The notes: a model not told the origin generated them from the letters alone. Counted from the first letter of the stretch, positions 1 through 64,000 are shown. The stretch: DNA of 64,000 bases from an uncultured Thermoplasmatales archaeon (GCA_964638175.1 CAZWZY010000007.1:2071-66070); one strand, 5' to 3'. Translations and numbers: made by a program.

Positions 1-1
1 T

Positions 2-343
2 CGTGGTTATGCTGGTAAAATAGATCATCTATCAGATATTCTCACAGATGCAATATTGCATGAGGGTTTTTCTGTTGTTGATGTACTGCAGCCAAGTGTT
101 GTTTTTAATGATACATACAAGCTTTATAATGAAATAACAAAGGTTGTTTCAAAACCTGCAGATAGTTTTGAAGGTGCTGTTAAGCTTGTTAAAAAAATGG
201 ATAAGACGCTTCCGATTGGTGTTTTTTATAAGGTCAAAAAACCTGTTTTTCATAAAGAGCTAATGGGTAATTGGAACCCGGTTAAGAATAAACAGGGTAA
301 AAAAGAGCGTTTGAAAATAGTTGAAGAGTTTCTTCAAACCTGA
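2..343 (+). CDS. 2-oxoacid:ferredoxin oxidoreductase beta (TPP-binding) subunit, C-terminal fragment; 5' end lies outside the window
   Basis: The frame is open from base 2. The C-terminal motif EGFSVVDVLQPSVVFND resembles the KorB/PorB C-terminus (GFSFV.VLSPC.TFN). A ferredoxin gene follows immediately. Confidence 0.45.
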   Translation, partial: RGYAGKIDHLSDILTDAILHEGFSVVDVLQPSVVFNDTYKLYNEITKVVSKPADSFEGAVKLVKKMDKTLPIGVFYKVKKPVFHKELMGNWNPVKNKQGKKERLKIVEEFLQT

Positions 344-367
344 AAAAATATGGAGGTATAAAAAGAT

Positions 368-583
368 ATGAAAGTAAGTATAAACCAAGAAGATTGTATT
401 GAATGTGGAGCATGTGAAGATACTTGTTCGAAGGTTTTTGTAGTTGAAAGTGGTGAAAAGGCAAGTATTGTTGAAAAATATCAAACTAAAGGCTCTGATG
501 AGGGTGAGGTTAGTGATGACTTAAGTAGTTGTGTGCAAGACGCAGCTGATGGTTGTCCTGTTGAAGTAATAACCGTGGATTAA
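368..583 (+). CDS. Small single-cluster ferredoxin
   Basis: It has a CIECGACEDTC motif plus a distal CP motif, typical of a mono-cluster [4Fe-4S]/[3Fe-4S] ferredoxin. A GGAGG-like RBS lies upstream. Confidence 0.7.
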   Translation: MKVSINQEDCIECGACEDTCSKVFVVESGEKASIVEKYQTKGSDEGEVSDDLSSCVQDAADGCPVEVITVD

Positions 584-597
584 ATTCTTGTGAGAAC

Positions 598-1035
598 ATG
601 AAATCAACTGAGATTTTGGATTTGATGATAAAAGACCATACTTGCCTTATGGACTATCTTAAGAATGTAGAAAATAACCTTGGCCGTGATTTTGGTTTTT
701 TAAGTAACTCTTTTAATACTTTTCAGTGGAATTTGGAAAAACATTTTTTTATTGAGGAAAAAGCTATATTTATTTCATATAACCTTGATGAGCATGATAA
801 AGAATTTAATTATTTTTCTGATATTATGGACCAGCATACAGAGATTTTAAAGAAAATTGAATCTTTGAGAAAAAAGTTACAGGAAAGAGAGCCTTTTGAT
901 TTAAATGAATTAAAAAAGCTACTGGTGAAACATAAAACGTTTGAGGAGAAAAATGTTTATCCAGTTTTAGATCAAGAAATTGATGATTGCACTAAACGTG
1001 TTATTATTGATCGTATAAAAGAAATTAGATTATAA
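598..1035 (+). CDS. Hemerythrin-like (HHE cation-binding domain) protein
   Basis: It is a helical protein with H/E-containing motifs (KDH, EKHFF.EE, QHTEIL, HKTFEEKNVYPVL). It is a tandem paralog of 1053..1493. Confidence 0.5.
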   Translation: MKSTEILDLMIKDHTCLMDYLKNVENNLGRDFGFLSNSFNTFQWNLEKHFFIEEKAIFISYNLDEHDKEFNYFSDIMDQHTEILKKIESLRKKLQEREPFDLNELKKLLVKHKTFEEKNVYPVLDQEIDDCTKRVIIDRIKEIRL

Positions 1036-1052
1036 AAAAATGGAGTTGAAAG

Positions 1053-1493
1053 TTGATGAAATCAAATGAATTATTGAATGTGATGGTTAAAGACCATAAC
1101 CGTCTTATGAACTATCTTAAAGAGGTTAAAAATAATCTTAAAATTGATTTTGAAGTATTATTAAAGTCTTTTAACACCTTTGAATGGAATTTGGAGAAGC
1201 ATTTTTTTGTTGAGGAGCGTGCGGTATTTACATCTTATAACCCAGATTATATAGATGACGGGCATCAATTATTTACAAATCTTTCTAAACAACATACTAG
1301 TATATTAGAAAAAGTTGAATCATTGAGAAAAAGATTGCGGAGTGGAAAATCTATCGATGTTTCTGATTTGGAAACTATGCTTTTAAAACATAAAACATAC
1401 GAGGAGAAAAATGTGTATCCTGTGCTAGATGTTGAAATTAGCGAGGGCGAAAAACGTTTTATGATTGAGCGGATAAAAGATGTTAAGTTATAA
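1053..1493 (+). CDS. Hemerythrin-like (HHE domain) protein, paralog
   Basis: It shares about 55% identity with 598..1035, and the motif positions are conserved. Confidence 0.5.
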   Translation: MMKSNELLNVMVKDHNRLMNYLKEVKNNLKIDFEVLLKSFNTFEWNLEKHFFVEERAVFTSYNPDYIDDGHQLFTNLSKQHTSILEKVESLRKRLRSGKSIDVSDLETMLLKHKTYEEKNVYPVLDVEISEGEKRFMIERIKDVKL

Positions 1494-2120
1494 GTGAGGG
1501 AAAAAATGAATAAAACTAAAGTAGGATTTTTAAATTTTTTAATATTATTTTTTGTTTTTTTAGGTATATTTACAGCAGTTAATGTATCTGCCCATCAAGC
1601 ATCTGATATGAATCTAAGTTTTAACATTAATAGTCAAGAACTCAATGTATCAATTACTCATGGTGTATCTGATCCTCAGGCTCATTATATTTATGTTGTA
1701 ACTATAAGTAAGAATAATGAGATTTATGCATCTTATGATTATACTAGTCAACCTACAAGTTCTAGTTTTACCTATACATATGTTGTAAATGCTACTATTG
1801 GTGATGAAATTGAAGTGTTTGCAGATTGTAATTATGGTGGTTCATTAACAAAACAGATAACGGTAACATCAGGTGTTTCCTCAACGGATGATTCTTCTAA
1901 TCTAATCCATGATATTACTTATTATCCTATATTAGGTATACCCTTTATTGTTTACCTGGGAATTTTTACTTTGTTTATGTTTATATTAACTGCAGCATTA
2001 CCTTTGTTGAATAAATGGGGTAAGACCAAAATAAATGTTAAATGGCATATTCGTCTAGCATATATAGCAATTTTATTAGGTATAATTCATGGAATTCTTG
2101 GTTTCTTATTATATGTATAA
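1494..2120 (+). CDS. Secreted/membrane-anchored hypothetical protein
   Basis: There is an N-terminal signal/TM segment, a Thr/Ser-rich middle, and two C-terminal TM helices. Confidence 0.4.
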   Translation: MREKMNKTKVGFLNFLILFFVFLGIFTAVNVSAHQASDMNLSFNINSQELNVSITHGVSDPQAHYIYVVTISKNNEIYASYDYTSQPTSSSFTYTYVVNATIGDEIEVFADCNYGGSLTKQITVTSGVSSTDDSSNLIHDITYYPILGIPFIVYLGIFTLFMFILTAALPLLNKWGKTKINVKWHIRLAYIAILLGIIHGILGFLLYV

Positions 2121-2142
2121 TAAAAAACTTAAGGATGATAAA

Positions 2143-2466
2143 ATGAAAACATCAGAAGTTTTATGTTTATCAGAACTCGCTGATTATCAAACAAATTCAA
2201 TTGTTAGCAGGATGATTATTGACAAAAAAGCTGGATCAGTTACTTTTTTTGCTTTTGATAAAGGACAAAGTCTTAGTGAGCATACTGCTCCTTTTGATGC
2301 TTTAATTTATATTTTAGATGGAGCGGCTGAGGTTGTAATTTCTAGTAAAAAATATGTATTAAAGCAAGGGGATACGATTATTATGCCTGCAAATAAACCT
2401 CATGCTGTTAAAGCAAATGAAAGGTTTAAAATGTTATTGATAATGGTTCGTGTTACTTATGAATGA
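2143..2466 (+). CDS. Cupin-fold protein
   Basis: It has cupin-2-like conserved motifs (G.S..EH.....ALIYILDG; GDTIIMPANKPHAV). I chose the internal ATG at 2143, preceded by AAGGATGA. The ORF-track start at 2089 overlaps the upstream gene. Confidence 0.55.
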   Translation: MKTSEVLCLSELADYQTNSIVSRMIIDKKAGSVTFFAFDKGQSLSEHTAPFDALIYILDGAAEVVISSKKYVLKQGDTIIMPANKPHAVKANERFKMLLIMVRVTYE

Positions 2467-3208
2467 TTGTGATAAAAATTGCCAAAAATAACTATTCTCA
2501 AAAAATAAATTCACTCAAAATATTTTAATTCAACAGATAGCTGTGTACAAACAAAAAATATACGTTCTAAAATACAGTGTCCGCCCTGTGAAATAGACCT
2601 ATCCTGCCAGGCCCGTCTCGAACTGCAAGTTTTAACTTTAAAATCCTACCATATATCCAAATATTGAGAATTGCTATTCCATCGTCAATTCATTTGTATT
2701 AAAATCAGGAGCAAGGAATAATACACACAACTATTATGACGAAGTAATACCAGTAGTGGAGAATGGAATAGGATTAATACATCTCTAACTTAATTTTAAA
2801 AAATTTAGTGATAGTTTAGATATTTTAAAACTATTTTTAAGTCAAACTTAACAACTTATTAAAAAATAAAGAAGTGAAAAAGGTGATGAAATGTTATTTG
2901 AAAGGGAAAATAAAATAAGAACAAAATACCTGACAGAAGATGAAAAAAATCTTTTGCAGTTATTAAAAAAACCTCTAACAAATTAAAAAACAGGTTTTAA
3001 ATTATATTAGATTTATTTTCTAATCAATTTTGAGTTATCCTTATATAAAGAAGACTTAATGAAATATCTATAATAAATTTGATTTGGGGGCCGAAAAACT
3101 ATAGGTTTTCAGAGCCAAATCGGAATCCTAGATTCCAGGATGAAGAGAAATGATAACCGGTGCCTCTTCCCATCCCCCCATATATCTAAAAAATAAAGGA
3201 AGCTACTT

Positions 3209-3748
3209 ATGAAACCTATAGGACTTTTAATGAGGGAACATAGAATAATAGAAAGACTAATCAAACTTATTAATGAAGAAATAAACAACATTAAAAAAAC
3301 AAACAAAGTCAATTCTGGTTTTATTCAAATAAGTGTTGATTTTTTTAGAACATATGCTGATAGAACACACCATGGGAAAGAAGAAGGCATACTTTTTAGA
3401 GATTTAGAAAAGAAAAAGATCTCAAGTGATCTGAAAAGCACTATTATCAAACTAACACAAGATCATCAATATGCAAGAAAAATAGTAACAGATCTTTCAA
3501 ATCAAAACAATAAATACATCCAAGGAAAAACCAGTTCAATAAAAGAAATAACAACAAATCTAGAAAAACTGGTAACACTGTATCCAGTTCATATTGAAAC
3601 AGAAGACAAAGAATTCTTCTATCCAAGTATGGATTATTTTACAGAAAAAGAACAACAAAAAATGCTACAGGAATTCTATGATTTTGACAAAAAAATGATA
3701 CATGAAAAATATTTACAAATTGTAGAACAACAAGAAAACCAGGTGTGA
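3209..3748 (+). CDS. Hemerythrin HHE cation-binding domain protein
   Basis: It has the LMREHRIIE, HHGKEE, QDHQYAR and HIETEDKEFF motifs, which give the classic H-HxxxE ligand spacing. Confidence 0.7.
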   Translation: MKPIGLLMREHRIIERLIKLINEEINNIKKTNKVNSGFIQISVDFFRTYADRTHHGKEEGILFRDLEKKKISSDLKSTIIKLTQDHQYARKIVTDLSNQNNKYIQGKTSSIKEITTNLEKLVTLYPVHIETEDKEFFYPSMDYFTEKEQQKMLQEFYDFDKKMIHEKYLQIVEQQENQV

Positions 3749-4635
3749 TTTCTATTAAGAAACATGCAATGTTTTATAAACAAGAAAATAACAAAAAAGT
3801 ACAATGCTATCTATGCCCACATAGGTGTAAAATAGCAAAATCAAAATTTGGAATATGTGGTGTTAGACAAAACATAAATGGAAAACTATACACTCATGTT
3901 TATGGAAAAGTAATTGCATCTCACGTAGATCCTATTGAAAAAAAACCATTATTTCATTTTTTACCAGGAACCAAATCTTATTCTATAGCAACACCAGGAT
4001 GTAACTTTAAATGCAGCTTTTGTCAGAACTGGCAGATATCACAATATAGATCTAACCAGGGCTTTCAATATGAAGGACTAGAAATGACACCCAAAGAAAT
4101 CGTAAATGCTGCAAAACAAAACAACTGCCAAAGCATAGCTTATACTTATACCGAGCCAACTATCTTTTTTGAATATGCATATGATACAGCAAAACTTGCA
4201 AAAAAACAAAACCTTAACAATATATTTGTAACAAATGGATACATAACCAAAGAAGCAATAGAAACCATTGCACCGTATTTAGACGCTACAAATATTGATC
4301 TAAAAAGTTACAGAGATGATTTTTATAAAAAAATATGTAAAGCAAAACTTCAACCTGTTTTAAATGCTATTAAAACCATGCATGAAAAAAAGATATGGAT
4401 AGAAATAACCACATTAGTTGTTCCAGATCAAAATGATTCAAAACAAGAACTAAATGATATTACTAAATTTATAGCAGAAATCGACAAAAATATCCCTTGG
4501 CATATCACTCGTTTTCATCCTGATTACAAATTCACAGATATAGAACCAACACCTATTGAAACACTAAAAATAGCAAAAGAAATAGGTAAAAAACATGGGT
4601 TAAAACATGTTCATCTGGGAAATGTCTTGTTATAA
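3745..4635 (+). CDS. AmmeMemoRadiSam-system-type radical SAM enzyme (PFL-activase-like)
   Basis: It has a CYLCPHRC...C N-terminal Cys motif, then GCNFKCSFCQNW (Cx3Cx2C), with an overall PflA-like layout. It overlaps the upstream stop by 4 nt (ATGA). Confidence 0.6.
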   Translation: MISIKKHAMFYKQENNKKVQCYLCPHRCKIAKSKFGICGVRQNINGKLYTHVYGKVIASHVDPIEKKPLFHFLPGTKSYSIATPGCNFKCSFCQNWQISQYRSNQGFQYEGLEMTPKEIVNAAKQNNCQSIAYTYTEPTIFFEYAYDTAKLAKKQNLNNIFVTNGYITKEAIETIAPYLDATNIDLKSYRDDFYKKICKAKLQPVLNAIKTMHEKKIWIEITTLVVPDQNDSKQELNDITKFIAEIDKNIPWHITRFHPDYKFTDIEPTPIETLKIAKEIGKKHGLKHVHLGNVLL

Positions 4636-4653
4636 TAATTTGAAGGAAATATA

Positions 4654-6633
4654 ATGAATAATGAACATAATCACAACCAACATGAAGAGCATCATGATCA
4701 TCATAAGATGATGATGAAAGATTTCAAAAAAAGATTCATAGTCTCAATAATTTTAACAATTCCAATACTTGTTTTATCACCGCTAATTCAACAATTCCTA
4801 GGAATAGAAATCACATTCAAAGGCGGCAACTATATTTTATTCATATTATCATCTTACATATTTTTCTATGGTGGATGGCCATTTTTAAAAGGACTATACG
4901 ATGAACTCAAAGAAAAATCACCAGGTATGATGACACTTATTGCTGTAGCAATATCAGTTGCATATTTCTACAGCTCAGCAGTAGTATTTGGACTAGAAGG
5001 TAAATTCTTTTTCTGGGAACTTGCAACACTAATTGATGTAATGCTACTAGGTCACTGGATAGAAATGAAATCAGTAATAGGTGCATCAAACGCACTAGAA
5101 AAACTAGCAGAACTAATGCCAAATATTGCACATCGAAAAAAAGATGGAAAAACAGAAGGCGTCAAACTCAGTGAAATAAAAAAAGGCGATACTCTTTTAA
5201 TTAAACCTGGAGAAAAAATACCATCAGATGGAATTATTATAAAAGGAAAAAGCTACATCAATGAATCAATGCTTACCGGTGAATCAAAACCAGTACAGAA
5301 AAAGAAAGGAGATAAAGTAATAGGCGGATCAATAAATGGCGACGGATCCATTGAAATCAAAGTAGAAAAAACCGGAGAAGACTCCTATCTTTCAAAAGTT
5401 ATAAATCTAGTAAGTCAAGCACAAAAATCTAAATCAAAAACACAACACCTTGCAGACAAAGCAGCTTTTTATCTTACAATAATTGCATTAAGTGTTGGTA
5501 CAATCACATTGCTCTCTTGGATTTTATATGGTGAAAGCTTTGTTTTTTCAATAGAAAGAATGGCAACAGTTATGGTAATAACATGTCCTCATGCACTCGG
5601 TCTTGCAATACCACTAGTTGTTGCAATATCAACATCTCTTTCTGCAAAAAACGGTCTTCTAATTCGTAACAGAACACCTTTTGAAAACTCAAGAAAGATA
5701 ACAACCGTTGTTTTTGACAAAACAGGAACCTTAACTAAGGGAACATTTGGTGTATCAGAAATAAAAAGTGCAAACAAAAAATATGATAAGAAAAAAATAA
5801 TACAAATAGCAGCCTCACTAGAACAAAACTCAGAACATCCCATAGCAAAAGGTATACTAGAAAAAGCAAAAAACATGAAAGTAAAAATTTTAAAAGTAGG
5901 AGATTTTGAAAACATAAAAGGGGAAGGCGTAAAAGGAAAAGTTCAGAAAAAAAATATAAAAATAGTTGGTCCTAACTATTTAAGAAATAAAAAAATAAAA
6001 ATTCCAAAGAATCTAAAATCCTATGAAACAGAAGATACAATAGTGTTTTTATTAATCAACAATAAACCTATTGGATTAATTACACTTTCTGATGAAATAA
6101 GAAAAGAATCATATAAAGCAATAAAACAACTAAAAAAAGAAAACATCAAATGCTGGATGCTCACCGGTGACAACAAAGGAATTGCCAAAAAAGTATCAGA
6201 TAAACTCAAACTAGATGGATATTTTGCTGAAGTGTTACCAGATGAAAAACAAGAAAAAATAAAAGAACTACAAAACAAAGGTGAGTTTGTAGCAATGACA
6301 GGTGATGGAGTCAACGATGCACCAGCACTCGCCCAAGCAGATGTAGGAATCGCGATAGGATCAGGAACTGATGTCGCAGCTGAAACAGCAGATATAGTAC
6401 TAGTAAATAGCAATCCAGAGGATGTTACACAACTTATAAAATTTGGAAAAGCAACCCATAAAAAAATGAAACAAAACCTTTTCTGGGCAACAGGATACAA
6501 CGTAATTGCAATACCACTTGCAGCTGGAATATTGTATAATCAAGGAATACTTATTTCCCCCGCAGTAGGTGCAGCGTTAATGTCAGCAAGTACAGTAATT
6601 GTTGCAATTAATGCAAAATTATTACATATCTAA
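4654..6633 (+). CDS. copB: Heavy-metal P1B-type ATPase, CopB-like (His-rich N-terminus, CPH motif)
   Basis: It has a His-rich N-terminus (NEHNHNQHEEHHDHH), the TGES, CPHALGLAIP, DKTGTLT and GDGVNDAPAL motifs, and 8 TM helices. Confidence 0.85.
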   Translation: MNNEHNHNQHEEHHDHHKMMMKDFKKRFIVSIILTIPILVLSPLIQQFLGIEITFKGGNYILFILSSYIFFYGGWPFLKGLYDELKEKSPGMMTLIAVAISVAYFYSSAVVFGLEGKFFFWELATLIDVMLLGHWIEMKSVIGASNALEKLAELMPNIAHRKKDGKTEGVKLSEIKKGDTLLIKPGEKIPSDGIIIKGKSYINESMLTGESKPVQKKKGDKVIGGSINGDGSIEIKVEKTGEDSYLSKVINLVSQAQKSKSKTQHLADKAAFYLTIIALSVGTITLLSWILYGESFVFSIERMATVMVITCPHALGLAIPLVVAISTSLSAKNGLLIRNRTPFENSRKITTVVFDKTGTLTKGTFGVSEIKSANKKYDKKKIIQIAASLEQNSEHPIAKGILEKAKNMKVKILKVGDFENIKGEGVKGKVQKKNIKIVGPNYLRNKKIKIPKNLKSYETEDTIVFLLINNKPIGLITLSDEIRKESYKAIKQLKKENIKCWMLTGDNKGIAKKVSDKLKLDGYFAEVLPDEKQEKIKELQNKGEFVAMTGDGVNDAPALAQADVGIAIGSGTDVAAETADIVLVNSNPEDVTQLIKFGKATHKKMKQNLFWATGYNVIAIPLAAGILYNQGILISPAVGAALMSASTVIVAINAKLLHI

Positions 6634-6707
6634 ATTAAACTAATTTTAAGCTATATTCCAACTGTTATTAAGTTATAATTATAACTAAAAAAGATATTTT
6701 ATAAAAT

Positions 6708-6854
6708 ATGATTTCAATAGACCGTGAAGTATTAGCAATTTTAGCAATAATATTTGGTATTTTAATAATTGCAATTCCCGAAATCATCGGCTACCTAATT
6801 GGAGGATATCTGGTGATATTTGGAATTTTAACATTATTGGGAAAAAGAAGTTAA
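6708..6854 (+). CDS. Small two-TM membrane protein (DUF3096-like), 48 aa
   Basis: It is an unlisted short ORF, MISIDREVLAILAIIFGILIIAIPEIIGYLIGGYLVIFGILTLLGKRS, which is hydrophobic. Confidence 0.3.
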   Translation: MISIDREVLAILAIIFGILIIAIPEIIGYLIGGYLVIFGILTLLGKRS

Positions 6855-6869
6855 TGGAGATAAAACAAA

Positions 6870-7094
6870 ATGCCTTATGATAAAATAAGTGAACTACCAG
6901 ATAAAGTAAGAGATAATCTTCCAGAAAAAGCACAAGAAATTTTTAAAGAAGCTTATAACAGTGCATGGGATCAATATTCAGATCCTAAAAAAAGAAGAGG
7001 TAATGCTTCACAGGAAGAAGCAGCAAATCGTGTAGCATGGTCTGCTGTGAAAAACAAATATGAAAAGAAAAATGGTCAATGGGTAAAAAAATAA
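6870..7094 (+). CDS. ChaB-family protein
   Basis: It has the MPYxxxxELPxxVRxNLPxxAQEIF..AYNSAW..Y motif, which is the ChaB signature. A paralog lies at 11146..11388. Confidence 0.7.
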   Translation: MPYDKISELPDKVRDNLPEKAQEIFKEAYNSAWDQYSDPKKRRGNASQEEAANRVAWSAVKNKYEKKNGQWVKK

Positions 7095-7320
7095 ATTTGA
7101 TGTGATTATATGATTTTAGGATTAATCGAGATTTTTGGAGTAATCCTCTTTCTGGTTATTATCCTTGCTGCAATCATTGCATGGTATTTATTGAAATTTG
7201 CAATTTGGATACTTTTAATAATTATACTCGTAGCAATTATTCTAGCAGGTCTGGATTTTGTATTTGGATTTATTAGCAATTTATTATAATGATGAACAAG
7301 AATAATTCATATGTTATTTT

Positions 7321-8598
7321 TTAATTATAGTTTTTAGTAAATTTTTTTAAGAAAAAATGAACAACCAATCCTATTAATATTAGTAAAATTCCTAATAACA
7401 AAACACCAATTGATAGATTACCAATCATAAAAACTGAAGTAATAATACCAAAAACAGGTAAAACAGGTATCTTTCCAATGCTAAAAGGAACCTTAAAGCC
7501 CTCCTTTACAGGTTTTTTAACTCTATAAAATATTAGAGTTGCATTAACAGCAATAAAAACAGCAAACACAGTAAAATTAGTAAGATTTGCAATAGATTTC
7601 AAATCGCCAATAAATAAGAAAAAAACAGCTGCTAAAACAACGCCAATTACAGCAATCCAAGGCGCACGAGTTTTTTTCGAAACCTTAGAAAAAAGTTTTG
7701 GTAATACTTTTTCTTTAGATATACCATAAACCAGACGAGAACCAGAAAGAAGCATCATAAGAGCAGTGTTAAAAGTAGAAAACAAAGCAATACCTGAAAG
7801 GAGAATAAAGCTATTCTGACCAAAAGAAGTCTCAGCAATACGAGCCAGAGGAGCACCCTCTTGAGCAAGATCCTGAGCAGGAATTACACTTACTGCAGCA
7901 ATAGCAACAAGTATGTAGATAATAGTTGTAACAATGATTGAGATAATAATTGCCTTTGGAATATTTTTTTCAGGTTTTTTAGTTTCTTCAGCAAGACGAG
8001 TAATACTTTGAAAACCTATATAGCTAAAAAAAATCAAAACTCCACCTTCAATAATACCTTTTATTCCATTTGTTAATTGAAGATAATCAACATCTCCAAA
8101 TTTTTGCAGACCAATAAAAATTATGATGAAAAGACCAACAGCTTCAATTAATGTAAATAAAATTGTAATAGATGCTGTTTCTTTTATACCAAGTGCTAAA
8201 ATTATTCCACAAATCAACAAAACAACTATTGCAATAGGGACAACGGGCGTATGAAACAAAGCAGAAAAATAATTAGAAAAACCAAGTGCAACAGTTGCAC
8301 CACCAATAATATTACCCGCAATTAATAACCATCCAACAATCCATGCTGGAGTTTTTCCAAAGGAATTTTGAACATAAACATACTCAGCTCCGGCATGCGA
8401 AAAACGAGAAGAAAGCTCAGCATAACTAAGTCCTGTGAAAGTTGCAACAACTGCACCTATTATAAAAGCCACCCATAGGCTATTACCAGTAATCCCTGCT
8501 GCTTCACCAATTACAACGTAAATTCCAGCACCGATTATGATACCGATGCTCATCATTGTTACTTCAAATAAACCTAGTGAACGTTCTAGCTTGACCAT
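7321..8598 (-). CDS. APC-superfamily amino-acid permease
   Basis: It has 12 predicted TM helices. The N-terminal motif is LGLFEVTMMSIGIIIGAGIYVV. Confidence 0.75.
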   Translation of the reverse strand: MVKLERSLGLFEVTMMSIGIIIGAGIYVVIGEAAGITGNSLWVAFIIGAVVATFTGLSYAELSSRFSHAGAEYVYVQNSFGKTPAWIVGWLLIAGNIIGGATVALGFSNYFSALFHTPVVPIAIVVLLICGIILALGIKETASITILFTLIEAVGLFIIIFIGLQKFGDVDYLQLTNGIKGIIEGGVLIFFSYIGFQSITRLAEETKKPEKNIPKAIIISIIVTTIIYILVAIAAVSVIPAQDLAQEGAPLARIAETSFGQNSFILLSGIALFSTFNTALMMLLSGSRLVYGISKEKVLPKLFSKVSKKTRAPWIAVIGVVLAAVFFLFIGDLKSIANLTNFTVFAVFIAVNATLIFYRVKKPVKEGFKVPFSIGKIPVLPVFGIITSVFMIGNLSIGVLLLGILLILIGLVVHFFLKKFTKNYN

Positions 8599-8809
8599 TG
8601 TAAATCAATTAGAAATTTATTTTTCGGTAATAAAGTTATAGTAAAAATAGGGTACTTGGAAATTAATTGTTGATTTAAAGTTTTCTCTACTTAAATTTTG
8701 ATTTCAAATCAAGACCATCTTAAAGATTATCAACAATTAACTTCGCAGTACCAAAAATAGCAACTATTTTAAATTTAATTTTTTATATCTCGCCTTGTTT
8801 ATTCTTCTT

Positions 8810-9154
8810 TTAAAAGTCGTCTTCAAAAGCTTTCTGAGATTCTTCAATGTCTTCCCCTATTTCTTTTTGTTCTTCTTTTCTTTCAAAGGTCTTGATTTTT
8901 CTATAGCTATACCCTACTAACCTTAAAATTCCTACAGCAATAAAAAAACCAAACAGATACCAATTTGTAATACTAACAGAACATCCACTATTATTGCAAG
9001 AGATATGAATGTAAAACTGTGACAATATTAATACAAGTGCTAAGTAGACCATAAAAAAAAGTAATAATTTTAATTCAGGAGTATAAGATTTTTTCTTATG
9101 TTTTGCTTCTCCTTTGTCGTCGATTTCATTCATACTAGATTGTATTATTATCAA
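8810..9154 (-). CDS. Hypothetical membrane protein
   Basis: It has two TM helices and a charged C-terminal tail. Confidence 0.3.
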   Translation of the reverse strand: MIIIQSSMNEIDDKGEAKHKKKSYTPELKLLLFFMVYLALVLILSQFYIHISCNNSGCSVSITNWYLFGFFIAVGILRLVGYSYRKIKTFERKEEQKEIGEDIEESQKAFEDDF

Positions 9155-9265
9155 AGATATTAGCTTTTCTTAGATTACTATTATTAGTATTTCTTGATTT
9201 GATCAATATTTATTGTTTGCTTTTCAAAAGTTAGATTAATAGAATCTTTCATACACTATTTTAGA

Positions 9266-10264
9266 ATGGCTCTAAGATTGTTAGAAGTTTATCATCCTGA
9301 TGATAAAAAAAAGGATATTAAAAAATTACTAAAAGATATAGATATCATTGATCTGAAACAGGAGAAGAAATCTAATAAAGAGTTACTTAGTAGGATATTG
9401 ATTTCAGCAGATAAAACAGATGCTGTACTTGAAATTTTAGAAAAAAAGTTTTCTGATTCAGATAAATTTAGAGTGATCATTATTCCTGCTGAAGCAGTTC
9501 TTCCTCGTCCTGAGATTGAAGAAAAAAAGGAAAAGAAAAAAGATGAAAATAATAAAGAACGAATAAGTATCGAAGAAATCTATGATGATGTAAGTGGCGA
9601 TGTATCTTCTTTTTCAAAAACATATTTTGCATTGATTATTCTTGCATCTATTGTCGCATCAATTGGTATTTTATACAATAATGTAGCTGTAGTGATAGGA
9701 TCTATGGTAATTGCGCCTCTGCTTCATCCTAGTATGGCACTATCACTAGGATTTACTCTTGCAGATTCAAAACTCATCAAAAAAGCAGCTATTATTAGTT
9801 TTCTCGGTTTTTTTATCGCTTTTATCATCGGACTTATTTTTGGATTATTATTTGAAGTTGATCCGAGTAGTCCAGAAATTCTTTCTAGAACTGAGATAAA
9901 TCTAATGTTTGTAATCTTAGCATTCTCAAGTGGTGTCGCAGGTTCTTTATCTGTAACCAAAGGTGTTTCTGAGGCACTTGTTGGTGTAATGACTGCTGTA
10001 GCTCTTTTACCACCTATTGTTATAAGTGGTCTTCTTATAGGTTCGCAATATTTTTATTGTTCAATCGGAGCAGGTCTTTTATTTTTAGTTAATCTTGTTT
10101 GTATTAATTTAGCAGGCGTCTTAACATTCTTTGTTCAGGGAATTAATCCTAAGAGTTGGTGGGAAAAGAAAAAAGCAAAAAACATGGTTTGGAAAGCAAT
10201 AATCTTATGGGTTGTATTATTAGTTGTGCTTATTATTATGATTGTATTATACCAATATTTTTAG
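9266..10264 (+). CDS. DUF389-like integral membrane protein with N-terminal soluble domain
   Basis: A soluble N-terminal domain is followed by a Lys/Glu-rich linker and then multiple TM helices (LASIVASIGILYNNVAVVIGSMVIAPLLHP). Confidence 0.45.
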   Translation: MALRLLEVYHPDDKKKDIKKLLKDIDIIDLKQEKKSNKELLSRILISADKTDAVLEILEKKFSDSDKFRVIIIPAEAVLPRPEIEEKKEKKKDENNKERISIEEIYDDVSGDVSSFSKTYFALIILASIVASIGILYNNVAVVIGSMVIAPLLHPSMALSLGFTLADSKLIKKAAIISFLGFFIAFIIGLIFGLLFEVDPSSPEILSRTEINLMFVILAFSSGVAGSLSVTKGVSEALVGVMTAVALLPPIVISGLLIGSQYFYCSIGAGLLFLVNLVCINLAGVLTFFVQGINPKSWWEKKKAKNMVWKAIILWVVLLVVLIIMIVLYQYF

Positions 10265-10267
10265 TTT

Positions 10268-10486
10268 TTATTTCTTCCATTTTATTTCTATTTCAATCTC
10301 TTTTTGTCCTTTCTCAATCTTAAAACCGTACTCTAATTCCATGTCGCTTTCAGGAATCTTAACTTGTTCCTCTCCAATTTTTATTTCTCCTGCATCAATT
10401 TCACTCTTGAATTTTTCTAAGAATTCAATAAGTTGTTTTTTGTTGTACGAATATTTTTTTTCAATTTCTTTCTCAGGTTCTGTCAT
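10268..10486 (-). CDS. Amphi-Trp domain protein
   Basis: It ends in EIEIEIKWKK and has the overall amphi-Trp pattern. I trimmed the start to an internal Met to avoid overlap. A paralog lies at 10937..11173. Confidence 0.5.
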   Translation of the reverse strand: MTEPEKEIEKKYSYNKKQLIEFLEKFKSEIDAGEIKIGEEQVKIPESDMELEYGFKIEKGQKEIEIEIKWKK

Positions 10487-10502
10487 AATTTTCACCTCCT
10501 TT

Positions 10503-10949
10503 TTATTTGGTTTTTTCAACTCTTTTTTTAAGTGCATGATTCATCTTGTTAAAACCTGTAAGCATTTGATTATCCAAACGCTTAGACAACAAAGGAACAA
10601 ATAAACCTTTGAAATGCTCCTCTTGAATAAACCATACACCTGCTTCACCGCGATCTTGAATTTTAAAAATATGCTCGCCATCAAAAAGACCAGAAATACC
10701 CCATTTACCAAGCCAGCGTAATTCCTGTTTTGGTTTAACCTTTAAAACAGTTGGTTTAGTAACTATCATATTAGAATCAGGTGGATGCATTATAACCTCT
10801 AATTTTTCTCCCTCTTTTGGATCTCCTTGAATTTTACGAATAAAAGGATTCCATTTAGGATACTTTTCAAAATCAGTAAGAGTGTCCCAAACTTCTGTAG
10901 GCGAAGCATCGATCTTTATTTCAGAAAAAAGTTTCTTCATTCTTTCCAC
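10503..10949 (-). CDS. SRPBCC (Bet v1/START-like) ligand-binding protein
   Basis: The motifs SPTEVWDTLTDFEKYPKWNP..., GEKLEV and RWLGKW are typical of polyketide-cyclase/SRPBCC proteins. Confidence 0.6.
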   Translation of the reverse strand: MERMKKLFSEIKIDASPTEVWDTLTDFEKYPKWNPFIRKIQGDPKEGEKLEVIMHPPDSNMIVTKPTVLKVKPKQELRWLGKWGISGLFDGEHIFKIQDRGEAGVWFIQEEHFKGLFVPLLSKRLDNQMLTGFNKMNHALKKRVEKTK

Positions 10950-11173
10950 TTCATCTCAATTTCAATTTCGTTTTTACCGTCTTCAAGTTTATATTCATAT
11001 TCAACATCTAGACTTTGGGGAATTCTTATCTTTTGACCTTTGATTATTAATTCACCTTTTGCAATTTCAGAAGCAATTCTTGCAAGAAAGTTTGCAAGTT
11101 TTTCCCTATCAAAAGAATAATTTGCTTCTATTTTTCTTTCCTTTTCTATGTTAACAACTCCTTTTTCTTCCAA
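10937..11173 (-). CDS. Amphi-Trp domain protein, paralog
   Basis: It ends in EIEIEMKWKE and is similar to 10268..10486. Confidence 0.5.
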   Translation of the reverse strand: MEEKGVVNIEKERKIEANYSFDREKLANFLARIASEIAKGELIIKGQKIRIPQSLDVEYEYKLEDGKNEIEIEMKWKE

Positions 11174-11388
11174 TCACCTGAGATGGGATCCTTATCATAC
11201 TGTTTTTTAACAGTTGACCAAGCAACCTTATTTGCTACTTCCTCTGTAGAATCAGATCCGCGTCTTTTTTTAGGGTCTTTATACTGCTTCCAAGCAGAAT
11301 TAAAAGCCTCTAGGAATATTTTTTGAGCATCTTTTGGAAGATTATACTTAACTTGATTTGGCAATTCATCAATATCATCATATGGCAT
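11146..11388 (-). CDS. ChaB-family protein, paralog
   Basis: It has MPYDDIDELPNQVKYNLPKDAQKIFLEAFNSAW, the same family as 6870..7094. Confidence 0.7.
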   Translation of the reverse strand: MPYDDIDELPNQVKYNLPKDAQKIFLEAFNSAWKQYKDPKKRRGSDSTEEVANKVAWSTVKKQYDKDPISGDWKKKELLT

Positions 11389-11534
11389 TAAAATGCACCT
11401 TGATTTGTTAAATAAAGTTTTTTCATTTCTTTTTCATGTTTGTCTAACATTTCGACAATCTTTTTGATGTACTTCGAACTGTATTTTCTTTTTTTATCCA
11501 ACTCATCATCTCCAAAAAATTAGAAAAAAAAGAT

Positions 11535-12071
11535 TTATTTGATTTTGACTTTTTTAGATGTATGTTTAGGCTTTGGCTTAACTTTTGGCAGCATTATTGT
11601 TAATATTCCATCTTTGAAGTCCGCATCGACTTTATCTGATTTTATTTGCTCAGGTAGTTCAAAATTTCTATAGTAACTCATACTGCTTCTTTCACGTCTT
11701 AACCAGTTTTTCTTTTCTTCCTCTTCACTTTCTTGATGCTCAGCAGAAATCTCTATACTATTTGGCGTTACCTCGATATTGATATCATCTTTTGGAATAC
11801 CTGGCATTTCTGCACATACTTCATATTTGTCACCATGATCAGCTATGTCTGTTGATGGTGTTCTAAATTCACTCACAGCAACTGGAAATCTTCTTAGGGG
11901 TGACCAGAAAAGACTGCCCATATCTGTTCTGAAATCATCAAACATTCTATCAAAATCTGTCCACAGATCATATGGCCTGCTTTCAGTTATTTCCATTTTT
12001 TCTTTCTTTTTTGGTTTTACATTTAATTTTCCTTTTTTACCTTCTTTTTTAGCCATAGTTTTAGCCTCCAA
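11535..12071 (-). CDS. Small heat-shock protein (Hsp20/alpha-crystallin)
   Basis: The alpha-crystallin domain has the I/V-x-I/V C-terminal pattern. A Lys-rich N-terminus is present. Confidence 0.8.
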   Translation of the reverse strand: MEAKTMAKKEGKKGKLNVKPKKKEKMEITESRPYDLWTDFDRMFDDFRTDMGSLFWSPLRRFPVAVSEFRTPSTDIADHGDKYEVCAEMPGIPKDDINIEVTPNSIEISAEHQESEEEEKKNWLRRERSSMSYYRNFELPEQIKSDKVDADFKDGILTIMLPKVKPKPKHTSKKVKIK

Positions 12072-12147
12072 TAGATTTGATTTATTATATTATTAAAAAA
12101 ATTACTTAAAAACAATTTAAAAATAGTTGAAAAATAGTTGAAAAATT

Positions 12148-12621
12148 TTATTCAACTATATCTTTTATTGGTTCTTTTAGTATACAACTGTCGCCACAGT
12201 TTGCAATATATTCAGATTCAATTACTACATCTTCACCTTTGTAGAGATCTGAAACCATTGTTATTGATAAAAGTTTATTTGTTTTCTTTGATTTTTTAAT
12301 CTTTGTAATTTGACCAACACTTTGTCCGGTTGAATCAAATACTTTTAATCCAACGACATCATCTATTGGATTTACTTTAAGTATTGCACCCTGGTCTGTT
12401 AGTGTTTTAATATAATTTTTTCCAATGTATCTATCAACTTTAAAAATACCAGTATCTACTTCTATTCCTTCAATTGTCAAATCCTTTGGATCAATACGTA
12501 TCGTTCTAATTTTACCTATATTTTTTCCATTATCTGTAAGAACTTTTTTCCCGATAATACTCTTTACATCAGGTGCTTCATCAAGTGGTAAACTTTTATG
12601 TTTAGTTTCTTCCATATTCAT
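12148..12621 (-). CDS. PRC-barrel domain protein (two PRC repeats)
   Basis: It has the repeated GKKV...GK.IG.I....ID motif characteristic of PRC barrels. Confidence 0.5.
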   Translation of the reverse strand: MNMEETKHKSLPLDEAPDVKSIIGKKVLTDNGKNIGKIRTIRIDPKDLTIEGIEVDTGIFKVDRYIGKNYIKTLTDQGAILKVNPIDDVVGLKVFDSTGQSVGQITKIKKSKKTNKLLSITMVSDLYKGEDVVIESEYIANCGDSCILKEPIKDIVE

Positions 12622-12722
12622 ATATTAAAACACACTCCTATAATAGTTTAAAAGCAACCTTAATACTTAACAATGATTTAATAACGATTAGAAAACAGTT
12701 AAAAAACAGTTAAAAATTAAAT

Positions 12723-13334
12723 CTAATTATCAATAATATTTAGCAGCTCTGAAATATTTTTAATTGAAAAATCAGCATTAACATTGATACCAATAACTTT
12801 ACACTCAGCTGCTTTACCAGCTTTTACATCACTTTCTGTATCACCTATCAAAATTACTTCTTCAGGTTTCACATCAAGCCTTCTGCATGCTTCAAAAACA
12901 ATATCTGGAGCTGGTTTACCATTTTGAACATGATCACTGGTTATAATCATTTTAAAATATTTATCTATTTTAAATTTTTTAAGTATTTGAATAGCACAAT
13001 CTTGAGGTGTATTAGTAATAATGGCTTTTGGATATTTATCCAACTTTTTAAGTATTTTATTTGTTCCAGAAAATATCTTTAATTCATCTATATAACTATA
13101 ATAAATATTGTTACAAAAAGCACCAATTTTCCCATCTAATCCCAATTTTTCAAGGTTATCTAAAAGCTCATGCCCCCAAAATTTTTCAATAAATTCTTCT
13201 CTTGAGATTTCTTCATTTTTATAATTCTTTAACACAGCATTAAGACTTTTCCACCAAGAATCCAAACTATCTACAAGTACTCCATCCATGTCAAATAAAA
13301 TAGCAGCAGGTTTTAACTTTGTAGATTTTTTCAT
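12723..13334 (-). CDS. HAD-superfamily hydrolase (subfamily IA-like phosphatase)
   Basis: It has the DxD nucleophile motif FDMDGVLVDS and a C-terminal GDTESD motif. Confidence 0.75.
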   Translation of the reverse strand: MKKSTKLKPAAILFDMDGVLVDSLDSWWKSLNAVLKNYKNEEISREEFIEKFWGHELLDNLEKLGLDGKIGAFCNNIYYSYIDELKIFSGTNKILKKLDKYPKAIITNTPQDCAIQILKKFKIDKYFKMIITSDHVQNGKPAPDIVFEACRRLDVKPEEVILIGDTESDVKAGKAAECKVIGINVNADFSIKNISELLNIIDN

Positions 13335-13346
13335 AAAGCATCATTT

Positions 13347-14591
13347 CTAGTAAATTGTTTTAAAATAATCAAAGTTATGTTCAAAAATCTGTGCTTGTTT
13401 TTGAATTACCTGCTCAGCTTGATTCAAATTCATATCTTTAGTCTCCTTGGCATAACTAGCAAAACGCCCAATCCATAATGTTTTTAAGGCATCGATTAAC
13501 AATTTTTTATCTTTAGAGGTTTTTATATTTTTATAAGACGCTGCAAATTCATAAACAATTTTAGACCATAATTCAGAGTCAATATTACCGTTTTTTATTC
13601 TAGTATTTAGAGAGTTTAAGGTTTTTTTGCTCAAATAATTAAACAGATTATCATGGATTTCTTTAAACTCTTTTATAAAATTTTTATTAAGATCCTTTAC
13701 ATCTATTTTAACAGGTATAGGTTTACGACCAATATGGCCATTAAATCTTAAATTATGAATTGATTTTTCTCTTTTTTTCCAGTTATCCTCATAGTATTTC
13801 GCAAGTTCTAGCATACTGCCTGTAACACTTCTAAACATAGGTATTAAAAATTTTTCAGGTTCAATATATCTTCTGGTCGACCGATGAATTTTAAGGGCAA
13901 ATAAACCTTCCTTAATCTCCATTTTATTTGCAGCTGCAACAGTTACTATAAAAATATCCACACCAAAATTTGGTGGAAACATAGGATGCTTACGTAATTT
14001 TTCGTACAACTCTTTGGATAAACCAAATTCTCCAGCAATAGGTTGTCTTACATTAATACCATATACTGCTCTGGTAAAAGGATAAACTAAATTATTAGTG
14101 ATAACCCCATCATATTTATCACGAATATAGTAAGGGACAGTAAGATCAGCAATACCAAAAACAATAGGAGTTGATATTGCTCTAATCCACTCAGGTTTTA
14201 TACTTAGAAGATCTCCATCAATCAATATTACACATTTTGCCTGAGAAAGATGCGCAATCTCAAGAATAGTTCTAATACCTGCACCCTTGCCATCATCTGT
14301 TATATCCTTGGTAACAATCATTGGAATATCATTGTTAGGTTGAAAAAGATCAATTGCTTCATCGGTATCATCTGTTGATACTCCCTGGCTTACTACAATT
14401 GCTTTTTTTAAATCAGGATAATAACTATAGAGACCATCATTGACTACGTTTAATACATTCAAAACAGTTGTTTCTACGTCTTTACATAAAACACCAACAA
14501 GGATATCAAGTGGTTTTATAGATTTACTTTGTTTAACAATTTCTGGTTTTAGCTTTATATCTTTATTCCATTCTTGATTCATTATATACAT
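13347..14591 (-). CDS. Glycosyltransferase (GT-A fold, DxD), possibly a glycosyl-3-phosphoglycerate-type synthase
   Basis: It has an N-terminal Rossmann-like GT-A region with ILIDGDL (DxD). It sits next to the HAD phosphatase gene. No family assignment was made. Confidence 0.4.
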   Translation of the reverse strand: MYIMNQEWNKDIKLKPEIVKQSKSIKPLDILVGVLCKDVETTVLNVLNVVNDGLYSYYPDLKKAIVVSQGVSTDDTDEAIDLFQPNNDIPMIVTKDITDDGKGAGIRTILEIAHLSQAKCVILIDGDLLSIKPEWIRAISTPIVFGIADLTVPYYIRDKYDGVITNNLVYPFTRAVYGINVRQPIAGEFGLSKELYEKLRKHPMFPPNFGVDIFIVTVAAANKMEIKEGLFALKIHRSTRRYIEPEKFLIPMFRSVTGSMLELAKYYEDNWKKREKSIHNLRFNGHIGRKPIPVKIDVKDLNKNFIKEFKEIHDNLFNYLSKKTLNSLNTRIKNGNIDSELWSKIVYEFAASYKNIKTSKDKKLLIDALKTLWIGRFASYAKETKDMNLNQAEQVIQKQAQIFEHNFDYFKTIY

Positions 14592-14617
14592 CTTCCAAAA
14601 ATATCTGAAAATATTAT

Positions 14618-14803
14618 TCAGCCTGCGCGACCATCATCGCAAGCTTCATCTCGTTCCATTGGTCTAGCATGCTCAGCATGAGCTGGTTGAAGACAAATCT
14701 CGCGAGGGATTTTTTTCATTTTTTTACCACAGCATTCTGGTGCTTCTAATCCTTCATCTAAAGTTTCAGTGCGTTTGCATGTCAAACATTCATATTTATC
14801 CAT
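14618..14803 (-). CDS. Small Cys-rich putative metal-binding protein (61 aa)
   Basis: The Cys pattern is CxxC...CC...C...C. The gene is locally GC-rich against AT-rich flanks. Confidence 0.35.
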   Translation of the reverse strand: MDKYECLTCKRTETLDEGLEAPECCGKKMKKIPREICLQPAHAEHARPMERDEACDDGRAG

Positions 14804-14815
14804 ATACTATCCTCC

Positions 14816-15856
14816 TTATTTTTTTGAAATATATTCAGCAAGTTCCAATAATTTTTTAGCATATCCAGCTTCATTATCATACCAAACAAGAACTTTCACT
14901 AAATTATTATCTATAACTTTTGTTGATTTAGCATCAATAATACCAGAATGAGTATTACCAATAATATCAGAAGAAACTAAATCATCCTCACTATATGCAA
15001 GAATACCTTTTAATTTACCTTCTGCTGCTTCTTTAAAAGCATGATTTATAAGACCAGGGTTAGCCTTCTTTTCAAGTTCTGCAACAATATCAGTTATAGC
15101 TCCATCAGGAACAGGAGCCCGAATTGCAATAGCATCCATTTTACCTTTCATTTCTGGAAGAACCAACTCAGTTGCTTTTGCAGCACCAGTAGTTGTAGGA
15201 ATTAATGACACAGCAGCTGCACGACCGCGACGACGTTTACGAATAGGTTTGTCCACAAGTGCTTGACTTGAAGTATAAGCATGCACAGTAGTTACTAACA
15301 AATGTTTGACACCGAACTCCTCATTTAATACTTTTACAACTGGTGCAAGAGAATTAGTTGTACATGATGCATTAGATATAATATCATGTTTAATTGGATC
15401 ATATTTTTCTTCATTAACACCCAAAACAACTGTTAAATCGGCACTATCAGATGGAGCACTAATAATAACCTTAGAAACATTAGAGCCTAAATGTTTTGCA
15501 GCATCCTGTCTTTTCCTAAACGCACCAGTACATTCTAAAACAATATCCACATCTAATTTATCCCAAGAAATCTTAGATGGATCTTTTTCATGAAACAGTT
15601 TGATATTAAGTCTGTCCATCACAATCCTATCACATTTCATTTTAGTTTTTTGTAATTCTAAAAAATCAGACCCATAGTTTATATCAAAAGGAGCAACACC
15701 ATGAACCGAATCAAATTTGAGAAGATATGCAATATCTTCAGCAGAATTCAAATCATTTGCAGCAACAATTTCAACATCCTCAGATGGATTCTTAATAAAA
15801 TGATGCAAAACAAGTCTACCTATACGTCCAAGACCATTTATACCAATTCGTTTCAT
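14816..15856 (-). CDS. gap: Glyceraldehyde-3-phosphate dehydrogenase, type I
   Basis: It has the INGLGRIGR NAD-binding motif and the catalytic SCTTN motif, at full length. Confidence 0.9.
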   Translation of the reverse strand: MKRIGINGLGRIGRLVLHHFIKNPSEDVEIVAANDLNSAEDIAYLLKFDSVHGVAPFDINYGSDFLELQKTKMKCDRIVMDRLNIKLFHEKDPSKISWDKLDVDIVLECTGAFRKRQDAAKHLGSNVSKVIISAPSDSADLTVVLGVNEEKYDPIKHDIISNASCTTNSLAPVVKVLNEEFGVKHLLVTTVHAYTSSQALVDKPIRKRRRGRAAAVSLIPTTTGAAKATELVLPEMKGKMDAIAIRAPVPDGAITDIVAELEKKANPGLINHAFKEAAEGKLKGILAYSEDDLVSSDIIGNTHSGIIDAKSTKVIDNNLVKVLVWYDNEAGYAKKLLELAEYISKK

Positions 15857-15951
15857 AGATATCTGTTAATTTTATGTAAACGTGTTATTAAATAATAACT
15901 AAAATACAGATGAAAAACGATTAAAAAATAATTGAAAAATAAATTAATACA

Positions 15952-16533
15952 TTACTCTATATTTGCCTTATATCCGCCTTTGTTGTTTAATTTTTTCTTT
16001 TTTTCAATTTCGATGTCAAGAACGCCATTTTTATAGGTGGCTTTAGTTGTTTTTGGTTTAACATTACATGGCAGATCAATAACCTTATGATATTTTTTAT
16101 CAGTGCGATCAACTTTTATCTCTAGTTTTTCATCTTTTACATCAAGATCAATATCTTCTTTTTCTACACCAGGTACCTCAACAGTAATTGCTACATTATT
16201 ATGATTTTCGATAATATCAACAAGAGGCTCTCTTTCCTCCGAAAAACCTTTCCTGCCACTTGAAGTTTTTTTGGGATAATTCCCAAATTCTTGAATTCTG
16301 GGTTTACCATCTGGACCTATATGAACATTATAACCACGTACGAACGAGCTTCCCGGTTTCATACCAGTTGGCGTATCCCTAAATGTTTTTTCCATCATTC
16401 GTTCCATTGCATTAAAAATCCTATTAAACTCATCCTGATTTCTAAACATATCAAAGGGATCTCTATCTCGTCTACGTCGATCTTTTTCATCATCCGAATT
16501 CATTTTAACACAAACAACAAATTTTGATTGCAA
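15952..16533 (-). CDS. Small heat-shock protein (Hsp20), second copy
   Basis: The alpha-crystallin domain reads ITVEVPGVEKEDIDLDV....GVLDIEI. Confidence 0.8.
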   Translation of the reverse strand: MQSKFVVCVKMNSDDEKDRRRRDRDPFDMFRNQDEFNRIFNAMERMMEKTFRDTPTGMKPGSSFVRGYNVHIGPDGKPRIQEFGNYPKKTSSGRKGFSEEREPLVDIIENHNNVAITVEVPGVEKEDIDLDVKDEKLEIKVDRTDKKYHKVIDLPCNVKPKTTKATYKNGVLDIEIEKKKKLNNKGGYKANIE

Positions 16534-16595
16534 TATATAGTCATAACTAAAAATAAACCTAAAAATAAATTAAAAACATGTTAAACAATTATTTG

Positions 16596-17017
16596 CTACA
16601 CAGGATTCTCGTTTAACATTAACCAATAAGAACCAATCTCCTGTGTCACATTATGAAACTTTTTATAATCCACAGGTTTCCGAATATAACTATTAGCGCC
16701 AAGGCTATATGCACGTTTAATGTCTTTTTCCTCAGTAGAAGAAGTTAAAATAATTACTGGAATCAATTTAGTACGATCATTAGAACGGATATATTTCAAT
16801 ACTTCAAAACCGTCTCGTTTTGGAAGTTTTAAATCAAGCAAGATAAATTTAGGCAAAATAGTAGTATTAAGATATTCAACTGCTTCTACACCATCTTTTA
16901 CAACATCTAAACTATAACCGTTTGAACAAAATTCGCATCTATCAAAAGCACGCTGAGTAAGCTTAATGTCATCAGGGTTATCCTCAACTAATAAAATTTT
17001 ATTTGAGCTAATGATTA
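16596..17017 (-). CDS. Single-domain CheY-like response regulator (receiver); start codon unclear
   Basis: The frame is open upstream of the listed Met back to a TAG at about 17030. It encodes a complete receiver (KILLVEDNPDD...LDLKLP...T...K). There is no in-frame ATG, GTG or TTG before the phospho-acceptor Asp. See the corresponding finding. Confidence 0.55.
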
Positions 17018-17137
17018 TTACCTACCTTAATCAAACATTTGTTTTTTCGTAAATATAATGATAAATTGCGTTATTCAAATAAATATATAACTTAAAAATA
17101 ATTCGAAAATATCTAAAGAATGATTAAAATAACAAAA

Positions 17138-18718
17138 TTATGCAATTTCTCTTTTATGCAACAATGTTTTACCCTTTTCAGAAATATAAACAGTTCTAAG
17201 CTTACCTTGTCGCTTAGTAAAAATTAATCCTTTATTTTCAAGTTCCTCAAGTCTTTTAGCTGCAGTAGAATATGCAATTTTGAATTTAGACATAACCTTT
17301 TTATAAGGAACTAAAGCATTATTTTGATTCTGCTCATAAATAAACTTAAGCATATCATAAACAGAATCCTGCAAAGTTATTCCTTCAATTTTTTGACTAG
17401 GCAGTTTGTGTAACTCATTTTCAATAATGGCCATCTGATTATCGTTAACTATAGATGGATCAAAACGAATAAACATTAAAGAATGATTTTTAGCAACTGT
17501 TTCATTAATTTGATATAATGCATCAACAAATTTTTCAAATGAATGCCTAGTAATCAAATAATGAATCCCATCAAGCAACACAACTGATTTTTTATGTTTA
17601 TCAGTAAAATCTTTTATAAATTTAACAAGTGATTCAGTATCTGAAATATTATTATAACCAGCAAGTTTCTCTTGACTAAATAAAGCTACATCTATTTTTG
17701 AACTTGTGGGAATCATACTTTTAAGCATCTCCGGATTTGAACGAGTAATAAACAAGCCATCATAATTTGACTGAGCAATATCTGCAAAAAGATCAGCAGC
17801 TGAATCAACATTTTTATCAGGGAAAAGATAACTATTTCCATCGACCAATTTACCATGAATTTCAACATCTTTAGTTATGTCTTCACCAACAAAAATAGCA
17901 CCAATTTTCTGATTTGATTTCCCCTTCATAACGGATCCTTTAAAACGTATAATTTTTTTAGCATTATTCTTAGTTATTATTACTAAATCTTCAAAACCAG
18001 TTTTTTTCCCTTTTGTAACATTTTTTATTACATCAATAACATTTTGCGAATCCTTAAACAAAGGCAATTTACTGATTGTTCTATTCATAACCTCTTTACT
18101 TTTATAACCCGTTATTTCTTCAGCAGTGTTATTCCAAGTTGAAATCCTATTATTTCCATCAACAGAGATAATAATTTCATATGTACTATCAATTACATTC
18201 TGGAAATGTTCTTTTGCTTCAACTGCTTGTTTTTCAGCATTTTTACGTTCACTAATTTCATTTTGAAGTTGTTTATTTGCCTGTTCAAGTTCTTGTAATG
18301 ACTCTTTAAGTTCTTTTTTTACCTTTTTTCTTTCCTTTCTTATTTTATAATCTTTTAATTCACGTTTAACAGCTGGACCAAGCCTGCTAAGATTACTTTT
18401 CATAATGTAATCAGTAGCTCCAGCTTTCATTGATTCAACAGCTGTATCCTCACCAATTTTCCCAGATACAACAATAAAAGGGAGATCAATATTTTTTTTC
18501 TGGCATAATTTTAATGCATCTATTCCACTAAAACTTGGCATAACATAATCAGAGATTATAATATCCCATTTTTTATCCTTTAAGGCTTTACTCATAGAAT
18601 TAGAAGTCTCAACTCTATCAATCACTGGAATAAAACCATTTTTTTTAAGTTCACGTTTAATTAAAACAGCATCATCTTCAGAATCTTCTGCTAATAATAC
18701 ATGCAATTTATTACTCAT
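17138..18718 (-). CDS. Multidomain response regulator: receiver + coiled coil + PAS + DUF835/KaiC-like (P-loop-less) + C-terminal wHTH
   Basis: It has an N-terminal receiver (LLAEDSEDD, DYVMP), a PAS domain (ISTWNNTAEEITGY), a middle domain resembling the P-loop-less KaiC-like gene at 41338, and a C-terminal winged helix. It overlaps the kinase gene by 8 nt. Confidence 0.75.
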   Translation of the reverse strand: MSNKLHVLLAEDSEDDAVLIKRELKKNGFIPVIDRVETSNSMSKALKDKKWDIIISDYVMPSFSGIDALKLCQKKNIDLPFIVVSGKIGEDTAVESMKAGATDYIMKSNLSRLGPAVKRELKDYKIRKERKKVKKELKESLQELEQANKQLQNEISERKNAEKQAVEAKEHFQNVIDSTYEIIISVDGNNRISTWNNTAEEITGYKSKEVMNRTISKLPLFKDSQNVIDVIKNVTKGKKTGFEDLVIITKNNAKKIIRFKGSVMKGKSNQKIGAIFVGEDITKDVEIHGKLVDGNSYLFPDKNVDSAADLFADIAQSNYDGLFITRSNPEMLKSMIPTSSKIDVALFSQEKLAGYNNISDTESLVKFIKDFTDKHKKSVVLLDGIHYLITRHSFEKFVDALYQINETVAKNHSLMFIRFDPSIVNDNQMAIIENELHKLPSQKIEGITLQDSVYDMLKFIYEQNQNNALVPYKKVMSKFKIAYSTAAKRLEELENKGLIFTKRQGKLRTVYISEKGKTLLHKREIA

Positions 18719-20615
18719 TCTTTACTCCTCCTCTAAGAGAAAAATAAAATGTTGCACCTTCACCTTCCTTGCCTTCCGCCCAAATCTCTCCGCCATGTCG
18801 ATGAATAATTCGGTTTACAATTCCTAGGCCTATACCTATTCCCTCAAATTCATCATCAGAATGAAGACGCTGGAATGGAACAAATAATTTATCAACATAT
18901 TTCATATCAAAACCTGCACCATTATCTCGAACAAAAAAGACATCTTTGTTATTTTTCTTGTTTTTACCAACTTCTATTTTTGCATTTGATTTTTTATTAG
19001 TAAACTTCCAAGCATTTCCAATAAGATTTTCAAGAGCCATACGAATAAGTTGTTTATCTCCGATGGCAGTTAAATCATTATCAATACTTACCTTCACCTT
19101 TCTATCAGATTCCTTTTTTTGAAGATCATCAATTATTGATTTAGATAAATCACCAATATTTACCTTTTCAGATTCTATTGGACGGCGGGTGATACGTGAA
19201 AGTTTCAACAAATCATCGATTATTTTACCCATATGCTGTGTTGCTTTCCTTACACGGAAAAGGTAGTCCCTTCCTTCTTCATCCAATTTATCAGAGTAAT
19301 CTTCAATTAATGCCTGACTAAAACCGTCGATACTACGTAGTGGAGCGCGAAGGTCATGACTAACAGAGTAACTAAAAGCTTCTAACTCCTTATTTATTGC
19401 CGCTAGCTCAGTAGCATGTCGTAATAAATTTTCATTTAGTCTCTTTATCTTTTCTTCATTTTTTTTTCTATCAGTAGTCTCTTGAACAATACCAACCATA
19501 CGAACAGCTTTACCATCCTTATCCCTAATTACATCACCAGTTTCTCTAACCCAATGAATAGAACTATCAGGCCATACAATACGATGCTCGATATCATATT
19601 CTTTATCTTTTTTTAAACAAGCATTTACAGAATCTAGCACATATTGCCGATCATCAGGGTGAATGCAATCTAAAAATGCTTCATATGATTTACCGAACTT
19701 ACCTTTCTTAAAACCAAACATCGGTTCAATTTGATCAGACCAAGCAAGTTCACCGGTTACAACATTCCAATCCCAACTACCAATTTCTCCCGCCCTTTGA
19801 GCAAGTTTATAACGTTCTTCGCTTTTTTCAAGGTCACCTAATATTTTTTGTCGTTCAGTAATATCCCGGTTAACAGCAACCGCACCTAAAAAATTACCAT
19901 CATTATCTTTTATACAGTTAACAGAGGAATAGATACTAATCAATTTTCCATCCTTTCTCTTTTGTAAAGATTCTCCCTTCCAATATCCCTTTTTCAAAAA
20001 CTCATCTAAGATTTCTTTTCTATCTTCTTCAATGTACTCAACATCAACGAGATTTTGCATACGTTTACCAACAGCCTCTTTTGATTTAAAACCATAAATT
20101 TTTTCAGCTGCCTTATTCCAACTTTTAATTTTAAAATCTGAATCAGTAGAAATAATAGCATCATTAACTCTATCAACAAGCTCAGCTTGATCTTTAATTT
20201 GTTTTTTCATTTGGCTAAGTTCTGTTACATCTATTGCAAATTCAAAACGTACATCACGACCATCATGCCATTTTATAATGCGATCAGTAATCATAAAATC
20301 TTTATTAAGAACTGGATTGTGATATTCCCATTCGTAGGGTTTACCTTTATTTTTTAAAATCTTTTTATTTGTACAAAAATCACAAGGAGTTCTAAATTTT
20401 TGAAAAGCTTCATAACATTTTTTACCCACTGGATTTTCCCCAAGTAATTCTTCAAAATATTTATTTACGTATAACACCTCAAAAGTAAAAGGATCCGCCA
20501 CATATGCAATTTGATTTATACTATCAAAAAGTGATATGTGTGGCAAAGGTTCATGTTTTAAAACATTTCTTTGTTCTTTATTACTTAATTGTTTTGCTAT
20601 AAACATTCCTCCCAA
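18711..20615 (-). CDS. PAS-domain sensor histidine kinase
   Basis: It has multiple PAS/PAC segments, an H-box (SHDLRAPLRSI), an N-box, and G1 (DNGAGFD) and G2 motifs. Confidence 0.85.
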   Translation of the reverse strand: MGGMFIAKQLSNKEQRNVLKHEPLPHISLFDSINQIAYVADPFTFEVLYVNKYFEELLGENPVGKKCYEAFQKFRTPCDFCTNKKILKNKGKPYEWEYHNPVLNKDFMITDRIIKWHDGRDVRFEFAIDVTELSQMKKQIKDQAELVDRVNDAIISTDSDFKIKSWNKAAEKIYGFKSKEAVGKRMQNLVDVEYIEEDRKEILDEFLKKGYWKGESLQKRKDGKLISIYSSVNCIKDNDGNFLGAVAVNRDITERQKILGDLEKSEERYKLAQRAGEIGSWDWNVVTGELAWSDQIEPMFGFKKGKFGKSYEAFLDCIHPDDRQYVLDSVNACLKKDKEYDIEHRIVWPDSSIHWVRETGDVIRDKDGKAVRMVGIVQETTDRKKNEEKIKRLNENLLRHATELAAINKELEAFSYSVSHDLRAPLRSIDGFSQALIEDYSDKLDEEGRDYLFRVRKATQHMGKIIDDLLKLSRITRRPIESEKVNIGDLSKSIIDDLQKKESDRKVKVSIDNDLTAIGDKQLIRMALENLIGNAWKFTNKKSNAKIEVGKNKKNNKDVFFVRDNGAGFDMKYVDKLFVPFQRLHSDDEFEGIGIGLGIVNRIIHRHGGEIWAEGKEGEGATFYFSLRGGVKNE

Positions 20616-20787
20616 ACCTAAAATAGCTAAGGATTTTTACTTTAAACAGTGTTGGTTTCATATATACTTTTCCCATAAATTTATAATACATTATATAACA
20701 ATGACTAAAAAACAATTAAAAAATAACTAAAAAATAGATTAATGTGTTAGAATATCATGATAATCAAAAAAAGAATGGACATAACTT

Positions 20788-21984
20788 ATGAATTATTTTT
20801 TACTCGTTTTTAAAGCATTTTTAAGTTATAGTTTTAAAGTAGTATATCTCTTAAAAAATATATTTCGGAGCCGAAAATCAATGATAAATTCTATACAACT
20901 ATTAGACAAAAATTATTCAAAGTTAAATTTAGATGATCCTTTATCAAAAGCCATTCCATTGTTTAAAAAAACAGATGTAATAATGATTTTTAAAGATAAA
21001 AAGTATCAAGGAGCACTTTTAAAAAATGACATAATGAAAGCTAAAATACAATTAAATTCTAAAGTAAAAACATATCTTAAGCACTTACCAAAAATAAAAA
21101 CAAACGAAACAGTTGAAGAAATCTGTAGATTAATGCTAGAAAGCAATGCTTATCAACTACCAGTATTTGATAAAGAAAGAATAATCGGAGTTGTCAAGGC
21201 CGACACAATACTTAAAAAAATAGCAACTTCAGATATTGGAAAACAACCGGTTAAAAACTATATGACAACTAAAGTTAACACAATTAACTCTGAAGATACA
21301 ATAGGAAAGGCAATCAAAATTTTTAAAGAACAAGATATCTCACGACTCCCGGTAATAATAATAAACAATCAAGTTAATGGTATCATAACAATGGATGATA
21401 TCATCTCTAAAATATTTCATCCCGAAGAAAAACCATCAGGATGGGGCAAATACGGGGAAATTATCGCCGAGAAAAAACATCACTTAGAAATACCTGTAAA
21501 AGGGGTTATGAATAAAAGACCAATCATAATGTCCCCAAAAAACCATGTAAAATCTGTAATTAACAAAATGCTCAAGTTTAATTTACGCGGAATGATTTTA
21601 GGTGAAAACAAAAATTTAAAAGGTATATTAACAAAAAAAGATCTACTTGAACCTATTATAAGCTCTACACAAAAACTGCCAATGTTCACACAATTTGCAG
21701 GAGAGCTCGACAACATTAAGGATTTCAATAAAAAAGAACCAAAAAAAGAGCTTGAAAACACTTTTCTAAAATACTTAGATTTTTTAGAAAACATTCATCT
21801 TTTTGTTCATTTAAAACAACATAATGAAACAAGAAGAGGTGTCCACTTGATATATTGTAAAATGAGACTTTCCTCGCCGCGTGGTATGTTTATTGCTTCT
21901 GATGAAGGATGGGGATTTATGCAGGCTATTAGAAACACATCAAATAATATTGAAAAACAAATAAGAAGAACCAAAAGGAGGTGA
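20788..21984 (+). CDS. CBS-domain protein (multiple CBS pairs)
   Basis: It has repeated CBS motifs (LPVFDKERIIGVV, ISRLPVII.NNQVNGIITMDD). The start is uncertain and may be an internal Met. Confidence 0.6.
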   Translation: MNYFLLVFKAFLSYSFKVVYLLKNIFRSRKSMINSIQLLDKNYSKLNLDDPLSKAIPLFKKTDVIMIFKDKKYQGALLKNDIMKAKIQLNSKVKTYLKHLPKIKTNETVEEICRLMLESNAYQLPVFDKERIIGVVKADTILKKIATSDIGKQPVKNYMTTKVNTINSEDTIGKAIKIFKEQDISRLPVIIINNQVNGIITMDDIISKIFHPEEKPSGWGKYGEIIAEKKHHLEIPVKGVMNKRPIIMSPKNHVKSVINKMLKFNLRGMILGENKNLKGILTKKDLLEPIISSTQKLPMFTQFAGELDNIKDFNKKEPKKELENTFLKYLDFLENIHLFVHLKQHNETRRGVHLIYCKMRLSSPRGMFIASDEGWGFMQAIRNTSNNIEKQIRRTKRR

Positions 21985-21990
21985 AAAATT

Positions 21991-22356
21991 ATGGAATATT
22001 GGGTTAGCCATGTAAAAATAAAAGACAATCATATAAAGCAGGCGAAAGCATTTTTAAACACAGTTGAGGGTTTAAAAAATCCAAACCTATTCAACAGAGA
22101 AGAAATCGTAAAAAGCATAGATGAAAAGGATGATGAATGGTATACCTGTGTTTTAAAAGATAAAATAACTGGAAAACGAGTATGGGAAAAAGGTGCACAA
22201 ATACATACAATAGAAATCGACGGAAAAAAATACATTCGAACTGATGGAAACAAAAAAGAATCAGACAACCTCGGTGAACTACCACCCGTTGTTCAGAGCT
22301 ATAACGAAAGAACAGATTTGCACAAAGAAGTAGATAGAAATGTTCTCGATATCTAA
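21991..22356 (+). CDS. Hypothetical protein
   Basis: It is a 121-aa ORF with an RBS-like GGAGGTG upstream. Confidence 0.3.
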   Translation: MEYWVSHVKIKDNHIKQAKAFLNTVEGLKNPNLFNREEIVKSIDEKDDEWYTCVLKDKITGKRVWEKGAQIHTIEIDGKKYIRTDGNKKESDNLGELPPVVQSYNERTDLHKEVDRNVLDI

Positions 22357-23203
22357 TATTTTATCAATATTTGATTCATATATAGATGTAATAAGACTTT
22401 TTATCATCGTATTAGTCAGTTTCATAGTTTTTTTATTAATATTAAAGCTAATAAAACGACGTTTACTTAAAAATATTAGAAGAAAAAAACAAAAATCAAA
22501 TGTAATAATATTCCTAGATTTACTAAAATATATCTTTGCATTTTTCCTAATAATAATTATTTTTTCAGCATATTACAACAAATGGGGAGAGCTAGGATTC
22601 ATAGCAGGACTTCTAACTGTTGCAATAGGATGGGCGCTACAAAAACCAATAAGCGGTGTTGTAGCATGGTTAATAATTGTAACAAGAAGACCATTTTTCA
22701 TAGGAGATAGAATTATTATATCAGGAATAAAAGGAGACATATCAAACCTGACACTCACGCATATATACCTAGATGAAGTGGGAGGAACAATACTAGGGGA
22801 AGAAAAATCAAGAAGAACAATAATGGTACCAAATTCAATAATCTTTGAAGAAGAAGTCGTAAACTACACACATGCTGACAATTACATACTAGACGAAGTG
22901 ACAACAGCAATAACCTATGAAAGCGATTTAGAAAAAGCAGAAAAGTTAATACTAAAATCAGTTGAAAAAATAATGAAACCATTATGGGAAAAATTCCCAA
23001 AAAGAATAGAAAAAGAACCTCATACAAGGTTAAAATTCAAAGACTCAGGAATAGATGTAACCGTAAGATACAATAGTATAGCAAAAGAAAGAAACAAAAT
23101 ATCAACAAATATCACAAGAGAAATATTCAACTCAATTAGAAAAAACAAAGACGTTGAAATCGCATATCCACACACAGAAGTAGTATTCAGAGAAAAAAGC
23201 TAA
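22340..23203 (+). CDS. Small-conductance mechanosensitive channel (MscS family)
   Basis: It has TM helices followed by the conserved MscS beta domain (PF.IGD.I...G..G.V..I.L..T.I.). Confidence 0.7.
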   Translation: MFSISNILSIFDSYIDVIRLFIIVLVSFIVFLLILKLIKRRLLKNIRRKKQKSNVIIFLDLLKYIFAFFLIIIIFSAYYNKWGELGFIAGLLTVAIGWALQKPISGVVAWLIIVTRRPFFIGDRIIISGIKGDISNLTLTHIYLDEVGGTILGEEKSRRTIMVPNSIIFEEEVVNYTHADNYILDEVTTAITYESDLEKAEKLILKSVEKIMKPLWEKFPKRIEKEPHTRLKFKDSGIDVTVRYNSIAKERNKISTNITREIFNSIRKNKDVEIAYPHTEVVFREKS

Positions 23204-23341
23204 ACCACACCACGTTTCCGATCTTTTGGAAGAGCCCCACGTTTAAAACCACAAACCTGACAAATAAGCATATATTTTCCAGTAGCTGTTTTTTGTTTGA
23301 CCATTGCCTTCTTACCACATTTGGGACAAATATACTCCTTC
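23204..23341 (-). CDS. Small zinc-ribbon protein (CPxCG-type), 45 aa
   Basis: It is an unlisted ORF, MKEYICPKCGKKAMVKQKTATGKYMLICQVCGFKRG..., with two CxxC pairs. Confidence 0.35.
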
Positions 23342-23493
23342 ATGAAAATCTAATAACATAATTACTTTTTTAGTAATAAACTTATAGAAAAAAATGTGAA
23401 ATGTTTAACTCATTTTTCATTTTATTTAAAACCTGCGAAATCCTGTAAATCCAAGGTTTTTTATAGGAGGCCCCCATTACGTGGCGCCCTCAC

Positions 23494-24669
23494 ATGGACT
23501 GGGATAAAAAAATACTTCTGGTATACATAACATCAATTACTTTCCTAGTATTCTCAGGAAGACTACTAGTCCCAACTCTCACAGGTAACATAGAAAACAG
23601 CTTTGATATAAACCATGTAGAAATCGGACTAGGAATGACACTACTATGGCTATTCTACGGATTAATGCAATTCCCTTCAGGAATAATATCAGATGAAAAA
23701 GGAAGAAAACCAGTAGCAAGCTTTGCAATATTCATATTTGCTATAGCATTTCTAATAATGAGCCTATCAACAAATTATATCCTATTTCTATTATCATTAA
23801 TACTGCTAGGGATAGGATTCGGATGCTTTTACACAGTAAGCCTGAGTATGATATCAGACAGATTCAAAAACAAAGGAAAGGCAATAGGAGCACAATCAGC
23901 AATGGCATCATTAGCAGGAATAACACCACTAATCACACTACCACTAGCAGATAAAATAGGATGGAGACCACTAATACTAATCTATGCTATAACAAGCATA
24001 ATCATAGGAATTCTATTCTATAACCAAGTACCAGAGAAAAAACAAGAAACACAACATAGAAAAGAAGGACTACAAAACGGAGTAAAAATCTTCAAAGACT
24101 CAAATGTTACACTTTTACTAATAATCAACGCGATAATGGCATTTATATGGGTAGGAATAATATCCTTTCTACCAATATACCTCATAGAAGGAAAAGGAAT
24201 AGATCAAACAGCTGCCGCAGTAATATTCTCACTAATATTTTTCACAGGGCTATTCATAAGACCACTAATAGGACATCTCTCAGATATATACAACAAAAGA
24301 ATCTTAATTGTCGGCATTCTAATAATATCAGCAATTGCTTGTTTCCTACTTTCTCAAGTAACTTCAATAATTTTAACAACAATAGGTGTAATTCTTACAG
24401 CAACAATATCAGCATTTTTCCCACTTCGATCTAATTATCTAATGAATAAATGGCCATCAAAAAGTAGAGGATCAAAGATGGGAATGTACTCAACAACCGT
24501 TATTATTCTAAGTAGCATGTCACCATTTATTATTGGATTAAGTTTAAAGAGTTATAATTTTGATAAGATTTTTCAGTTTTTTTCGATAATTATTTTATTT
24601 GCGATATTCTTAGTAATTTGTATTAAATATCTCCTGCCTTTTGCTCAAATAAAAATAAAAAAATGTTAA
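23494..24669 (+). CDS. MFS transporter
   Basis: It has 12 TM helices and an MFS motif (GxxxDxxGRK-like: SDEKGRKP). Confidence 0.75.
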   Translation: MDWDKKILLVYITSITFLVFSGRLLVPTLTGNIENSFDINHVEIGLGMTLLWLFYGLMQFPSGIISDEKGRKPVASFAIFIFAIAFLIMSLSTNYILFLLSLILLGIGFGCFYTVSLSMISDRFKNKGKAIGAQSAMASLAGITPLITLPLADKIGWRPLILIYAITSIIIGILFYNQVPEKKQETQHRKEGLQNGVKIFKDSNVTLLLIINAIMAFIWVGIISFLPIYLIEGKGIDQTAAAVIFSLIFFTGLFIRPLIGHLSDIYNKRILIVGILIISAIACFLLSQVTSIILTTIGVILTATISAFFPLRSNYLMNKWPSKSRGSKMGMYSTTVIILSSMSPFIIGLSLKSYNFDKIFQFFSIIILFAIFLVICIKYLLPFAQIKIKKC

Positions 24670-24678
24670 AAATAAATC

Positions 24679-24852
24679 TTATTTTTTAATTGGTTTTACT
24701 AAAATCGCCAATTTTCCATCTAGTACTTTAATCTCCCATTCAATTTGATCCCCTTCTGTTAAATAAAATTGTTTAACAATTCCAGATGGTACTGTGGTTC
24801 TTAGTGATTCACTTTTTGTTGAAGCTTTTGTTAAAGTAGTTTTTTCACCCAT
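24679..24852 (-). CDS. AbrB/SpoVT/MazE-type swapped-hairpin DNA-binding protein (57 aa)
   Basis: It is an unlisted ORF, MGEKTTLTKASTKSESLRTTVPSGIVKQFYLTEGDQIEWEIKVLDGKLAILVKPIKK. It has the VPSGIVKQF...GD AbrB-like signature. Confidence 0.4.
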   Translation of the reverse strand: MGEKTTLTKASTKSESLRTTVPSGIVKQFYLTEGDQIEWEIKVLDGKLAILVKPIKK

Positions 24853-24879
24853 GAGATCAAAGAATAATAGGTATCTTAT

Positions 24880-26700
24880 TATATTAACATTTCTACCTAA
24901 TTTTATAGTATATTTTCTACCTAAAGTTTTATATATGGAGAACTCATTACCTAATATTAGGTAGAAATTTAGGTATTATTAGTAGGGGAAGAGGTAAGCT
25001 TCCCCTATGGAGAATAACGAATGCAGCCAAGCAAACGAAATATCTCCAAGAAAAACATAGAACTGGAGATATATAATACATTCGAACTGTTCAAAGAATC
25101 AAAGAACATCATGATAGTTGATTTTCTAAACAAACTACACCTTTGCTGGATAGATCAACAAAATTATCGTAAGATAAAATATTCTTATGATTCACTTTAT
25201 AAACTCTTAATTTTCAAACAACTTAAAGGAATAAAATTCCAAACACAAATTGAAAGATACCTGAATAAACATAAAGATGAACGAAAGAAACTTGGTCTTG
25301 AATCGTCACCAGATCAAAGAACAATAAGCTACTTCATGAATAGGATTTTAGATGAGCAAGATAAACAAGATATTGATTTAATAGTTCAAAAAATAAATGA
25401 AATCTCTGAAAAATTTGGAATAATCCTTGATATAAAACTGCTAACTCCTGAGAAACAGAATATCAAATCAAAAAGAACATTTCACCATAACAAAAACCTG
25501 AAAACAAAAGAGATAACTCAACTTTTTAAGAAACGTTTATCTTCAGTTATAGATCTTAATACAAATAGTAATTGTATCTATTCTAAGAATGATTTGATTA
25601 ACTTATTACTTCATATGTGTAATACTACTGATTTTGCAGAAAACGGAAGCCATACACTCAAAATCAATAGAGATAAAATTCCAGATGGTGACACACTTCT
25701 TTATCATCTAAAGAAATATGAGGATCTTGATCAAGTTAAACGTATGTTTATCACTATGTTTGAAATGATTTGGGAATCAGCACGAAAAGCAAATCATTTC
25801 CCAAGAACTGTGGACTGTAGCATAGATTACACAAGTTGGCATTTCTATGGCGATAAAAACGGTCCAATGATTACAGAAATGAAACCAGATCGTGGCACAA
25901 CACATTGTTACAAGTTTGCAACAATAAACATCTCAGAGAATAACCAACGATTTACACTTCTTGCAATACCAGTTGGACCATTTGATAAAAAAGAGGAAAT
26001 ATTGAAAACACTACTTGATTATGCTAAACAACGTGTAAAAATTAGAAGACTCTATGTTGATAGAGGATTTTTTGATAGTAACTCTATTGCTTTGTTTAAA
26101 AGGTATCAAATCAAGTTCCTGATGCCGTGTACCGCTAATGAAAGAATCAAAAAAGTCCTTGAAATTGTACCAACACCAACTGTAATCAAAGATTATGAGA
26201 TGAAGAATACATTGTTTAACATGGTTGTTGTAACAGATGAATATGAAGTTAGAAGAGCTTTTGCAACAAACATTGACTTTAATGAAAACGATGTAGGGCT
26301 AACAGAACGACTCTTTTATCTATATTCTAAGAGATGGTCGATAGAGACTTCTTACAGAGTAAAAAAGCATTCATTCAGACCAAAGACAACTTCAAAGAAT
26401 TACTTCATACGACTGTTCTATTTTCTGTTCTCAGCACTTATGTATAACCTTTGGTTGCTTGCTGATATATTGATCTGTCTTGCTCTTCTTGGATATTTTA
26501 ATGGAAAACATATCATTACATCAAAATATTTTGGAAATATGATGCTCTCCATTGATCCAGGAGGATAACAAAATGAAATTTTTTGTTAATCATTCTATAT
26601 TCTATTAGTTTAAACCAGATTTATATCTCATTTTTTTAAAGTATTAAACCAATATTTTGATGATTTCTGTAGAAATATTAATCAAATATATCCTTATTCC
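24880..26700 (+). mobile_element. IS-like element carrying a DDE transposase; a GC-composition boundary falls here
   Basis: The transposase ORF 25021..26568 has a DDE-type C-terminal organisation and a basic N-terminus. Repeated short TTCTACCTAA/TTAGGTAGAA inverted motifs lie at 24890-24990. The precise ends were not determined. Confidence 0.5.
25021..26568 (+). CDS. Transposase (IS4/IS1634/ISH-like DDE family)
   Basis: It is a 515-aa protein and the only ORF in the element. It has DDE-transposase-like conserved blocks (DRGF, YSKRWSIE). Confidence 0.6.
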   Translation: MQPSKRNISKKNIELEIYNTFELFKESKNIMIVDFLNKLHLCWIDQQNYRKIKYSYDSLYKLLIFKQLKGIKFQTQIERYLNKHKDERKKLGLESSPDQRTISYFMNRILDEQDKQDIDLIVQKINEISEKFGIILDIKLLTPEKQNIKSKRTFHHNKNLKTKEITQLFKKRLSSVIDLNTNSNCIYSKNDLINLLLHMCNTTDFAENGSHTLKINRDKIPDGDTLLYHLKKYEDLDQVKRMFITMFEMIWESARKANHFPRTVDCSIDYTSWHFYGDKNGPMITEMKPDRGTTHCYKFATINISENNQRFTLLAIPVGPFDKKEEILKTLLDYAKQRVKIRRLYVDRGFFDSNSIALFKRYQIKFLMPCTANERIKKVLEIVPTPTVIKDYEMKNTLFNMVVVTDEYEVRRAFATNIDFNENDVGLTERLFYLYSKRWSIETSYRVKKHSFRPKTTSKNYFIRLFYFLFSALMYNLWLLADILICLALLGYFNGKHIITSKYFGNMMLSIDPGG

Positions 26701-26770
26701 CAGGTCTCAATATGTCTCTATCACTAATTTTTGTTCATTGGTAGGGACTTTCGGAACTACTGCCATAAAC

Positions 26771-26786
26771 GAAATATTTATATAGA
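26771..26786 (+). promoter_or_regulatory. Candidate archaeal TATA box/BRE for the thermosome gene
   Basis: The sequence GAAATATTTATATAG lies 60-75 bp upstream of the ATG. It is followed by an AGGAGG RBS at 26828. Confidence 0.3.
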
Positions 26787-26845
26787 AGTGTTTGTATACC
26801 GATTCTACTCTTAGAGGATAATTTATAAGGAGGCAAAAGAAAAAT

Positions 26846-28507
26846 ATGATGACTGGACAACAGCCAATAATAGTACTAAAAGAAGGAACAAAACGAGAAC
26901 GTGGAAAAGGAGCACAATCCAACAACATTATGGCAGCACGAGCAATCTCTGATGCAGTCAAATCAACCCTTGGACCAAAAGGAATGGACAAGATGTTGGT
27001 TGATTCCATGGGAGATGTTGTAGTTACCAATGACGGTGCAACCATTTTAAAAGAAATTGATGTTGAACATCCTGCTGCAAAAATGATTGTGGAAGTCGCC
27101 AAATCACAAGATGAAGAATGTGGCGATGGAACAACCAGTGCGGTTGTGCTTACAGGGGAATTATTGAAATACGCAAGTGAGTTGCTTGAACAAAACATCC
27201 ACCCCACTGTTATTTGTGGCGGGTACAAACTAGCGGCACAAAAAGCAATTGAAATTTTAAACAAACTAGCAATTGATATCAAACCAGGAGATAAGAAAAA
27301 CTTACGAAGCATTGCTATGACCTCAATGGCAAGTAAAAGTGCAAGTGCCGAAAAAGATCGTCTTGCTGATGTTGTTGTTGATGCAGTAACTGATGTTGCC
27401 GAAAAAATCAACGGAAAAACCTATGTTGACTTAGACAACATTCAAATACAAAAGAAACAAGGCGGTGGCATCGCAAACACTGAGATTATTTCAGGAATTA
27501 TCTTAGACAAGGAGCGAGTACATGATGGTATGCCCAAACAAGTGAAAAACGCAAAGATTACTCTTATCAACGCCGCACTTGAAGTCAAGAAGACAGAAGT
27601 TGATGCACGGATTCAAATCCAAGATCCTACCCAACTACAAGCGTTCTTAGATGAAGAAGAGGGCATGATCAAGAAAATGGTCGAAAAAGTGAAAAAGAGC
27701 GGAGCGAACGTACTGGTCTGTCAAAAAGGAATAGATGATATTGCACAGCACTTCCTTGCAAAAGCAGGTATTTATTCAGTACGACGTGCCAAGAAATCAG
27801 ATATGGATAAACTTGCAAAGGCAACTGGCGCAAAAATCGTTGCAAACCTAGACGATCTTAACGTAAAAGACCTTGGCTATGCAGGAAACGTCGAGGAACG
27901 AAAAATCGGCGATGATAAAATGACCTTTGTCACGGGATGTAAAAACCCCAAGGCAGTTTCTATTCTTATCAGAGGAACCACGGAACACGTCATCGACGAG
28001 CTTGAACGTGGACTTCACGATGCATTATCTGTCGTGAAGGTTGCCATAGAAGACGGAAAAATGACTGCTGGCGGAGGCGCTGCAGCAACCGCTATTTCCA
28101 TGGCTCTACGAGACTATGCTCCATCGGTTGGTGGCCGAGAACAAATGGCCATTGAAGCATTTGCCAATGCCATCGAAGTCATTCCCAAGACCTTATCAGA
28201 AAATGCTGGTCTTGATCCAATTGACATGATGCTTGAAGTGAGAAGTGCCCATAAAAAGGGCAAAAAACACGCGGGCGTCAATGTGCTGCATGGAAAAGTC
28301 GACGACATGATTAAAAACAATGTTATCGAGCCGCTCCGAGTAAGCAAACAAGAAATCGAAGCATCCTCAGAAGCCGCAACCATGATTCTGAGAATCGATG
28401 ACGTCATCGCCTCAAAAGGTGGCGGTGGCGGTGGTGCACCAGGCGGTATGCCTCCAGGCGGCATGGGCGGTATGCCTCCAGGCGGCATGGGAGATATGGA
28501 TTACTAA
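26846..28507 (+). CDS. ths: Thermosome (group II chaperonin) subunit
   Basis: It has canonical TCP-1/thermosome motifs ([24 protein letters not shown]) and a C-terminal GGM repeat tail ([17 protein letters not shown]). Confidence 0.95.
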
Positions 28508-28544
28508 AATCCATTCCCCTCTTTCTTTTTTTTATTAGGATCAT

Positions 28545-29054
28545 ATGTCTGCAACACAGTCTACAGGCAAAAAGAAAGACGAATGCAAAAAAACCATTGC
28601 TAGTTTAGAAAAGAAAGTAACTCAACTACAGAAAGAATTGCAAGAGAAAAATGACAAATTGATACGCAGTTATGCAGACTTGCAAAACTATCAAAAACGT
28701 ATGGAGAAAGAATTGCAATCCGTTAAAGAAGAAACGAAAGCTATCTATCTTTCAGAATTACTTGATTTAACTGAACTGCTCAAGAAAGCCTATAAGGACC
28801 ATGAACCAAAAAAAGGGCTTGAACTCATGCTAAAAAACATCGAGCAGTTCTTTGCGAGAGAATGCATTTCCTCTATTGAGTGCATAGGAAAAAAGTTTGA
28901 TCATCATCTTCACCATGCCATCACCACTGTTGAGAAAGATGATTGTGAGGATGATATTGTTGTTGAGGAGGTCAAAAAAGGCTATCTGGTAAATGATAAG
29001 CTGTTGCGACCGGCTCATGTAATTGTTGCAAAAAAGAAGGAACAAAAGGAGTGA
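28545..29054 (+). CDS. grpE: Nucleotide exchange factor GrpE
   Basis: It has an N-terminal coiled coil and the DLQNYQKRMEKE motif. It is immediately upstream of dnaK. Confidence 0.85.
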   Translation: MSATQSTGKKKDECKKTIASLEKKVTQLQKELQEKNDKLIRSYADLQNYQKRMEKELQSVKEETKAIYLSELLDLTELLKKAYKDHEPKKGLELMLKNIEQFFARECISSIECIGKKFDHHLHHAITTVEKDDCEDDIVVEEVKKGYLVNDKLLRPAHVIVAKKKEQKE

Positions 29055-29060
29055 TACGCT

Positions 29061-30941
29061 ATGGGAAAAATTATAGGTGTAGATTTAGGAACAACGAATT
29101 CCGAAGTTGCCGTTATGGAAGCTGGGAAACCAACCATTATTAAAAGTGCGGAAGGACAACCGTACTTTCCTTCCGTTGTTGCATTTACCAAAGAAGGGGA
29201 AATGCTCGTTGGAGAATCGGCAAAGCGACAAGCAGTAACAAATACTGAAGGAACTGTTCATCGGATTAAACGAAAAATGGGAACTGGTGAAAAGATAAAG
29301 ATTCGGGGGAAAGAGTATACTCCTGAACAGATATCAGCATTTATTTTACAAAAAATCAAAAAAGATGCCGAAGATTTTCTTGGAGAAAAAGTAACGGAAG
29401 CAGTGATTACCGTTCCTGCCTATTTTAATGACGACCAACGGCAAGCAACCAAAGATGCAGGTAAAATTGCAGGTCTTACGGTCAAACGAATTATCAACGA
29501 ACCAACTGCTGCATCACTTGCGTATGGACTGGATAAAAAAGGAGATCATAAGATCGCCGTCTATGACTTTGGTGGCGGAACCTTCGATATTACCCTGATG
29601 GAAGTAGGCGAGGGTGTCTTTGAAGTATTATCCACCAATGGCGATACCCAACTAGGCGGTTCTGATATGGATCAAACATTGGTGGACTATTTTGTAAGTG
29701 ACTTTAAGAAAAAGCATAACGTCGATTTAACCAAGGACCCCAAGGCGGTACAACGATTGCTTGAAGCAGCAGAAAAGGCAAAGATGGAACTTTCTTCAAC
29801 GCTACAGACGGAAATCAATCTGCCCTACATTACAGTCGTTGATAACGAGCCGCAACATTTAGAACTCAAATTAACCCGAGCAAAACTCGAGGAACTGATT
29901 ACCCCTATTGTTGATAAAACAGAGCAGCCCTGCAAGCAGGCACTTAAGGATGCAAAATTAAAACCAGCAGATATTGATCACGTCGTACTTGTTGGTGGAA
30001 CGACGCGAATCCCTCTGGTAAAGAAGAAGGTCGAAGCCATTTTCGGTAAAACGCCAAAACGTGATGTCGATCCTATGGAATGTGTGGCCATTGGTGCAGC
30101 CATCCAAGCAGGAGTTCTTTCTGGTGACATCGACAAAGATATCGTCTTGCTTGATGTAACACCTTTAACGCTCAGTATTGAAACACTTGGTGGTGTCGCC
30201 ACGCCACTGATTGAAAGAAATACCACCGTTCCCACAAAAAAAAGTAAAATCTTCTCTACTGCGGCAGATAACCAACCAAGCGTCGACATTAATGTACTCC
30301 AAGGAGAACGACCGATGGCAGCAGATAACAGAAGCCTGGGGCGATTCCATCTCGACGGCATCCTCCCTGCACCACGAGGCATTCCTCAAATCGAAGTGAC
30401 CTTTGACATCGACGCTGATGGTATTCTTAATGTCTCTGCAAAGGACCTCGGTACAAAAAAAGAACAGAGTATTCGTATTACAGGGTCAACAAAACTCACT
30501 GATGACGAAATTTCTCGGATGAAAAAAGAAGCAGACGAGCATGCTGAGGAAGACAAAAAACGAAAGGAAAAAGTAGAAATACGAAACAATGGAGATGCTC
30601 TTGTCCACTCAGCACAAAAGACGGTGGATGAATTGAAAGACAAATTTTCACCCGAGGATAAAAAAGCTATTGAAGAGGGAATTAAGGCATTGCGGGAAGC
30701 ACTTGCTGGTGATGATACTGTCCTTATCAAAGAAAAAACAGATGCATTGACGAATGCGCTTCAAAAGGCATCGACAGCAGTTTATCAACAGGCTGCTCAA
30801 CAGGCACAACAGCAACAGCAAACATCACAAGACTCACCAAAAGACGAGAGTTGGTCTGGTCATCCTTCGGGAGGCGACAAGACCATTGATGCTGACTATG
30901 AAGTAAAGGATGATAAAAACAAATCAAAGAAAAAAGATTAG
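29061..30941 (+). CDS. dnaK: Chaperone DnaK (Hsp70)
   Basis: It has IGIDLGTTNS, DLGGGTFD and the full Hsp70 architecture. Confidence 0.95.
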
Positions 30942-30950
30942 GGATTTGTG

Positions 30951-31370
30951 CTACTTTGATTTCAGCATGAGTACTGAACACGGTGCATGCCGAAGCACTT
31001 CCTCAGGGGTACTCCCCAAGATGAATCGATCAATTCTTCCTTTTTTTTCTTTATGTCCTGCCATAATAATCAGATCATCTTCATTTGAATAGTTGACAAT
31101 CTCTTCTGCAGGATCTCCTGAGATAAGAATGGTTTGAAGGTCTACGCCCATCTCCTTGCCAATAGGTTTAAAACTCTCTAAAAACGCCTCTGCCTCTTTT
31201 TTCAGTTTCTCTTCAAGTACAACTGAGGCAATAAATTGGTGCGTGTCATTGATAGAAATCACCGTTGCTTTAATGCCTAATGCTTTTGCTAAAAATGCAC
31301 CTTGCCGTACTACATTTTTTGAACTCTCAGAATTATCAACAGGAATCACGACACGTTTGACGTTTTCCAT
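30951..31370 (-). CDS. Universal stress protein (UspA family)
   Basis: It has a Usp fold with the G-2x-G-9x-G(S/T) ATP motif (GHKEKKGRIDRFILGSTPEEV). Confidence 0.75.
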   Translation of the reverse strand: MENVKRVVIPVDNSESSKNVVRQGAFLAKALGIKATVISINDTHQFIASVVLEEKLKKEAEAFLESFKPIGKEMGVDLQTILISGDPAEEIVNYSNEDDLIIMAGHKEKKGRIDRFILGSTPEEVLRHAPCSVLMLKSK

Positions 31371-31437
31371 GGGCTTCTATCCATTCGTATGAATAAAGTG
31401 TTAGATAATTAAATATTGCGACGAAATCATAAAAACA

Positions 31438-32577
31438 CTATCCTCTCAACAGTTTTTCATAATATGAAGAGGTACCTGTTTCTAGTATTTCTCTGATAAT
31501 GTGCGCTGTTGTGTTGCCAATCCCCTTTAGCTCCTGCAACTGTCCAATCATTTGAGATACGGGAACAGGTAATTGAGAAATGGCATACGCGGCATAACCA
31601 TACGGAGATGGTTGACCTCGTAATTTGAGCAAATAGTCAAGATGCTCAAGAATAACAACGATGCGGTCGTTTTCATCTACAATGTCAGCATACAAATAGG
31701 GAGGGATGCGTGCTGGAATATGATAGTGTTTTATCATTGCATAAAACATTCTATTAATCGATTGATAATAGGAGCCACTAGCATTACCCCATTTATCTCC
31801 TTTGTAAATGTGGTGATAATCAGGTAGCAGGTGAGGATAATGCTGCTTGAGAGTGTTGAGAAAATACGCTTGTTGTTTTCCTTCCTTGAGAGTCATACCA
31901 CCAAAGATAATAAAATCGACACCAACGTCATGTGCCTGTGTAATCGTTTCTTGAAGAATAGATGAGGTATCAGTAACAAAGGGAATGACAGGAAGTAGAA
32001 ACATACCACAGGCAATTCCTTCCCCTTTCAACCGTTGTATGGTGCGTAACCGTTCTGTTGGAGATGGAACACCTGGCTCAAAAATAGCGCTGATATCATC
32101 ATTTATCGATGAAAAGCTAAAGCTTACAATGGCTCTGTTTTGTGTATTTATTTTTTTGATGATATCAATATCGCGCTCAACCAAGGTTGATTTAGTAAGC
32201 ACATGAACGGGAAACTTTCTTTCGTACAGAAGTAAAAGGATTTTACGAGTTAATTTATATGTTTTTTCAACGGGTTGATAACTGTCACCCACGCTGCCAC
32301 CAACCATCACATAGCTGGGTTTAAACGGCAGGCGTTTTCGTTTGGGATCAAGCTCTCGAGCAATAATCTCAGGTGCATTTACCTTAACTTCAACATCCTT
32401 TCCAAATTCTCCCTCAACATAATATCCTTCAGCTCGTCCATCGCAATACACACAGTTATGAGTACACCCCCGATAGAGGTTCATGCCATAGTGGGAGAGA
32501 AACCATGAATCAATTTTTTTTCGTTTGCGCAATACTGATTTTGCATAAATTTCCCTGACGGACACAATGTAATGCAT
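31438..32577 (-). CDS. Radical SAM enzyme of the spore-photoproduct-lyase-like (COG1533) family with C-terminal HhH
   Basis: It has the CTHNCVYCDG motif (Cx3Cx2C) in a TIM-barrel-like region, and a C-terminal helix-hairpin-helix (LQELKGIGNTTAHII). Confidence 0.6.
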   Translation of the reverse strand: MHYIVSVREIYAKSVLRKRKKIDSWFLSHYGMNLYRGCTHNCVYCDGRAEGYYVEGEFGKDVEVKVNAPEIIARELDPKRKRLPFKPSYVMVGGSVGDSYQPVEKTYKLTRKILLLLYERKFPVHVLTKSTLVERDIDIIKKINTQNRAIVSFSFSSINDDISAIFEPGVPSPTERLRTIQRLKGEGIACGMFLLPVIPFVTDTSSILQETITQAHDVGVDFIIFGGMTLKEGKQQAYFLNTLKQHYPHLLPDYHHIYKGDKWGNASGSYYQSINRMFYAMIKHYHIPARIPPYLYADIVDENDRIVVILEHLDYLLKLRGQPSPYGYAAYAISQLPVPVSQMIGQLQELKGIGNTTAHIIREILETGTSSYYEKLLRG

Positions 32578-33438
32578 TTCTCATGACTTATTTATAATCA
32601 CGCGTTGACAAAAAGAAACGGAACCACCCAAGGTAATCTTGGGCAGCCATTACTCATATTGTGAATATGAGGAATATCCATCGCTACTTCCTGATGAATG
32701 TGCTTTCAGAGAGAGACGTCGAACCATGCCATGTTCGTACACAACCTTTGGGGTTTTCCTCTGTTTTACTAACCTCACAAGCTTTTGGGTGTTTTTATTG
32801 AGTTTTGTTTGCCCCACGAGTTTCATCTCCCAAATCGTGTTATATAATATCTTGCATGCTTCACCTTTATATTTCTTTCGATTTAACCGATTTTTTAATT
32901 GCCTTTTTTGACATGTATCGTTCAAAAAATACTATACAAATAAAAAGGAATATCGCATATGTCATAATGGTTGCACCATGAATGAAAAAGACAAAGCAGA
33001 GTTTCTCAAGGATTTCAAAAATGCTGACATACAAAAAAAACTAGATATGTGGTTCTACGCACTTGAACAGGATGGCCTCTGGGAAGAAATCCTTGCTGAA
33101 ATGTCAGACATTGCCCAAAATCTTACCCGCGGACGAACGGTTACTGCAAAATAATGATAATGATGAAAAGAACAGAGAGGCAAGATCATACATGGATGAA
33201 GAAGGTAAAAAAGAACTTATGGATGAATTCAAAAAAGGAGACGGCGCAAAGCGACTTGATCTCTGGGACTATGCATTACAACAGCAGGTTTTGTGGGAAG
33301 GAATTATTGCAGATATGCAAAAAATCGCTCGGGAACAAGGCGTTGACAAGCAATTGGAAAAGCTAATGGACGAAGAAATGAAAAATGCATGAGTAGCTTT
33401 GTTGTTAGCAAAAATCCATCTCTTATTGGTGTCTCTTT

Positions 33439-33933
33439 ATGAAAGAAGGATATCTTCAACTCAAAATCGCCGAACTAAATGACACATGTAAGGAGATTGA
33501 GCATTTATTATCGTTAGAACGAACAAATCTTGCACGCATACAGGAAAAAGTAGGTGAATATAAAGAAGTCATTAAAAAATTTCAACACCTTGATCAGTTT
33601 AAACAACAAGCGTTACATAACATCCAACAACAAAACGACGCGCTGATCGCCAAGCATGTGGATATGGCATCCCAACAGCTTCATAAAGCCTTACAAGAAC
33701 TTATTGAGAGTAACGCCAATAAAATTGATAAAACATTAGCTTTTTTGCAAGAGCGGGAGAAAATACTTGAGTGCCAAAACAAGACACTGGCACAACAACA
33801 AAAAAATATAACATTTCTTCGTGAACACAACGAACTGCTCATGATGAAGTTAGTTAATAAGCAAGTGTTGACAGGTCAAGATGTTGCTGAAATGCAACGA
33901 CGAGCGGAAAAGAAAACGGAAGAAACAAAGTAA
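33439..33933 (+). CDS. Coiled-coil hypothetical protein
   Basis: It is Gln/Glu/Lys-rich with heptad periodicity and has no recognisable catalytic motif. Confidence 0.35.
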   Translation: MKEGYLQLKIAELNDTCKEIEHLLSLERTNLARIQEKVGEYKEVIKKFQHLDQFKQQALHNIQQQNDALIAKHVDMASQQLHKALQELIESNANKIDKTLAFLQEREKILECQNKTLAQQQKNITFLREHNELLMMKLVNKQVLTGQDVAEMQRRAEKKTEETK

Positions 33934-33940
33934 ACCAACG

Positions 33941-34414
33941 CTAGTGTACTGGACAAGCAGATCGGCCATGTTTTGTAAGATAATTTTGATGATACTCTTC
34001 CGCAGGATAAAAGGCCTGTGCCTGTACAATGTCGGTAACGATAGGTTTGTCGTACACCTTTTGTGAGGCGAGTTTTTCTTTTGAAGATATCGCTGCATTT
34101 TTTTGTTGTTCTGTATGGTAAAAAATGACGGATCGATATTGTGTTCCAATATCTGACCCTTGCCGATTTAACTGAGTAGGGTCATGAATCTTCCAAAAGA
34201 TATCAAGAAGCCGTTCATAAGGAATTTTTGTTTCATCATAGACAATGTGCACAACTTCAGCATGGCCAGTAGTGTTCGTACAGACGTCTTTATATGTGGG
34301 ATCTTTAAGTGTTCCACCCATATAGCCAACTGTTTTCTGTAGCACACCTTTCAGATCTTGAAACGCTGCCTGAACTCCCCAGAAACATCCTGCAGCAAAG
34401 GTTGCTTGTTGCAT
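33941..34414 (-). CDS. msrA: Peptide methionine sulfoxide reductase MsrA
   Basis: It has the GCFWG active-site motif. Confidence 0.85.
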   Translation of the reverse strand: MQQATFAAGCFWGVQAAFQDLKGVLQKTVGYMGGTLKDPTYKDVCTNTTGHAEVVHIVYDETKIPYERLLDIFWKIHDPTQLNRQGSDIGTQYRSVIFYHTEQQKNAAISSKEKLASQKVYDKPIVTDIVQAQAFYPAEEYHQNYLTKHGRSACPVH

Positions 34415-34819
34415 TAACTCTCCAACATCATAAAAACAATGACCATATTTTATGATTTGTGGTCAACTGCAAGTTTGTCCTCTCTACCGCATTTTCAATG
34501 AAAACGTATCTTATACTGTTCAAACGGAACGGCCGGTTCATGGAACATAATATTATTGATCTCGTGAAAAAGAGAGAAACGGCAAAAGTATGAAACGAGT
34601 AGGAGTTGGATTACAAAGCAGTTGGTTTGTACATGAAGAATACGATTTTGCAGCACTGTGCCGCGCAAATTGTTGCTAATATCAAACGATTTCAAGAATT
34701 CGTGTACAAAACATTCCCTAACTATTCAGAAACTTTAACAATACTTGAAGTTGTAGTTCCCATTGAGACAGAAGATTTTTTGAATCCTGCAATTGAAAAG
34801 ATGAATGACTTGTTTTAAA

Positions 34820-35737
34820 CTATAGTGTTATTGCGCTTAATATGATAATTGTTTCATCTTGTTGCATTTCTGAATAGTACATTCGATATGATCCATCAGA
34901 CAATTCGATAATATCTGGATCTAGCAATAGCATGTGACCTTCATCTGGCTCAAGACGTTTGCCGTCATCTAATGTAAAGGTAAAGCCGTCTGTAGAACTA
35001 GCACTCATAATATACTGCGTACCTACACCAAATTCTTCATCAAAGGTGGTGAAAAATAATGTATAACTGCCGTCATAAAGCTGTACAATGTCAGGGTCGA
35101 TAACGATTCGTCCGAGATCTATTGACTTTTGTTTTGCCCATGTCAATCCCTCATCAGAGGACAGTGCTATTGCTGAGGAAATGCCTCGTGTATAATACAT
35201 GAGCAAATCGCCATCGTTTGTTCTAAGAATGTCGGGTACTGACACAAAAAGTTCACCGGGCTTTCCATCTCCCTCCTCTTGGAACCGTATGCCCTCCTCA
35301 AGATTCCACGTAAATCCATCCTCCGAAAACGCACTGAATAGTCGTCTATCATGATTGGCATCTTGTCCTTCATAAATCATTCGATAGCTCCCATTTTGTA
35401 ACTCAATTATCGCAGAATTTGATACCATCATCTGCAGCGAGTCCGGTTGTCCATTTTCGATAGCAACACCTACGTGCTCAAAGATTAAGCCATCTGAAGA
35501 CTGTGCTATTTGAATGCCATTTGAAGTGTAATACATGACATACGTGCCATCAATAACAATGGTCGAAGAACTCACACCTTCATCAATTCTTGTTCCTGGC
35601 TCTTTTTCCCAACTCATGAGTGCCTCTTGATCTTGTTCGGGTTCTTGTTCTTCGCTGGATGGGACCTCTTCCTGCACACATCCGCTAAGCATGGATATCA
35701 ATATGACTGTGCACAAAACAAAACATTTCGTGTTCAT
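34820..35737 (-). CDS. Secreted lipoprotein with repeated beta-propeller-like blades (DGSY...YY repeats; GH32/43/BNR-like fold)
   Basis: It has a lipobox-like signal (MLSGC). It has at least four repeats of the DGSYRMIYE, DGSYTLFFT, DGSYRMYYS and DGTYVMYYT type. Confidence 0.45.
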   Translation of the reverse strand: MNTKCFVLCTVILISMLSGCVQEEVPSSEEQEPEQDQEALMSWEKEPGTRIDEGVSSSTIVIDGTYVMYYTSNGIQIAQSSDGLIFEHVGVAIENGQPDSLQMMVSNSAIIELQNGSYRMIYEGQDANHDRRLFSAFSEDGFTWNLEEGIRFQEEGDGKPGELFVSVPDILRTNDGDLLMYYTRGISSAIALSSDEGLTWAKQKSIDLGRIVIDPDIVQLYDGSYTLFFTTFDEEFGVGTQYIMSASSTDGFTFTLDDGKRLEPDEGHMLLLDPDIIELSDGSYRMYYSEMQQDETIIILSAITL

Positions 35738-35807
35738 GCTGCATTCCTCACCGCCTACACATGAGACACTGTTTCCTTTAATATTTTGTTATTGTTGTGA
35801 TATTCTC

Positions 35808-36959
35808 TCATTTTGTACAGGAATAGATATGATTTGCAGCATAGAGTCCTGTGATATACGACTCTTCTAACCCTGCTACATTACCGTCACCAATTACATA
35901 TAAGTTGTTTCCTCGATTGCTCTCAATCAACGTATGACCATTGATCGTCCCTGCAGGGTCCCAAAAATGACGTCCGAGAATACGGAATTCAGAGAAATAG
36001 TTTTCAATGGAAGGCGGAGCATACCTGTAATAAAACAGGTATGTACCATCTCCAAGATTAGCAACGGCTTGTACATTACTTGGTGGAGCAAACAACTGAT
36101 ATTTTTTACGGGCAATATGTTGTAAGGGTTTTCCTGCAAGATGTACCATATGCGTACTTACTGGTTTGTTTGTCTTTTCAAGCAAGACAAAACAAGTGGC
36201 TGAAGAAATATCCGTAGCGATAACAAGATTCTTTGCCTGAAAAAACGTGTCTTTTGTTTGTACTTTGTAGTGTTTGTTTTTATAGTGGATACCAGTAACA
36301 TCGCCAAGAATAACACACTCTTTAAACGGGTCAGTCATCTTTTCCTTTTCAAAAGTAAACGTATAAATGGGAGTAATAAGTGGTAAGAGAAATTGCAAAA
36401 AACTGAAAGCATTCATCTCAGAAATAGTTGAAAAAGTGGTAGAATACAGCGCTTTTGATAGATACTTATCAGTTCCTTTCTGCAAATGATGTTCTTGCAC
36501 AAATTCATGAGCTTTTTTTATATAGAGCTCATGCAACAAAGCGTTTTGTTCAATTGCTTGTTTCTGTGAAATGTGTTCAGACTTTTTCCTGAATGCGCGA
36601 AATGCCTTTCGAAACCGATACAACATCTTCATGGTTTTCAAGAATTGAAACGTGTAAGGAAGCAATGTTGGTTCAAATAGCACGTAGGTCTGTTCTTGGT
36701 CATGAAAACAAAAATCACTCAATTTAATTCTTGATTTTATACTCACATGAGGCAATACATGGTAGTAATCCGAGCACACAAAAAATGCACCATAGTTTGC
36801 CGTCCCGTCTTCAGAGGTCAAAATGCGACCACCAATATCTTTGCTAACAAGTGCGAAGTCTTCACCTACTGCTGAAAGATGCCTTGCACAAGCAAGTCCA
36901 GAGATGCCCGCCCCTATAATGAGAGTATCAAAAGATTGTGAATTCATAGATTTCCCCAT
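35808..36959 (-). CDS. FAD-dependent oxidoreductase (amine-oxidase/PPOX-like)
   Basis: It has the N-terminal dinucleotide fold LIIGAGISGLACARHL. Confidence 0.6.
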   Translation of the reverse strand: MGKSMNSQSFDTLIIGAGISGLACARHLSAVGEDFALVSKDIGGRILTSEDGTANYGAFFVCSDYYHVLPHVSIKSRIKLSDFCFHDQEQTYVLFEPTLLPYTFQFLKTMKMLYRFRKAFRAFRKKSEHISQKQAIEQNALLHELYIKKAHEFVQEHHLQKGTDKYLSKALYSTTFSTISEMNAFSFLQFLLPLITPIYTFTFEKEKMTDPFKECVILGDVTGIHYKNKHYKVQTKDTFFQAKNLVIATDISSATCFVLLEKTNKPVSTHMVHLAGKPLQHIARKKYQLFAPPSNVQAVANLGDGTYLFYYRYAPPSIENYFSEFRILGRHFWDPAGTINGHTLIESNRGNNLYVIGDGNVAGLEESYITGLYAANHIYSCTK

Positions 36960-37070
36960 ACAATGTAAGAGTGTCCTCTCACTCCCACCATAATTAAAGT
37001 AGTGCTCTTTAAGAGTTTCTCATTCTCGATTCTTTCTTACTGAGACGTTATCTGTATTTATCTGAGTCTA

Positions 37071-37445
37071 TTGATATATTCAGCAAGAAAAATGACATGT
37101 CCAGGATGTAGAGTAAAAGACAAACAATGTACATTTCTCAAGAAACACTGCGAGCGACTCTTGCAACATACGGTTACCTATTGCTTTGAATGTCCTGACT
37201 TTCCTTGTCATCATCTCAAAGCTCTTGACGACCGATATCAACGAAACTACCACATGAGTATGATTGACAATTTACGATTTATACGAGATCTTGGAGCAAA
37301 GGCATTTCTTAAAAAAGAAAGAAACGATGGGAATGTTCCGCCTGTGGTGGAACAATCTGTGTGCATACGAATAGATGCTATGCTTGTAATCCGCAATCCT
37401 CAATTTGATCCATTCCCCTCGCCAGAGTTGCCATCACCAGCCTGA
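37071..37445 (+). CDS. Cys-rich DUF3795-like protein
   Basis: It has CPGC...C...C...YCFECPDFPCHHL, a spacing typical of the DUF3795 family. Confidence 0.45.
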   Translation: MIYSARKMTCPGCRVKDKQCTFLKKHCERLLQHTVTYCFECPDFPCHHLKALDDRYQRNYHMSMIDNLRFIRDLGAKAFLKKERNDGNVPPVVEQSVCIRIDAMLVIRNPQFDPFPSPELPSPA

Positions 37446-38368
37446 TTTTTTATAGTTACAATAATGGTATCAGAATCAGTCAATTCGCCGTCATTTACCG
37501 TTAGCGTTACATGATAGGTACCTGGCTCAGTATAAACATGAGTTACGGTCTGATTCGTATCAGCCATTCCATCGTCAAAGTCCCATACAAAAGTAATGTT
37601 ATCTCCATCAATATCTATAGTGCCTGATGCATCAAACACAATCGTCTCGTTCACTGATGCTGTCACATGGTTCCCCCGAGTGTCATTAACTACGATATCA
37701 ATCGCTGGTTTTCTGTTTCCAACCATATTTTTCAACGTATTGTTGTCCTTGAGTTTCACTTGAGTGCCATTCCCATAGTTGGTAATGCGCTCATGATTGC
37801 GGAATCTTACTTTTGTCCCATTTGCATAGCTAATATTTAATTCACTAATGACGGGCAAGAGCTTGTATTTCTCACCGCCACCATATACATGAATGGAATT
37901 CTCAAGATCGATATCGAGAGTGAATGTATTGTTCCCTTCTTCAAGTTTAAACAATTGTTGGATCTTTAGTGTACCTGAAGGAACCTCAAAATATACTGTT
38001 TCATTCGTATCTTTTAAAACACCAGTTGCAGCATCAATCACAATCCACAATCTGGTATAATTTCCTACTTCAATCTCACCAATGCCCAAGGTCTCTGTCA
38101 GATTGTTCATATGAAGATATAAAAGATCTACGGTCGTGACATTGAGAGGGATGTTTATCCATCCCGTTTCATTACTATGTAATTGTACTTCAGAAAAGGT
38201 GATATTAACATGGACAAAATCATCGGTGGGCACATCACCAATGCGAAACGAGGTGACAGAAATAGCCGTTTCACCTTCTTGTTGCGTTTCTTCTACACAT
38301 CCGATTGTACACACCAGCATGCCAACAACAACTGCAATAACAATAAGTTTGAGATTCACATAACTCAC
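37400..38368 (-). CDS. Secreted lipoprotein with C-terminal PKD domain
   Basis: It has a lipobox signal (LVCTIGC). The C-terminal segment FDASGTIDIDGDNITFVWDFDDG...YTEPGTYHVTLTVNDG is a PKD signature. Confidence 0.65.
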   Translation of the reverse strand: MSYVNLKLIVIAVVVGMLVCTIGCVEETQQEGETAISVTSFRIGDVPTDDFVHVNITFSEVQLHSNETGWINIPLNVTTVDLLYLHMNNLTETLGIGEIEVGNYTRLWIVIDAATGVLKDTNETVYFEVPSGTLKIQQLFKLEEGNNTFTLDIDLENSIHVYGGGEKYKLLPVISELNISYANGTKVRFRNHERITNYGNGTQVKLKDNNTLKNMVGNRKPAIDIVVNDTRGNHVTASVNETIVFDASGTIDIDGDNITFVWDFDDGMADTNQTVTHVYTEPGTYHVTLTVNDGELTDSDTIIVTIKNQAGDGNSGEGNGSN

Positions 38369-38484
38369 CGGACATCTAGATAATTTTATTCTATAAATAT
38401 GTAACCCTTGCGTTCGTCCTAGAAACTATTTTTTCACCATAGCAAAATACTAAAATATTCAGTGTATTTCACACTCCCAGTTTT

Positions 38485-38556
38485 GCGGGTGTGATCTAGG
38501 GGTTATGATTAGGGCCTTCCAAGCCCTCAGCCCGGGTTCGATTCCCGGCGCCCGCA
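38485..38556 (+). tRNA. tRNA-Gly (anticodon TCC)
   Basis: It folds manually into a cloverleaf. The acceptor is GCGGGTG/CGCCCGC, the anticodon stem is AGGGC/GCCCT with loop CTTCCAA, and the T-loop is TTCGATT. CCA is not encoded. Confidence 0.8.
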
Positions 38557-38651
38557 CTGTTTCGTTAACCAGCATTTTGAAAAACCCTGTTTTCACGATT
38601 CATTTATAGGATAGATAAAATTTATATAATTGTTTCTATATAATAATATCG

Positions 38652-39266
38652 ATGAGAGTTGATAACATCTTAGAACTTGAAAAAAGAAAACAAATTTACA
38701 ATTTTATTTTACAATATCCTGGGTTACATCATCGTGAAATTTCAAGACGATTACATATTCCTAAAACCACATTGCTGTATCATCTTAAACATCTTAGAAA
38801 AGCTGGATTAATTAGTGAAAAAAACCACGGATGTTTTCTTCGTTATTTTGCCAGTACTGAAATTGGAACTGTCGATAGAGAAGTATTTGCTATGCTGAGA
38901 AAACGAGTTGCGAGAAACATTCTCTTCATTTTAGCATATTATCGTTTTTGCACCCAAACGGAAATTGTGAAACATCTGAAAGAGGATTGCAACATTAAGA
39001 AACACCCTACTACTATTGCCTTTCATCTAGATAAATTAATTGAAATGGGTGTCATCGAATGTGTTCAGAACGGGAGAAAGAAAATATATGTAGGAAACTA
39101 TAAAATCGCCCAAATGCTTATTGATTTTGTTATAACACATAAGCTTAGTTTTTTAGGTGATAAATTTCGATGGCATTTACATAGACTGAATAAACCTGCT
39201 CCAAATCGGCTTGAAAAAGCAGAACAAGTATTTTACGAGGTATTCCCACATCCATACCATGCTTGA
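38652..39266 (+). CDS. Winged-helix transcriptional regulator (two wHTH modules, ArsR/TrmB-like)
   Basis: It has HTH segments (HHREISRRLHIPKTTLLYHLKHLRKAGLI; TQTEIVKHL...TIAFHLDKLIEMGVI). Confidence 0.55.
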   Translation: MRVDNILELEKRKQIYNFILQYPGLHHREISRRLHIPKTTLLYHLKHLRKAGLISEKNHGCFLRYFASTEIGTVDREVFAMLRKRVARNILFILAYYRFCTQTEIVKHLKEDCNIKKHPTTIAFHLDKLIEMGVIECVQNGRKKIYVGNYKIAQMLIDFVITHKLSFLGDKFRWHLHRLNKPAPNRLEKAEQVFYEVFPHPYHA

Positions 39267-39358
39267 ATTCGTAAGCTGACTGTTTTTTGATACCAGGATT
39301 TCCGGTCTATAAAATTTATAAAGAAAAGATGATAATATTAATCAACGGTGTAAATAGT

Positions 39359-39826
39359 ATGAAAAGAAAGAACGTGTTTGGAGCTGGAATAGCGTTTTCA
39401 ATTCTTGCAGTAGCACTCTTGATTTCTTCAGCTGCTGCTGCCCCCGTGGCAAATAACGTCGTTGAAAGTGTTAATCTAGAGAGACAGTGTAGAGAAAATG
39501 ACGATGTTTTTGAAAAAAGTGATGAGGGAAAGAATCTTGCAGAAAAATCTGAGACAGATAACGATCCAGAAGAAGAACCAGCTGGAATGTTTTTTTGCAT
39601 ACTGAAAGTATCTTGTTCGGTCAATGGCTTTCCTTGTGTTGCTACGGTTAAAGTAAAAGAGATAAACGGTGATTACGATAGAAGTGGAAAGACGTATCTG
39701 CTTGGTAGTAAATTCTTTTTTGGGTTAAAACTAGGCCATAAATACAGAATTACTATCGAAGATACTGGTCAGAGCAGGAATGTTACAATAACCTGTGTTT
39801 TTGATTGTGAAAACTTTTGTTTGTGA
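39359..39826 (+). CDS. Secreted hypothetical protein
   Basis: It has a signal peptide at the internal Met (MKRKNVFGAGIAFSILAVALLISSAAAA). Acidic and Cys-containing mature regions follow. Confidence 0.4.
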   Translation: MKRKNVFGAGIAFSILAVALLISSAAAAPVANNVVESVNLERQCRENDDVFEKSDEGKNLAEKSETDNDPEEEPAGMFFCILKVSCSVNGFPCVATVKVKEINGDYDRSGKTYLLGSKFFFGLKLGHKYRITIEDTGQSRNVTITCVFDCENFCL

Positions 39827-39985
39827 TCTAAACTACACTTCAAATCTTTTTTAACTTTTTTAGAAACAATCCTTCTGCCATCTCCAAATACTGATATGTA
39901 ACGGCTGATTCATATCAGTAGTATGATGGAATAAACAATGGATTTGAAGGGGCTATTAAAAAGTATAGATGGATTTTAGTGAATG

Positions 39986-40030
39986 TATCCTTCCAAGTCC
40001 TCTGCACGGGTTCGATTCCCGTCGCCCGCA
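39986..40030 (+). other. Degenerate tRNA-Gly 3' fragment (anticodon loop to 3' end), likely integration/recombination scar
   Basis: The sequence CCTTCCAAGTCCTCTGCACGGGTTCGATTCCCGTCGCCCGCA matches the 3' about 45 nt of the tRNA-Gly at 38485. The T-loop and 3' acceptor are identical, with about 6 substitutions. No 5' half is present. Confidence 0.6.
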
Positions 40031-40359
40031 TGTTGTTTTTTGTAAAACCAACACAAGAAGGAAACAAAAAGTCCCAGGTTGAAGGGGGAGTTGATGTATA
40101 TCACATGGTTCGTCATGGAGTACTTAGCTCCGATTCACACCGAAAAAATGATTCTTTTCCTCCGACCCAGAATATAATCTATGTTTTATAACCTTAAATA
40201 AGTATTGATTCGTTAGTTTCTCATATCTAACCCAACTGTCAATTTAAGTAATTTTAACGAACGATTTTTTCTGGTAATTCATGTTGAAAACGTCTTAAGT
40301 TGACAACCACCTAATCCATCAAAAATGTTAATATCGACCAGTTTATTCAGGTTGTTGCT

Positions 40360-40473
40360 GCAGGGGTAGCCAAGCCTGGCCAACGGCGCAGGACTTAAGA
40401 TCAAATCATCAGAAGGGTTCGAGGAGACATCCTGTCTCGAAGGAGTCCGAGGGTTCAAATCCCTTCCCCTGCA
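40360..40473 (+). tRNA. tRNA-Leu (anticodon TAA) with a 29-nt intron in the anticodon loop (about 40400-40428)
   Basis: It is a class II tRNA: acceptor GCAGGGG/CCCCTGC, D-arm GCC-13nt-GGC, anticodon stem CAGGA/TCCTG interrupted after CTTAAG, a long variable arm, and T-loop TTCAAAT. Confidence 0.75.
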
Positions 40474-40606
40474 TCTTTTTTATGATTTTAACAGGAGAAA
40501 AACAGGTTTTTATCCAAATTTATTCCCCTGCACTTTTGATATAACCTTAAGTTTTATAACCATCAAGCATATATGTGGTAAACACGAAGTGCGGAAGGAG
40601 AGATGC

Positions 40607-41341
40607 ATGGCTGAAAAAGAGTTATGTAAGGTTGGAATAGAAGAACTAGACACACAACTTGGTGGAGGCATACCAGTTGGCAACACCGTACTAATGGTTG
40701 GCAGTAGTGGTTCAGGAAAAACAACAACCTGTATGCAGTTTTTAATCAATGGAGCAAGACAAGGTGAGCGTGGCGTCTTTTTTACGATTACTGAACCTCT
40801 TTTTAAGTTAACCAAGAATATGGCTGGTTTTGAGTTTTACGACAAAAAACTCATCGAATCAGGGATGGTCAATCTTATCGACTTGCGGATTATTAGCGAA
40901 AGACTTGGACTGGACACCGAAAAATATAGTGTTGAAGATGCAAGTGCACTGCTTGATATCTTGCGAGACATTGCCGATGAATTGAATGTCAAACGATTAG
41001 TCATCGATTCTATTACCGCATTGTGTTACCGATTGCAAACTCGGGAGATGATTCGAGATTTTATCTTTAAGTTGGGATCATCACTTGCAGCCATGAGCTG
41101 TACAACCTTTCTAACTTCAGAGGTTCCACCCCAGGTGTTTCAATATTCTCAATACGGTATTGAAGAGTTCATCGCGGACGGTATCATCTTCTTAGGCGAT
41201 GTTGATCGCCAGGGTGATCTCATCAGGACCTTACAAATTGTCAAAATGAGAGGTACGGCCCACAGCAGAACAAAATCTGCCATGAGCATTTCCTCGAAAA
41301 ATGGCATTGAATTGGCACCGTTACTCAAATCAACTAGGTGA
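40607..41341 (+). CDS. KaiC-like RecA-superfamily ATPase (intact Walker A)
   Basis: It has GIEELDTQLGGGIPVGNTVLMVGSSGSGKTT (KaiC N-terminal signature plus P-loop) and a Walker B RLVIDS. Confidence 0.7.
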   Translation: MAEKELCKVGIEELDTQLGGGIPVGNTVLMVGSSGSGKTTTCMQFLINGARQGERGVFFTITEPLFKLTKNMAGFEFYDKKLIESGMVNLIDLRIISERLGLDTEKYSVEDASALLDILRDIADELNVKRLVIDSITALCYRLQTREMIRDFIFKLGSSLAAMSCTTFLTSEVPPQVFQYSQYGIEEFIADGIIFLGDVDRQGDLIRTLQIVKMRGTAHSRTKSAMSISSKNGIELAPLLKSTR

Positions 41342-41931
41342 AATGTGTAATGGCAAATACATTAATTGATGGATTACAAGAGCGCATATCAAACGCAATC
41401 AAAGTCAATCAGTCAGTGGGCATCATTCTTCCAGGAAACAACTATGCAGATTTAATGCAAGCACTCTTTGAGCGTATGAAGAGCAAACCTGAGGATGCCT
41501 GGGTGTATGTAGCAATTACTCGACCATATGATAGCGTCGTAAAGCAATTTGGAAATTTTGCAGAATTGCGAAATGTACGCTTTATTGATTGTATCTCTCA
41601 GGCAGCAGGAATCTCAAAAACAGATCCTCATTGCACCTTTATCGAAAGTCCTGCCTTGCTTGAAAAGCTCATTATGGAGATTATGGATACCTTTAAAGGG
41701 CTTGATGAGAATGTGGAAAAATATCTAGTAATCGATTCATTAAGCTCGCTACTTATCTATAACGATGCGCAGTTAGTCACCGAGTTTTTTACACATTTGA
41801 CTAACAGAACACGACTGGCAGATGTGCATACGGTCTCACTGGTGGTTGAAGAAGAATCAAATGAAAACGTGAACAAAATCATTTACTTGAGAAGTGACAA
41901 GATCATCAAAGTGAGAGAATCGTTTATATAA
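41338..41931 (+). CDS. KaiC-like/DUF835-like domain protein lacking a P-loop
   Basis: It has the same approximate length and hydrophobic-strand pattern (YLVIDSLSSL) as a RecA fold but no GxxxxGK[ST]. It resembles the middle domain of the response regulator at 17138..18718. Confidence 0.45.
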   Translation: MKCVMANTLIDGLQERISNAIKVNQSVGIILPGNNYADLMQALFERMKSKPEDAWVYVAITRPYDSVVKQFGNFAELRNVRFIDCISQAAGISKTDPHCTFIESPALLEKLIMEIMDTFKGLDENVEKYLVIDSLSSLLIYNDAQLVTEFFTHLTNRTRLADVHTVSLVVEEESNENVNKIIYLRSDKIIKVRESFI

Positions 41932-41945
41932 ATAAGGAGGGGATA

Positions 41946-42530
41946 GTGATGGGAGAACCCTTTAAAAAAATAGCATCATCACAAGATCATACAGTATGGT
42001 TGACGCAACCAAAGGAGCTTGAAGAGTTACTGAAACGACGAGAGATTGCGTTTCAGGTAACGCAGGGCAAGCTAAAGGATAGTGGTGGCAAGATCGAAAC
42101 GGCGATACAAACAGCAGAGGCATTTGGTCGCGGGCTCTTTGCCGAATTTATTAATGGAAAAGCAGACTACCGAACCATGGACAAGTGGGTAACACCAGTT
42201 GTTGAGCACATTCTCAATCCCTTAGGAACAGGAGCGACATTTACCAACATTACAGAACATGAAGCAACCTCCCGCATTTTCCGATGTCCGCTCCATGAAC
42301 ACGCAGAAGATCCGCATCTAGCATCGCTCTTTACCTATGGATTTCTACGAGGTATGCTCTTAAGTGCCTTTCCTCAAGGAGAACTCTTAATGAAAAGTAG
42401 CATGGCTCATGGGTCACCTACCTTAGATTTTACGTTTAAGACGAGCCCAAATAGTACTGAAAGGGGGGAGCGAGAACGGGTGAAATACCTTCATCACAAC
42501 CATTCCAATCAAAAGAACGAAACAAAATGA
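41946..42530 (+). CDS. Hypothetical protein in the KaiC-like operon
   Basis: It is a 194-aa ORF that is translationally coupled on both sides. Confidence 0.35.
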   Translation: MMGEPFKKIASSQDHTVWLTQPKELEELLKRREIAFQVTQGKLKDSGGKIETAIQTAEAFGRGLFAEFINGKADYRTMDKWVTPVVEHILNPLGTGATFTNITEHEATSRIFRCPLHEHAEDPHLASLFTYGFLRGMLLSAFPQGELLMKSSMAHGSPTLDFTFKTSPNSTERGERERVKYLHHNHSNQKNETK

Positions 42531-43291
42531 GTGACGAGGAATTTGTGAGCACTGGCATCGAAAAGCTCGATAAACTATTAGAAGGAGGCATCCCTCGAGG
42601 ATTTACAACCATTATTATGGGGACACCTGGAAGTAGCATTGAAATTTTAAGTAAACAATTGGCAAGTATAGGAAAAACACTCTACATTACTACTGAAGAA
42701 ACAGAAAAAGAAGTGAAAGAAACCATGGAGCGATTTGGATGGGATCCTTCCAAAATCGAGTTTGTTGATATTGCCTCAAAATATTCGCAAAATGTCATTA
42801 AAGGAGAACAGCGGCGGGTAAGTGTCTATGAACAACGATCAAAACTCAAGCTAAAAGAACTCATTGAAATAGGGTCATCAGGCATGCCTCCTACGGTCAA
42901 AGGCGAAGAAGATTTTTTAGCAATTTTATCAAATAAAATAAAATCAGCAACTTGTGAAAAAGTGGTGGTCAATTCGCTTGACTTTTTTCTCAGCCAATTC
43001 TCACAAGAAGAAGTCTTTCGTACCATCCATGCATCAAAAATTAGCAATCTCCAACACAAGGGGGCCCTCTTTATCATCATGACTCGCGGTATCCACGGAG
43101 ACATTTTTGAGCGGAAAATGGAAGGGATTGCCGACTGTGTCCTAGAGCTTGAAGTGCTCCAAAAAGGATCAACCTTTGAACGATTTTTGGCGGTAAAAAA
43201 GATGAGAAACTATGCCAAAAAAATTGGCATTGCCCGATATGTTATTGACAGTGATGGGTTTGTCCTAGAGATGATCGAGAGAATCATGTAA
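42527..43291 (+). CDS. KaiC-like ATPase-fold protein with degenerate Walker A
   Basis: It has GIEKLDKLLEGGIPRGFTTIIMGTPGSS (the KaiC N-terminal motif, but the P-loop lacks GK[ST]) and a Walker-B-like VVVNSLD. Confidence 0.55.
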   Translation: MSDEEFVSTGIEKLDKLLEGGIPRGFTTIIMGTPGSSIEILSKQLASIGKTLYITTEETEKEVKETMERFGWDPSKIEFVDIASKYSQNVIKGEQRRVSVYEQRSKLKLKELIEIGSSGMPPTVKGEEDFLAILSNKIKSATCEKVVVNSLDFFLSQFSQEEVFRTIHASKISNLQHKGALFIIMTRGIHGDIFERKMEGIADCVLELEVLQKGSTFERFLAVKKMRNYAKKIGIARYVIDSDGFVLEMIERIM

Positions 43292-43333
43292 GCTCTATTT
43301 GAAGAAAGAGGAGCAATAAAGAGACCTGTTTTA

Positions 43334-44035
43334 CTACCCTAATTGCATGAGAATGTCGTTAATTTCAGCATATAATGCATTATAGATCTCTACCTCATCG
43401 GCGTGCTCATTGATACGTACATTTGCCTTATTTACTTCATTACTTCCTTCGCTGTTTTTCTCTTCTTTATAAAACTCGCAGGCGTTTTTCATATACTCTG
43501 ATGCTTTAGAAAGGAAATAGGTTCGATTTGATGCCGATATGCATAATTGAGCATAAGTACTACAAAGACCCTGATAGATACTGTTCGTAGTATAAGTTTT
43601 AGCATTGGTAAAGAGTACCTCTGCATCTCGATATTTTTGGCCGGCAACACTATAATTAGTGAGTGAACGATTGAAAGAAGCGATAGCGGCATCCCACTGA
43701 TCAGCGGCATATGCATTTCCGCCAGCAAGATAGCCGGCATCAGCGGTTTCTTTTATACTTCGTGCCAACCGAAAAGTTCCTTCAGCGGTAAAAAAAGCAG
43801 TGGTAAAATTTTGGGAGGCGTTCCGTTGTTCTGCTACTTCTTCCAATGTCGACCTTGTCTCTTGTAATGTTTCTTCAGTAGTATTTAAGGATTTTTTAGT
43901 TGTCAAGAGCTCGTCTTTACAGGTCAATGCCTCTTGCTCCAATTCATCATTATATAATGTCACGATAACAATAAATCCAATACTGACCACAAGCAGTATC
44001 TCCAACACAATAATCATGATCTTAAATTTATCCAT
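43334..44035 (-). CDS. Membrane-anchored coiled-coil hypothetical protein
   Basis: It has an N-terminal TM helix followed by a helical/coiled region. Confidence 0.35.
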   Translation of the reverse strand: MDKFKIMIIVLEILLVVSIGFIVIVTLYNDELEQEALTCKDELLTTKKSLNTTEETLQETRSTLEEVAEQRNASQNFTTAFFTAEGTFRLARSIKETADAGYLAGGNAYAADQWDAAIASFNRSLTNYSVAGQKYRDAEVLFTNAKTYTTNSIYQGLCSTYAQLCISASNRTYFLSKASEYMKNACEFYKEEKNSEGSNEVNKANVRINEHADEVEIYNALYAEINDILMQLG

Positions 44036-44145
44036 CTTGATCTCTCCCTACCGCAAAACGAAATGATGTATCTCTTTATAAAGCATATTCAAAAACAGAA
44101 GGAAAAAACAATGATGGAAAAAGGACGTCGTCAGCGTAGTCGGTT

Positions 44146-44649
44146 CTACTTTGGTGAAAACAGTTTGATAGCGATATCAAAACTACTCTCATCGACTGCT
44201 GGTACTATACTCTCTAGCAGGGGCGAAGAGGCTCCTTTGCTCGGTATACTAAAGAGTATACTATCCTCGTCAAGTGAAGGAGAGATATTTTCCATGTCTT
44301 CTTGAGGATCTTCCTCAGGAGGCTCGTTCTGAGGGTCAGCGTTATTCCCACCGCTAGGTGGTATGTAGGGATCTTCCTCAGGAGGATCTTCTTCTGGTGC
44401 ATCCTCGGAGGGGGGTTCTAGGGAGTCTTCAGGTGGGTCGTCTCGGGGGAGACCAAACTCTTCATCTTCAGAGCCTTCCTGGTCTTCAGGTTCAGAGACA
44501 CCCATATCTTCATCAGGAGATACTCCCCCGCCAATTGTTCCGCCAGGTGGTGAGGTGCCACCAATAAGTTTACCAGCAAGAATAGTGGGGACTAATGCAG
44601 TTCCTGCAATCAAAACGAATATAAGAACACCTGCTGGTATACGTCTCAA
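44146..44649 (-). CDS. Secreted acidic Pro/Glu/Asp-rich low-complexity protein
   Basis: It has a signal/TM N-terminus followed by PEED-rich repeats. Confidence 0.35.
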   Translation of the reverse strand: MRRIPAGVLIFVLIAGTALVPTILAGKLIGGTSPPGGTIGGGVSPDEDMGVSEPEDQEGSEDEEFGLPRDDPPEDSLEPPSEDAPEEDPPEEDPYIPPSGGNNADPQNEPPEEDPQEDMENISPSLDEDSILFSIPSKGASSPLLESIVPAVDESSFDIAIKLFSPK

Positions 44650-44763
44650 TTCCTCACCATGTTATACTTTGTAAAACCGTATATTTAAAACTTTCTTGTA
44701 AAACTAACAATTTGTTAAAATAACACGAGGATGAAGCCTCTCACAGAAACTTAACTATCTATC

Positions 44764-45288
44764 TTAGTAAATAAGAACGGCTTTAACACCTTTTGCTTTT
44801 CTAATCTTAGGAATGAGCGTGCCAGGGATTTGCTTTTCAGTTACAATGAACAAACGAGGTTCATCAGACAATTCAAAATCGTCAACAATGGCTTGACGAA
44901 CGCTAACGTTATTTTGTGCGATAATGGCAGTAACCGCTGTCAAGATACCTGGCATACTAGGATCTTTAGGGATGATTTCAATTACTCCCCACTGCATAGC
45001 TGTAGCAACATCTCTCAGATGACAGGTTGGCCGAAGCTGAGAAAAAACCTTTTGTAACTCTGAATGGTGGTGAATTGTCTTAATTGTTGCTGCAATTGCC
45101 CGCCTATCAGTATCCAGCGCACGGGCAATTTTAGAATCTGAAAGCTCGATATTTCCGCAATAAATTTTATTTCCTTGAACCCGCAATCCATATTCTAACA
45201 TCTTTTGTGCAACAATCCTTTGCTTTGGATATTCATTAAAATATCTCACAAATTGTTTCCACATACTGTATACTAGACACTGAATCAT
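44764..45288 (-). CDS. Putative ACT-domain regulator of amino-acid metabolism (COG2150-like)
   Basis: It has an N-terminal HTH-like region and a C-terminal beta-alpha-beta-beta-alpha-beta ACT-like segment. It is divergent from trpB2. Confidence 0.35.
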   Translation of the reverse strand: MIQCLVYSMWKQFVRYFNEYPKQRIVAQKMLEYGLRVQGNKIYCGNIELSDSKIARALDTDRRAIAATIKTIHHHSELQKVFSQLRPTCHLRDVATAMQWGVIEIIPKDPSMPGILTAVTAIIAQNNVSVRQAIVDDFELSDEPRLFIVTEKQIPGTLIPKIRKAKGVKAVLIY

Positions 45289-45397
45289 ATATAAATTTTG
45301 TTCATTTTTTAAATATTACAAGCTATAATGTATAATTTTATACATTAACGTACAAATTTAGAAATATTTAAATACCTCCTAGGCGCTATAGTATTGT

Positions 45398-46756
45398 ATG
45401 CACAAAACAAAGATACTCCTTGACGAAAATGAGATACCAAAGCATTGGTACAATATCCAAGCAGACTTAAAAACACCACTAGAGCCTCCACTGAATCCTC
45501 AAACAAAACAGCCCATTGGCCCCGATGACCTGAAAGCAATCTTTCCTCTTGAACTTATTAAACAGGAAGTCAGTCAAGAACGACACATACCTATCCCTCA
45601 AGAGGTTCGAGACATCTATCGAATTTGGAGACCGACACCGCTTTATCGTGCCACACGTCTTGAGCAGGCACTCAAGACACCAGCACAGATCTACTACAAA
45701 TGGGAAGGAGTAAGCCCGCCGGGCAGTCATAAACCAAACTCAGCAGTACCGCAAGCGTATTATAATATGAAAGCAGGCGTTGAGTGCATTGTCACCGAGA
45801 CGGGGGCAGGGCAATGGGGTTCATCTCTTGCCTTTAGTACAAGCATTTTCGACTTACAATGCCGCATCTATATGGTCAAATGTAGCTATGAACAGAAACC
45901 ATATCGACGTGTGCTCATGGAAAATTGGGGGGCTGAAGTATTTTCGAGTCCTACTACGTTAACCAATGCCGGTAAACAAATTCTGAAACAAGACCCAAAA
46001 ACCTCTGGAAGTCTCGGTATTGCCATTAGCGAAGCTGTGGAAGATGCGGCAACACATGATCATACTAACTACGCGCTTGGTTCAGTATTAAACCATGTGG
46101 TGTTACATCAAACTGTGATTGGGCTTGAACTGAAAAAACAATTTGAACTGCTTGACACCTACCCCGATATTATTTGTGGGTGTGTGGGTGGAGGAAGTAA
46201 TTTTTCAGGAGCAAGTTTTCCTTTTGTTCGTGATAAAATTCTTGGAAAAAAACCAAACTTAAAGATTATTTCCTGTGAGCCTCTTGCGTGTCCAACATTA
46301 ACAAAGGGAGCATTTCGATATGACTTTGGGGATACAGTCGGCCTTACACCTCTTCTTAAAATGTACACCCTAGGTCATACATTTGTTCCCCAAGCTATCC
46401 ATGCAGGTGGACTTCGTTACCATGGTGATTCCCCACTTCTTTCCAAATTGACCAAAGAAGGATACATGGAAGCAGTTGCCTACCATCAAAATGAAGTATT
46501 TGATGCAGCAAGACTCTTTGCCCAAACAGAAGGATTTATTGTTGCACCAGAATCAGCTCATGCGGTCAAAGCAGCGATTGATTTTGCCAGAATGTGTAAA
46601 CAAAACAATGAGAAAAAAGTCATTGTTTTAGCAAATAGTGGACATGGTCATTTCGATCTTTCTTCCTATGATGCTTATCACCAAAGGCAACTTCAGGATT
46701 ATGCACATCCTGAAGTAAAGATTAAACAAGCAATGGCATCACTTCCATCAATATAG
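45398..46756 (+). CDS. trpB: Tryptophan synthase beta chain, stand-alone TrpB2 type
   Basis: It has a TrpB2-specific N-terminal extension ([12 protein letters not shown]...[19 protein letters not shown]). The PLP-fold motif is HKPNSAV...[11 protein letters not shown]. Confidence 0.85.
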
Positions 46757-46761
46757 TCAGT

Positions 46762-47202
46762 ATGTTAACAGGCAAACATGAATATGCAACTATAGGTACA
46801 AGAATATATTCAGCAGGCGACTATTTTATAAAGGGGGATACTATATGTGATATGGAAGCACTGGATGGGATGCGGAAAGCAATGGCTCAGGATGAGGTAG
46901 ACGTTAAAAGACCGCTTGTAGTACGCTCTCTTAGGAGAAGTAACATTAGAAAAAAAATTGCAGAGTATCTTTTTGATATTAGTCCTAGTTGTAGCTATAC
47001 TTCTGAGATTGCCTATCATGTGAAAACCACACCAACCAATGTCATCGGCGCTATAAGAGGTATGGACTCTCGATACCGAAAAGACGAGTCACTGATGAAT
47101 CTAGACATTGTAGAAATGAAAAATGAAGGAAAGGATATCAAACTGTATGGTCTTACTCCATTTGGAAAAGAAATTGTTGAGAACATGAAACAAGAAAAAT
47201 AA
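46762..47202 (+). CDS. Putative winged-helix DNA-binding protein
   Basis: It has a basic N-terminus and an HTH-like YTSEIAYHVKTTPTNVIGAIRGM. The assignment is weak. Confidence 0.3.
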   Translation: MLTGKHEYATIGTRIYSAGDYFIKGDTICDMEALDGMRKAMAQDEVDVKRPLVVRSLRRSNIRKKIAEYLFDISPSCSYTSEIAYHVKTTPTNVIGAIRGMDSRYRKDESLMNLDIVEMKNEGKDIKLYGLTPFGKEIVENMKQEK

Positions 47203-47280
47203 AAGGAATGGCTAAAGAAAAGAGTTAAGAACCACAGTGCTTAATAAGGAGGTACTGATATCGGTTTTGGACATTACTCT

Positions 47281-48303
47281 TTGGGGGAAATAATTATGAA
47301 AAAAGGAGAAGCATCAACAGCAAAGATTGGTACAGCATTGTTAAAAAAAGGATTTGCTAAGATGCAAAAAGGTGGCGTTGTCATGGATGTCACCAATAAA
47401 GATCAGGCGATTATTGCTGAGGAGAGTGGTGCTGTTGCAGTCATGGCTCTGGAGCGAGTTCCTGCTGATATTCGAGCTCATGGTGGCGTTGCACGGATGG
47501 CCGATCCTGCAATCATCCAAGAAATCATGGATGCGGTAAGTATCCCAGTGATGGCAAAAGCACGCATTGGTCATTTTGCCGAGGCCCAAGCATTGGAGTC
47601 GCTTGGTGTTGATATGATTGATGAATCAGAGGTGCTAACCCCTGCAGATCCATTTTATCACATTGATAAACGTGCATTCACCATTCCCTTTGTCTGTGGA
47701 TGCCGAAATCTGGGTGAAGCAGTACGACGAATATGGGAAGGGGCTGCAATGATTCGTACAAAAGGCGAAGCAGGAACAGGAAACATCATCGAAGCAATTC
47801 GTCATCAGCGAATGGTTATGGGTGCAATATCCTTGTTACAAACCATGGACAACGATGAACTCCATCATTTGGCAGAAACATATGCACAAAGTTATATCAC
47901 TGCCATAAAAACAATTACTGCTCGAGAAGAAATCGATGATGACATGCTTGTTTTTGAAAAATACACCTATGGTACCGTAAAAAGGGGACTGTTTGAAATT
48001 CTTAATGATATCAAAAATGTCCATCATCGCCTTCCAGTTGTTAATTTTGCTGCAGGTGGTGTTGCTACTCCTGCAGATGCAGCGATTATGATGCAGTTGG
48101 GAAGCGATGGCGTCTTTGTGGGGTCAGGTATTTTTAAATCAGACAATCCTCAAGAACGAGCGCGAGCCATTGTTGAATCAGTTGCTCATTACGACGAGCC
48201 TAAGATTATCGCTGAAGTAAGTAAGAATCTTGGGGAAGCGATGGTTGGTATTGAGATCGAAACCATACCCAAAGAACAACTCTTACAGGACCGAGGATGG
48301 TAA
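47281..48303 (+). CDS. pdxS: Pyridoxal 5'-phosphate synthase lyase subunit PdxS
   Basis: It has GGVIMDV-type motifs (GGVVMDVTN), [10 protein letters not shown] and [10 protein letters not shown]. Confidence 0.9.
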
Positions 48304-48896
48304 AAAAAGCCACTATTGGTATTCTAGGAATTCAAGGAGCCGTTTCTGAGCATATCATGGCAATGGAAAAGGCACTTAATGAATCTAGCACACTCGGAAA
48401 TGTTCTCGTTGTCAAACGCCAATCAGACATTGATACTATCGATGCACTTGTTTTACCTGGTGGAGAAAGCACCCACATGTCAAAGCTATTGGATAAAACA
48501 GGCATCTATAACACTATCATAAAACGAATACAAAAAAACAATCTTCCTATTATGGGGACCTGCGCTGGTTGTGTGCTTCTTGCAAAACAGTTGACGAAAG
48601 AAGAGAATGATATTCATTTACTACATGCCATGGACATGACAGTCACCAGAAATGCATTTGGTCGTCAAAAAGAATCGTTTGAACAGCCAATTGAGATCGA
48701 AGGTTTTTCTAAACCATATCACGCGATATTTATTAGAGCACCGGTTATTGACACTGTTAAGAGTACAACTAAAGCACTTGCACGCGTTGATAACAAAATA
48801 GTAATGGCAAGGCAAGGAAAGTTTCTTGCCCTGTCCTTTCACCCTGAACTCACAGATGACCTCAGGATTCATTCATATTTTTTAACGATGATTTAA
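48297..48896 (+). CDS. pdxT: PLP synthase glutaminase subunit PdxT
   Basis: It has [10 protein letters not shown], the catalytic GTCAG motif and a C-terminal SFHPE motif. It overlaps pdxS by 7 nt. Confidence 0.85.
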
Positions 48897-49207
48897 GCCT
48901 TCATGATTGCAAGCAGGAATATCCCTAGTGCAATCAGGGCACCAACAACTGCACCGATAACGGCAACAATTCCTTTGGTTATGGATCCAACAAAATTCAT
49001 AATCGCGGGCACCGGTCCTAAGAACGTGAGGAGGCCTGCACCCCAGAGGAACAATACAAAGACGATTAATCCTATAATAATTAATATTGCCCCAACTGCT
49101 CTGCTTTTACCTGATCCAAAATAGGCCGTAAAAATTCCTGCGATGATGCTTGCAATGGCAAAAACTAGCATCAACATGCTCAAAAAATATTGTAACAAGT
49201 CTGTCAT
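48893..49207 (-). CDS. Small integral membrane protein (Gly/Ala/Ile-rich, 3-4 TM)
   Basis: It is hydrophobic throughout. Confidence 0.4.
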   Translation of the reverse strand: MTDLLQYFLSMLMLVFAIASIIAGIFTAYFGSGKSRAVGAILIIIGLIVFVLFLWGAGLLTFLGPVPAIMNFVGSITKGIVAVIGAVVGALIALGIFLLAIMKA

Positions 49208-49222
49208 TCTTTTTTCACCTCA

Positions 49223-49456
49223 TTAGAATTTTGTTCCTGTTAAGGTTTTCGTATCAATAACACCTTCAATCGATCGAATTCTGTTTACCACAATGTTTCC
49301 AAGTCGTTCAAAATCTTCTGCTTCAATCTTTGCGATTAGGTCATATTCGCCAAACAGTGGATGGAGTTCAACAATCTCTGGCACTTTGGAAAGTTTATTA
49401 TAGACTTCATGTTCGTGTGCCGGCGCAGCGCTAATGAGTACGAAACCTATAGCCAT
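49223..49456 (-). CDS. Stand-alone Lrp/AsnC C-terminal (RAM) domain protein
   Basis: It has VYNKLSKVPEIVELHPLFGEYDLIAKIEA...IEGVIDTKT, the RAM-domain signature. Confidence 0.65.
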   Translation of the reverse strand: MAIGFVLISAAPAHEHEVYNKLSKVPEIVELHPLFGEYDLIAKIEAEDFERLGNIVVNRIRSIEGVIDTKTLTGTKF

Positions 49457-49551
49457 ATATTGCTCACCTTATGCCCCTTATATGGTTTTGTCATATAAAC
49501 CTTTTCAAAAAATATCCCTCCAAGAATAGCATATTTTTAATAGCAGTTGTA

Positions 49552-50067
49552 TTAATCGCGACCTTTAACAGCTATCTTTATCTTTTTCTTATTCACGGAA
49601 ACAAGTTTCTTAAGATCGAGAGTAACACCTTTTTCAATGATATACTCATCTATCGGTTTTTTGGGTAATTGGCCGTCTACTTCGTAAATATAATATCCTT
49701 TATCTCCATCAATTGATTGTATGTAATAATTATTTCCTGCTTTTTTTATTTCAATACCGGGGACTTGTTGTAATGCATCAAAAATACTTTTTTTCTTTGA
49801 AAGTTCAATAGACGTCGTATGAAGGAATGGTTCCAATGTTTTTTCTAAACTACGAGACTTTGTTGTCAATAAATACGTATTTCCGATTACCCGTTTGTTG
49901 ATTAAATCTGCCTCTTCAAGAATTTTGATGTGTCTGGCAGTTACAGGTACTGAGATACCAAGCTCTCTTGCTAAACCTGACACATGCATCTCTTTTTGGC
50001 ATAACTTCTGAAGTATAGTTATTCTTGTTGAACTTTGTAACGCCCGGAAGAGAGTAATGTTACCCAT
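49552..50067 (-). CDS. ArsR-family wHTH transcriptional regulator with C-terminal extension
   Basis: It has RITILQKLCQKEMHVSGLARELGISVPVTARHIKILEEADLI. Confidence 0.6.
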   Translation of the reverse strand: MGNITLFRALQSSTRITILQKLCQKEMHVSGLARELGISVPVTARHIKILEEADLINKRVIGNTYLLTTKSRSLEKTLEPFLHTTSIELSKKKSIFDALQQVPGIEIKKAGNNYYIQSIDGDKGYYIYEVDGQLPKKPIDEYIIEKGVTLDLKKLVSVNKKKIKIAVKGRD

Positions 50068-50116
50068 ATTGATAACAATTGTTATCTAAAATGTTAGATT
50101 TTAATCTTTCCCCACC

Positions 50117-50584
50117 ATGTCCTTATTTATGCAACAACGTAAAAAAGCCACGATCGTCTACCTATCGAAGATTCTTATTCCTGTCACGGTAGTGATAAGT
50201 CTATTTTTAGGAGGGATTGGCGCAGGTATTATTACCTTTGAACCGCCTGAAGAAGTAAGTAGCGAAGAAAAAGTTTCTGCGACGCTTGTTCTTGACTTTG
50301 GGGATGGAACACGCTATTCTACGGCGTTGACGATAGAAAACGCAACAGTGTTCGATGTATTGCTCGAACTAGAAAAACAGGGTGCCATCACTATCGAAAC
50401 AACATATTGGGAATCATTCGATAGCTATTCGGTGGACTCGATAATCTATAAAGATGTAGCATATGCTGGAGATGCTGGCCATTACTGGGCATTCTATGTA
50501 AATGGAGAAGCATCGATGCAGGGTGCAGATAAAGTCTATGTACATGACAATGACGTAATCGAATGGAAATTTGTAGGATTTTAG
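50117..50584 (+). CDS. DUF4430-domain (transcobalamin-like) protein with N-terminal membrane anchor
   Basis: It has LVLDFGDG....ENATVFDVL...YVNGE...GAD...D.I.W. Confidence 0.5.
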   Translation: MSLFMQQRKKATIVYLSKILIPVTVVISLFLGGIGAGIITFEPPEEVSSEEKVSATLVLDFGDGTRYSTALTIENATVFDVLLELEKQGAITIETTYWESFDSYSVDSIIYKDVAYAGDAGHYWAFYVNGEASMQGADKVYVHDNDVIEWKFVGF

Positions 50585-50639
50585 GAATAAAATAGAAAAC
50601 ATTTAAAAGAAGATTGCTATCACGATATGGGAGGACAAA

Positions 50640-51326
50640 ATGATAAAATATATGTTAGAGAATAGAGAAAGGATACTATTTGCTATGGCACTCATTGCTA
50701 TTGGATCGTTGATGAGAATACTGTTGCACAACAATCTTCCGGGTTCGCCATCTATGTATATTTCCATAAATGGGATGACTCAACCGATGTTTATGTTGGA
50801 CCTGTTTTTTGTTGTTGCCATCATATCTCTCTTGAGTGGAATGTTGCTTGGAGGATACTATACTTTTATTGTTCCTATTTTAACCATGGTAATCTCTGAT
50901 ATCATAATTGGTAACAATTGGATCTTACTGTTTACCTGGTCGGGTTTTGTGGTCCTTGGACTTATAGGCTATCTGCTTAAAACGAAAAAATGTTTAACAC
51001 TCAAACGCGTACCAACAATACTGGGAGCAGGTGTCGGAGGGATATTGTTGTACGACATCTGGACAAATTTTGGAACCTGGCTCGGTGGCTGGTATTCACA
51101 TACCTGGGCAGGTCTTGGACTCTGCTATACCAATGCATTGCCTTTTATGTTCTGGCATCTTCTATCAACAACACTCGCAATCACGCTTATCATTGTTCCC
51201 ATGATATATCTCAAGGAGCATAGGCTAACCATTCCTGATTTTCAGATCCAACCATCGGAGAGAAAGATATCACTTATTATACCAGCAGCATTAGTGATTT
51301 TGGCACTTATCAGCATTCTGGTGTAA
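50640..51326 (+). CDS. ECF-transporter S-component-like membrane protein
   Basis: It has 6 TM helices. It lies downstream of the DUF4430 gene, a pairing common with ECF S components. Confidence 0.4.
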   Translation: MIKYMLENRERILFAMALIAIGSLMRILLHNNLPGSPSMYISINGMTQPMFMLDLFFVVAIISLLSGMLLGGYYTFIVPILTMVISDIIIGNNWILLFTWSGFVVLGLIGYLLKTKKCLTLKRVPTILGAGVGGILLYDIWTNFGTWLGGWYSHTWAGLGLCYTNALPFMFWHLLSTTLAITLIIVPMIYLKEHRLTIPDFQIQPSERKISLIIPAALVILALISILV

Positions 51327-51387
51327 AAACACCAGATTTTTCTTTTTGTGCAAAACCCTATAAACAAAGGAATAATTTCAGGTTCAT

Positions 51388-53118
51388 ATGATTTATCCGT
51401 TGGTGGAGGCTGAAAAAGAGATATGTTCAGTGCTTAAACAATCACTCGCTATGTTAAACTATAGTTGCAAAACAATAAAGTTGGAAATTCCGCCAAAAGA
51501 TATGGGCGACTTTGCCTTTCCCTGTTTTTTATTTGCACCAATCGCAAAAAAGTCACCCCAACAGATCGCCCAGGAAATTTCCAGAGAACTTAAGCAGAGT
51601 TCTTGGATGGAGCGAGTTGAAGTTCATGGAGGATATGTGAATTTTTTTGTTGACATGAAGCGGCTAGCAACAGGTATCCTAAAAGGAATCGCAGAGCAAA
51701 AAGAGAACTATGGAACCTTACCGAAAAAAAAGAAAAAAGTTATCGTTGAGCATACATCTGCTAATCCGAATGGCCCGTTACATGTTGGACGAGCAAGAAA
51801 TCCAATTATTGGCGACACCATGGCAAGAATTTTTACAGCTGCAGGGTATGATGTAGAAACACAATTTTATCTTGACGATATGGGGAAACAAGTCGCTATT
51901 CTTGCTTGGGGTGTCGATAATTTAGATGCACATGCGGTTCCGCCTACATCGAGCAAAAAACCTGATCATGAGACCGTTGGATATTATCAGGTTGCCAGTT
52001 CAAAAATGAAAGAAGATGAAACCATCGCCAACGACATTGGTAAGATGGTGAAACAAAGTGAAATGGGCGATATGGAAACAATCGAGCGTATACACCAAGC
52101 ATACAATCCTGTATTGCAGGGAATCAATGAAAGTCTCAAACGCATTAACATTGGGATTGACACCTATATCCCTGAGTCCAGCTTCGTAAAAGATAAAAGT
52201 GTTGATCTCGTAGTAAAAAAACTGAAACAAGTGCCCTATTGTCATCAGGAAGAAGGAGCATACTATTTAGATTTGGAACCCTTTGACATCAAAGGGAGAA
52301 ATACAAAATTCTTCTTTATGAGAAGTGATGGAACAACTCTATACGCCACCAGAGATATTGCGTATCATCTCTGGAAAGCACAACACGCAGACATGCTCGT
52401 GAACATATTGGGGGAAGATCACAAACTTGAATCTAAACAAGTCGAAATTGCACTCAAACTTTTAAATGCATCATTACTACCTCATGTCATCTTTTATTCA
52501 TTTGTCTCTCTTCCCGGTGGAAAGATGTCTACAAGACGCGGACGTGTAGTGTATCTTGACGACCTCATCGATGAATGCATCAAACGAGCGTATGATGAAG
52601 TGAGCAAACGGAGAAGCAAAGAATTGTCTAAAGAGAAGATGAACACTATCGCAGATACCGTAGGAATCGGAGCATTACGATATAATATTATTAAAGTGCA
52701 ACCTGAGAAAGATATTGTTTTTACTTGGGAGGAAGCATTAAACTTCGAAGGTAATGCTGCCCCCTTTATCCAATATGCTCATGCTCGATGCTGTAGCATA
52801 CTTGCAAAGAAGAAAGACGACATACGACACATAGATGCAACACTCTTAACCCACGAATCAGAGACCAAGCTGATTAAAAAACTTGGACAGCTCCCTCTTG
52901 TCATTGATCAAGCATGCCACGGATACCGCCCGCACAATCTTGCTACCTATGTGTACGAAGTAGCCTCACAATTCAATCAATTTTATAGGGACTGTCCAGT
53001 TCTCCCAGAAAAAAATAAAAAACGAAGAGCTGCACGACTGGCACTAGTTGATGGAACTCGAGTGGTTCTCGATAATGGGCTACGACTCCTGGGAATCACG
53101 GCACCCGAGGAAATGTAG
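51388..53118 (+). CDS. argS: Arginyl-tRNA synthetase
   Basis: It has the HIGH-region variant PLHVGRARN, KMSK as GKMSTRRG, and a DALR anticodon-binding C-terminus. Confidence 0.95.
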   Translation: MIYPLVEAEKEICSVLKQSLAMLNYSCKTIKLEIPPKDMGDFAFPCFLFAPIAKKSPQQIAQEISRELKQSSWMERVEVHGGYVNFFVDMKRLATGILKGIAEQKENYGTLPKKKKKVIVEHTSANPNGPLHVGRARNPIIGDTMARIFTAAGYDVETQFYLDDMGKQVAILAWGVDNLDAHAVPPTSSKKPDHETVGYYQVASSKMKEDETIANDIGKMVKQSEMGDMETIERIHQAYNPVLQGINESLKRINIGIDTYIPESSFVKDKSVDLVVKKLKQVPYCHQEEGAYYLDLEPFDIKGRNTKFFFMRSDGTTLYATRDIAYHLWKAQHADMLVNILGEDHKLESKQVEIALKLLNASLLPHVIFYSFVSLPGGKMSTRRGRVVYLDDLIDECIKRAYDEVSKRRSKELSKEKMNTIADTVGIGALRYNIIKVQPEKDIVFTWEEALNFEGNAAPFIQYAHARCCSILAKKKDDIRHIDATLLTHESETKLIKKLGQLPLVIDQACHGYRPHNLATYVYEVASQFNQFYRDCPVLPEKNKKRRAARLALVDGTRVVLDNGLRLLGITAPEEM

Positions 53119-53119
53119 T

Positions 53120-53944
53120 ATGGTTTACAAATGTGTGCACTATCCGTCTTTGCTTCACACTATCACTACTACAGACCATCTTTTTTCTGGAACGTATACG
53201 CTTGATCCCTACCAAAATTGTGAATTTAGATGTCGATATTGTGATTCGGCAGAAGATACAACGGTCTACATCAAAGCCAATGCTGTCGATCAATTACAGC
53301 AAGAACTACCTACGAAAAAAAAGGGAATGATTATCGTTGGATCTGTTCATGATCCATATCAACCAATAGAAGCATCGTATTGTCTTACACAATCCTTATT
53401 AAAAGTTATTAAAGAAGAGGAATTCCCCTGCCATATTCTTACCAAGTCCTCATTGATACTACGAGATATCGATGTACTCTCAACCATGAACGAATGTTTG
53501 GCCACTATAAGCATTCCTACACTAAATGAATCAATAACCAACATATTTGAAAAACGTGTGCCAACACCTAGCGAGCGGCTACAAGTTGTGCAAAAGTTGT
53601 CTAACTCTGGAGTGATTGCTGGAGTGGCTGTTATACCAATACTCCCCTTTATTGTAGAAAAAGAACTAGGAGGATTGGTCAAGGAAGCAAAAGATCACGA
53701 TGCGCACTACATCCTCCATAAACATCTTGAATTGAGAGGAGATCAAAAAGCCAAATACTTGGAAGTTATTAAAACATATTTTCCTCGTTTAATGTCGCAC
53801 TATGAGCAACTCTACAACAACCAATATATGCCACATAAAAAATATCTGCAGGACCTCGAGAATATGATGGCATCATATTGTAAACACTACAACATACCAA
53901 ATAAAATAGAGTCAGGGCATCGAGAAAAGACAGCGTTTAAATAG
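53120..53944 (+). CDS. Radical SAM enzyme, SPL-like (COG1533) family, paralog of 31438..32577 without the HhH tail
   Basis: It has NCEFRCRYCD (Cx3Cx2C). I chose the ATG at 53120, directly after the argS stop. The ORF-track start at 53048 overlaps argS. Confidence 0.55.
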   Translation: MVYKCVHYPSLLHTITTTDHLFSGTYTLDPYQNCEFRCRYCDSAEDTTVYIKANAVDQLQQELPTKKKGMIIVGSVHDPYQPIEASYCLTQSLLKVIKEEEFPCHILTKSSLILRDIDVLSTMNECLATISIPTLNESITNIFEKRVPTPSERLQVVQKLSNSGVIAGVAVIPILPFIVEKELGGLVKEAKDHDAHYILHKHLELRGDQKAKYLEVIKTYFPRLMSHYEQLYNNQYMPHKKYLQDLENMMASYCKHYNIPNKIESGHREKTAFK

Positions 53945-53964
53945 ATAAACAAAAATCACCTTCT

Positions 53965-55053
53965 GTGAAACAAACATATCGTCTCGACTGCGTCTCTTGG
54001 GAAATCACCTTACGATGTAATTTACGATGTTTTCACTGTGAATTTTCTGCAGGAAAACCAGCCCCTGATGAATTAACGAAAGAAGAAGCATTGTCGCTTT
54101 GTGACGAACTGGCGGAATTAGGATGCAAACGCGTTATTTTGATGGGCGGAGAAGTTTTTCTACGAAAGGATTGGTATCAGATTGCGGAAAAAATCAAACA
54201 GCTACATATGGAAGTAGCATTTATTACTAATGGATATCTTCTCAATGATCGTTTGATTGAGCAATTACAGCACCTTCAACCGGCATTTATTGGAGTGAGC
54301 ATTGATGGGGGAACTGCTGAAACTCATGATAAAATACGGGGCATTGCGGGTTCCTTCGACCGAGCGCTTCACTTTGTCGATTACTGTATAAATGCGCATC
54401 TTCCTGTCATTGTTATTACTTCTGTCCACAAGCTCAATATTGCCGAGCTTCCTCTCTTAAGAGACATTCTTATCACTAGGGACCTTTTTCGTTGGGAGAT
54501 TCAAATTACAGATGTTGAGGGGCGATTTCCAAAAGACTATCTTGTTGATGAACATGAGTTCTATGAAGTTGGAAAATTCATCGCTTGCACTCAGAAGGAA
54601 TATCCAAAAGGGAAGCATGTTGTCAGTGGTGCCCACGACATGGGGTACAACTCCTCAGTATTGCCAGAGTTAACAGGGTTCCCTAGATGGACTGGTTGCC
54701 CCGCTGGCAAAACAATGATGGCGATTGAAAGTAATGGTGGCATTAAAGGATGTTCTGCGCAAACAGGCGATTTTGTTGAAGACAACATCAGAAATCGCAG
54801 TATTAAGAAAATCTGGAACGATCCACATTCGTTTGCCTACAACCGACAATTTACAAAACAGAATTTACAAGGATATTGTAGACAATGCAAATACGGAGAA
54901 ACATGCAAAGGAGGGTGTGTAGAAACGTCATATATGCTAACTGGTAATATACATGGTGATCCTTATTGTTTTCATCGAATTGAAGAAGAATCTAGAAAAT
55001 GCAATGAAAAAAAGACTCTGGCATCTGATTTGTTCCAAAATGAACAAATATAG
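53965..55053 (+). CDS. Radical SAM/SPASM-domain peptide-maturase-like enzyme 1
   Basis: It has an N-terminal CNLRCFHC (Cx3Cx2C at residues 18-25), a GGE-like SAM motif (MGGEVF), and a C-terminal Cys cluster (GCPAG...C...CRQCKYGETCKGGC). Confidence 0.75.
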   Translation: MKQTYRLDCVSWEITLRCNLRCFHCEFSAGKPAPDELTKEEALSLCDELAELGCKRVILMGGEVFLRKDWYQIAEKIKQLHMEVAFITNGYLLNDRLIEQLQHLQPAFIGVSIDGGTAETHDKIRGIAGSFDRALHFVDYCINAHLPVIVITSVHKLNIAELPLLRDILITRDLFRWEIQITDVEGRFPKDYLVDEHEFYEVGKFIACTQKEYPKGKHVVSGAHDMGYNSSVLPELTGFPRWTGCPAGKTMMAIESNGGIKGCSAQTGDFVEDNIRNRSIKKIWNDPHSFAYNRQFTKQNLQGYCRQCKYGETCKGGCVETSYMLTGNIHGDPYCFHRIEEESRKCNEKKTLASDLFQNEQI

Positions 55054-55113
55054 TGATTTTTATTTAAAAAAAAGCAAAATCTATTTATAGCGGAAAATAA
55101 TCAATTAGTTACT

Positions 55114-55329
55114 ATGCAAACCAAAAAAGACATCTATGAAATTGGGAAAGCACTCGGCTTGAATAAAAATGATATTGATGAGGTCTTATCGGCGAGTTTC
55201 CAAAGAAATGCAAATGCTGATGCTTCTGCAGATGTCTATAAAGCAGGCACTCGGTACGGAACCGTGAGCTCAGCTGACATCTATAAAGCCGGTACACGAT
55301 ACGGTACCATTAGTATCAACAATTTCTAG
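55114..55329 (+). CDS. Candidate RiPP precursor peptide A (leader + 2 tandem 15-aa core repeats)
   Basis: The 71-aa sequence is MQTKKDIYEIGKALGLNKNDIDEVLSASFQRNANADASA-DVYKAGTRYGTVSSA-DIYKAGTRYGTISINNF. Its leader is conserved with peptide B. Confidence 0.6.
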   Translation: MQTKKDIYEIGKALGLNKNDIDEVLSASFQRNANADASADVYKAGTRYGTVSSADIYKAGTRYGTISINNF

Positions 55330-55390
55330 AGGAACATAGTATCAAAAACAGTAACCTGTTTTGTTTATTTATAGATATAAAAAGGATGTG

Positions 55391-56444
55391 ATGCCCCATT
55401 CCCGATAAATACAAATATCCTCCTGGACAAGTTGTCTGGGAACTGACGCTTCGATGTAATTTACGTTGCATGCATTGTGGTTCTTCAGCAGGAAAAAATC
55501 GAGAAGATGAACTTACGACTGAAGAAGCATTATCCCTTTGTGAGGATCTTGCAAAACTCAATGCTCAAGAAGTTTGTTTAATGGGAGGAGAACCATTCAT
55601 TCGAAAGGATTGGTACATCATTGGTAAAAAAATCCGTGAATTGGGAATGAAGTTGATGGTTATTTCAAATGGATACAATATCAATAAAGATATTATTGAA
55701 AAACTGATAGAACTTCAACCTTATGCTGTCTCCACAAGTCTTGATGGTGCAACTGCTAAGATCCATGACCATATACGGGGAGTAAAGGGATCTTTTGACA
55801 AGGTCATGGAATATATTTCATTATCAAAAGAAGCAGGTCTTCCAACGACAGTTATCACTACTGTGAGTAAAATAAATTTCCATGAACTGCCGGGAATCAG
55901 AGATTTTTTGCTTGATAAGCGCATTGCATGGCAAATTCAAGTCGCTACTCCAGAAGGAAGATTTCCTAAAGAATATGCATTATCAAAAGAAGAGTACTAT
56001 TCTGTTGCATTATTTATTGCATCCATGCAGAAGAAATACAAAAAAGGAGAGCTTCCTGTTATTGGTGCTCACTGTTTTGGCTATCACTCAAGAAGGTTTC
56101 CCTCTCTTGGATTGTATCCAACCTGGATGGGATGCCCTGCAGGTATCGTCGTACTGAGTGTGAAGAGTAATGGCGATGTCATTGGTTGTCTTGCTGCACC
56201 AAATACGCTTATTGAAGGAAATATTCGAAAGAGAAGTATCATTGATATTTGGAATGACCCTAACGCGTTTTCTTATAATCGAAACTTCAAAATTGAGGAT
56301 TTAGGTGAAAACTGCAAAGGATGTAAATATGGTGAAACCTGTCGAGGGGGATGCTGCGGATTATCAATGGGATTTACAGGAGAAATCCACAACCATCCAT
56401 ATTGTTTCTATAAAATAGAACCAGAATTATTAGATGAACAGTAG
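55391..56444 (+). CDS. Radical SAM/SPASM enzyme 2 (start disrupted by apparent 1-nt insertion in a C4 run)
   Basis: The frame containing CNLRCMHC is open from 55392 but has no start codon. The ATG at 55391 is +1 out of frame: ATGCCCCATTCCC reads in frame, as M-P-I-P-D-K-Y..., only if one C is removed. The ORF-track start at 55470 would delete the first Cys of the motif. Confidence 0.6.
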
Positions 56445-56458
56445 AGAGAATAGAAAAT

Positions 56459-57493
56459 ATGGCCCAAACCATCTATAATAATCCAGATATTGTTGTATGG
56501 GAAGTTACGCTACAATGTAATCTCAAGTGTTTACATTGTGGCTCCTCTGCTGGAAAGACTCGGAAAGACGAACTTACTACCAAAGAAGCATTGCAGCTCT
56601 GTGATGATCTAGCTGATCTTCGGTTCAAAGGCATTGCTTTAATGGGCGGAGAAGTCTTTTTACGAAAGGATTGGAAGCTCCTTGCAAAAAAAATTAAAGA
56701 CCGGAGAATGAAGCTCTCCATCATCTCAAATGGATTTTTTGATCCCAAGAACATTATCTCTGATCTTGTCGACATAGGAGCTGATTGTGTTATGGTCGGC
56801 TTTGATGGGGCTTCCCCTGAAACACAAGACAAAATACGTGGGGTTAAAGGTTCCTTTACAAAAGCAGTTTCTTTTGTCCGTGCAGCAAAGAAAGCTGGAC
56901 TGACTATTGGGGTTATCACAACGGTGCATAAACTAAATTTCAATGAACTTCCTGCCATTCGGGATTTTGTACTTGCTGAAGAAGTTGATTGGCAAATTCA
57001 GCCAGCAACCGTTATTGGACGCTTTCCCAGAGAGTTAGTACTTTCTGACAAAGAATATTATGCTCTTGGCATCTTTATCCACTCGTTACAGAAGAAATAT
57101 GCAGAAAAGCCATTTACCATTGTTGGTGCCCATAATTTAGGATTTCATTCTCAACGCATTCCTCCCTTGAGTTTTTATCCTGAATGGGACGGATGTTATG
57201 CAGGGAAAACAGTGTTGGGCGTCCAGAGTAACGGAAATGTGAAGGGATGTCTTGCCATGTCTGATAAATTTACCGAAGGAAACCTTCGAGAAAAAAGTAT
57301 CAAAGAAATCTGGAATGACCCTAACGCGTTTTCTTATAATCGAAACTTCAAAATTGAGGATTTAGGTGAAAACTGCAAAGGATGTAAATATGGAGAAACA
57401 TGCAAAGGTGGTTGTACAACTCGATCAGACACACTTACAGGAAAACCACACAATGATCCGTTATGCTTTTTTCGATTTGAGAACAATCTTTAA
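56459..57493 (+). CDS. Radical SAM/SPASM enzyme 3
   Basis: It has CNLKCLHC at residues 20-27 and a C-terminal CKGCKYGETCKGGC. About 85 nt are identical with enzyme 2 near the C-terminus. Confidence 0.75.
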   Translation: MAQTIYNNPDIVVWEVTLQCNLKCLHCGSSAGKTRKDELTTKEALQLCDDLADLRFKGIALMGGEVFLRKDWKLLAKKIKDRRMKLSIISNGFFDPKNIISDLVDIGADCVMVGFDGASPETQDKIRGVKGSFTKAVSFVRAAKKAGLTIGVITTVHKLNFNELPAIRDFVLAEEVDWQIQPATVIGRFPRELVLSDKEYYALGIFIHSLQKKYAEKPFTIVGAHNLGFHSQRIPPLSFYPEWDGCYAGKTVLGVQSNGNVKGCLAMSDKFTEGNLREKSIKEIWNDPNAFSYNRNFKIEDLGENCKGCKYGETCKGGCTTRSDTLTGKPHNDPLCFFRFENNL

Positions 57494-57617
57494 GTTCCTA
57501 GTTGTTATAACAATTGTACAAAAGAAGCAAAATTCCGTCAAAAAACGTTGATTATAAGGAAAAGTATATATAACAACAAATTTATTTAATATTATAAATA
57601 AAATTGGTGAACAAGGT

Positions 57618-57872
57618 ATGAATAAGAAAATATATGCAATCGCAAAAAACCTTGGCCTGGAGAAAAAGGATGTTGATGGTGTGCTTTCTGGTGCAGCTTC
57701 ATCTCCAAGAAATGACAATGTTTCTGCAGATGTGTATAAAGCAGGAACTGAATATGGAACCGTTAGTGCCAAAGATGTGTATAAAGCAGGGACGTACTAC
57801 GGAACTGTAAGCTCAAAAGATCTCTATAAAGCAGGTACTTATTACGGGACCATAAGCGTCAAGGATTTTTAA
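57618..57872 (+). CDS. Candidate RiPP precursor peptide B (leader + 3 tandem 15-aa core repeats)
   Basis: The 84-aa sequence is MNKKIYAIAKNLGLEKKDVDGVLSGAASSPRNDNVSA-DVYKAGTEYGTVSAK-DVYKAGTYYGTVSSK-DLYKAGTYYGTISVKDF. Confidence 0.6.
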   Translation: MNKKIYAIAKNLGLEKKDVDGVLSGAASSPRNDNVSADVYKAGTEYGTVSAKDVYKAGTYYGTVSSKDLYKAGTYYGTISVKDF

Positions 57873-58002
57873 TATAAGATAAATATAAAATAACATGGCA
57901 ACAATACCGTTGCTCTCTTTTTTATTACGTTAGTGTAGCATAAAAATGTTGCAAGTATGCAACAGAGTATTTAAATTAGAGTACATCATAAGAGGGAAAA
58001 TC

Positions 58003-59190
58003 ATGAGCGACGATGAAAATCCGCTTGCCCAACCAGTTGTAATTAAAGGTGTACACATAAAAAATCGACTTGTTAAATCTGCAACACAAGAAAGCATGAC
58101 TGATGGACAAGGAGGTATTACGAATGCCTATAAAGAATACTATGAAAGGCTCAGTAGAGGCGGTGTAGGCCTCATCATTACTGGCCATATGTATGTAAAA
58201 GAAAACGGAAAACTCCCTGGAATGGTTGGTATTGAAAAGGATGAGCGGATTTCTCCGTTACGCCAAGTAATAAAATACGTACACCAGAATAATTCAGTAA
58301 TATTTGCTCAAGTAAATTACGCTAATCTAAAAAAAATTATTGAAAAAAAGTCTGGTAAAAAAGAGTGGTTACCAAACACGCTAAGTAAGGAGAGTATTGA
58401 AGAAATAATCGACTGTTTTGGAAAAGCCGCTGCTCGTATCAAAAAAGCTGGATTTGACGGGATACAACTTCATGCTGCCCATTCATATCTTTTGGCACAA
58501 TTTCTTTCAAAAAAAGTAAACCAGCGCCAAGATAAGTATGGTGGTAGCTTATCAAACAGGCAAAGACTCTGCCTTGAGGTGTATCAGGCTATTCGTGAGA
58601 GCGTTGGAGAAGAGTTCCCAGTAATAGTCAAACTCGATTCATACTCTCGCTCATTTGTGACAGTTCCCCCGCTTGTAAAGACGATTACTCTACAAGAATC
58701 GTTATATACAGCAAAAAAACTTGAAGAACGGGGGGTAGATGCCATTGAAGTGACGTGTTTTCTGGCTACTCGAGGGGCACTACCCTATAAACAAAAACAT
58801 ATCGATTGGTTGAAAACACAAGGAAAAGAAACAAGGGCAAACATAGTTGGTGTGCTCTTAACACCAATCGATTTAGTAATAAACCATCCACAGTGGTTTA
58901 AACCGCATCAGAATATTGCTCATATTAAAGCGTTTAAGCAGCATCTTCATATTCCTATCCTAGCAGGGAGTTGTTTTCGGGATCCCATTTATATGAAGAA
59001 GGTAATAACAAATAACGAAGCAGACATGATTTGTCTTGCCCGCCCCTTGATTTACGACCCTGATTTTCCAAATGCCATATTAAATGGAGATGAATCTCAC
59101 TCGAAATGTCGCAATTGTAATCTCTGCTCATTGTGTTTACCTCCAAATGAACGGCCCTTGTACTGTGTATACACTCAACGACATAAATAA
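58003..59190 (+). CDS. Old-yellow-enzyme-family NAD(P)H:flavin oxidoreductase (TIM barrel)
   Basis: It has OYE/2,4-dienoyl-reductase-like motifs (HMYV, HAAHSYLLAQFLS, KYGGSL). I used the internal start MSDDE. Confidence 0.65.
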   Translation: MSDDENPLAQPVVIKGVHIKNRLVKSATQESMTDGQGGITNAYKEYYERLSRGGVGLIITGHMYVKENGKLPGMVGIEKDERISPLRQVIKYVHQNNSVIFAQVNYANLKKIIEKKSGKKEWLPNTLSKESIEEIIDCFGKAAARIKKAGFDGIQLHAAHSYLLAQFLSKKVNQRQDKYGGSLSNRQRLCLEVYQAIRESVGEEFPVIVKLDSYSRSFVTVPPLVKTITLQESLYTAKKLEERGVDAIEVTCFLATRGALPYKQKHIDWLKTQGKETRANIVGVLLTPIDLVINHPQWFKPHQNIAHIKAFKQHLHIPILAGSCFRDPIYMKKVITNNEADMICLARPLIYDPDFPNAILNGDESHSKCRNCNLCSLCLPPNERPLYCVYTQRHK

Positions 59191-59205
59191 ACGAGAAAAA
59201 GAACA

Positions 59206-59958
59206 TTACTCAAATGATGAGTTACTTTTTATCTTTTCTGCTTTTGCAATAATGCTTGATCCAATAGGAAAATGAACCCTTGAGATAAGGGCACTTTCCA
59301 TCCCAAAGATGGTTTCTAACAGGTCATTTGTGGTAGGAAGGACAGGCGTCTGTTTTACTTCACTAGGTTTTGGTGGTTGTTTCCGTTGAATTTTCCGATT
59401 GAGGACATCCATGGGGAAGAGAAGACACATAAAATATGAAAGTGAGAGATTAGTAAACCCCGCCTCCAAAAGAAGAGTGCGCAGCCGCTTTACGGCATAT
59501 CGCCGAAAGTGATTGCTTCTCTCATCAATTTCTGTCCATAACCAGGGATGCGCAGGAACAGTCAGGAAACAATAGCCCTGCTTCTTCAATAGTTGGTTCC
59601 GAACAATTTGCAAAGCATGACTGTCGTCTTCTATATGTTCTAACACATCAAAGAGAGTAACAATATCATATCGGCGTTCTGGACATGTTTTTGGAAAAAA
59701 ACCCTTACCATAGATAGTTCTAATGCCTATTTGTTCTAACTGCTCATGCGTCGCTGTATGGGGTTCTATTGCGTCAACAGCACCAAATGTTTGTAGTGTG
59801 GGGAGCAATCCTCCATATCCGCTTCCAATGTCCAGTATCTCCAGATTCTTTGCGCAAATAAACCTCTTCATAAACGCATGAATAACTTTTCTTCTCCCGG
59901 TAAACCACCAATGATGAAACTGATATTGTTTAAATAATTCATATACGTCTTCTTGCAT
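59206..59958 (-). CDS. Class I SAM-dependent methyltransferase
   Basis: It has motif I LDIGSGYGGLL and the post-I acidic residue FDVLEH. Confidence 0.7.
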   Translation of the reverse strand: MQEDVYELFKQYQFHHWWFTGRRKVIHAFMKRFICAKNLEILDIGSGYGGLLPTLQTFGAVDAIEPHTATHEQLEQIGIRTIYGKGFFPKTCPERRYDIVTLFDVLEHIEDDSHALQIVRNQLLKKQGYCFLTVPAHPWLWTEIDERSNHFRRYAVKRLRTLLLEAGFTNLSLSYFMCLLFPMDVLNRKIQRKQPPKPSEVKQTPVLPTTNDLLETIFGMESALISRVHFPIGSSIIAKAEKIKSNSSFE

Positions 59959-60047
59959 TCCGTTTCAAACGACAAACATGGCGTGCAAATTAGTAAATCT
60001 TTCGTAAAAAACATACTGGCACTACTATCTATATGGATTTTAACAAT

Positions 60048-62420
60048 TTAGACTGGATTGGTTAGCCAAGGATGAAAGAAGATACGGCTATCTGTAAACT
60101 TCCATGCAATTCTATTACTTTTTTGAAGACCAATGAATCGTGGTCCTAGTTTTCTTCCCCACCAATTGTTTTGCGCGTAGATAAAACAATCATGAGCATT
60201 TACTGCCATAATTCCCTTCTTATTCTTGCAAATATTATTATAATGGATATGAGTGTCATTCATATGAGATCCATTACCCATAAAAAAGATACCAGTTCCA
60301 GTATTTTCTGTGACATTGGAAAAGGAGATAACCGTGCCGCATGGTCCTTCAGTATCACTTGAAGTGAAGAACACACCAACACCATTCTTTGTAATGTCAC
60401 ATGCAGAAAAGATATTGTTATCGGAGTTGCGTTGAATATAAAACCCATAGCCAAACGTATTTAACGAAACGTGACACGAAGAGAACATATTATGAGACGA
60501 ATCTCTTATCTGTATGCCTTCTTCTTTGTTGTGTTGTGCTGTGATGGCAGTAAATTTGTTGTAATCAGAGAAGTCCAGAAAGATGCTCTCCTGATTGTAC
60601 GGAAGATCAGCATGCGAAACAACATTGTGTTGCGCATAAAGAAGATAGATTCCCTCTTTTTCGCTATGAGCTATATAACAGTTAAAGATATGATTATAGT
60701 GCCCATGATTGATTTCAATCCCATCCCAACAGCCGACAATGGTACAATTCTCGATACGGTTTCCATTGGTGTTTATTTTGATTCCTGCATCAAAATTACC
60801 GCTATGCTGAATCGTCATATTTGCAAGGATAACACCATCACTGTGAATGAAGATGGTGTCAGTGTTTCCACCACCATCAACAATAACAGTGTCTTGTTGT
60901 TCTCCAATCAATCGCAACGAACGAGGGATGTAGAGATTTTCTTGGTAGACTCCTGAGTAGATGAAAATGGTGTCTCCTTCAGATGCATGATCTATGGCAT
61001 CTTGGATATGGGAGTAATTGCCTGGGCCTACCCCACCAACATATAAGGTGGTAGTTGACCATTGATATGGAAAACTGTCGTTGAGTGAAGTGTCTGTACT
61101 ATGATGTGCATAGCTCTCACAGTCAAACGGCATAGGGGGCGGTGCATAACAGTTTATCGCTTCTAGAGACTTCAACCAAGGTCGGAAAAAAACATGACTG
61201 TTGACGCGATTCCAGATAATTTGTGAAGAGGTGGATAACCCAAATGTACTGGGAGATCGTTTTGACCCCCACCAATTGTTTTGTGCGTACACAATACCAT
61301 GGTTGATATTCCGCGCCAAAAGCCCTACGCCATTATGTACAATATTATTGAAATGCACATGCGTCTTTTTACTTAACGTTCCGTCACCCAGGAGGAGTAT
61401 TCCTGCCTCAAGATTATCTGTGATATTGTTTGAGAGAACCGTAGTGCTATTTCCTCCACCAAGAAAAACAGAACCAACAACAACACCAACGGCATTAGTG
61501 CTTATGTGACAATGTGAAATGTAGGTTTCATCTGATCCCCAATACACAAAGATGCCATACGCCTCATTTGAACAGATGGCATTGTGGTAAACAATATTTT
61601 TATCAGATGACTGTTCGAGTTCTATTCCCTCACCCTGATTGTTTTCGATACGGCAGTAGTGAATGACATTCTCCTGTGAATGTTCCATCAAGATACCATC
61701 AGCATTGTGGTAAACACGACATTGTTCTATGACATTGTGTGCAGAATCCAGTAAATAGATGCCGCTCCAACTATTGCATGCGATGTTACAGTTAAAGATA
61801 TGATTATAGTGCCCATGATTGATTTCAATCCCATCCCAACAGCCGACAATGGTACAATTCTCGATACGGTTTCCATTGGTGTTTATTTTGATTCCTGCAT
61901 CAAAATTACCGCTATGCTGAATCGTCATATTTGCAAGGATAACACCATCACTGTGAATGAAGATGGTGTCAGTGTTTCCACCACCATCAACAATAACAGT
62001 GTCTTGTTGTTCTCCAATCAATCGCAACGAACGAGGGATGTAGAGATTTTCTTGGTAGACTCCTGAGTAGATGAAAATGGTGTCTCCTTCAGATGCATGA
62101 TCTATGGCATCTTGGATATGGGAGTAATTGCCTGGGCCTACCCCACCAACATATAAGGTGGTGCCAGAACCCGTAAAAGAAGTAAGATTGTCATTGAAAA
62201 GAAAATATTCGCTGGGAAGCTCGTACTGTGATGCATCTGTAAGCTTATTACTAGGCAAGACAAAGGAAAGCTTTTCACGTAGTGCTGAGAGCACCGTAGT
62301 GAATCGTGAAAGCAGAGGAAATGATTCTTTCTCAGGGGTTTGTGGTTCCCCAAGACCACTTGAAGAAAACGACGTAAGAAGGAGGAAAACACAGATTCCT
62401 GCAATTAACATCCTTTTCAT
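60048..62420 (-). CDS. Secreted right-handed parallel beta-helix repeat protein with internal tandem duplication
   Basis: It has a signal peptide. It has repeated N..GI/H.N beta-helix rungs (NCTIVGCWDGIEINHGHYNHIFNC and similar). A 125-aa block is present twice. Confidence 0.7.
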   Translation of the reverse strand: MKRMLIAGICVFLLLTSFSSSGLGEPQTPEKESFPLLSRFTTVLSALREKLSFVLPSNKLTDASQYELPSEYFLFNDNLTSFTGSGTTLYVGGVGPGNYSHIQDAIDHASEGDTIFIYSGVYQENLYIPRSLRLIGEQQDTVIVDGGGNTDTIFIHSDGVILANMTIQHSGNFDAGIKINTNGNRIENCTIVGCWDGIEINHGHYNHIFNCNIACNSWSGIYLLDSAHNVIEQCRVYHNADGILMEHSQENVIHYCRIENNQGEGIELEQSSDKNIVYHNAICSNEAYGIFVYWGSDETYISHCHISTNAVGVVVGSVFLGGGNSTTVLSNNITDNLEAGILLLGDGTLSKKTHVHFNNIVHNGVGLLARNINHGIVYAQNNWWGSKRSPSTFGLSTSSQIIWNRVNSHVFFRPWLKSLEAINCYAPPPMPFDCESYAHHSTDTSLNDSFPYQWSTTTLYVGGVGPGNYSHIQDAIDHASEGDTIFIYSGVYQENLYIPRSLRLIGEQQDTVIVDGGGNTDTIFIHSDGVILANMTIQHSGNFDAGIKINTNGNRIENCTIVGCWDGIEINHGHYNHIFNCYIAHSEKEGIYLLYAQHNVVSHADLPYNQESIFLDFSDYNKFTAITAQHNKEEGIQIRDSSHNMFSSCHVSLNTFGYGFYIQRNSDNNIFSACDITKNGVGVFFTSSDTEGPCGTVISFSNVTENTGTGIFFMGNGSHMNDTHIHYNNICKNKKGIMAVNAHDCFIYAQNNWWGRKLGPRFIGLQKSNRIAWKFTDSRIFFHPWLTNPV
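60678..61052. repeat. Direct repeat copy A (about 375 bp, identical to 61788-62162)
   Basis: The identical DNA makes the same 88-aa plus-strand ORF appear at 60471..60956 and 61800..62066. The period is about 1110 bp and it lies in frame inside the beta-helix gene. Confidence 0.8.
61788..62162. repeat. Direct repeat copy B
   Basis: See copy A. The boundaries were read manually and may be off by 1-2 nt. Confidence 0.8.
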
Positions 62421-63773
62421 CTACACCTCACCCGGAGCAGTTCCATTGACAGAGAAATAGACTGTCATGTTTCTTGATGGTGCTGAGTAGACATACACGC
62501 CAATATTGTTTTCACTGCCGTCATACCATCGACTATTACAGGGGAACGAATTACTGTGAAAACCATAGGTAGAGTTATCCCAAAAATCAAATTCGTCTCC
62601 CTGATTTTTATTTGCATCAAGATCATCTGCATCCTTAAAATGGGAAGAGAATGAATCAGCACATTCGATATCAATCATTTTGTGATATTCAACATCATTA
62701 ACTCCAGGAAACCACGTTCTTGGACGTAACGGACGTGGAATCGACTCATCAATATGATAGATAGCAATACCTTCATCGGGCAATGGAGACGTACCGTTGT
62801 CGTATGATGTGCCTCGAAAGCGGTTTTCTACCAAGAAATATTCATCTGAAGAATGGGAAGGATCTTGCAAGATAAATGCTTCAGGACACGTTTCTGAATC
62901 GTGAATAACGTACCATCCATCTTCTGTGACAACAGTTGGTTCAATCCATCCAAGCTGTATTTTTTCCCAAGCAGTAAAATGATGACCGTTGATGCCATCA
63001 AGATTTCCATTTCCCATAAGGCTATAGACACCAAGACCTTGTGATTTTCTGGTATAATCATAAAAATCAGGTAATTGCAACGTATGCCCTAATTCATGAG
63101 CAAAAACCATCCATGATTGCCACTCTTGCAATACACTATGTTCCCCACTAAGGATCATTCCATCCCATGTTTTTACTCCTAATGTTCCCCATAATCGCCA
63201 GTTGTGATACGCACCTCTTGGTTTTTCTTCCGATAGTGCTGAAGTACACACAAGAATAGCAAGCTCATCATCGGTAAGAATACCATCTCCATTGTCATCA
63301 TAGGATGCAAAGGAAAAGGACCTATCTCGTGCTGCTTTTCTGAACGCTTCTCGGACAATGCCATCTCGTGAGAATTCTTTTAAGGGATGATGGGAAGTAT
63401 ACCACCCTAAAATCCCTGCTTTCGTGAAGGTGAATTTTCCGTATGATGTTTCTTGATAGTAATCACGTACACTCGGCTTGTCACCGAACAACAGATGGTC
63501 AAAATAGGCAATATCGTGATCTGGATGATGTGGAACGTCAGAGAATTCAACAAGCAGAAGTAAGAGAGGGCATTCTCCCAACGCTATAGGAATACTTGGA
63601 AAAGGAAGAATCTTATTGTAAAATAGCAATGAAACTCTTCGAAGCAGAGGAAAGGTGTTTAAAATACTAGAAGAGGGGGTGCCTGTTTCATGAGCCATCA
63701 CGGATGGTACTACAGAAGTAAGAAACAGGAGAATAACCGTTAATACTACACATACTCTACTGATGTTCTTCAT
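62421..63773 (-). CDS. Secreted zinc metalloprotease, M6 (InhA-like) family signature
   Basis: It has a signal peptide. It has HELGHTLQLPDFYD (HExxH plus the downstream G..D.YD typical of M6 immune-inhibitor-A-like peptidases). It is contiguous with the beta-helix gene. Confidence 0.6.
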   Translation of the reverse strand: MKNISRVCVVLTVILLFLTSVVPSVMAHETGTPSSSILNTFPLLRRVSLLFYNKILPFPSIPIALGECPLLLLLVEFSDVPHHPDHDIAYFDHLLFGDKPSVRDYYQETSYGKFTFTKAGILGWYTSHHPLKEFSRDGIVREAFRKAARDRSFSFASYDDNGDGILTDDELAILVCTSALSEEKPRGAYHNWRLWGTLGVKTWDGMILSGEHSVLQEWQSWMVFAHELGHTLQLPDFYDYTRKSQGLGVYSLMGNGNLDGINGHHFTAWEKIQLGWIEPTVVTEDGWYVIHDSETCPEAFILQDPSHSSDEYFLVENRFRGTSYDNGTSPLPDEGIAIYHIDESIPRPLRPRTWFPGVNDVEYHKMIDIECADSFSSHFKDADDLDANKNQGDEFDFWDNSTYGFHSNSFPCNSRWYDGSENNIGVYVYSAPSRNMTVYFSVNGTAPGEV

Positions 63774-63919
63774 GAAGACACTCCTTAAGATTGATGTAGT
63801 TCTTTTTGTGACACTCTACATAGTATATTTAAATATTATATTTTAAATAATTTATTGTACATATCTTTGCTAATCCTTTTGTTTAAATAAGAGTAATCTA
63901 TATTCTTTTTATTCTTTAT

Positions 63920-64000
63920 GGAAGAAAAGAACAAAGTCATTGTTATCGGTCTGGATGGGGCAACATTTACGGTTATTTCCCCTCTCTTGAAAAAAGGAGA
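63920..64000 (+). CDS. Alkaline-phosphatase-superfamily (nucleotide pyrophosphatase/phosphodiesterase-like) protein, 5' fragment
   Basis: The N-terminus reads KVIVIGLDGATFTVISPLL. It is truncated by the window end. Confidence 0.4.

Follow-up and report, generated by a model that had tools for sequence, protein, structure and literature searches.

Transporter insertion sequences (the tIS of ISfinder) and unit transposons of the Tn3 and Tn7 type use a single transposase and one pair of terminal repeats to mobilise unrelated passenger genes. Site choice can also be precise, as with Tn7, which inserts at attTn7 downstream of glmS, and the yeast element Ty3, which inserts at Pol III transcription start sites. 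The closest described relatives of the element reported here are the ISH3-family insertion sequences of archaea, which are 1,225-1,500 bp long, carry a single ORF, have termini beginning with CRGT and are flanked by direct repeats of 4-5 bp (ISfinder; De Palmenaer et al. 2008, PMC2266710).

Here, we analysed a window of 64,000 nt from an uncultured Thermoplasmatales archaeon (GCA_964638175.1 CAZWZY010000007.1:2071-66070), in which base composition changes abruptly next to a chaperone operon. We consider it probable that an ISH3-family cargo transposon has inserted into an uncultured Thermoplasmata genome, that this step marks its right-hand junction with the host, and that the low-GC DNA came from a donor of lower GC, either as giant cargo or by recombination. 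The features on which this reading is built are as follows.

1-24,678, no strand: low-GC block (30.3% GC), putative cargo or co-acquired DNA, continuing past the window's left edge; Pfam assigns ferredoxin, three hemerythrins, cupin, radical-SAM enzyme, P-type ATPase, amino-acid permease, DUF389, SRPBCC, two HSP20s, PRC, HAD, type-I GAPDH, an RR-PAS-DUF835 protein, histidine kinase, CBS, MscS and MFS.
24,679-24,852, minus strand: small DNA-binding protein of the AbrB/SpoVT (MazE-like) type, 57 aa, divergent from the transposase.
24,890-24,967: operator-like repeats, three exact copies of TTTCTACCTAA at 24,890-24,900 (plus), 24,914-24,924 (plus) and 24,957-24,967 (minus).
24,983-25,007, plus strand: hairpin TAGGGGAAG-N7-CTTCCCCTA, directly 5' of the ribosome-binding site GGAG (25,009-25,012).
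25,021-26,568, plus strand: ISH3-like DDE transposase, 515 aa (Pfam DDE_Tnp_1 and DUF772).
26,569-26,746, plus strand: 3' tail of the element with oligo-T runs, from an alignment of 69 loci.
26,747-26,762, plus strand: right terminal inverted repeat (IRR) ACTTTCGGAACTACTG; the element ends at 26,762.
26,763-26,767, plus strand: CCATA, the expected right copy of a 5-bp target-site duplication (TSD), by analogy with 10 of 11 two-ended relatives.
26,768-26,845, plus strand: host thermosome promoter and 5' leader, BRE/TATA AACGAAATA-TTTATATA, TATA box at 26,777-26,784.
26,846-31,370: host core cluster of thermosome (26,846-28,507, plus), GrpE (28,545-29,054, plus), DnaK (29,061-30,941, plus) and Usp (30,951-31,370, minus).
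31,371-64,000, no strand: remaining block of ~40% GC with MsrA, tRNA-Gly, a second tRNA, KaiC-like ATPases, a TrpB-like PALP enzyme, PdxS/PdxT, ArgRS, radical-SAM/SPASM proteins and OYE.

Maximum-likelihood segmentation of the whole window returned a single change-point at 26,893 (2*deltaLL = 593; the top 50 positions lie at 26,825-26,908) and no secondary breakpoint. GC content is 30.3% over 1-26,893 and 39.6% over 26,894-64,000, with GC3 at 0.200 +/- 0.040 in the 23 left genes against 0.339 +/- 0.045 in the 39 right genes (Mann-Whitney p = 3e-10), the fraction of F+Y+I+N+K at 0.351 against 0.275 (p = 7e-9), and the GC of non-ORF DNA at 0.285 against 0.351. In under 100 bp, GC changes by 9 points and GC3 by 14, and both sides are homogeneous blocks. 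The sharp discontinuity and the codon-usage shift proposed in the first-pass annotation are thereby confirmed, and the blocks differ even after GC normalisation: Karlin delta* (x1000) is 37-53 within blocks and 53-111 between them, and TETRA correlations are 0.68-0.76 within and 0.56-0.63 between. The left block deviates from the flanking core genome in both composition and oligonucleotide signature. Of the GC values given in that annotation (about 30% and about 42%), the left one stands and the right one is too high as a mean, since 43-44% is reached only in the chaperone genes. The same annotation centred the step on the IS, and this has to be corrected: the transposase ORF (GC 30.9%, GC3 0.26) and the AbrB-like gene are of left-block composition, and the boundary is the right tip of the element at the IRR. 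The statistical change-point is displaced to the thermosome start codon because the thermosome promoter is itself AT-rich. As the GC step falls at the transposon's right tip, we read the junction as a natural boundary between mobile and host DNA and not as an assembly error.

The regulator, transposase and IRR together occupy 24,679-26,762, and the IRR adjoins the thermosome promoter, whose TATA box starts 14 nt after the IRR end. Several properties of the element recall ISH3. Its hosts are archaeal, the ISH3 model (NCBIfam NF033541) is the best profile match of the window transposase, the reverse complement of the IRR, CAGTAGTTCCGAAAGT, starts with CAGT and so with the ISH3 terminus CRGT, the direct repeats of relatives (5 bp) lie within the ISH3 rule, and the Y-(2)-R-(3)-E-(3)-R signature of IS4-superfamily DDE transposases is present as Y435, R438, E442 and R446. 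There are also differences. The proteins of the window (155 bits), L006 and L008 score 152-160 bits, under the model's cutoff of 225; the 515-aa window transposase has an extra N-terminal region of ~190 aa, which is DUF772-like; and the full E-(6)-K of the YREK motif is retained. Whereas ISH3 elements are short and carry a single ORF, members of this family reach 4-11 kb or more with passenger genes, and they insert promoter-proximally and in one orientation, which is not reported for ISH3 in PMC2266710 or PMC13343696.

Across 49 transposase sequences, D269, D347, E442 and the Y435-R438-E442-K449 set are invariant and R446 is nearly so (at least 90%). In an AlphaFold model, the predicted catalytic core finds its best PDB matches in Tn5/IS50 and piggyBac transposases (1MUH, 6X67; Foldseek probability 1.0, E 4e-6 to 3e-5), although at sequence identities of ~10% and TM-scores of ~0.3; the PDB holds no sequence-detectable relative of the transposase. 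With invariant DDE and YREK residues and a predicted fold like that of Tn5 and piggyBac, catalytic competence looks intact.

The AbrB-like protein has a weak Pfam MazE_antitoxin match, a PrlF-like NCBIfam match at 4e-4 and orthologs in L082, L084 and L085 at 68-86% identity. The regulator at this position is interchangeable across the family, with AbrB, Zn-ribbon, RHH and HxlR types occurring. The TTTCTACCTAA repeats flank a TATA-like box, TTTTATATA (24,927-24,935), and are kept only at AbrB-type loci, other repeats replacing them at RHH-type and Zn-ribbon-type loci. We infer that this region is a divergent, regulator-controlled promoter of the transposase in which the repeats are putative operators. 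It is these repeats that the first-pass annotation had noted as short inverted motifs flanking the transposase; they are not terminal repeats. A second candidate pair of terminal repeats (24,877-24,896 and 26,669-26,688) was also rejected, as its fixed offsets are kept only in relatives with at least 81% transposase identity and homology between loci continues beyond both arms; we have reinterpreted it as an extra AbrB-type operator copy.

The hairpin marks the left edge of the region conserved with the transposase gene. At L096, the transposase is 91% identical to that of the window and yet the regulator is of the Zn-ribbon type, with similarity starting only at the hairpin, so we do not regard the AbrB-like gene as intrinsic to the mobile core. 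Per-sequence stem counting (loop indels defeat alignment-based folding of the 5' region) gave a stem of 7 bp or longer in 60 of 75 unique sequences of the family, compared with 25 of 75 shuffled ones, and the arms covary. At the other end, the oligo-T runs of the tail probably terminate transposase transcription and in doing so would probably shield the thermosome promoter from read-through. RNAalifold predicted no pairs in the 3' tail, nor any that would make the IRR an RNA motif, and a scan for bacterial sigma-70 promoters and terminators was uninformative for an archaeon.

Comparison with ~90 related loci (L-numbered) revealed a common layout: a left terminal inverted repeat (IRL) CAGTACYTCCGAATGY, passenger genes, a small divergent regulator with its own operators, the 5' hairpin, the 515-aa DDE transposase, a tail of ~180 nt and the IRR ACTTTCGGAACTACTG. 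The IRR 16-mer occurs with at most two mismatches 178-192 nt after the transposase stop codon in ~70 of 75 loci, whichever gene lies downstream, and is absent from thermosome loci that have no transposase. In relatives, the IRL consensus is CAGTAC(T/C)TCCGAATG(C/T), paired with the IRR and with 5-bp TSDs; it was found 2.3-9 kb upstream in at least 13 loci, and perfect TSDs border 10 of 11 two-ended elements (4,026-10,813 bp). These bounded elements carry several passenger ORFs, while the conserved transposase unit alone measures ~1.78 kb. Their cargo varies between copies, as in tIS and unit transposons, from which the family differs in descent, host phylum and target rule, and in its arrangement, where all cargo follows the IRL and an exchangeable module of regulator and transposase closes the right end.

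A filled and an empty version of the thermosome site were also recovered. L085 holds a 10.8-kb element with TSD CTATG at this site. The empty site reconstructed from it matches L004, which has no transposase, and over 809 bp the sequence immediately preceding the L004 thermosome shares 76% identity with the outer left flank of the L085 element. In 15 of 28 independent contexts, a host TATA box begins 14 nt past the IRR end, with the element in one orientation, and tandem elements at L142 share the TSD TCGTA, showing that a target can be reused. By analogy, this resembles Tn7 and Ty3 in the fixed distance and orientation to a host landmark, in sparing the host gene and in reusing the identical site; here, however, the landmark is an archaeal BRE/TATA box. 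Many of the thermosome-adjacent insertions could descend from one ancient event, which lowers the number of independent observations for that site. A search for a TSD within 500 nt upstream of the transposase gene gave a signal not above shuffles, and a lone 11-mer in L122 lies inside an ORF and was judged chance.

The transposase has 729 homologs, and its gene usually occurs once per contig. This single-copy look, a smooth identity gradient and conserved synteny had suggested a domesticated, vertically inherited transposase. That explanation was rejected in view of the terminal repeats, the TSDs, the empty site and identical copies in different flanks. The transposase genes of L127 and L128 are 100% identical although their flanks differ; between L008 and L139, identity is 97% on the left flank and 77% on the right. 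Between the window and L082, dS is 0.59 for the transposase and 1.0 for the AbrB-like gene, with thermosome, DnaK and GrpE at or near synonymous saturation (pS 0.72-0.83); the transposase dN/dS is ~0.09. Judged by these divergences, the transposase/AbrB module is far younger than the core genes beside it. The element is mobile and recent. As for vehicles, 14 IMG/VR matches to the IRR 16-mer all came without a transposase and were judged chance, phage hits were none, and plasmid hits were only haloarchaeal transposases at 23-27% identity.

A mobile element that is identical in different backgrounds, as in L127 and L128, also raises the prospect of a chimeric join at a repeated IS, which the first-pass annotation had listed: two co-occurring Thermoplasmata populations of ~30% and ~40% GC would share the element, and the assembler would have crossed between genomes inside the transposase. 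That many metagenome contigs stop near element edges and that the two blocks bear the signatures of different relatives fit this picture. We nevertheless regard it as very unlikely. A Logan contig (SRR15425350_68281, 6,322 bp), which comes from the same sequencing run and is therefore independent in algorithm but not in data, equals 23,045-29,366 with 0 mismatches and spans MFS, AbrB, transposase, thermosome, GrpE and DnaK. Logan is a de Bruijn assembly whose k=31 unitigs and contigs leave repeats unresolved. The contig covers 2 kb of the cargo and 2.8 kb of the thermosome operon, and a repeat of the two-in/two-out kind would have interrupted it. Moreover, the layout of cargo, IRR and thermosome, together with a GC step of similar size, is seen again in other species and in independent samples and assemblers, namely in L082 and L083 (two runs), L006 (an NCBI MAG) and L085, L086 and L087 (three ENA assemblies). 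The mismatch-free crossing and the recurrence in other species together make a chimera unlikely.

With the junction taken as real, the low-GC DNA to its left extends over at least 26.7 kb. Its genes form a stress cluster that is conserved in Thermoplasmatota and characteristic of relatives with low GC. L091 and L094 (28.6-30.3% GC) have it in synteny at 58-84% amino-acid identity and without transposon ends, and PADLOC detected no defence systems in the unannotated left-block ORFs of the window. The dinucleotide signature of the left block is nearest that of natively low-GC relatives (delta* 22-51). The earlier proposal of a horizontally acquired low-GC island or an IS-mediated integration is thus upheld in substance, given a boundary at the terminal repeat of a true transposon family, the signature of lower-GC relatives and a young module; its description as a metal island is not, the content being that stress cluster. 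No tRNA or integrase was found at the border. As in genomic islands and flexible hotspots, AT-rich deviant DNA with strain-variable genes sits beside a conserved core gene; the border here differs in being a DDE transposon end next to a promoter, without tRNA or integrase.

No IRL was found in 1-26,746, and no second IRR copy in the window, by mismatch search (up to three mismatches), regular expressions or a position weight matrix (PWM); the best IRL PWM score left of the IRR is 4.2, against 45-52 for true IRLs. Logan data extend the sequence leftwards by 488 bp only, all of it low-GC. The putative cargo, at 24.7 kb or more, is 2.5-10 times that of any bounded relative. With 26.7 kb left of the IRR lacking an IRL, no left CCATA copy was found, and the window's element is only putatively a complete, two-ended one with its own TSD.

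The window's lack of an IRL is compatible with a reading in which the element is an old, one-ended relic and the left block is simply the same organism's lower-GC chromosome, flexible or late-replicating and under another mutational regime, without recent transfer. The left block might indeed be ordinary chromosome and not cargo, since it is a lineage-typical cluster, including type-I GAPDH, that has no transposon ends in L091 and L094; its genes are probably useful, have Thermoplasmatota best hits and keep their synteny, and relatives without the transposase are also somewhat lower in GC upstream of the thermosome (L003 ~35 vs 41%; L002 ~34 vs 42%). Against this stand the size and abruptness of the step between homogeneous blocks, the youth of the transposase and AbrB module relative to the adjoining core genes, and the signature of the left block, which is as near to that of L091, a different organism (delta* 22-38), as one half of the block is to the other (43), the distance to the right block being large (53-111). 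Relatives also swap their left flanks independently of the right ones. We therefore hold native heterogeneity of this kind to be unlikely.

The right block has its signature nearest to relatives of ~40% GC (delta* 32-64), and 31,371-64,000 is of core-genome character. It could be supposed that the polarity is the reverse, with an organism of ~30% GC having acquired at least 37 kb of 40% GC DNA to the right of the IRR: genome-typical composition is not readable from the window alone, and relatives with the same thermosome operon span 32 to 47% GC. The right block, however, is the one with ArgRS, PdxS/PdxT, tRNAs, MsrA and the chaperone operon, and the geometry of the element makes it the insertion target, with a host promoter region that is common to the loci without transposase (L003, L004 and L007). 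Furthermore, it is the AT-rich side that varies between relatives. The element is absent at L002, L003, L004 and L007, and left flanks are wholly different among the 12 thermosome-adjacent loci, so that content and presence vary among relatives at this locus. A reversed polarity is, on these grounds, very unlikely.

The same asymmetry is visible across the family. The difference in GC between right and left flank is zero or positive in 25 of 29 loci, large steps occur at L082 (27/29/40%), L006 (29/38/41%), L098 and L111, and bounded cargo is more AT-rich than its surroundings at L085 (40.6 vs 45-47%) and L131 (29.6 vs 38-40%). Family cargo is usually more AT-rich than host DNA. Under the transfer reading that we prefer, the stress cluster, native to relatives of ~30% GC, would have come from a lower-GC Thermoplasmata donor and would still be unameliorated. 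It may have arrived as cargo of an unusually large element with its IRL beyond the window, or through recombination anchored on the element, as a shared sequence, and on the thermosome-promoter site, where insertion has recurred.

To conclude, this ISH3-like, promoter-seeking transposon family appears to be new to description. A broader proposal, possible rather than probable as we see it, is that it constitutes an undescribed family of archaeal DDE cargo transposons, widespread in sediment Thermoplasmata, which recognises BRE/TATA promoters, inserts in a fixed orientation so that the TATA box begins 14 nt beyond its IRR end, can stack at one site, and moves peptidases, surface proteins, defence genes and, here, a stress regulon spanning 24.7 kb or more among lineages that differ in GC, the window containing its largest known member, beside a chaperone operon. 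As this GC step in a MAG contig is found to be biological, the contig should not be split there, and the end of an AT-rich cargo transposon offers a base-resolution account of compositional mosaicism in uncultured sediment archaea. The transposase, the IRL/IRR pair and an archaeal promoter, with or without TBP/TFB, make a testable system, and one that might serve to target insertions in archaea. The family follows a precise, promoter-proximal and orientation-specific target rule, seen in perfect TSDs, a filled/empty pair and repeated insertion at one 5-bp target. For prokaryotes it would be unusual, if confirmed, that a simple DDE element directs its integration to promoters, and this could explain how flexible islands accumulate upstream of essential genes without inactivating them. 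The findings also suggest that extracellular peptidases, a hallmark of sediment Thermoplasmata, can move as transposon cargo.

The window falls into two compositional blocks. GC content stays at about 30% as far as 27 kb and is about 40% thereafter in a 1-kb profile, and at 200-bp resolution the increase falls within 26,700-26,900. Maximum-likelihood segmentation placed one change-point at 26,893 (top 50 positions 26,825-26,908; 2*deltaLL = 593), separating segments of 30.3% and 39.6% GC, and found no second breakpoint in the window. The blocks also differ in GC3 per gene (0.200 on the left, n=23; 0.339 on the right, n=39; p = 3e-10), in the F+Y+I+N+K fraction of their genes (0.351 and 0.275) and in GC outside ORFs (0.285 and 0.351). 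GC-normalised Karlin delta*x1000 was 37-53 within blocks and 53-111 between them, while TETRA correlations were 0.68-0.76 and 0.56-0.63, respectively. Segmentation, per-gene GC3 and GC-normalised signatures thus confirm the sharp discontinuity reported in the first-pass annotation, and the sliding-window GC and tetranucleotide analyses that it proposed both show the left/right difference. It had, however, centred the step on the insertion sequence just upstream of the thermosome; the transposase gene (25,021-26,568) and the small gene preceding it are compositionally part of the left block, with the boundary further downstream. This boundary is a junction between transposon and host, because the right terminal inverted repeat (IRR), the expected target-site duplication (TSD) and the TATA box are positioned at 26,747-26,784, as follows:

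26,747-26,762: IRR
26,763-26,767: CCATA, the expected TSD copy
26,777-26,784: thermosome TATA box
26,846: thermosome ATG

The statistical change-point was moved about 100 bp rightward by the AT-rich thermosome promoter.

A chimeric join at a repeated insertion sequence had been offered as one explanation of the step, and is the reading that we consider least probable. Exact-protein look-ups of the MFS protein, the transposase and the thermosome all led to a single contig of 6,322 bp, SRR15425350_68281, from Logan, an independent assembly of the same sequencing run. It is identical to window positions 23,045-29,366 and covers the MFS, AbrB-like, transposase, thermosome and GrpE genes and the start of DnaK. 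Repeats are left unresolved in Logan contigs, so a join via a repeat common to two genomes should have broken there. The GAPDH region and the window's left end are found on other Logan contigs of this run.

The 515-aa transposase matches DDE_Tnp_1 and DUF772 in Pfam and is ISH3-like in NCBIfam (155 bits; cutoff 225). The best 120 of its 729 homologs are all full length, along an identity gradient of 91-55%, and every named one among these 120 belongs to Thermoplasmatota. The DDE and YREK residues are invariant in 49 sequences, a dN/dS of ~0.09 reflects purifying selection, and the AlphaFold model (pLDDT 75 overall, 83-93 in the catalytic core) best matches piggyBac and Tn5 transposases. Homologs lie directly upstream of a thermosome gene, in the same orientation, at comparison loci L006, L008, L082, L084, L085, L096, L101, L102, L106, L110 and L139, with a wholly different left flank each time (e.g. 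R-M systems, DUF1156-DUF499, an M28 peptidase or DUF6932); some others adjoin different genes. Between the window and L082, dS is 0.59 for the transposase and 1.0 for AbrB, whereas synonymous sites in the adjacent thermosome, DnaK and GrpE genes are saturated or nearly so, which makes the module younger than the genes beside it. At L096 (5,640-7,187), a transposase 91% identical to the window's has 29.8% GC between flanks of 36.3% GC each. This lineage holds ~29-30% GC in hosts of 36-40% GC, a pattern consistent with recent spread out of a low-GC source.

Alignment of 69 loci revealed an invariant block, CTACTTTCGGAACTACTG, 178-192 nt past the stop codon, independent of the downstream gene. 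It was not found at thermosome loci without the transposase, where the common part is only the promoter downstream of the block. Its reverse complement starts CAGT, and the ISH3-family terminus is CRGT (De Palmenaer et al. 2008, PMC2266710). An inverted partner (the left repeat, IRL), CAGTAC(T/C)TCCGAATG(C/T), lies 2.3-9 kb upstream of the transposase at at least 13 loci, and perfect 5-bp duplications flank 10 of 11 two-ended elements (4,026-10,813 bp). At L085, a 10.8-kb element with TSD CTATG occupies the same thermosome site as in the window; beyond its IRL, the flanking DNA shares 76% identity over 809 bp with the sequence immediately upstream of the thermosome in L004, which lacks the transposase and also agrees with the reconstructed empty site. 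Given these terminal repeats, duplications and empty site, the relatives' elements are genuine ISH3-type transposons with passenger genes, and the variable left flank of the homolog loci is cargo. L004 itself carries CATTCGGAACTAGTAAT (approx. 9,880-9,900), ~85 nt before the thermosome TATA box and IRR-like at 12 of 15 positions; it may be a remnant of a past element or a piece of a native motif.

Among the known cargo are peptidases (M28, S8 and C13), surface proteins of PKD/NosD/FG-GAP type, DUF3592 and an SPL-like radical-SAM enzyme. Bounded elements with cargo lie at L085:925-11,737, L142:190-9,776, L154:1,903-7,872 and L130:2,707-6,905; the secreted peptidases are very large (M28, 1,621-1,655 aa; S8 subtilase-NosD, 980 aa; C13/C14-like) and are accompanied by PKD/beta-helix/FG-GAP surface proteins. 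Extracellular peptidases are considered characteristic of MBG-D archaea; lying inside bounded elements, they can therefore be transposon-borne.

The gene divergent from the transposase encodes a small DNA-binding protein in every case. The types (AbrB, Zn-ribbon, RHH or HxlR) are interchangeable, and each has its own repeats surrounding a TATA-like box. The short inverted motifs previously described as flanking the transposase are present (TTTCTACCTAA at 24,890 and 24,914, inverted at 24,957), but they are the AbrB-type regulator repeats. Of 75 unique sequences, 60 have a hairpin immediately 5' of the RBS (25 of 75 when shuffled), and its arms covary; no conserved RNA structure was found in the 3' tail.

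A TATA-like box lies exactly 14 nt after the IRR end in 48 of 70 unique loci. Clustering the downstream flanks gave 28 independent contexts; the modal spacing was 14 nt in 15 of them and fell within 12-16 nt in 21, compared with 1/86 at 14 nt for the control segment. The transposase and the gene that follows it point the same way in every case. L142 (169-205; 9,761-9,781) carries two stacked elements, IRR-TCGTA-IRL[...]IRR-TCGTA-promoter, the downstream one 9.6 kb long; TCGTA at both junctions means that an identical 5-bp target was used twice. Elements also abut as IRR-5 bp-IRL at L112:1,522-1,558, L127:1,925-1,961 and L128:2,591-2,627, and again at L167:108-144, where the discordant flanking 5-mers (GACTA and ATTTG) suggest recombination between elements. 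Pairs with identical or similar transposases have unrelated flanks, and in one pair the left flanks are 97% and the right flanks 77% identical; left-side DNA has thus been swapped independently of the core.

The right block is core-like (chaperone operon, MsrA, two tRNAs, KaiC-like ATPases, PdxS/PdxT, ArgRS), and among genomes its thermosome is closest (82-85% aa) to those of uncultured Thermoplasmata MAGs, one of them SM1-50, which we take to be a member of MBG-D/Thermoprofundales. In the left block lie genes for three hemerythrins, a His-rich P-type ATPase, two HSP20s, a type-I GAPDH, an RR-PAS-DUF835 protein paired with a histidine kinase, and CBS, MscS and MFS proteins. The nearest named relatives of its GAPDH are Thermoplasmatota. 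Its cluster is syntenic in two other organisms (L091 and L094; 58-84% aa identity), where the surrounding 15-21 kb has 28.6-30.3% GC. In dinucleotide signature, the left block comes nearest to these and to other natively low-GC relatives, the right block to relatives of ~40% GC. Both blocks therefore fall within one class, yet each resembles a different genomic background.

Several loci within the blocks are of separate note. The stress/sensor cluster (window 1,494-20,615; L091:5,964-20,994; L094:127-11,887; ~29-30% GC in all three organisms) comprises hemerythrins, radical SAM, the His-rich P-type ATPase, HSP20, HAD, type-I GAPDH, HSP20, RR, RR-PAS-DUF835 and HK, and may be a regulon that couples GAPDH and the small heat-shock proteins to a two-component system. 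The ATPase (4,654-6,633) has a His-rich N-terminus, MNNEHNHNQHEEHHDHH, with no recognisable HMA domain there, which suggests a metal-binding leader. The chaperone operon (26,846-31,370; also L082, L084, L085, L006 and L008) runs thermosome-GrpE-DnaK and has a convergent Usp gene after it, with no DnaJ alongside in any of these relatives; the thermosome has a C-terminal tail of GGM repeats. A 114-nt tRNA at 40,360-40,473 (Rfam, 41 bits; absent from ARAGORN) is probably an archaeal tRNA with an intron. A KaiC-like ATPase cluster (40,589-43,291) and a radical-SAM/SPASM series (53,965-57,493), the latter suggestive of a peptide-maturation or a cofactor locus, contain:

40,589-41,341 and 42,527-43,291: clear PF06745 KaiC matches
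41,338-41,931: DUF7504 protein, KaiC match below threshold
within 40,589-43,291: unannotated 194-aa ORF
53,965-55,053 and 55,470-56,444: radical-SAM/SPASM genes (Pfam)
56,459-57,493: unannotated third ORF with a similar CNLxC motif

A comparable GC step occurs at the same junction in L082 (27/29/40%) and L006 (29/38/41%), with large steps in L098 and L111. Bounded cargo is more AT-rich than its surroundings (L131, 29.6% vs 38-40% GC; L085, 40.6% vs 45-47%), and GC content left of the element does not exceed that on its right in 25 of 29 loci. We regard the GC step as probably a transposon junction with acquired low-GC DNA; a reversed polarity, with the ~40% GC block as the acquired segment, appears very unlikely. 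No IRL was found in the 26.7 kb left of the window's IRR, and the left block extends beyond the window edge, the 488 further bases recovered being low-GC throughout. Two accounts fit this missing left end. The window's copy may be a very large element with the stress cluster as cargo; alternatively, low-GC DNA may have recombined in, with the element and the site it repeatedly uses as the anchor, or the copy may have lost its IRL. Native heterogeneity combined with a relic element is an improbable account.

GC discontinuities at mobile elements, ISH3 elements and insertion sequences with passenger genes are already known. The element shares its catalytic motif, CRGT termini and 5-bp repeats with the ISH3 family, but differs from it in size and scores below the curated HMM cutoff. 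Five features appear to be undescribed, and neither the ISH3 description (PMC2266710) nor a 2026 archaeal IS survey (PMC13343696) mentions them: the ~190-aa N-terminal extension, the swappable regulator module, the multi-kb cargo, the occurrence across sediment Thermoplasmata and the insertion in one orientation at a fixed 14 nt before TATA boxes. The GC step itself is of moderate interest, to which the transposon family behind it adds.

Follow-up and report, generated by a model that had tools for sequence, protein, structure and literature searches.

The 64,000-nucleotide stretch of DNA analysed here (hereafter the window) contains a locus of an uncultured Thermoplasmatota archaeon that we regard with confidence as a RiPP gene cluster. 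The ORF listing of the window gives three enzymes (E1, E2 and E3) and two peptides, all five on the plus strand (Table 1). The sequence-only reading had proposed an undescribed RiPP-type locus in which three tandem radical-SAM/SPASM paralogs are interleaved with two leader-repeat precursors. This proposal is upheld by the domain matches, by the lack of an RRE, by purifying selection on the short ORFs and by a peptide-enzyme pairing that is kept across differing genomic contexts. No name for the peptide or enzyme family was found in the profile libraries and the literature searched, and the family of the cluster would be new and mostly archaeal. We give an even chance to the more specific proposal that the cluster represents a new RiPP family with a tyrosine-directed, splicease-like chemistry. 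A hairpin and T-run behind the second peptide gene likely mark the end of the operon.

Table 1. Features of the cluster and its surroundings, in window coordinates.
Feature	Position	Strand	Remarks
Fourth radical-SAM gene	53120..53944	+	PF04055 E 4e-12; ends 20 nt upstream of E1
E1, radical-SAM/SPASM maturase	53965..55053	+	362 aa, GTG start
Precursor peptide 1	55114..55329	+	71 aa, 2 units
Shine-Dalgarno-like sequence AGGATGTGAT	55383..55392	+	Upstream of E2
E2, radical-SAM/SPASM maturase	55398..56444	+	~348 aa; start codon probably ATT
E3, radical-SAM/SPASM maturase	56459..57493	+	344 aa
Precursor peptide 2	57618..57872	+	84 aa, 3 units
Terminator-like hairpin, then T-run	57897..57924	+	25 nt after peptide 2; consensus scan only
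OYE/FMN oxidoreductase, Cys-rich C-terminus	57946..59190	+	PF00724 E 4e-53
SAM-dependent methyltransferase	59206..59958	-	PF13489 E 2e-15
Secreted right-handed beta-helix (NosD-like) protein	60048..62420	-	PF13229, PF05048
M6-like zinc metallopeptidase	62421..63773	-	PF05547 E 2.5e-7

The radical-SAM and SPASM domains proposed earlier were both recovered by profile search in E1, E2 and E3 (PF04055, E 5e-23 to 5e-27; PF13186, E 2e-10 to 4e-8). The three proteins are 47-56% identical in pairwise comparison and share an invariant CxxxCxxC motif as well as seven invariant SPASM cysteines (C245, C263, C305, C308, C314, C318 and C335 in E1 numbering). Other fixed residues are group-specific, such as HCEF in E1 versus HCGS in E2 and E3. 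The Cys-rich C-terminal tail described before is present, whereas its motif GCPAG does not hold throughout, E3 reading GCYAG. With the first cluster cysteine already at residue 18-22, the three enzymes lack the space for an N-terminal RRE domain, as had been noted. The solved folds nearest to an AlphaFold2 model of E3 (pLDDT 93.6) are those of PqqE, SkfB, BlsE, SuiB, CteB and anSME.

The start of E2 had to be revised. It had been placed at about 55391, where there is indeed an ATG, which is out of frame; the E2 frame opens at 55392, right behind an in-frame TGA, and no in-frame ATG, GTG or TTG was found upstream of the CxxxCxxC motif. Gene callers place the start at the ATG at 55470, by which two of the three cluster cysteines are lost. 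E2 probably starts at a near-cognate ATT at 55398. This codon is ATT in the window and in two related loci (L007 and L073), ATC in L001 and ATG in L092, and its place in the alignment is that of the ATG with which most other E2 orthologs begin, usually ten residues before a conserved V/I-W-E (eleven or more in a few). The Shine-Dalgarno-like sequence ahead of it, of which GGATGTGATG is kept in six E2 orthologs of the window's subclade, may serve as the ribosome-binding site.

The two short ORFs had been described as sharing a leader followed by two or three tandem units, and both are present in the window in that form. The common leader motif, KK(D)IY.I.K.LGL.K.D[IV]D.VLS, is separated by a short spacer from tandem copies of a 15-residue core unit, [DE][VIL]-Y-K-A-G-T-X-Y-G-T-[VI]-S-x-K. 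In peptide 1, which is identical to a protein of the public collection (P0020), the leader spans residues 1-39 and the core (55231-55326) consists of DVYKAGTRYGTVSSA and DIYKAGTRYGTISIN, then NF. In peptide 2 the leader spans residues 1-37, X is E, Y and Y in the successive units of the core (57729-57869) and the C-terminal end reads ...YGTISVKDF. Tandem Repeats Finder reports 2.9 copies with a period of 45 nt at 57728-57858 (77% matches). The core units differ at synonymous sites, which indicates that they are kept by protein-level selection and do not reflect recent DNA duplication. An AlphaFold2 model of peptide 2 shows leader helices at residues 3-11 and 16-27 (pLDDT 77-82) and a disordered core. 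The window peptides matched no NCBIfam model.

Both short ORFs are real genes. Among the peptides of the family, dN/dS ratios range from 0.08 to 0.26 across four ortholog groups and six pairwise comparisons (0.26 for peptide 1 against its L007 and L073 orthologs, 0.18-0.20 for peptide 2). We found 21 close homologs, the fetched loci yield about 100 distinct peptides, and a profile of the peptides recovers 118 clusters at 50% identity among 1.84 billion representative proteins. Each unit contains two invariant Tyr, an invariant Lys, two near-invariant Thr and one Ser; among 198 units, which were picked by a pattern fixing both tyrosines, the Tyr after X is followed by Gly in 183 and by Ala in 14. 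The hypervariable position of the archaeal unit is X, the residue before Tyr-Gly (entropy 3.37 bits), with less than 1 bit at each of the surrounding positions 2-5 and 8-9.

Peptides and enzymes adjoin in eleven further loci (L001, L004, L007, L073, L075, L078, L084, L085, L087, L091 and L095). On the many Thermoplasmatota contigs that carry such loci the flanks differ and the gene order is shuffled, and the recurrence of the peptides beside the same enzymes exceeds chance. A neighbour-joining tree, built without validated spliceases, resolves E1, E2 and E3 into three orthologous groups, which are one another's closest relatives within one archaeal clade. The number of units varies from 1 to 7 across the family. 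E2 and E3 also accompany single-unit peptides, and E1 is found in 12 of 12 multi-unit loci versus none of the six single-unit E2-E3 loci. The phylogeny shows an ancestral E2/E3 pair, to which E1 was added along with the tandem multiplication of the unit. The earlier equation of three enzymes with three modifications per unit is therefore too simple, since the E2/E3 pair also serves single-unit peptides and E1 appears as an add-on that tracks tandem units. In the basal single-enzyme relatives from Thermoplasmata the leader is retained together with an [IS]S[IP]xDF element, but Tyr-Gly stands at the corresponding place in a single one of the five (VTYGT in L012).

The best NCBIfam match of all three enzymes is TIGR03913 (214-236 bits; 220.7 for E1), followed by TIGR04103 (188-203 bits; 203.1 for E1). 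Both models align in a single stretch over nearly the whole protein, with scores far below their cut-offs in all three enzymes (591.75 bits for TIGR03913 and 725 for TIGR04103). In view of the matching names, we take TIGR04103, the Nif11 maturase-3 family, to be the PlpX splicease family. Tyramine splicing did not figure in the sequence-only reading; we add it because TIGR04103 is the second-closest model and because every unit has an X-Y-G in which X is hypervariable. PlpX is a radical-SAM/SPASM enzyme that acts at X-Y-G sites of Nif11-type precursors (PMC10849128, PMC11002830, PMC9811515). Bacterial relatives (35-45% identity) are encoded beside peptides in which X-Y-[G/A] sites recur, such as LLYGIIEP, PLYGVP and LLYGIMPP, [ILV]RYAGP three times per peptide, or LKYAPGP twice. 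These sites, in particular those of LYG type, resemble the published splice tags of PlpA, GPIRPLYGLPI and AVAAGYGVVFPG (PMC10533398).

The locus shares further traits with the spliceotide systems, namely PlpX, PlpY and PlpA of Pleurocapsa (type I) and RhaX/RhaA and RcsX/RcsA of Rheinheimera (binary, type II): a radical-SAM maturase with a SPASM domain and a precursor with one or more X-Y-G sites in which X varies. As in the binary systems, a separate RRE/Y protein is missing; a binary splicease is reported to engage a helix of the leader instead (PMC11414181). In contrast to these systems, its host is an archaeon, its leaders form a new family that is neither Nif11 nor NHLP, its core is a 15-residue unit repeated one to seven times across the family with a second invariant Tyr and with Lys, Thr and Ser, it employs two or three paralogous enzymes instead of one, and it includes Y-A sites. 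Given the distance between score and cut-off, the window enzymes are at best distant relatives of the TIGR04103 proteins.

Tyrosine is the likely reactive residue, and we tentatively favour tyramine splicing as the reaction, at somewhat less than an even chance. The leader helix would dock straight onto the enzymes, as in binary spliceotide systems without a Y/RRE protein, and the disordered core would be threaded into the active site, where the enzymes would perform tyrosine-directed radical chemistry. At least one paralog would work like a splicease and remove a tyramine equivalent from every X-Y-G site, so that the mass of each unit would change by -135.07 Da. The product would bear a ketoamide with a variable side chain in every unit; ketoamides are a protease-inhibitor pharmacophore. 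The other paralogs may act on the second invariant Tyr (Y-K-A-G-T) or on internal units. Tailoring would fall to the OYE flavoenzyme, and processing could fall to the M6-like peptidase nearby. A single splicease could serve all X-Y-G sites; the conservation of three paralogs, a second invariant Tyr and an invariant Lys, Thr and Ser speak for further or other reactions. It also counts against splicing that the residue behind Tyr, mostly Gly, is Ala in 14 of the 198 units and is A, N, D or P in related precursors from bacteria, DPANN and Asgard. So do the lack of a conserved YG in the basal single-enzyme relatives, the scores far below the cut-offs of both top models and the slightly higher score of TIGR03913 over TIGR04103.

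The RiPP cluster might instead install C-C or C-O crosslinks of the cyclophane or ether type, joining Tyr rings to Lys, Thr or Ser within the unit, a reading that we consider unlikely but that several observations would fit. Candidates are Y-G-T or Y-K-A as three-residue motifs, or a link from Y1 to T5, and the products would resemble triceptides, darobactin/dynobactin, streptide or rotapeptides. The maturases of streptide (SuiB), of sactipeptides and ranthipeptides (SkfB, CteB, PapB), of darobactin/dynobactin, of WGK peptides and of triceptides are leader-dependent radical-SAM/SPASM or twitch enzymes that link side chains, and the crosslinking SuiB, SkfB and CteB are among the solved folds nearest to E3. 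The Tyr, Lys, Thr and Ser of each unit form an aromatic and Lys/Thr core compatible with such links, the three paralogs are subfunctionalised, G or A is tolerated after Tyr7, and the residue two positions past Tyr7 is T, S, A or V, each with a C-beta hydrogen; basal relatives retain the ISIxDF element and not YG. WgkB and DynA models do match the enzymes, at 70-139 bits, yet these crosslinking-enzyme scores are well below those of TIGR03913 and TIGR04103, and triceptide maturase models are absent among the best 25 matches listed for the enzymes. SuiB, CteB and SkfB differ by an N-terminal extension, the matched chains having 383-440 residues versus 344 for E3; in SuiB and CteB this extension is an RRE domain. 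A ring-forming model also gives no obvious role to the hypervariable X before Tyr-Gly, and the precursors beside the bacterial relatives look like classical splice sites. As the earlier reading had stated, thioether classes are excluded, since the cores in the window lack Cys. It is improbable that at least one paralog is a mass-neutral epimerase converting L- to D-residues, like PoyD/OspD or YydG/EpeE. Proteusin-type clusters can hold both epimerases and spliceases (PMC11002830), EpeE comes up at ranks 42-50 in the structural comparison with the E3 model and the conserved V/I and S of the repeated units would be plausible sites; but neither the PoyD-family model TIGR04517 nor epipeptide models are among the best 25 matches listed for any of the three enzymes, and all three paralogs are closest to one another in a single archaeal clade.

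We hold it to be very improbable that the peptides are sacrificed to yield a small redox cofactor or metabolite, by the logic of PQQ or mycofactocin, in which a Tyr-containing fragment would be cut from each unit and tandem units would raise the yield. PqqE and MftC are also radical-SAM/SPASM enzymes whose target is a Tyr of a small precursor; in the PDB, PqqE gives the best match in sequence (E 4.9e-16) as well as in fold, the adjacent OYE matches mycofactocin-system OYE models at 169-185 bits, and a single variable residue is flanked by invariant parts of the unit. However, the MftC and PqqE models, which do match the enzymes, reach neither their own cut-offs nor the scores of the two top models, and the window has no PqqD/MftB-type RRE partner. 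Instead of a single invariant precursor, this family has diverse, multi-copy and multi-unit ones: four loci (L013, L015, L016 and L018) each encode three different single-core peptides, some MAGs carry several distinct clusters, and X and the spacers diversify like natural-product precursors. That the locus is not a peptide system at all, with AhbD/NirJ haem or anSME-type enzymes beside chance short ORFs, is effectively refuted. AhbD, NirJ and AhbC share the two-domain architecture and a similar length and rank third to sixth among the NCBIfam matches (E 1e-39 to 1e-48), a generic radical-SAM/SPASM similarity; yet they score 130-166 bits against cut-offs of 500-650, below the peptide-maturase models, and no haem-pathway genes lie nearby in the window. 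Models of anSME type likewise stay under their cut-offs and behind the two top models. The enzymes are tied to precursor peptides: the short ORFs, under purifying selection and with about 100 variants, are kept in related loci and stand beside the enzymes in most loci with enough contig. Both grounds for refutation by sequence that the earlier reading had named, kinship of the enzymes to non-peptide families and absence of the short ORFs elsewhere, thus fall away.

The top-scoring TIGR03913 (rad_SAM_trio, 'GDL motif peptide-associated radical SAM/SPASM maturase') presumably refers, by its name, to three paralogs per locus with small peptides; to our knowledge the function of its members is uncharacterised. 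The model has 477 positions, of which the window enzymes match only 13-362, and the window peptides lack a GDL motif. Since the triplication arose within the archaeal clade, it is independent of the TIGR03913 trio.

Several neighbouring genes may contribute to the pathway. The radical-SAM gene just upstream of E1 lacks a SPASM domain and shows similarity to the Rv2578c and PA0069 families (NCBIfam models at about 127 bits, below cut-offs); it recurs in L007, L073 and L105 and is a possible accessory gene of uncertain membership. The OYE/FMN oxidoreductase, probably a tailoring enzyme, adjoins the cluster in two lineages, at three loci of one (the window, L007 and L073) and two of the other (L085 and L091). 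The methyltransferase adjoins the cluster only in the window's lineage according to neighbour clustering, and its place in the cluster is uncertain. The NosD-like protein recurs beside the cluster, in five loci, and may have a functional link to it. The M6-like peptidase, which has an HELGH motif and a hydrophobic segment at its N-terminus, is 58% identical to a neighbour in L001 and has a counterpart in L085; it may act as the processing protease or as another functional partner. Across the loci, the recurring tailoring-type neighbours comprise, besides the OYE flavoenzyme, a PaaK/F390-like ligase (11 loci), a methyltransferase-TPR protein (nine loci) and a B12-binding radical-SAM protein (eight loci).

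As judged by sequence comparison, the locus very probably represents a real and conserved RiPP cluster family that carries no name so far and is found mostly in Thermoplasmatota. A short leader-plus-core gene beside a maturase gene, the arrangement by which such clusters are recognized, is conserved across genomes. All five ORFs of the sequence-only reading, namely three plus-strand radical-SAM (rSAM)/SPASM paralogs (E1, E2 and E3) with two short ORFs between and after them (peptides 1 and 2), are present in the ORF list.

Genes of the cluster and its downstream neighbours (window coordinates)
Feature	Positions	Strand	Length	Remark
E1	53965-55053	+	362 aa	ORF list
Peptide 1	55114-55329	+	71 aa	ORF list
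E2	55398-56444	+	about 348 aa	probable start ATT 55398
E3	56459-57493	+	344 aa	ORF list
Peptide 2	57618-57872	+	84 aa	ORF list
OYE/FMN oxidoreductase	57946-59190			neighbour of cluster
NosD-like beta-helix protein and M6-like metallopeptidase, together	60048-63773			neighbours of cluster
NosD-like beta-helix gene	60048-62420		790 aa	

The three enzymes share 47-56% pairwise identity, and all match the radical-SAM and SPASM models above the Pfam gathering scores (PF04055, E 5e-23 to 5e-27; PF13186, E 2e-10 to 4e-8). Their CxxxCxxC motifs (CNLRCFHC, CNLRCMHC and CNLKCLHC) and seven SPASM cysteines are invariant in the three paralogs, and the seven cysteines are also invariant in 52 homologs. CxxxCxxC holds the SAM-binding 4Fe-4S cluster, and the seven-Cys C-terminal SPASM motif is the site of two auxiliary 4Fe-4S clusters. 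With the first cluster cysteine only 18-22 residues from the N-terminus, the enzymes leave no space there for an RRE domain, in agreement with the initial claim that an RRE-like extension is missing. The AlphaFold2 model of E3 (pLDDT 93.6) predicts alternating strands and helices over residues 11-223, as expected of the beta/alpha core, a partial TIM barrel in the radical SAM superfamily. In a fold search, both the catalytic and the SPASM/twitch regions could be superposed with those of PqqE, SkfB, BlsE, SuiB, CteB and anSME, that is, on generic SPASM/twitch enzymes whose chemistries are not told apart by such a comparison. A 161-aa antisense ORF inside E3 (56473-56958, minus strand) is seen in 15 related loci, but it is not a gene; it recurs only because the enzyme gene that it opposes is conserved.

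The 5′ end of E2 had to be revised. The E2 frame opens at 55392, immediately 3′ of an in-frame TGA (55389-55391), within the conserved GGATGTGATG. The start had been placed at about 55391, but the ATG at that position is out of frame with E2, and no in-frame ATG, GTG or TTG lies ahead of the CxxxCxxC motif (window 55383-55472). A comparison of 26 E2 orthologs shows that the window and the related loci L007 and L073 have ATT as third codon past the TGA, L001 has ATC and L092 has ATG; in most other orthologs the ATG start falls at this codon, the usual ten residues ahead of the conserved V/I-W-E. Five bases ahead of this codon ends the conserved AGGATGTGAT, which reads as a putative Shine-Dalgarno sequence. 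A near-cognate AUU start at 55398 is thus probably the best reading for E2. A programmed +1 frameshift was also considered, as the ATG in GGATGTGATG opens an ORF of 4-5 codons followed by a stop (window, L007 and L001); it was rejected on account of the third E2-frame codon, which lines up with the start of most orthologs. Recoding of the TGA was discarded as well, since TGA terminates 6 of the 37 long ORFs in the window and is therefore an ordinary stop in this genome. Automatic calls put the E2 start at ATG 55470 (in L001, at a Leu codon), with the loss of two cluster cysteines. Gene callers can in this way shorten E2 into an apparently dead enzyme, and most databases neither call nor name the precursors.

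Both window peptides have the architecture that had been recognized from the sequence, a leader KK(D)IY.I.K.LGL.K.D[IV]D.VLS, a spacer and two or three D[VIL]YKAGT.YGT[VI]S units. The units differ in synonymous codons, and the 45-nt period of peptide 2 is detected by Tandem Repeats Finder at only 77% identity, which together indicate that the repeat is maintained at the protein level. Orthologous peptide genes have pairwise dN/dS values of 0.08-0.26. The AlphaFold2 model of peptide 2 predicts two leader helices (residues 3-11 and 16-27) and a disordered core; a helical leader and a disordered core are typical of RiPP precursors. The core had not been recognized as any described family, and no NCBIfam or Pfam model matches either window peptide. 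Searching with peptide 2 returned 21 homologs of 58-99 aa, none of them named, in which the leader and the YKAGT.YGT core are kept in the alignment.

A further 105 loci came from scans in which the enzymes served as query against genomes and the peptides against metagenomes. HMM searches over the six-frame ORFs of these loci yielded about 100 distinct peptides, each having 1 to 7 units, and the peptide profile matched 118 clusters at E ≤ 1e-3 among 1.84 billion representative proteins. One of these representatives, P0169 (174 aa), fuses three full leader-plus-single-core modules head to tail in one ORF, a route of unit multiplication other than the tandem cores of the window. The pattern by which 198 units were picked out holds both Tyr residues fixed and restricts several positions nearby. 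Within this selected set, K2, G4, G8, T9 and S11 are each more than 90% conserved and positions 2-5 and 8-9 have entropies below 1 bit, whereas position 6 (X6), directly before Tyr7-Gly8, reaches 3.37 bits, the highest in the unit, with R, Y, K, E, D, I, H, F, W, L and other residues. The last unit of multi-unit peptides ends in ISIKDF, the ancestral ending, and internal units end in S[SP]KD[VIL].

The peptides are conserved together with the enzymes, which speaks against an objection foreseen for the initial reading, a lack of the short ORFs in related genomes. In loci with enough contig, they usually adjoin homologs of the window enzymes, while flanks and gene order vary by lineage. With p for precursor, the order E1-p-E2-E3-p is found in the window, L007 and L073, and in L078 with the last precursor cut by the contig end; the other arrangements are E3-p-E1-E2 (L004), E3-p-E1-p-E2 (L085 and L091) and E1-p-E2-(C11 peptidase)-E3 (L001). 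A neighbour-joining tree of 110 enzymes resolves three orthologous groups, each with group-specific fixed residues. The E2 and E3 groups alone form two-enzyme clusters (L010, L013, L015-L018 and L020), whose peptides carry a single C-terminal core GPxxYxxxxYGTISIKDF. The E1 group accompanies multi-unit peptides only; where the contig is long enough, it is present in 12 of 12 multi-unit loci, against none of the 6 single-unit E2-E3 loci. E2 and E3 are therefore the ancestral pair, to which E1 was recruited upon unit multiplication. One possibility is that E1 would serve the internal units. The family offers a natural experiment in subfunctionalization, with two enzymes per single unit and a third upon unit multiplication. 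Between E3 and the three-unit precursor, L007 (7043-7135) and L073 (5647-5730) contain a leader-only ORF, MYAIAKSLGLEKKDVDG.LSGAS..., which probably represents a duplicate precursor in decay. No such remnant occurs in the window, where only 124 nt separate E3 from peptide 2.

Several neighbours recur across the family: a PaaK/F390-synthetase-like ligase (11 loci), a methyltransferase-TPR protein (9 loci), a B12-binding rSAM protein (8 loci) and an OYE/FMN oxidoreductase (5 loci in two lineages, window included). These are genes of a typical tailoring kind. The NosD-like beta-helix protein is also found in L001, L007, L018 and L073, the M6-like metallopeptidase in L001 and L085, and a clostripain-family peptidase lies within the L001 cassette.

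No NCBIfam cut-off was reached by the window enzymes, which therefore belong to no curated family. They score 214-236 bits with TIGR03913, the GDL motif peptide-associated rSAM/SPASM maturase (HMM name rad_SAM_trio; cut-off 591.75), 188-203 bits with TIGR04103, the nif11-class peptide radical SAM maturase 3 (cut-off 725), 130-166 bits with AhbD, NirJ and similar models (cut-offs 500-650), 122-129 bits with MftC (cut-off 265) and 101-104 bits with PqqE (cut-off 381). The TIGR03913 and TIGR04103 alignments each run in one stretch over nearly the whole protein, the TIGR03913 match covering model positions 13-362 of 477 only. Bacterial relatives, at 35-45% identity, are equally far from both models. 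Assignment to the haem enzymes AhbD/NirJ or to anSME was rejected on HMM scores below the cut-offs and a genomic context lacking haem-biosynthesis genes. From its name, we take TIGR04103 to be the PlpX splicease family; by the model's own threshold, the window enzymes appear as relatives and not as members. PlpX, the founding splicease, is an rSAM/SPASM enzyme (IPR026482) acting on Nif11-type precursors (PMC11002830), and the splicing chemistry of spliceotides has been described (PMC9811515; PMC10533398). Later binary spliceases work without the separate Y/RRE protein and have been proposed to bind the leader helix instead (PMC11414181). No Y/RRE partner gene was found in the cluster, the two peptides being the only further ORFs within 53965-57872 that are conserved in related loci. 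In this it resembles the binary spliceotide types (PMC11414181), unlike type I, and it shares with spliceotides the X-Y-G motif present in all five window units (RYG, RYG, EYG, YYG and YYG). In contrast, TIGR03913 systems have GDL-motif peptides and neither window peptide contains GDL. Sactipeptides and ranthipeptides need core Cys for their thioether links; as had been noted for the cores, neither window peptide has any Cys, and Cys is rare and unconserved in the family.

As to mechanism, we favour radical chemistry directed at Tyr and guided by the leader helix. Excision of tyramine at X-Y-G would be the single likeliest reaction for at least one paralog, although we put its probability somewhat short of an even chance. 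The variability of X6 before Tyr7-Gly8 is the pattern expected if a ketoamide warhead takes its side chain from X. Immediately upstream of bacterial relatives of the enzymes are peptides in which sites are repeated, LLYGIIEP twice (L032), PLYGVP (L039), LLYGIMPP (L042), [ILV]RYAGP three per peptide (L034 and L038) and LKYAPGP twice (L041), and these sites resemble the PlpA splice tags GPIRPLYGLPI and AVAAGYGVVFPG (PMC10533398). However, other observations suggest that splicing would not account for everything. In the pattern-selected family units, Y-G occurs in 183 of 198, and Gly8 is replaced by Ala in 14, as also in the bacterial RYAGP and KYAPGP sites. The DPANN and Asgard relatives combine a leader and a transmembrane segment with [GS]YP[FY][AS] and a C-terminal x-Y-[GND]-[VA]-[FY], and basal single-enzyme relatives in Thermoplasmata keep the leader and [IS]S[IP]xDF but not YG, with Tyr-Gly there only in L012 (VTYGT). 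The usual common element is Tyr and not Tyr-Gly, the exception being one basal peptide, L105 (4650-4865), which has no Tyr beside ISIxDF. The conservation of two or three paralogs likewise argues for more than one reaction.

The main rival to splicing is crosslinking of side chains, a tentative alternative that we hold to be possible but on the unlikely side. Y-G-T and Y-K-A could formally fit the aromatic-X-X motif that 3-CyFE-type rSAM/SPASM enzymes crosslink in triceptides, the three-residue cyclophanes; triceptide maturase models stand outside the best 25 hits listed. A role as cofactor precursor, the peptide being matured as in PQQ or mycofactocin, is a minor rival; those systems pair a PqqD/MftB RRE partner with a single conserved precursor, whereas the cluster has no RRE partner and its precursors are multiple and diverse. 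Epimerization is likewise a minor contender. If X-Y-G sites are spliced, backbone beta-amino-acid formation would extend to archaea, and the family would provide multi-site, leader-helix-dependent spliceases of use in peptide engineering, as well as protease inhibitors bearing several ketoamide warheads. If they are not, the enzymes probably perform new Tyr chemistry.

Taking tyramine excision as one component, a wider proposal, doubtful as a whole, is that the family forms a new, mainly archaeal RiPP class. Three subfunctionalized splicease-like paralogs would carry out different Tyr reactions on every 15-residue unit of a multi-unit precursor, including excision at X-Y-G and at least one undescribed reaction (on the Y-K-A-G-T half or, by E1, on internal units). 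Were this so, the products could bear up to seven ketoamide warheads with varied side chains and could control extracellular proteolysis or act on competitors or viruses in sediment Thermoplasmatota. To our knowledge, few archaeal RiPPs have been characterized, none of them a radical-SAM RiPP with defined chemistry. The family is widespread in uncultured Thermoplasmatota, has relatives in DPANN and Asgard archaea, and displays a clean architecture of small RRE-free enzymes and short precursors. Homologs in the large protein database are named only ‘radical SAM protein’ or ‘radical SAM/SPASM domain-containing protein’. Literature searches on TIGR03913, TIGR04103 and the GDL motif returned nothing relevant, and no description of the family was found in the papers and libraries searched on archaeal radical-SAM RiPPs and spliceotides; the survey of Scott et al. 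(Chem 2022) might list related archaeal loci.

In four archaeal loci (L024, L030, L033 and L035, from Aenigmatarchaeota, Undinarchaeota, Hodarchaeota and an uncultured archaeon), single-enzyme relatives adjoin longer precursors with the same leader type, two transmembrane segments, [GS]YP[FY][AS] and a C-terminal x-Y-[GND]-[VA]-[FY]-x-[KR]R. Such precursors may serve the same enzyme superfamily as membrane-anchored substrates. A leaderless 24-aa ORF, MKVIDLYKAGTYYGTVSIRDFIYD, corresponding to a near-consensus single core unit, occurs in two IMG/VR viral contigs of 36.8 and 50.6 kb (L112, 5989-6063; L113, 2230-2304). The virus is predicted to be of the head-tail type, and the ORF precedes its large terminase (phrog_38, E 7.6e-88) by 1.2 kb; no enzyme homologs were found in viral contigs. 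The presence of a leaderless unit in such a virus hints that the peptide matters in the virus-host interplay. In L089 and L091, similar mini-ORFs without a leader, MKKENKSSNIYKAGTYYGTISIKDFEID, are encoded upstream of E3 on the other strand, and the same mini-ORF is found in L106 on a contig without enzyme.

The archaeal character of the window is evident from a thermosome gene, DUF835 signalling proteins and an intron-containing tRNA; the 114-nt tRNA match at 40360-40473 covers all 71 model positions end to end, which implies the intron, and ARAGORN made no call there. The nearest public relatives of the locus are MAGs labelled Thermoplasmata, Thermoplasmatota or Thermoplasmatales, the best being JAFGDG010000039, with E1 87% identical. 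Genes near the cluster encode ArgRS, the OYE flavoenzyme, a methyltransferase, the beta-helix protein and the peptidase. A consensus scan placed a terminator-like hairpin 3′ of peptide 2; a sigma-70 promoter scan is uninformative for an archaeal host. Upstream of ArgRS, at 50117-51326, are a DUF4430 protein and a DUF6580 membrane protein for which no link to the cluster was found. Near 26 kb the G+C content rises from about 0.30 to some 0.40, a step that could reflect a genomic island or a chimeric MAG contig. Both parts contain ordinary cellular genes, with a P-type ATPase, a permease and PAS/DUF835 signalling proteins at 1-26000 and thermosome, DnaK and ArgRS at 26000-64000. Finally, the beta-helix gene contains a 300-nt direct repeat (60670-60969 and 61780-62079, 99-100% identical, 1110 nt apart), which is due either to recent duplication within the gene or to an artefact of assembly, and its product has two near-identical segments of about 130 residues.
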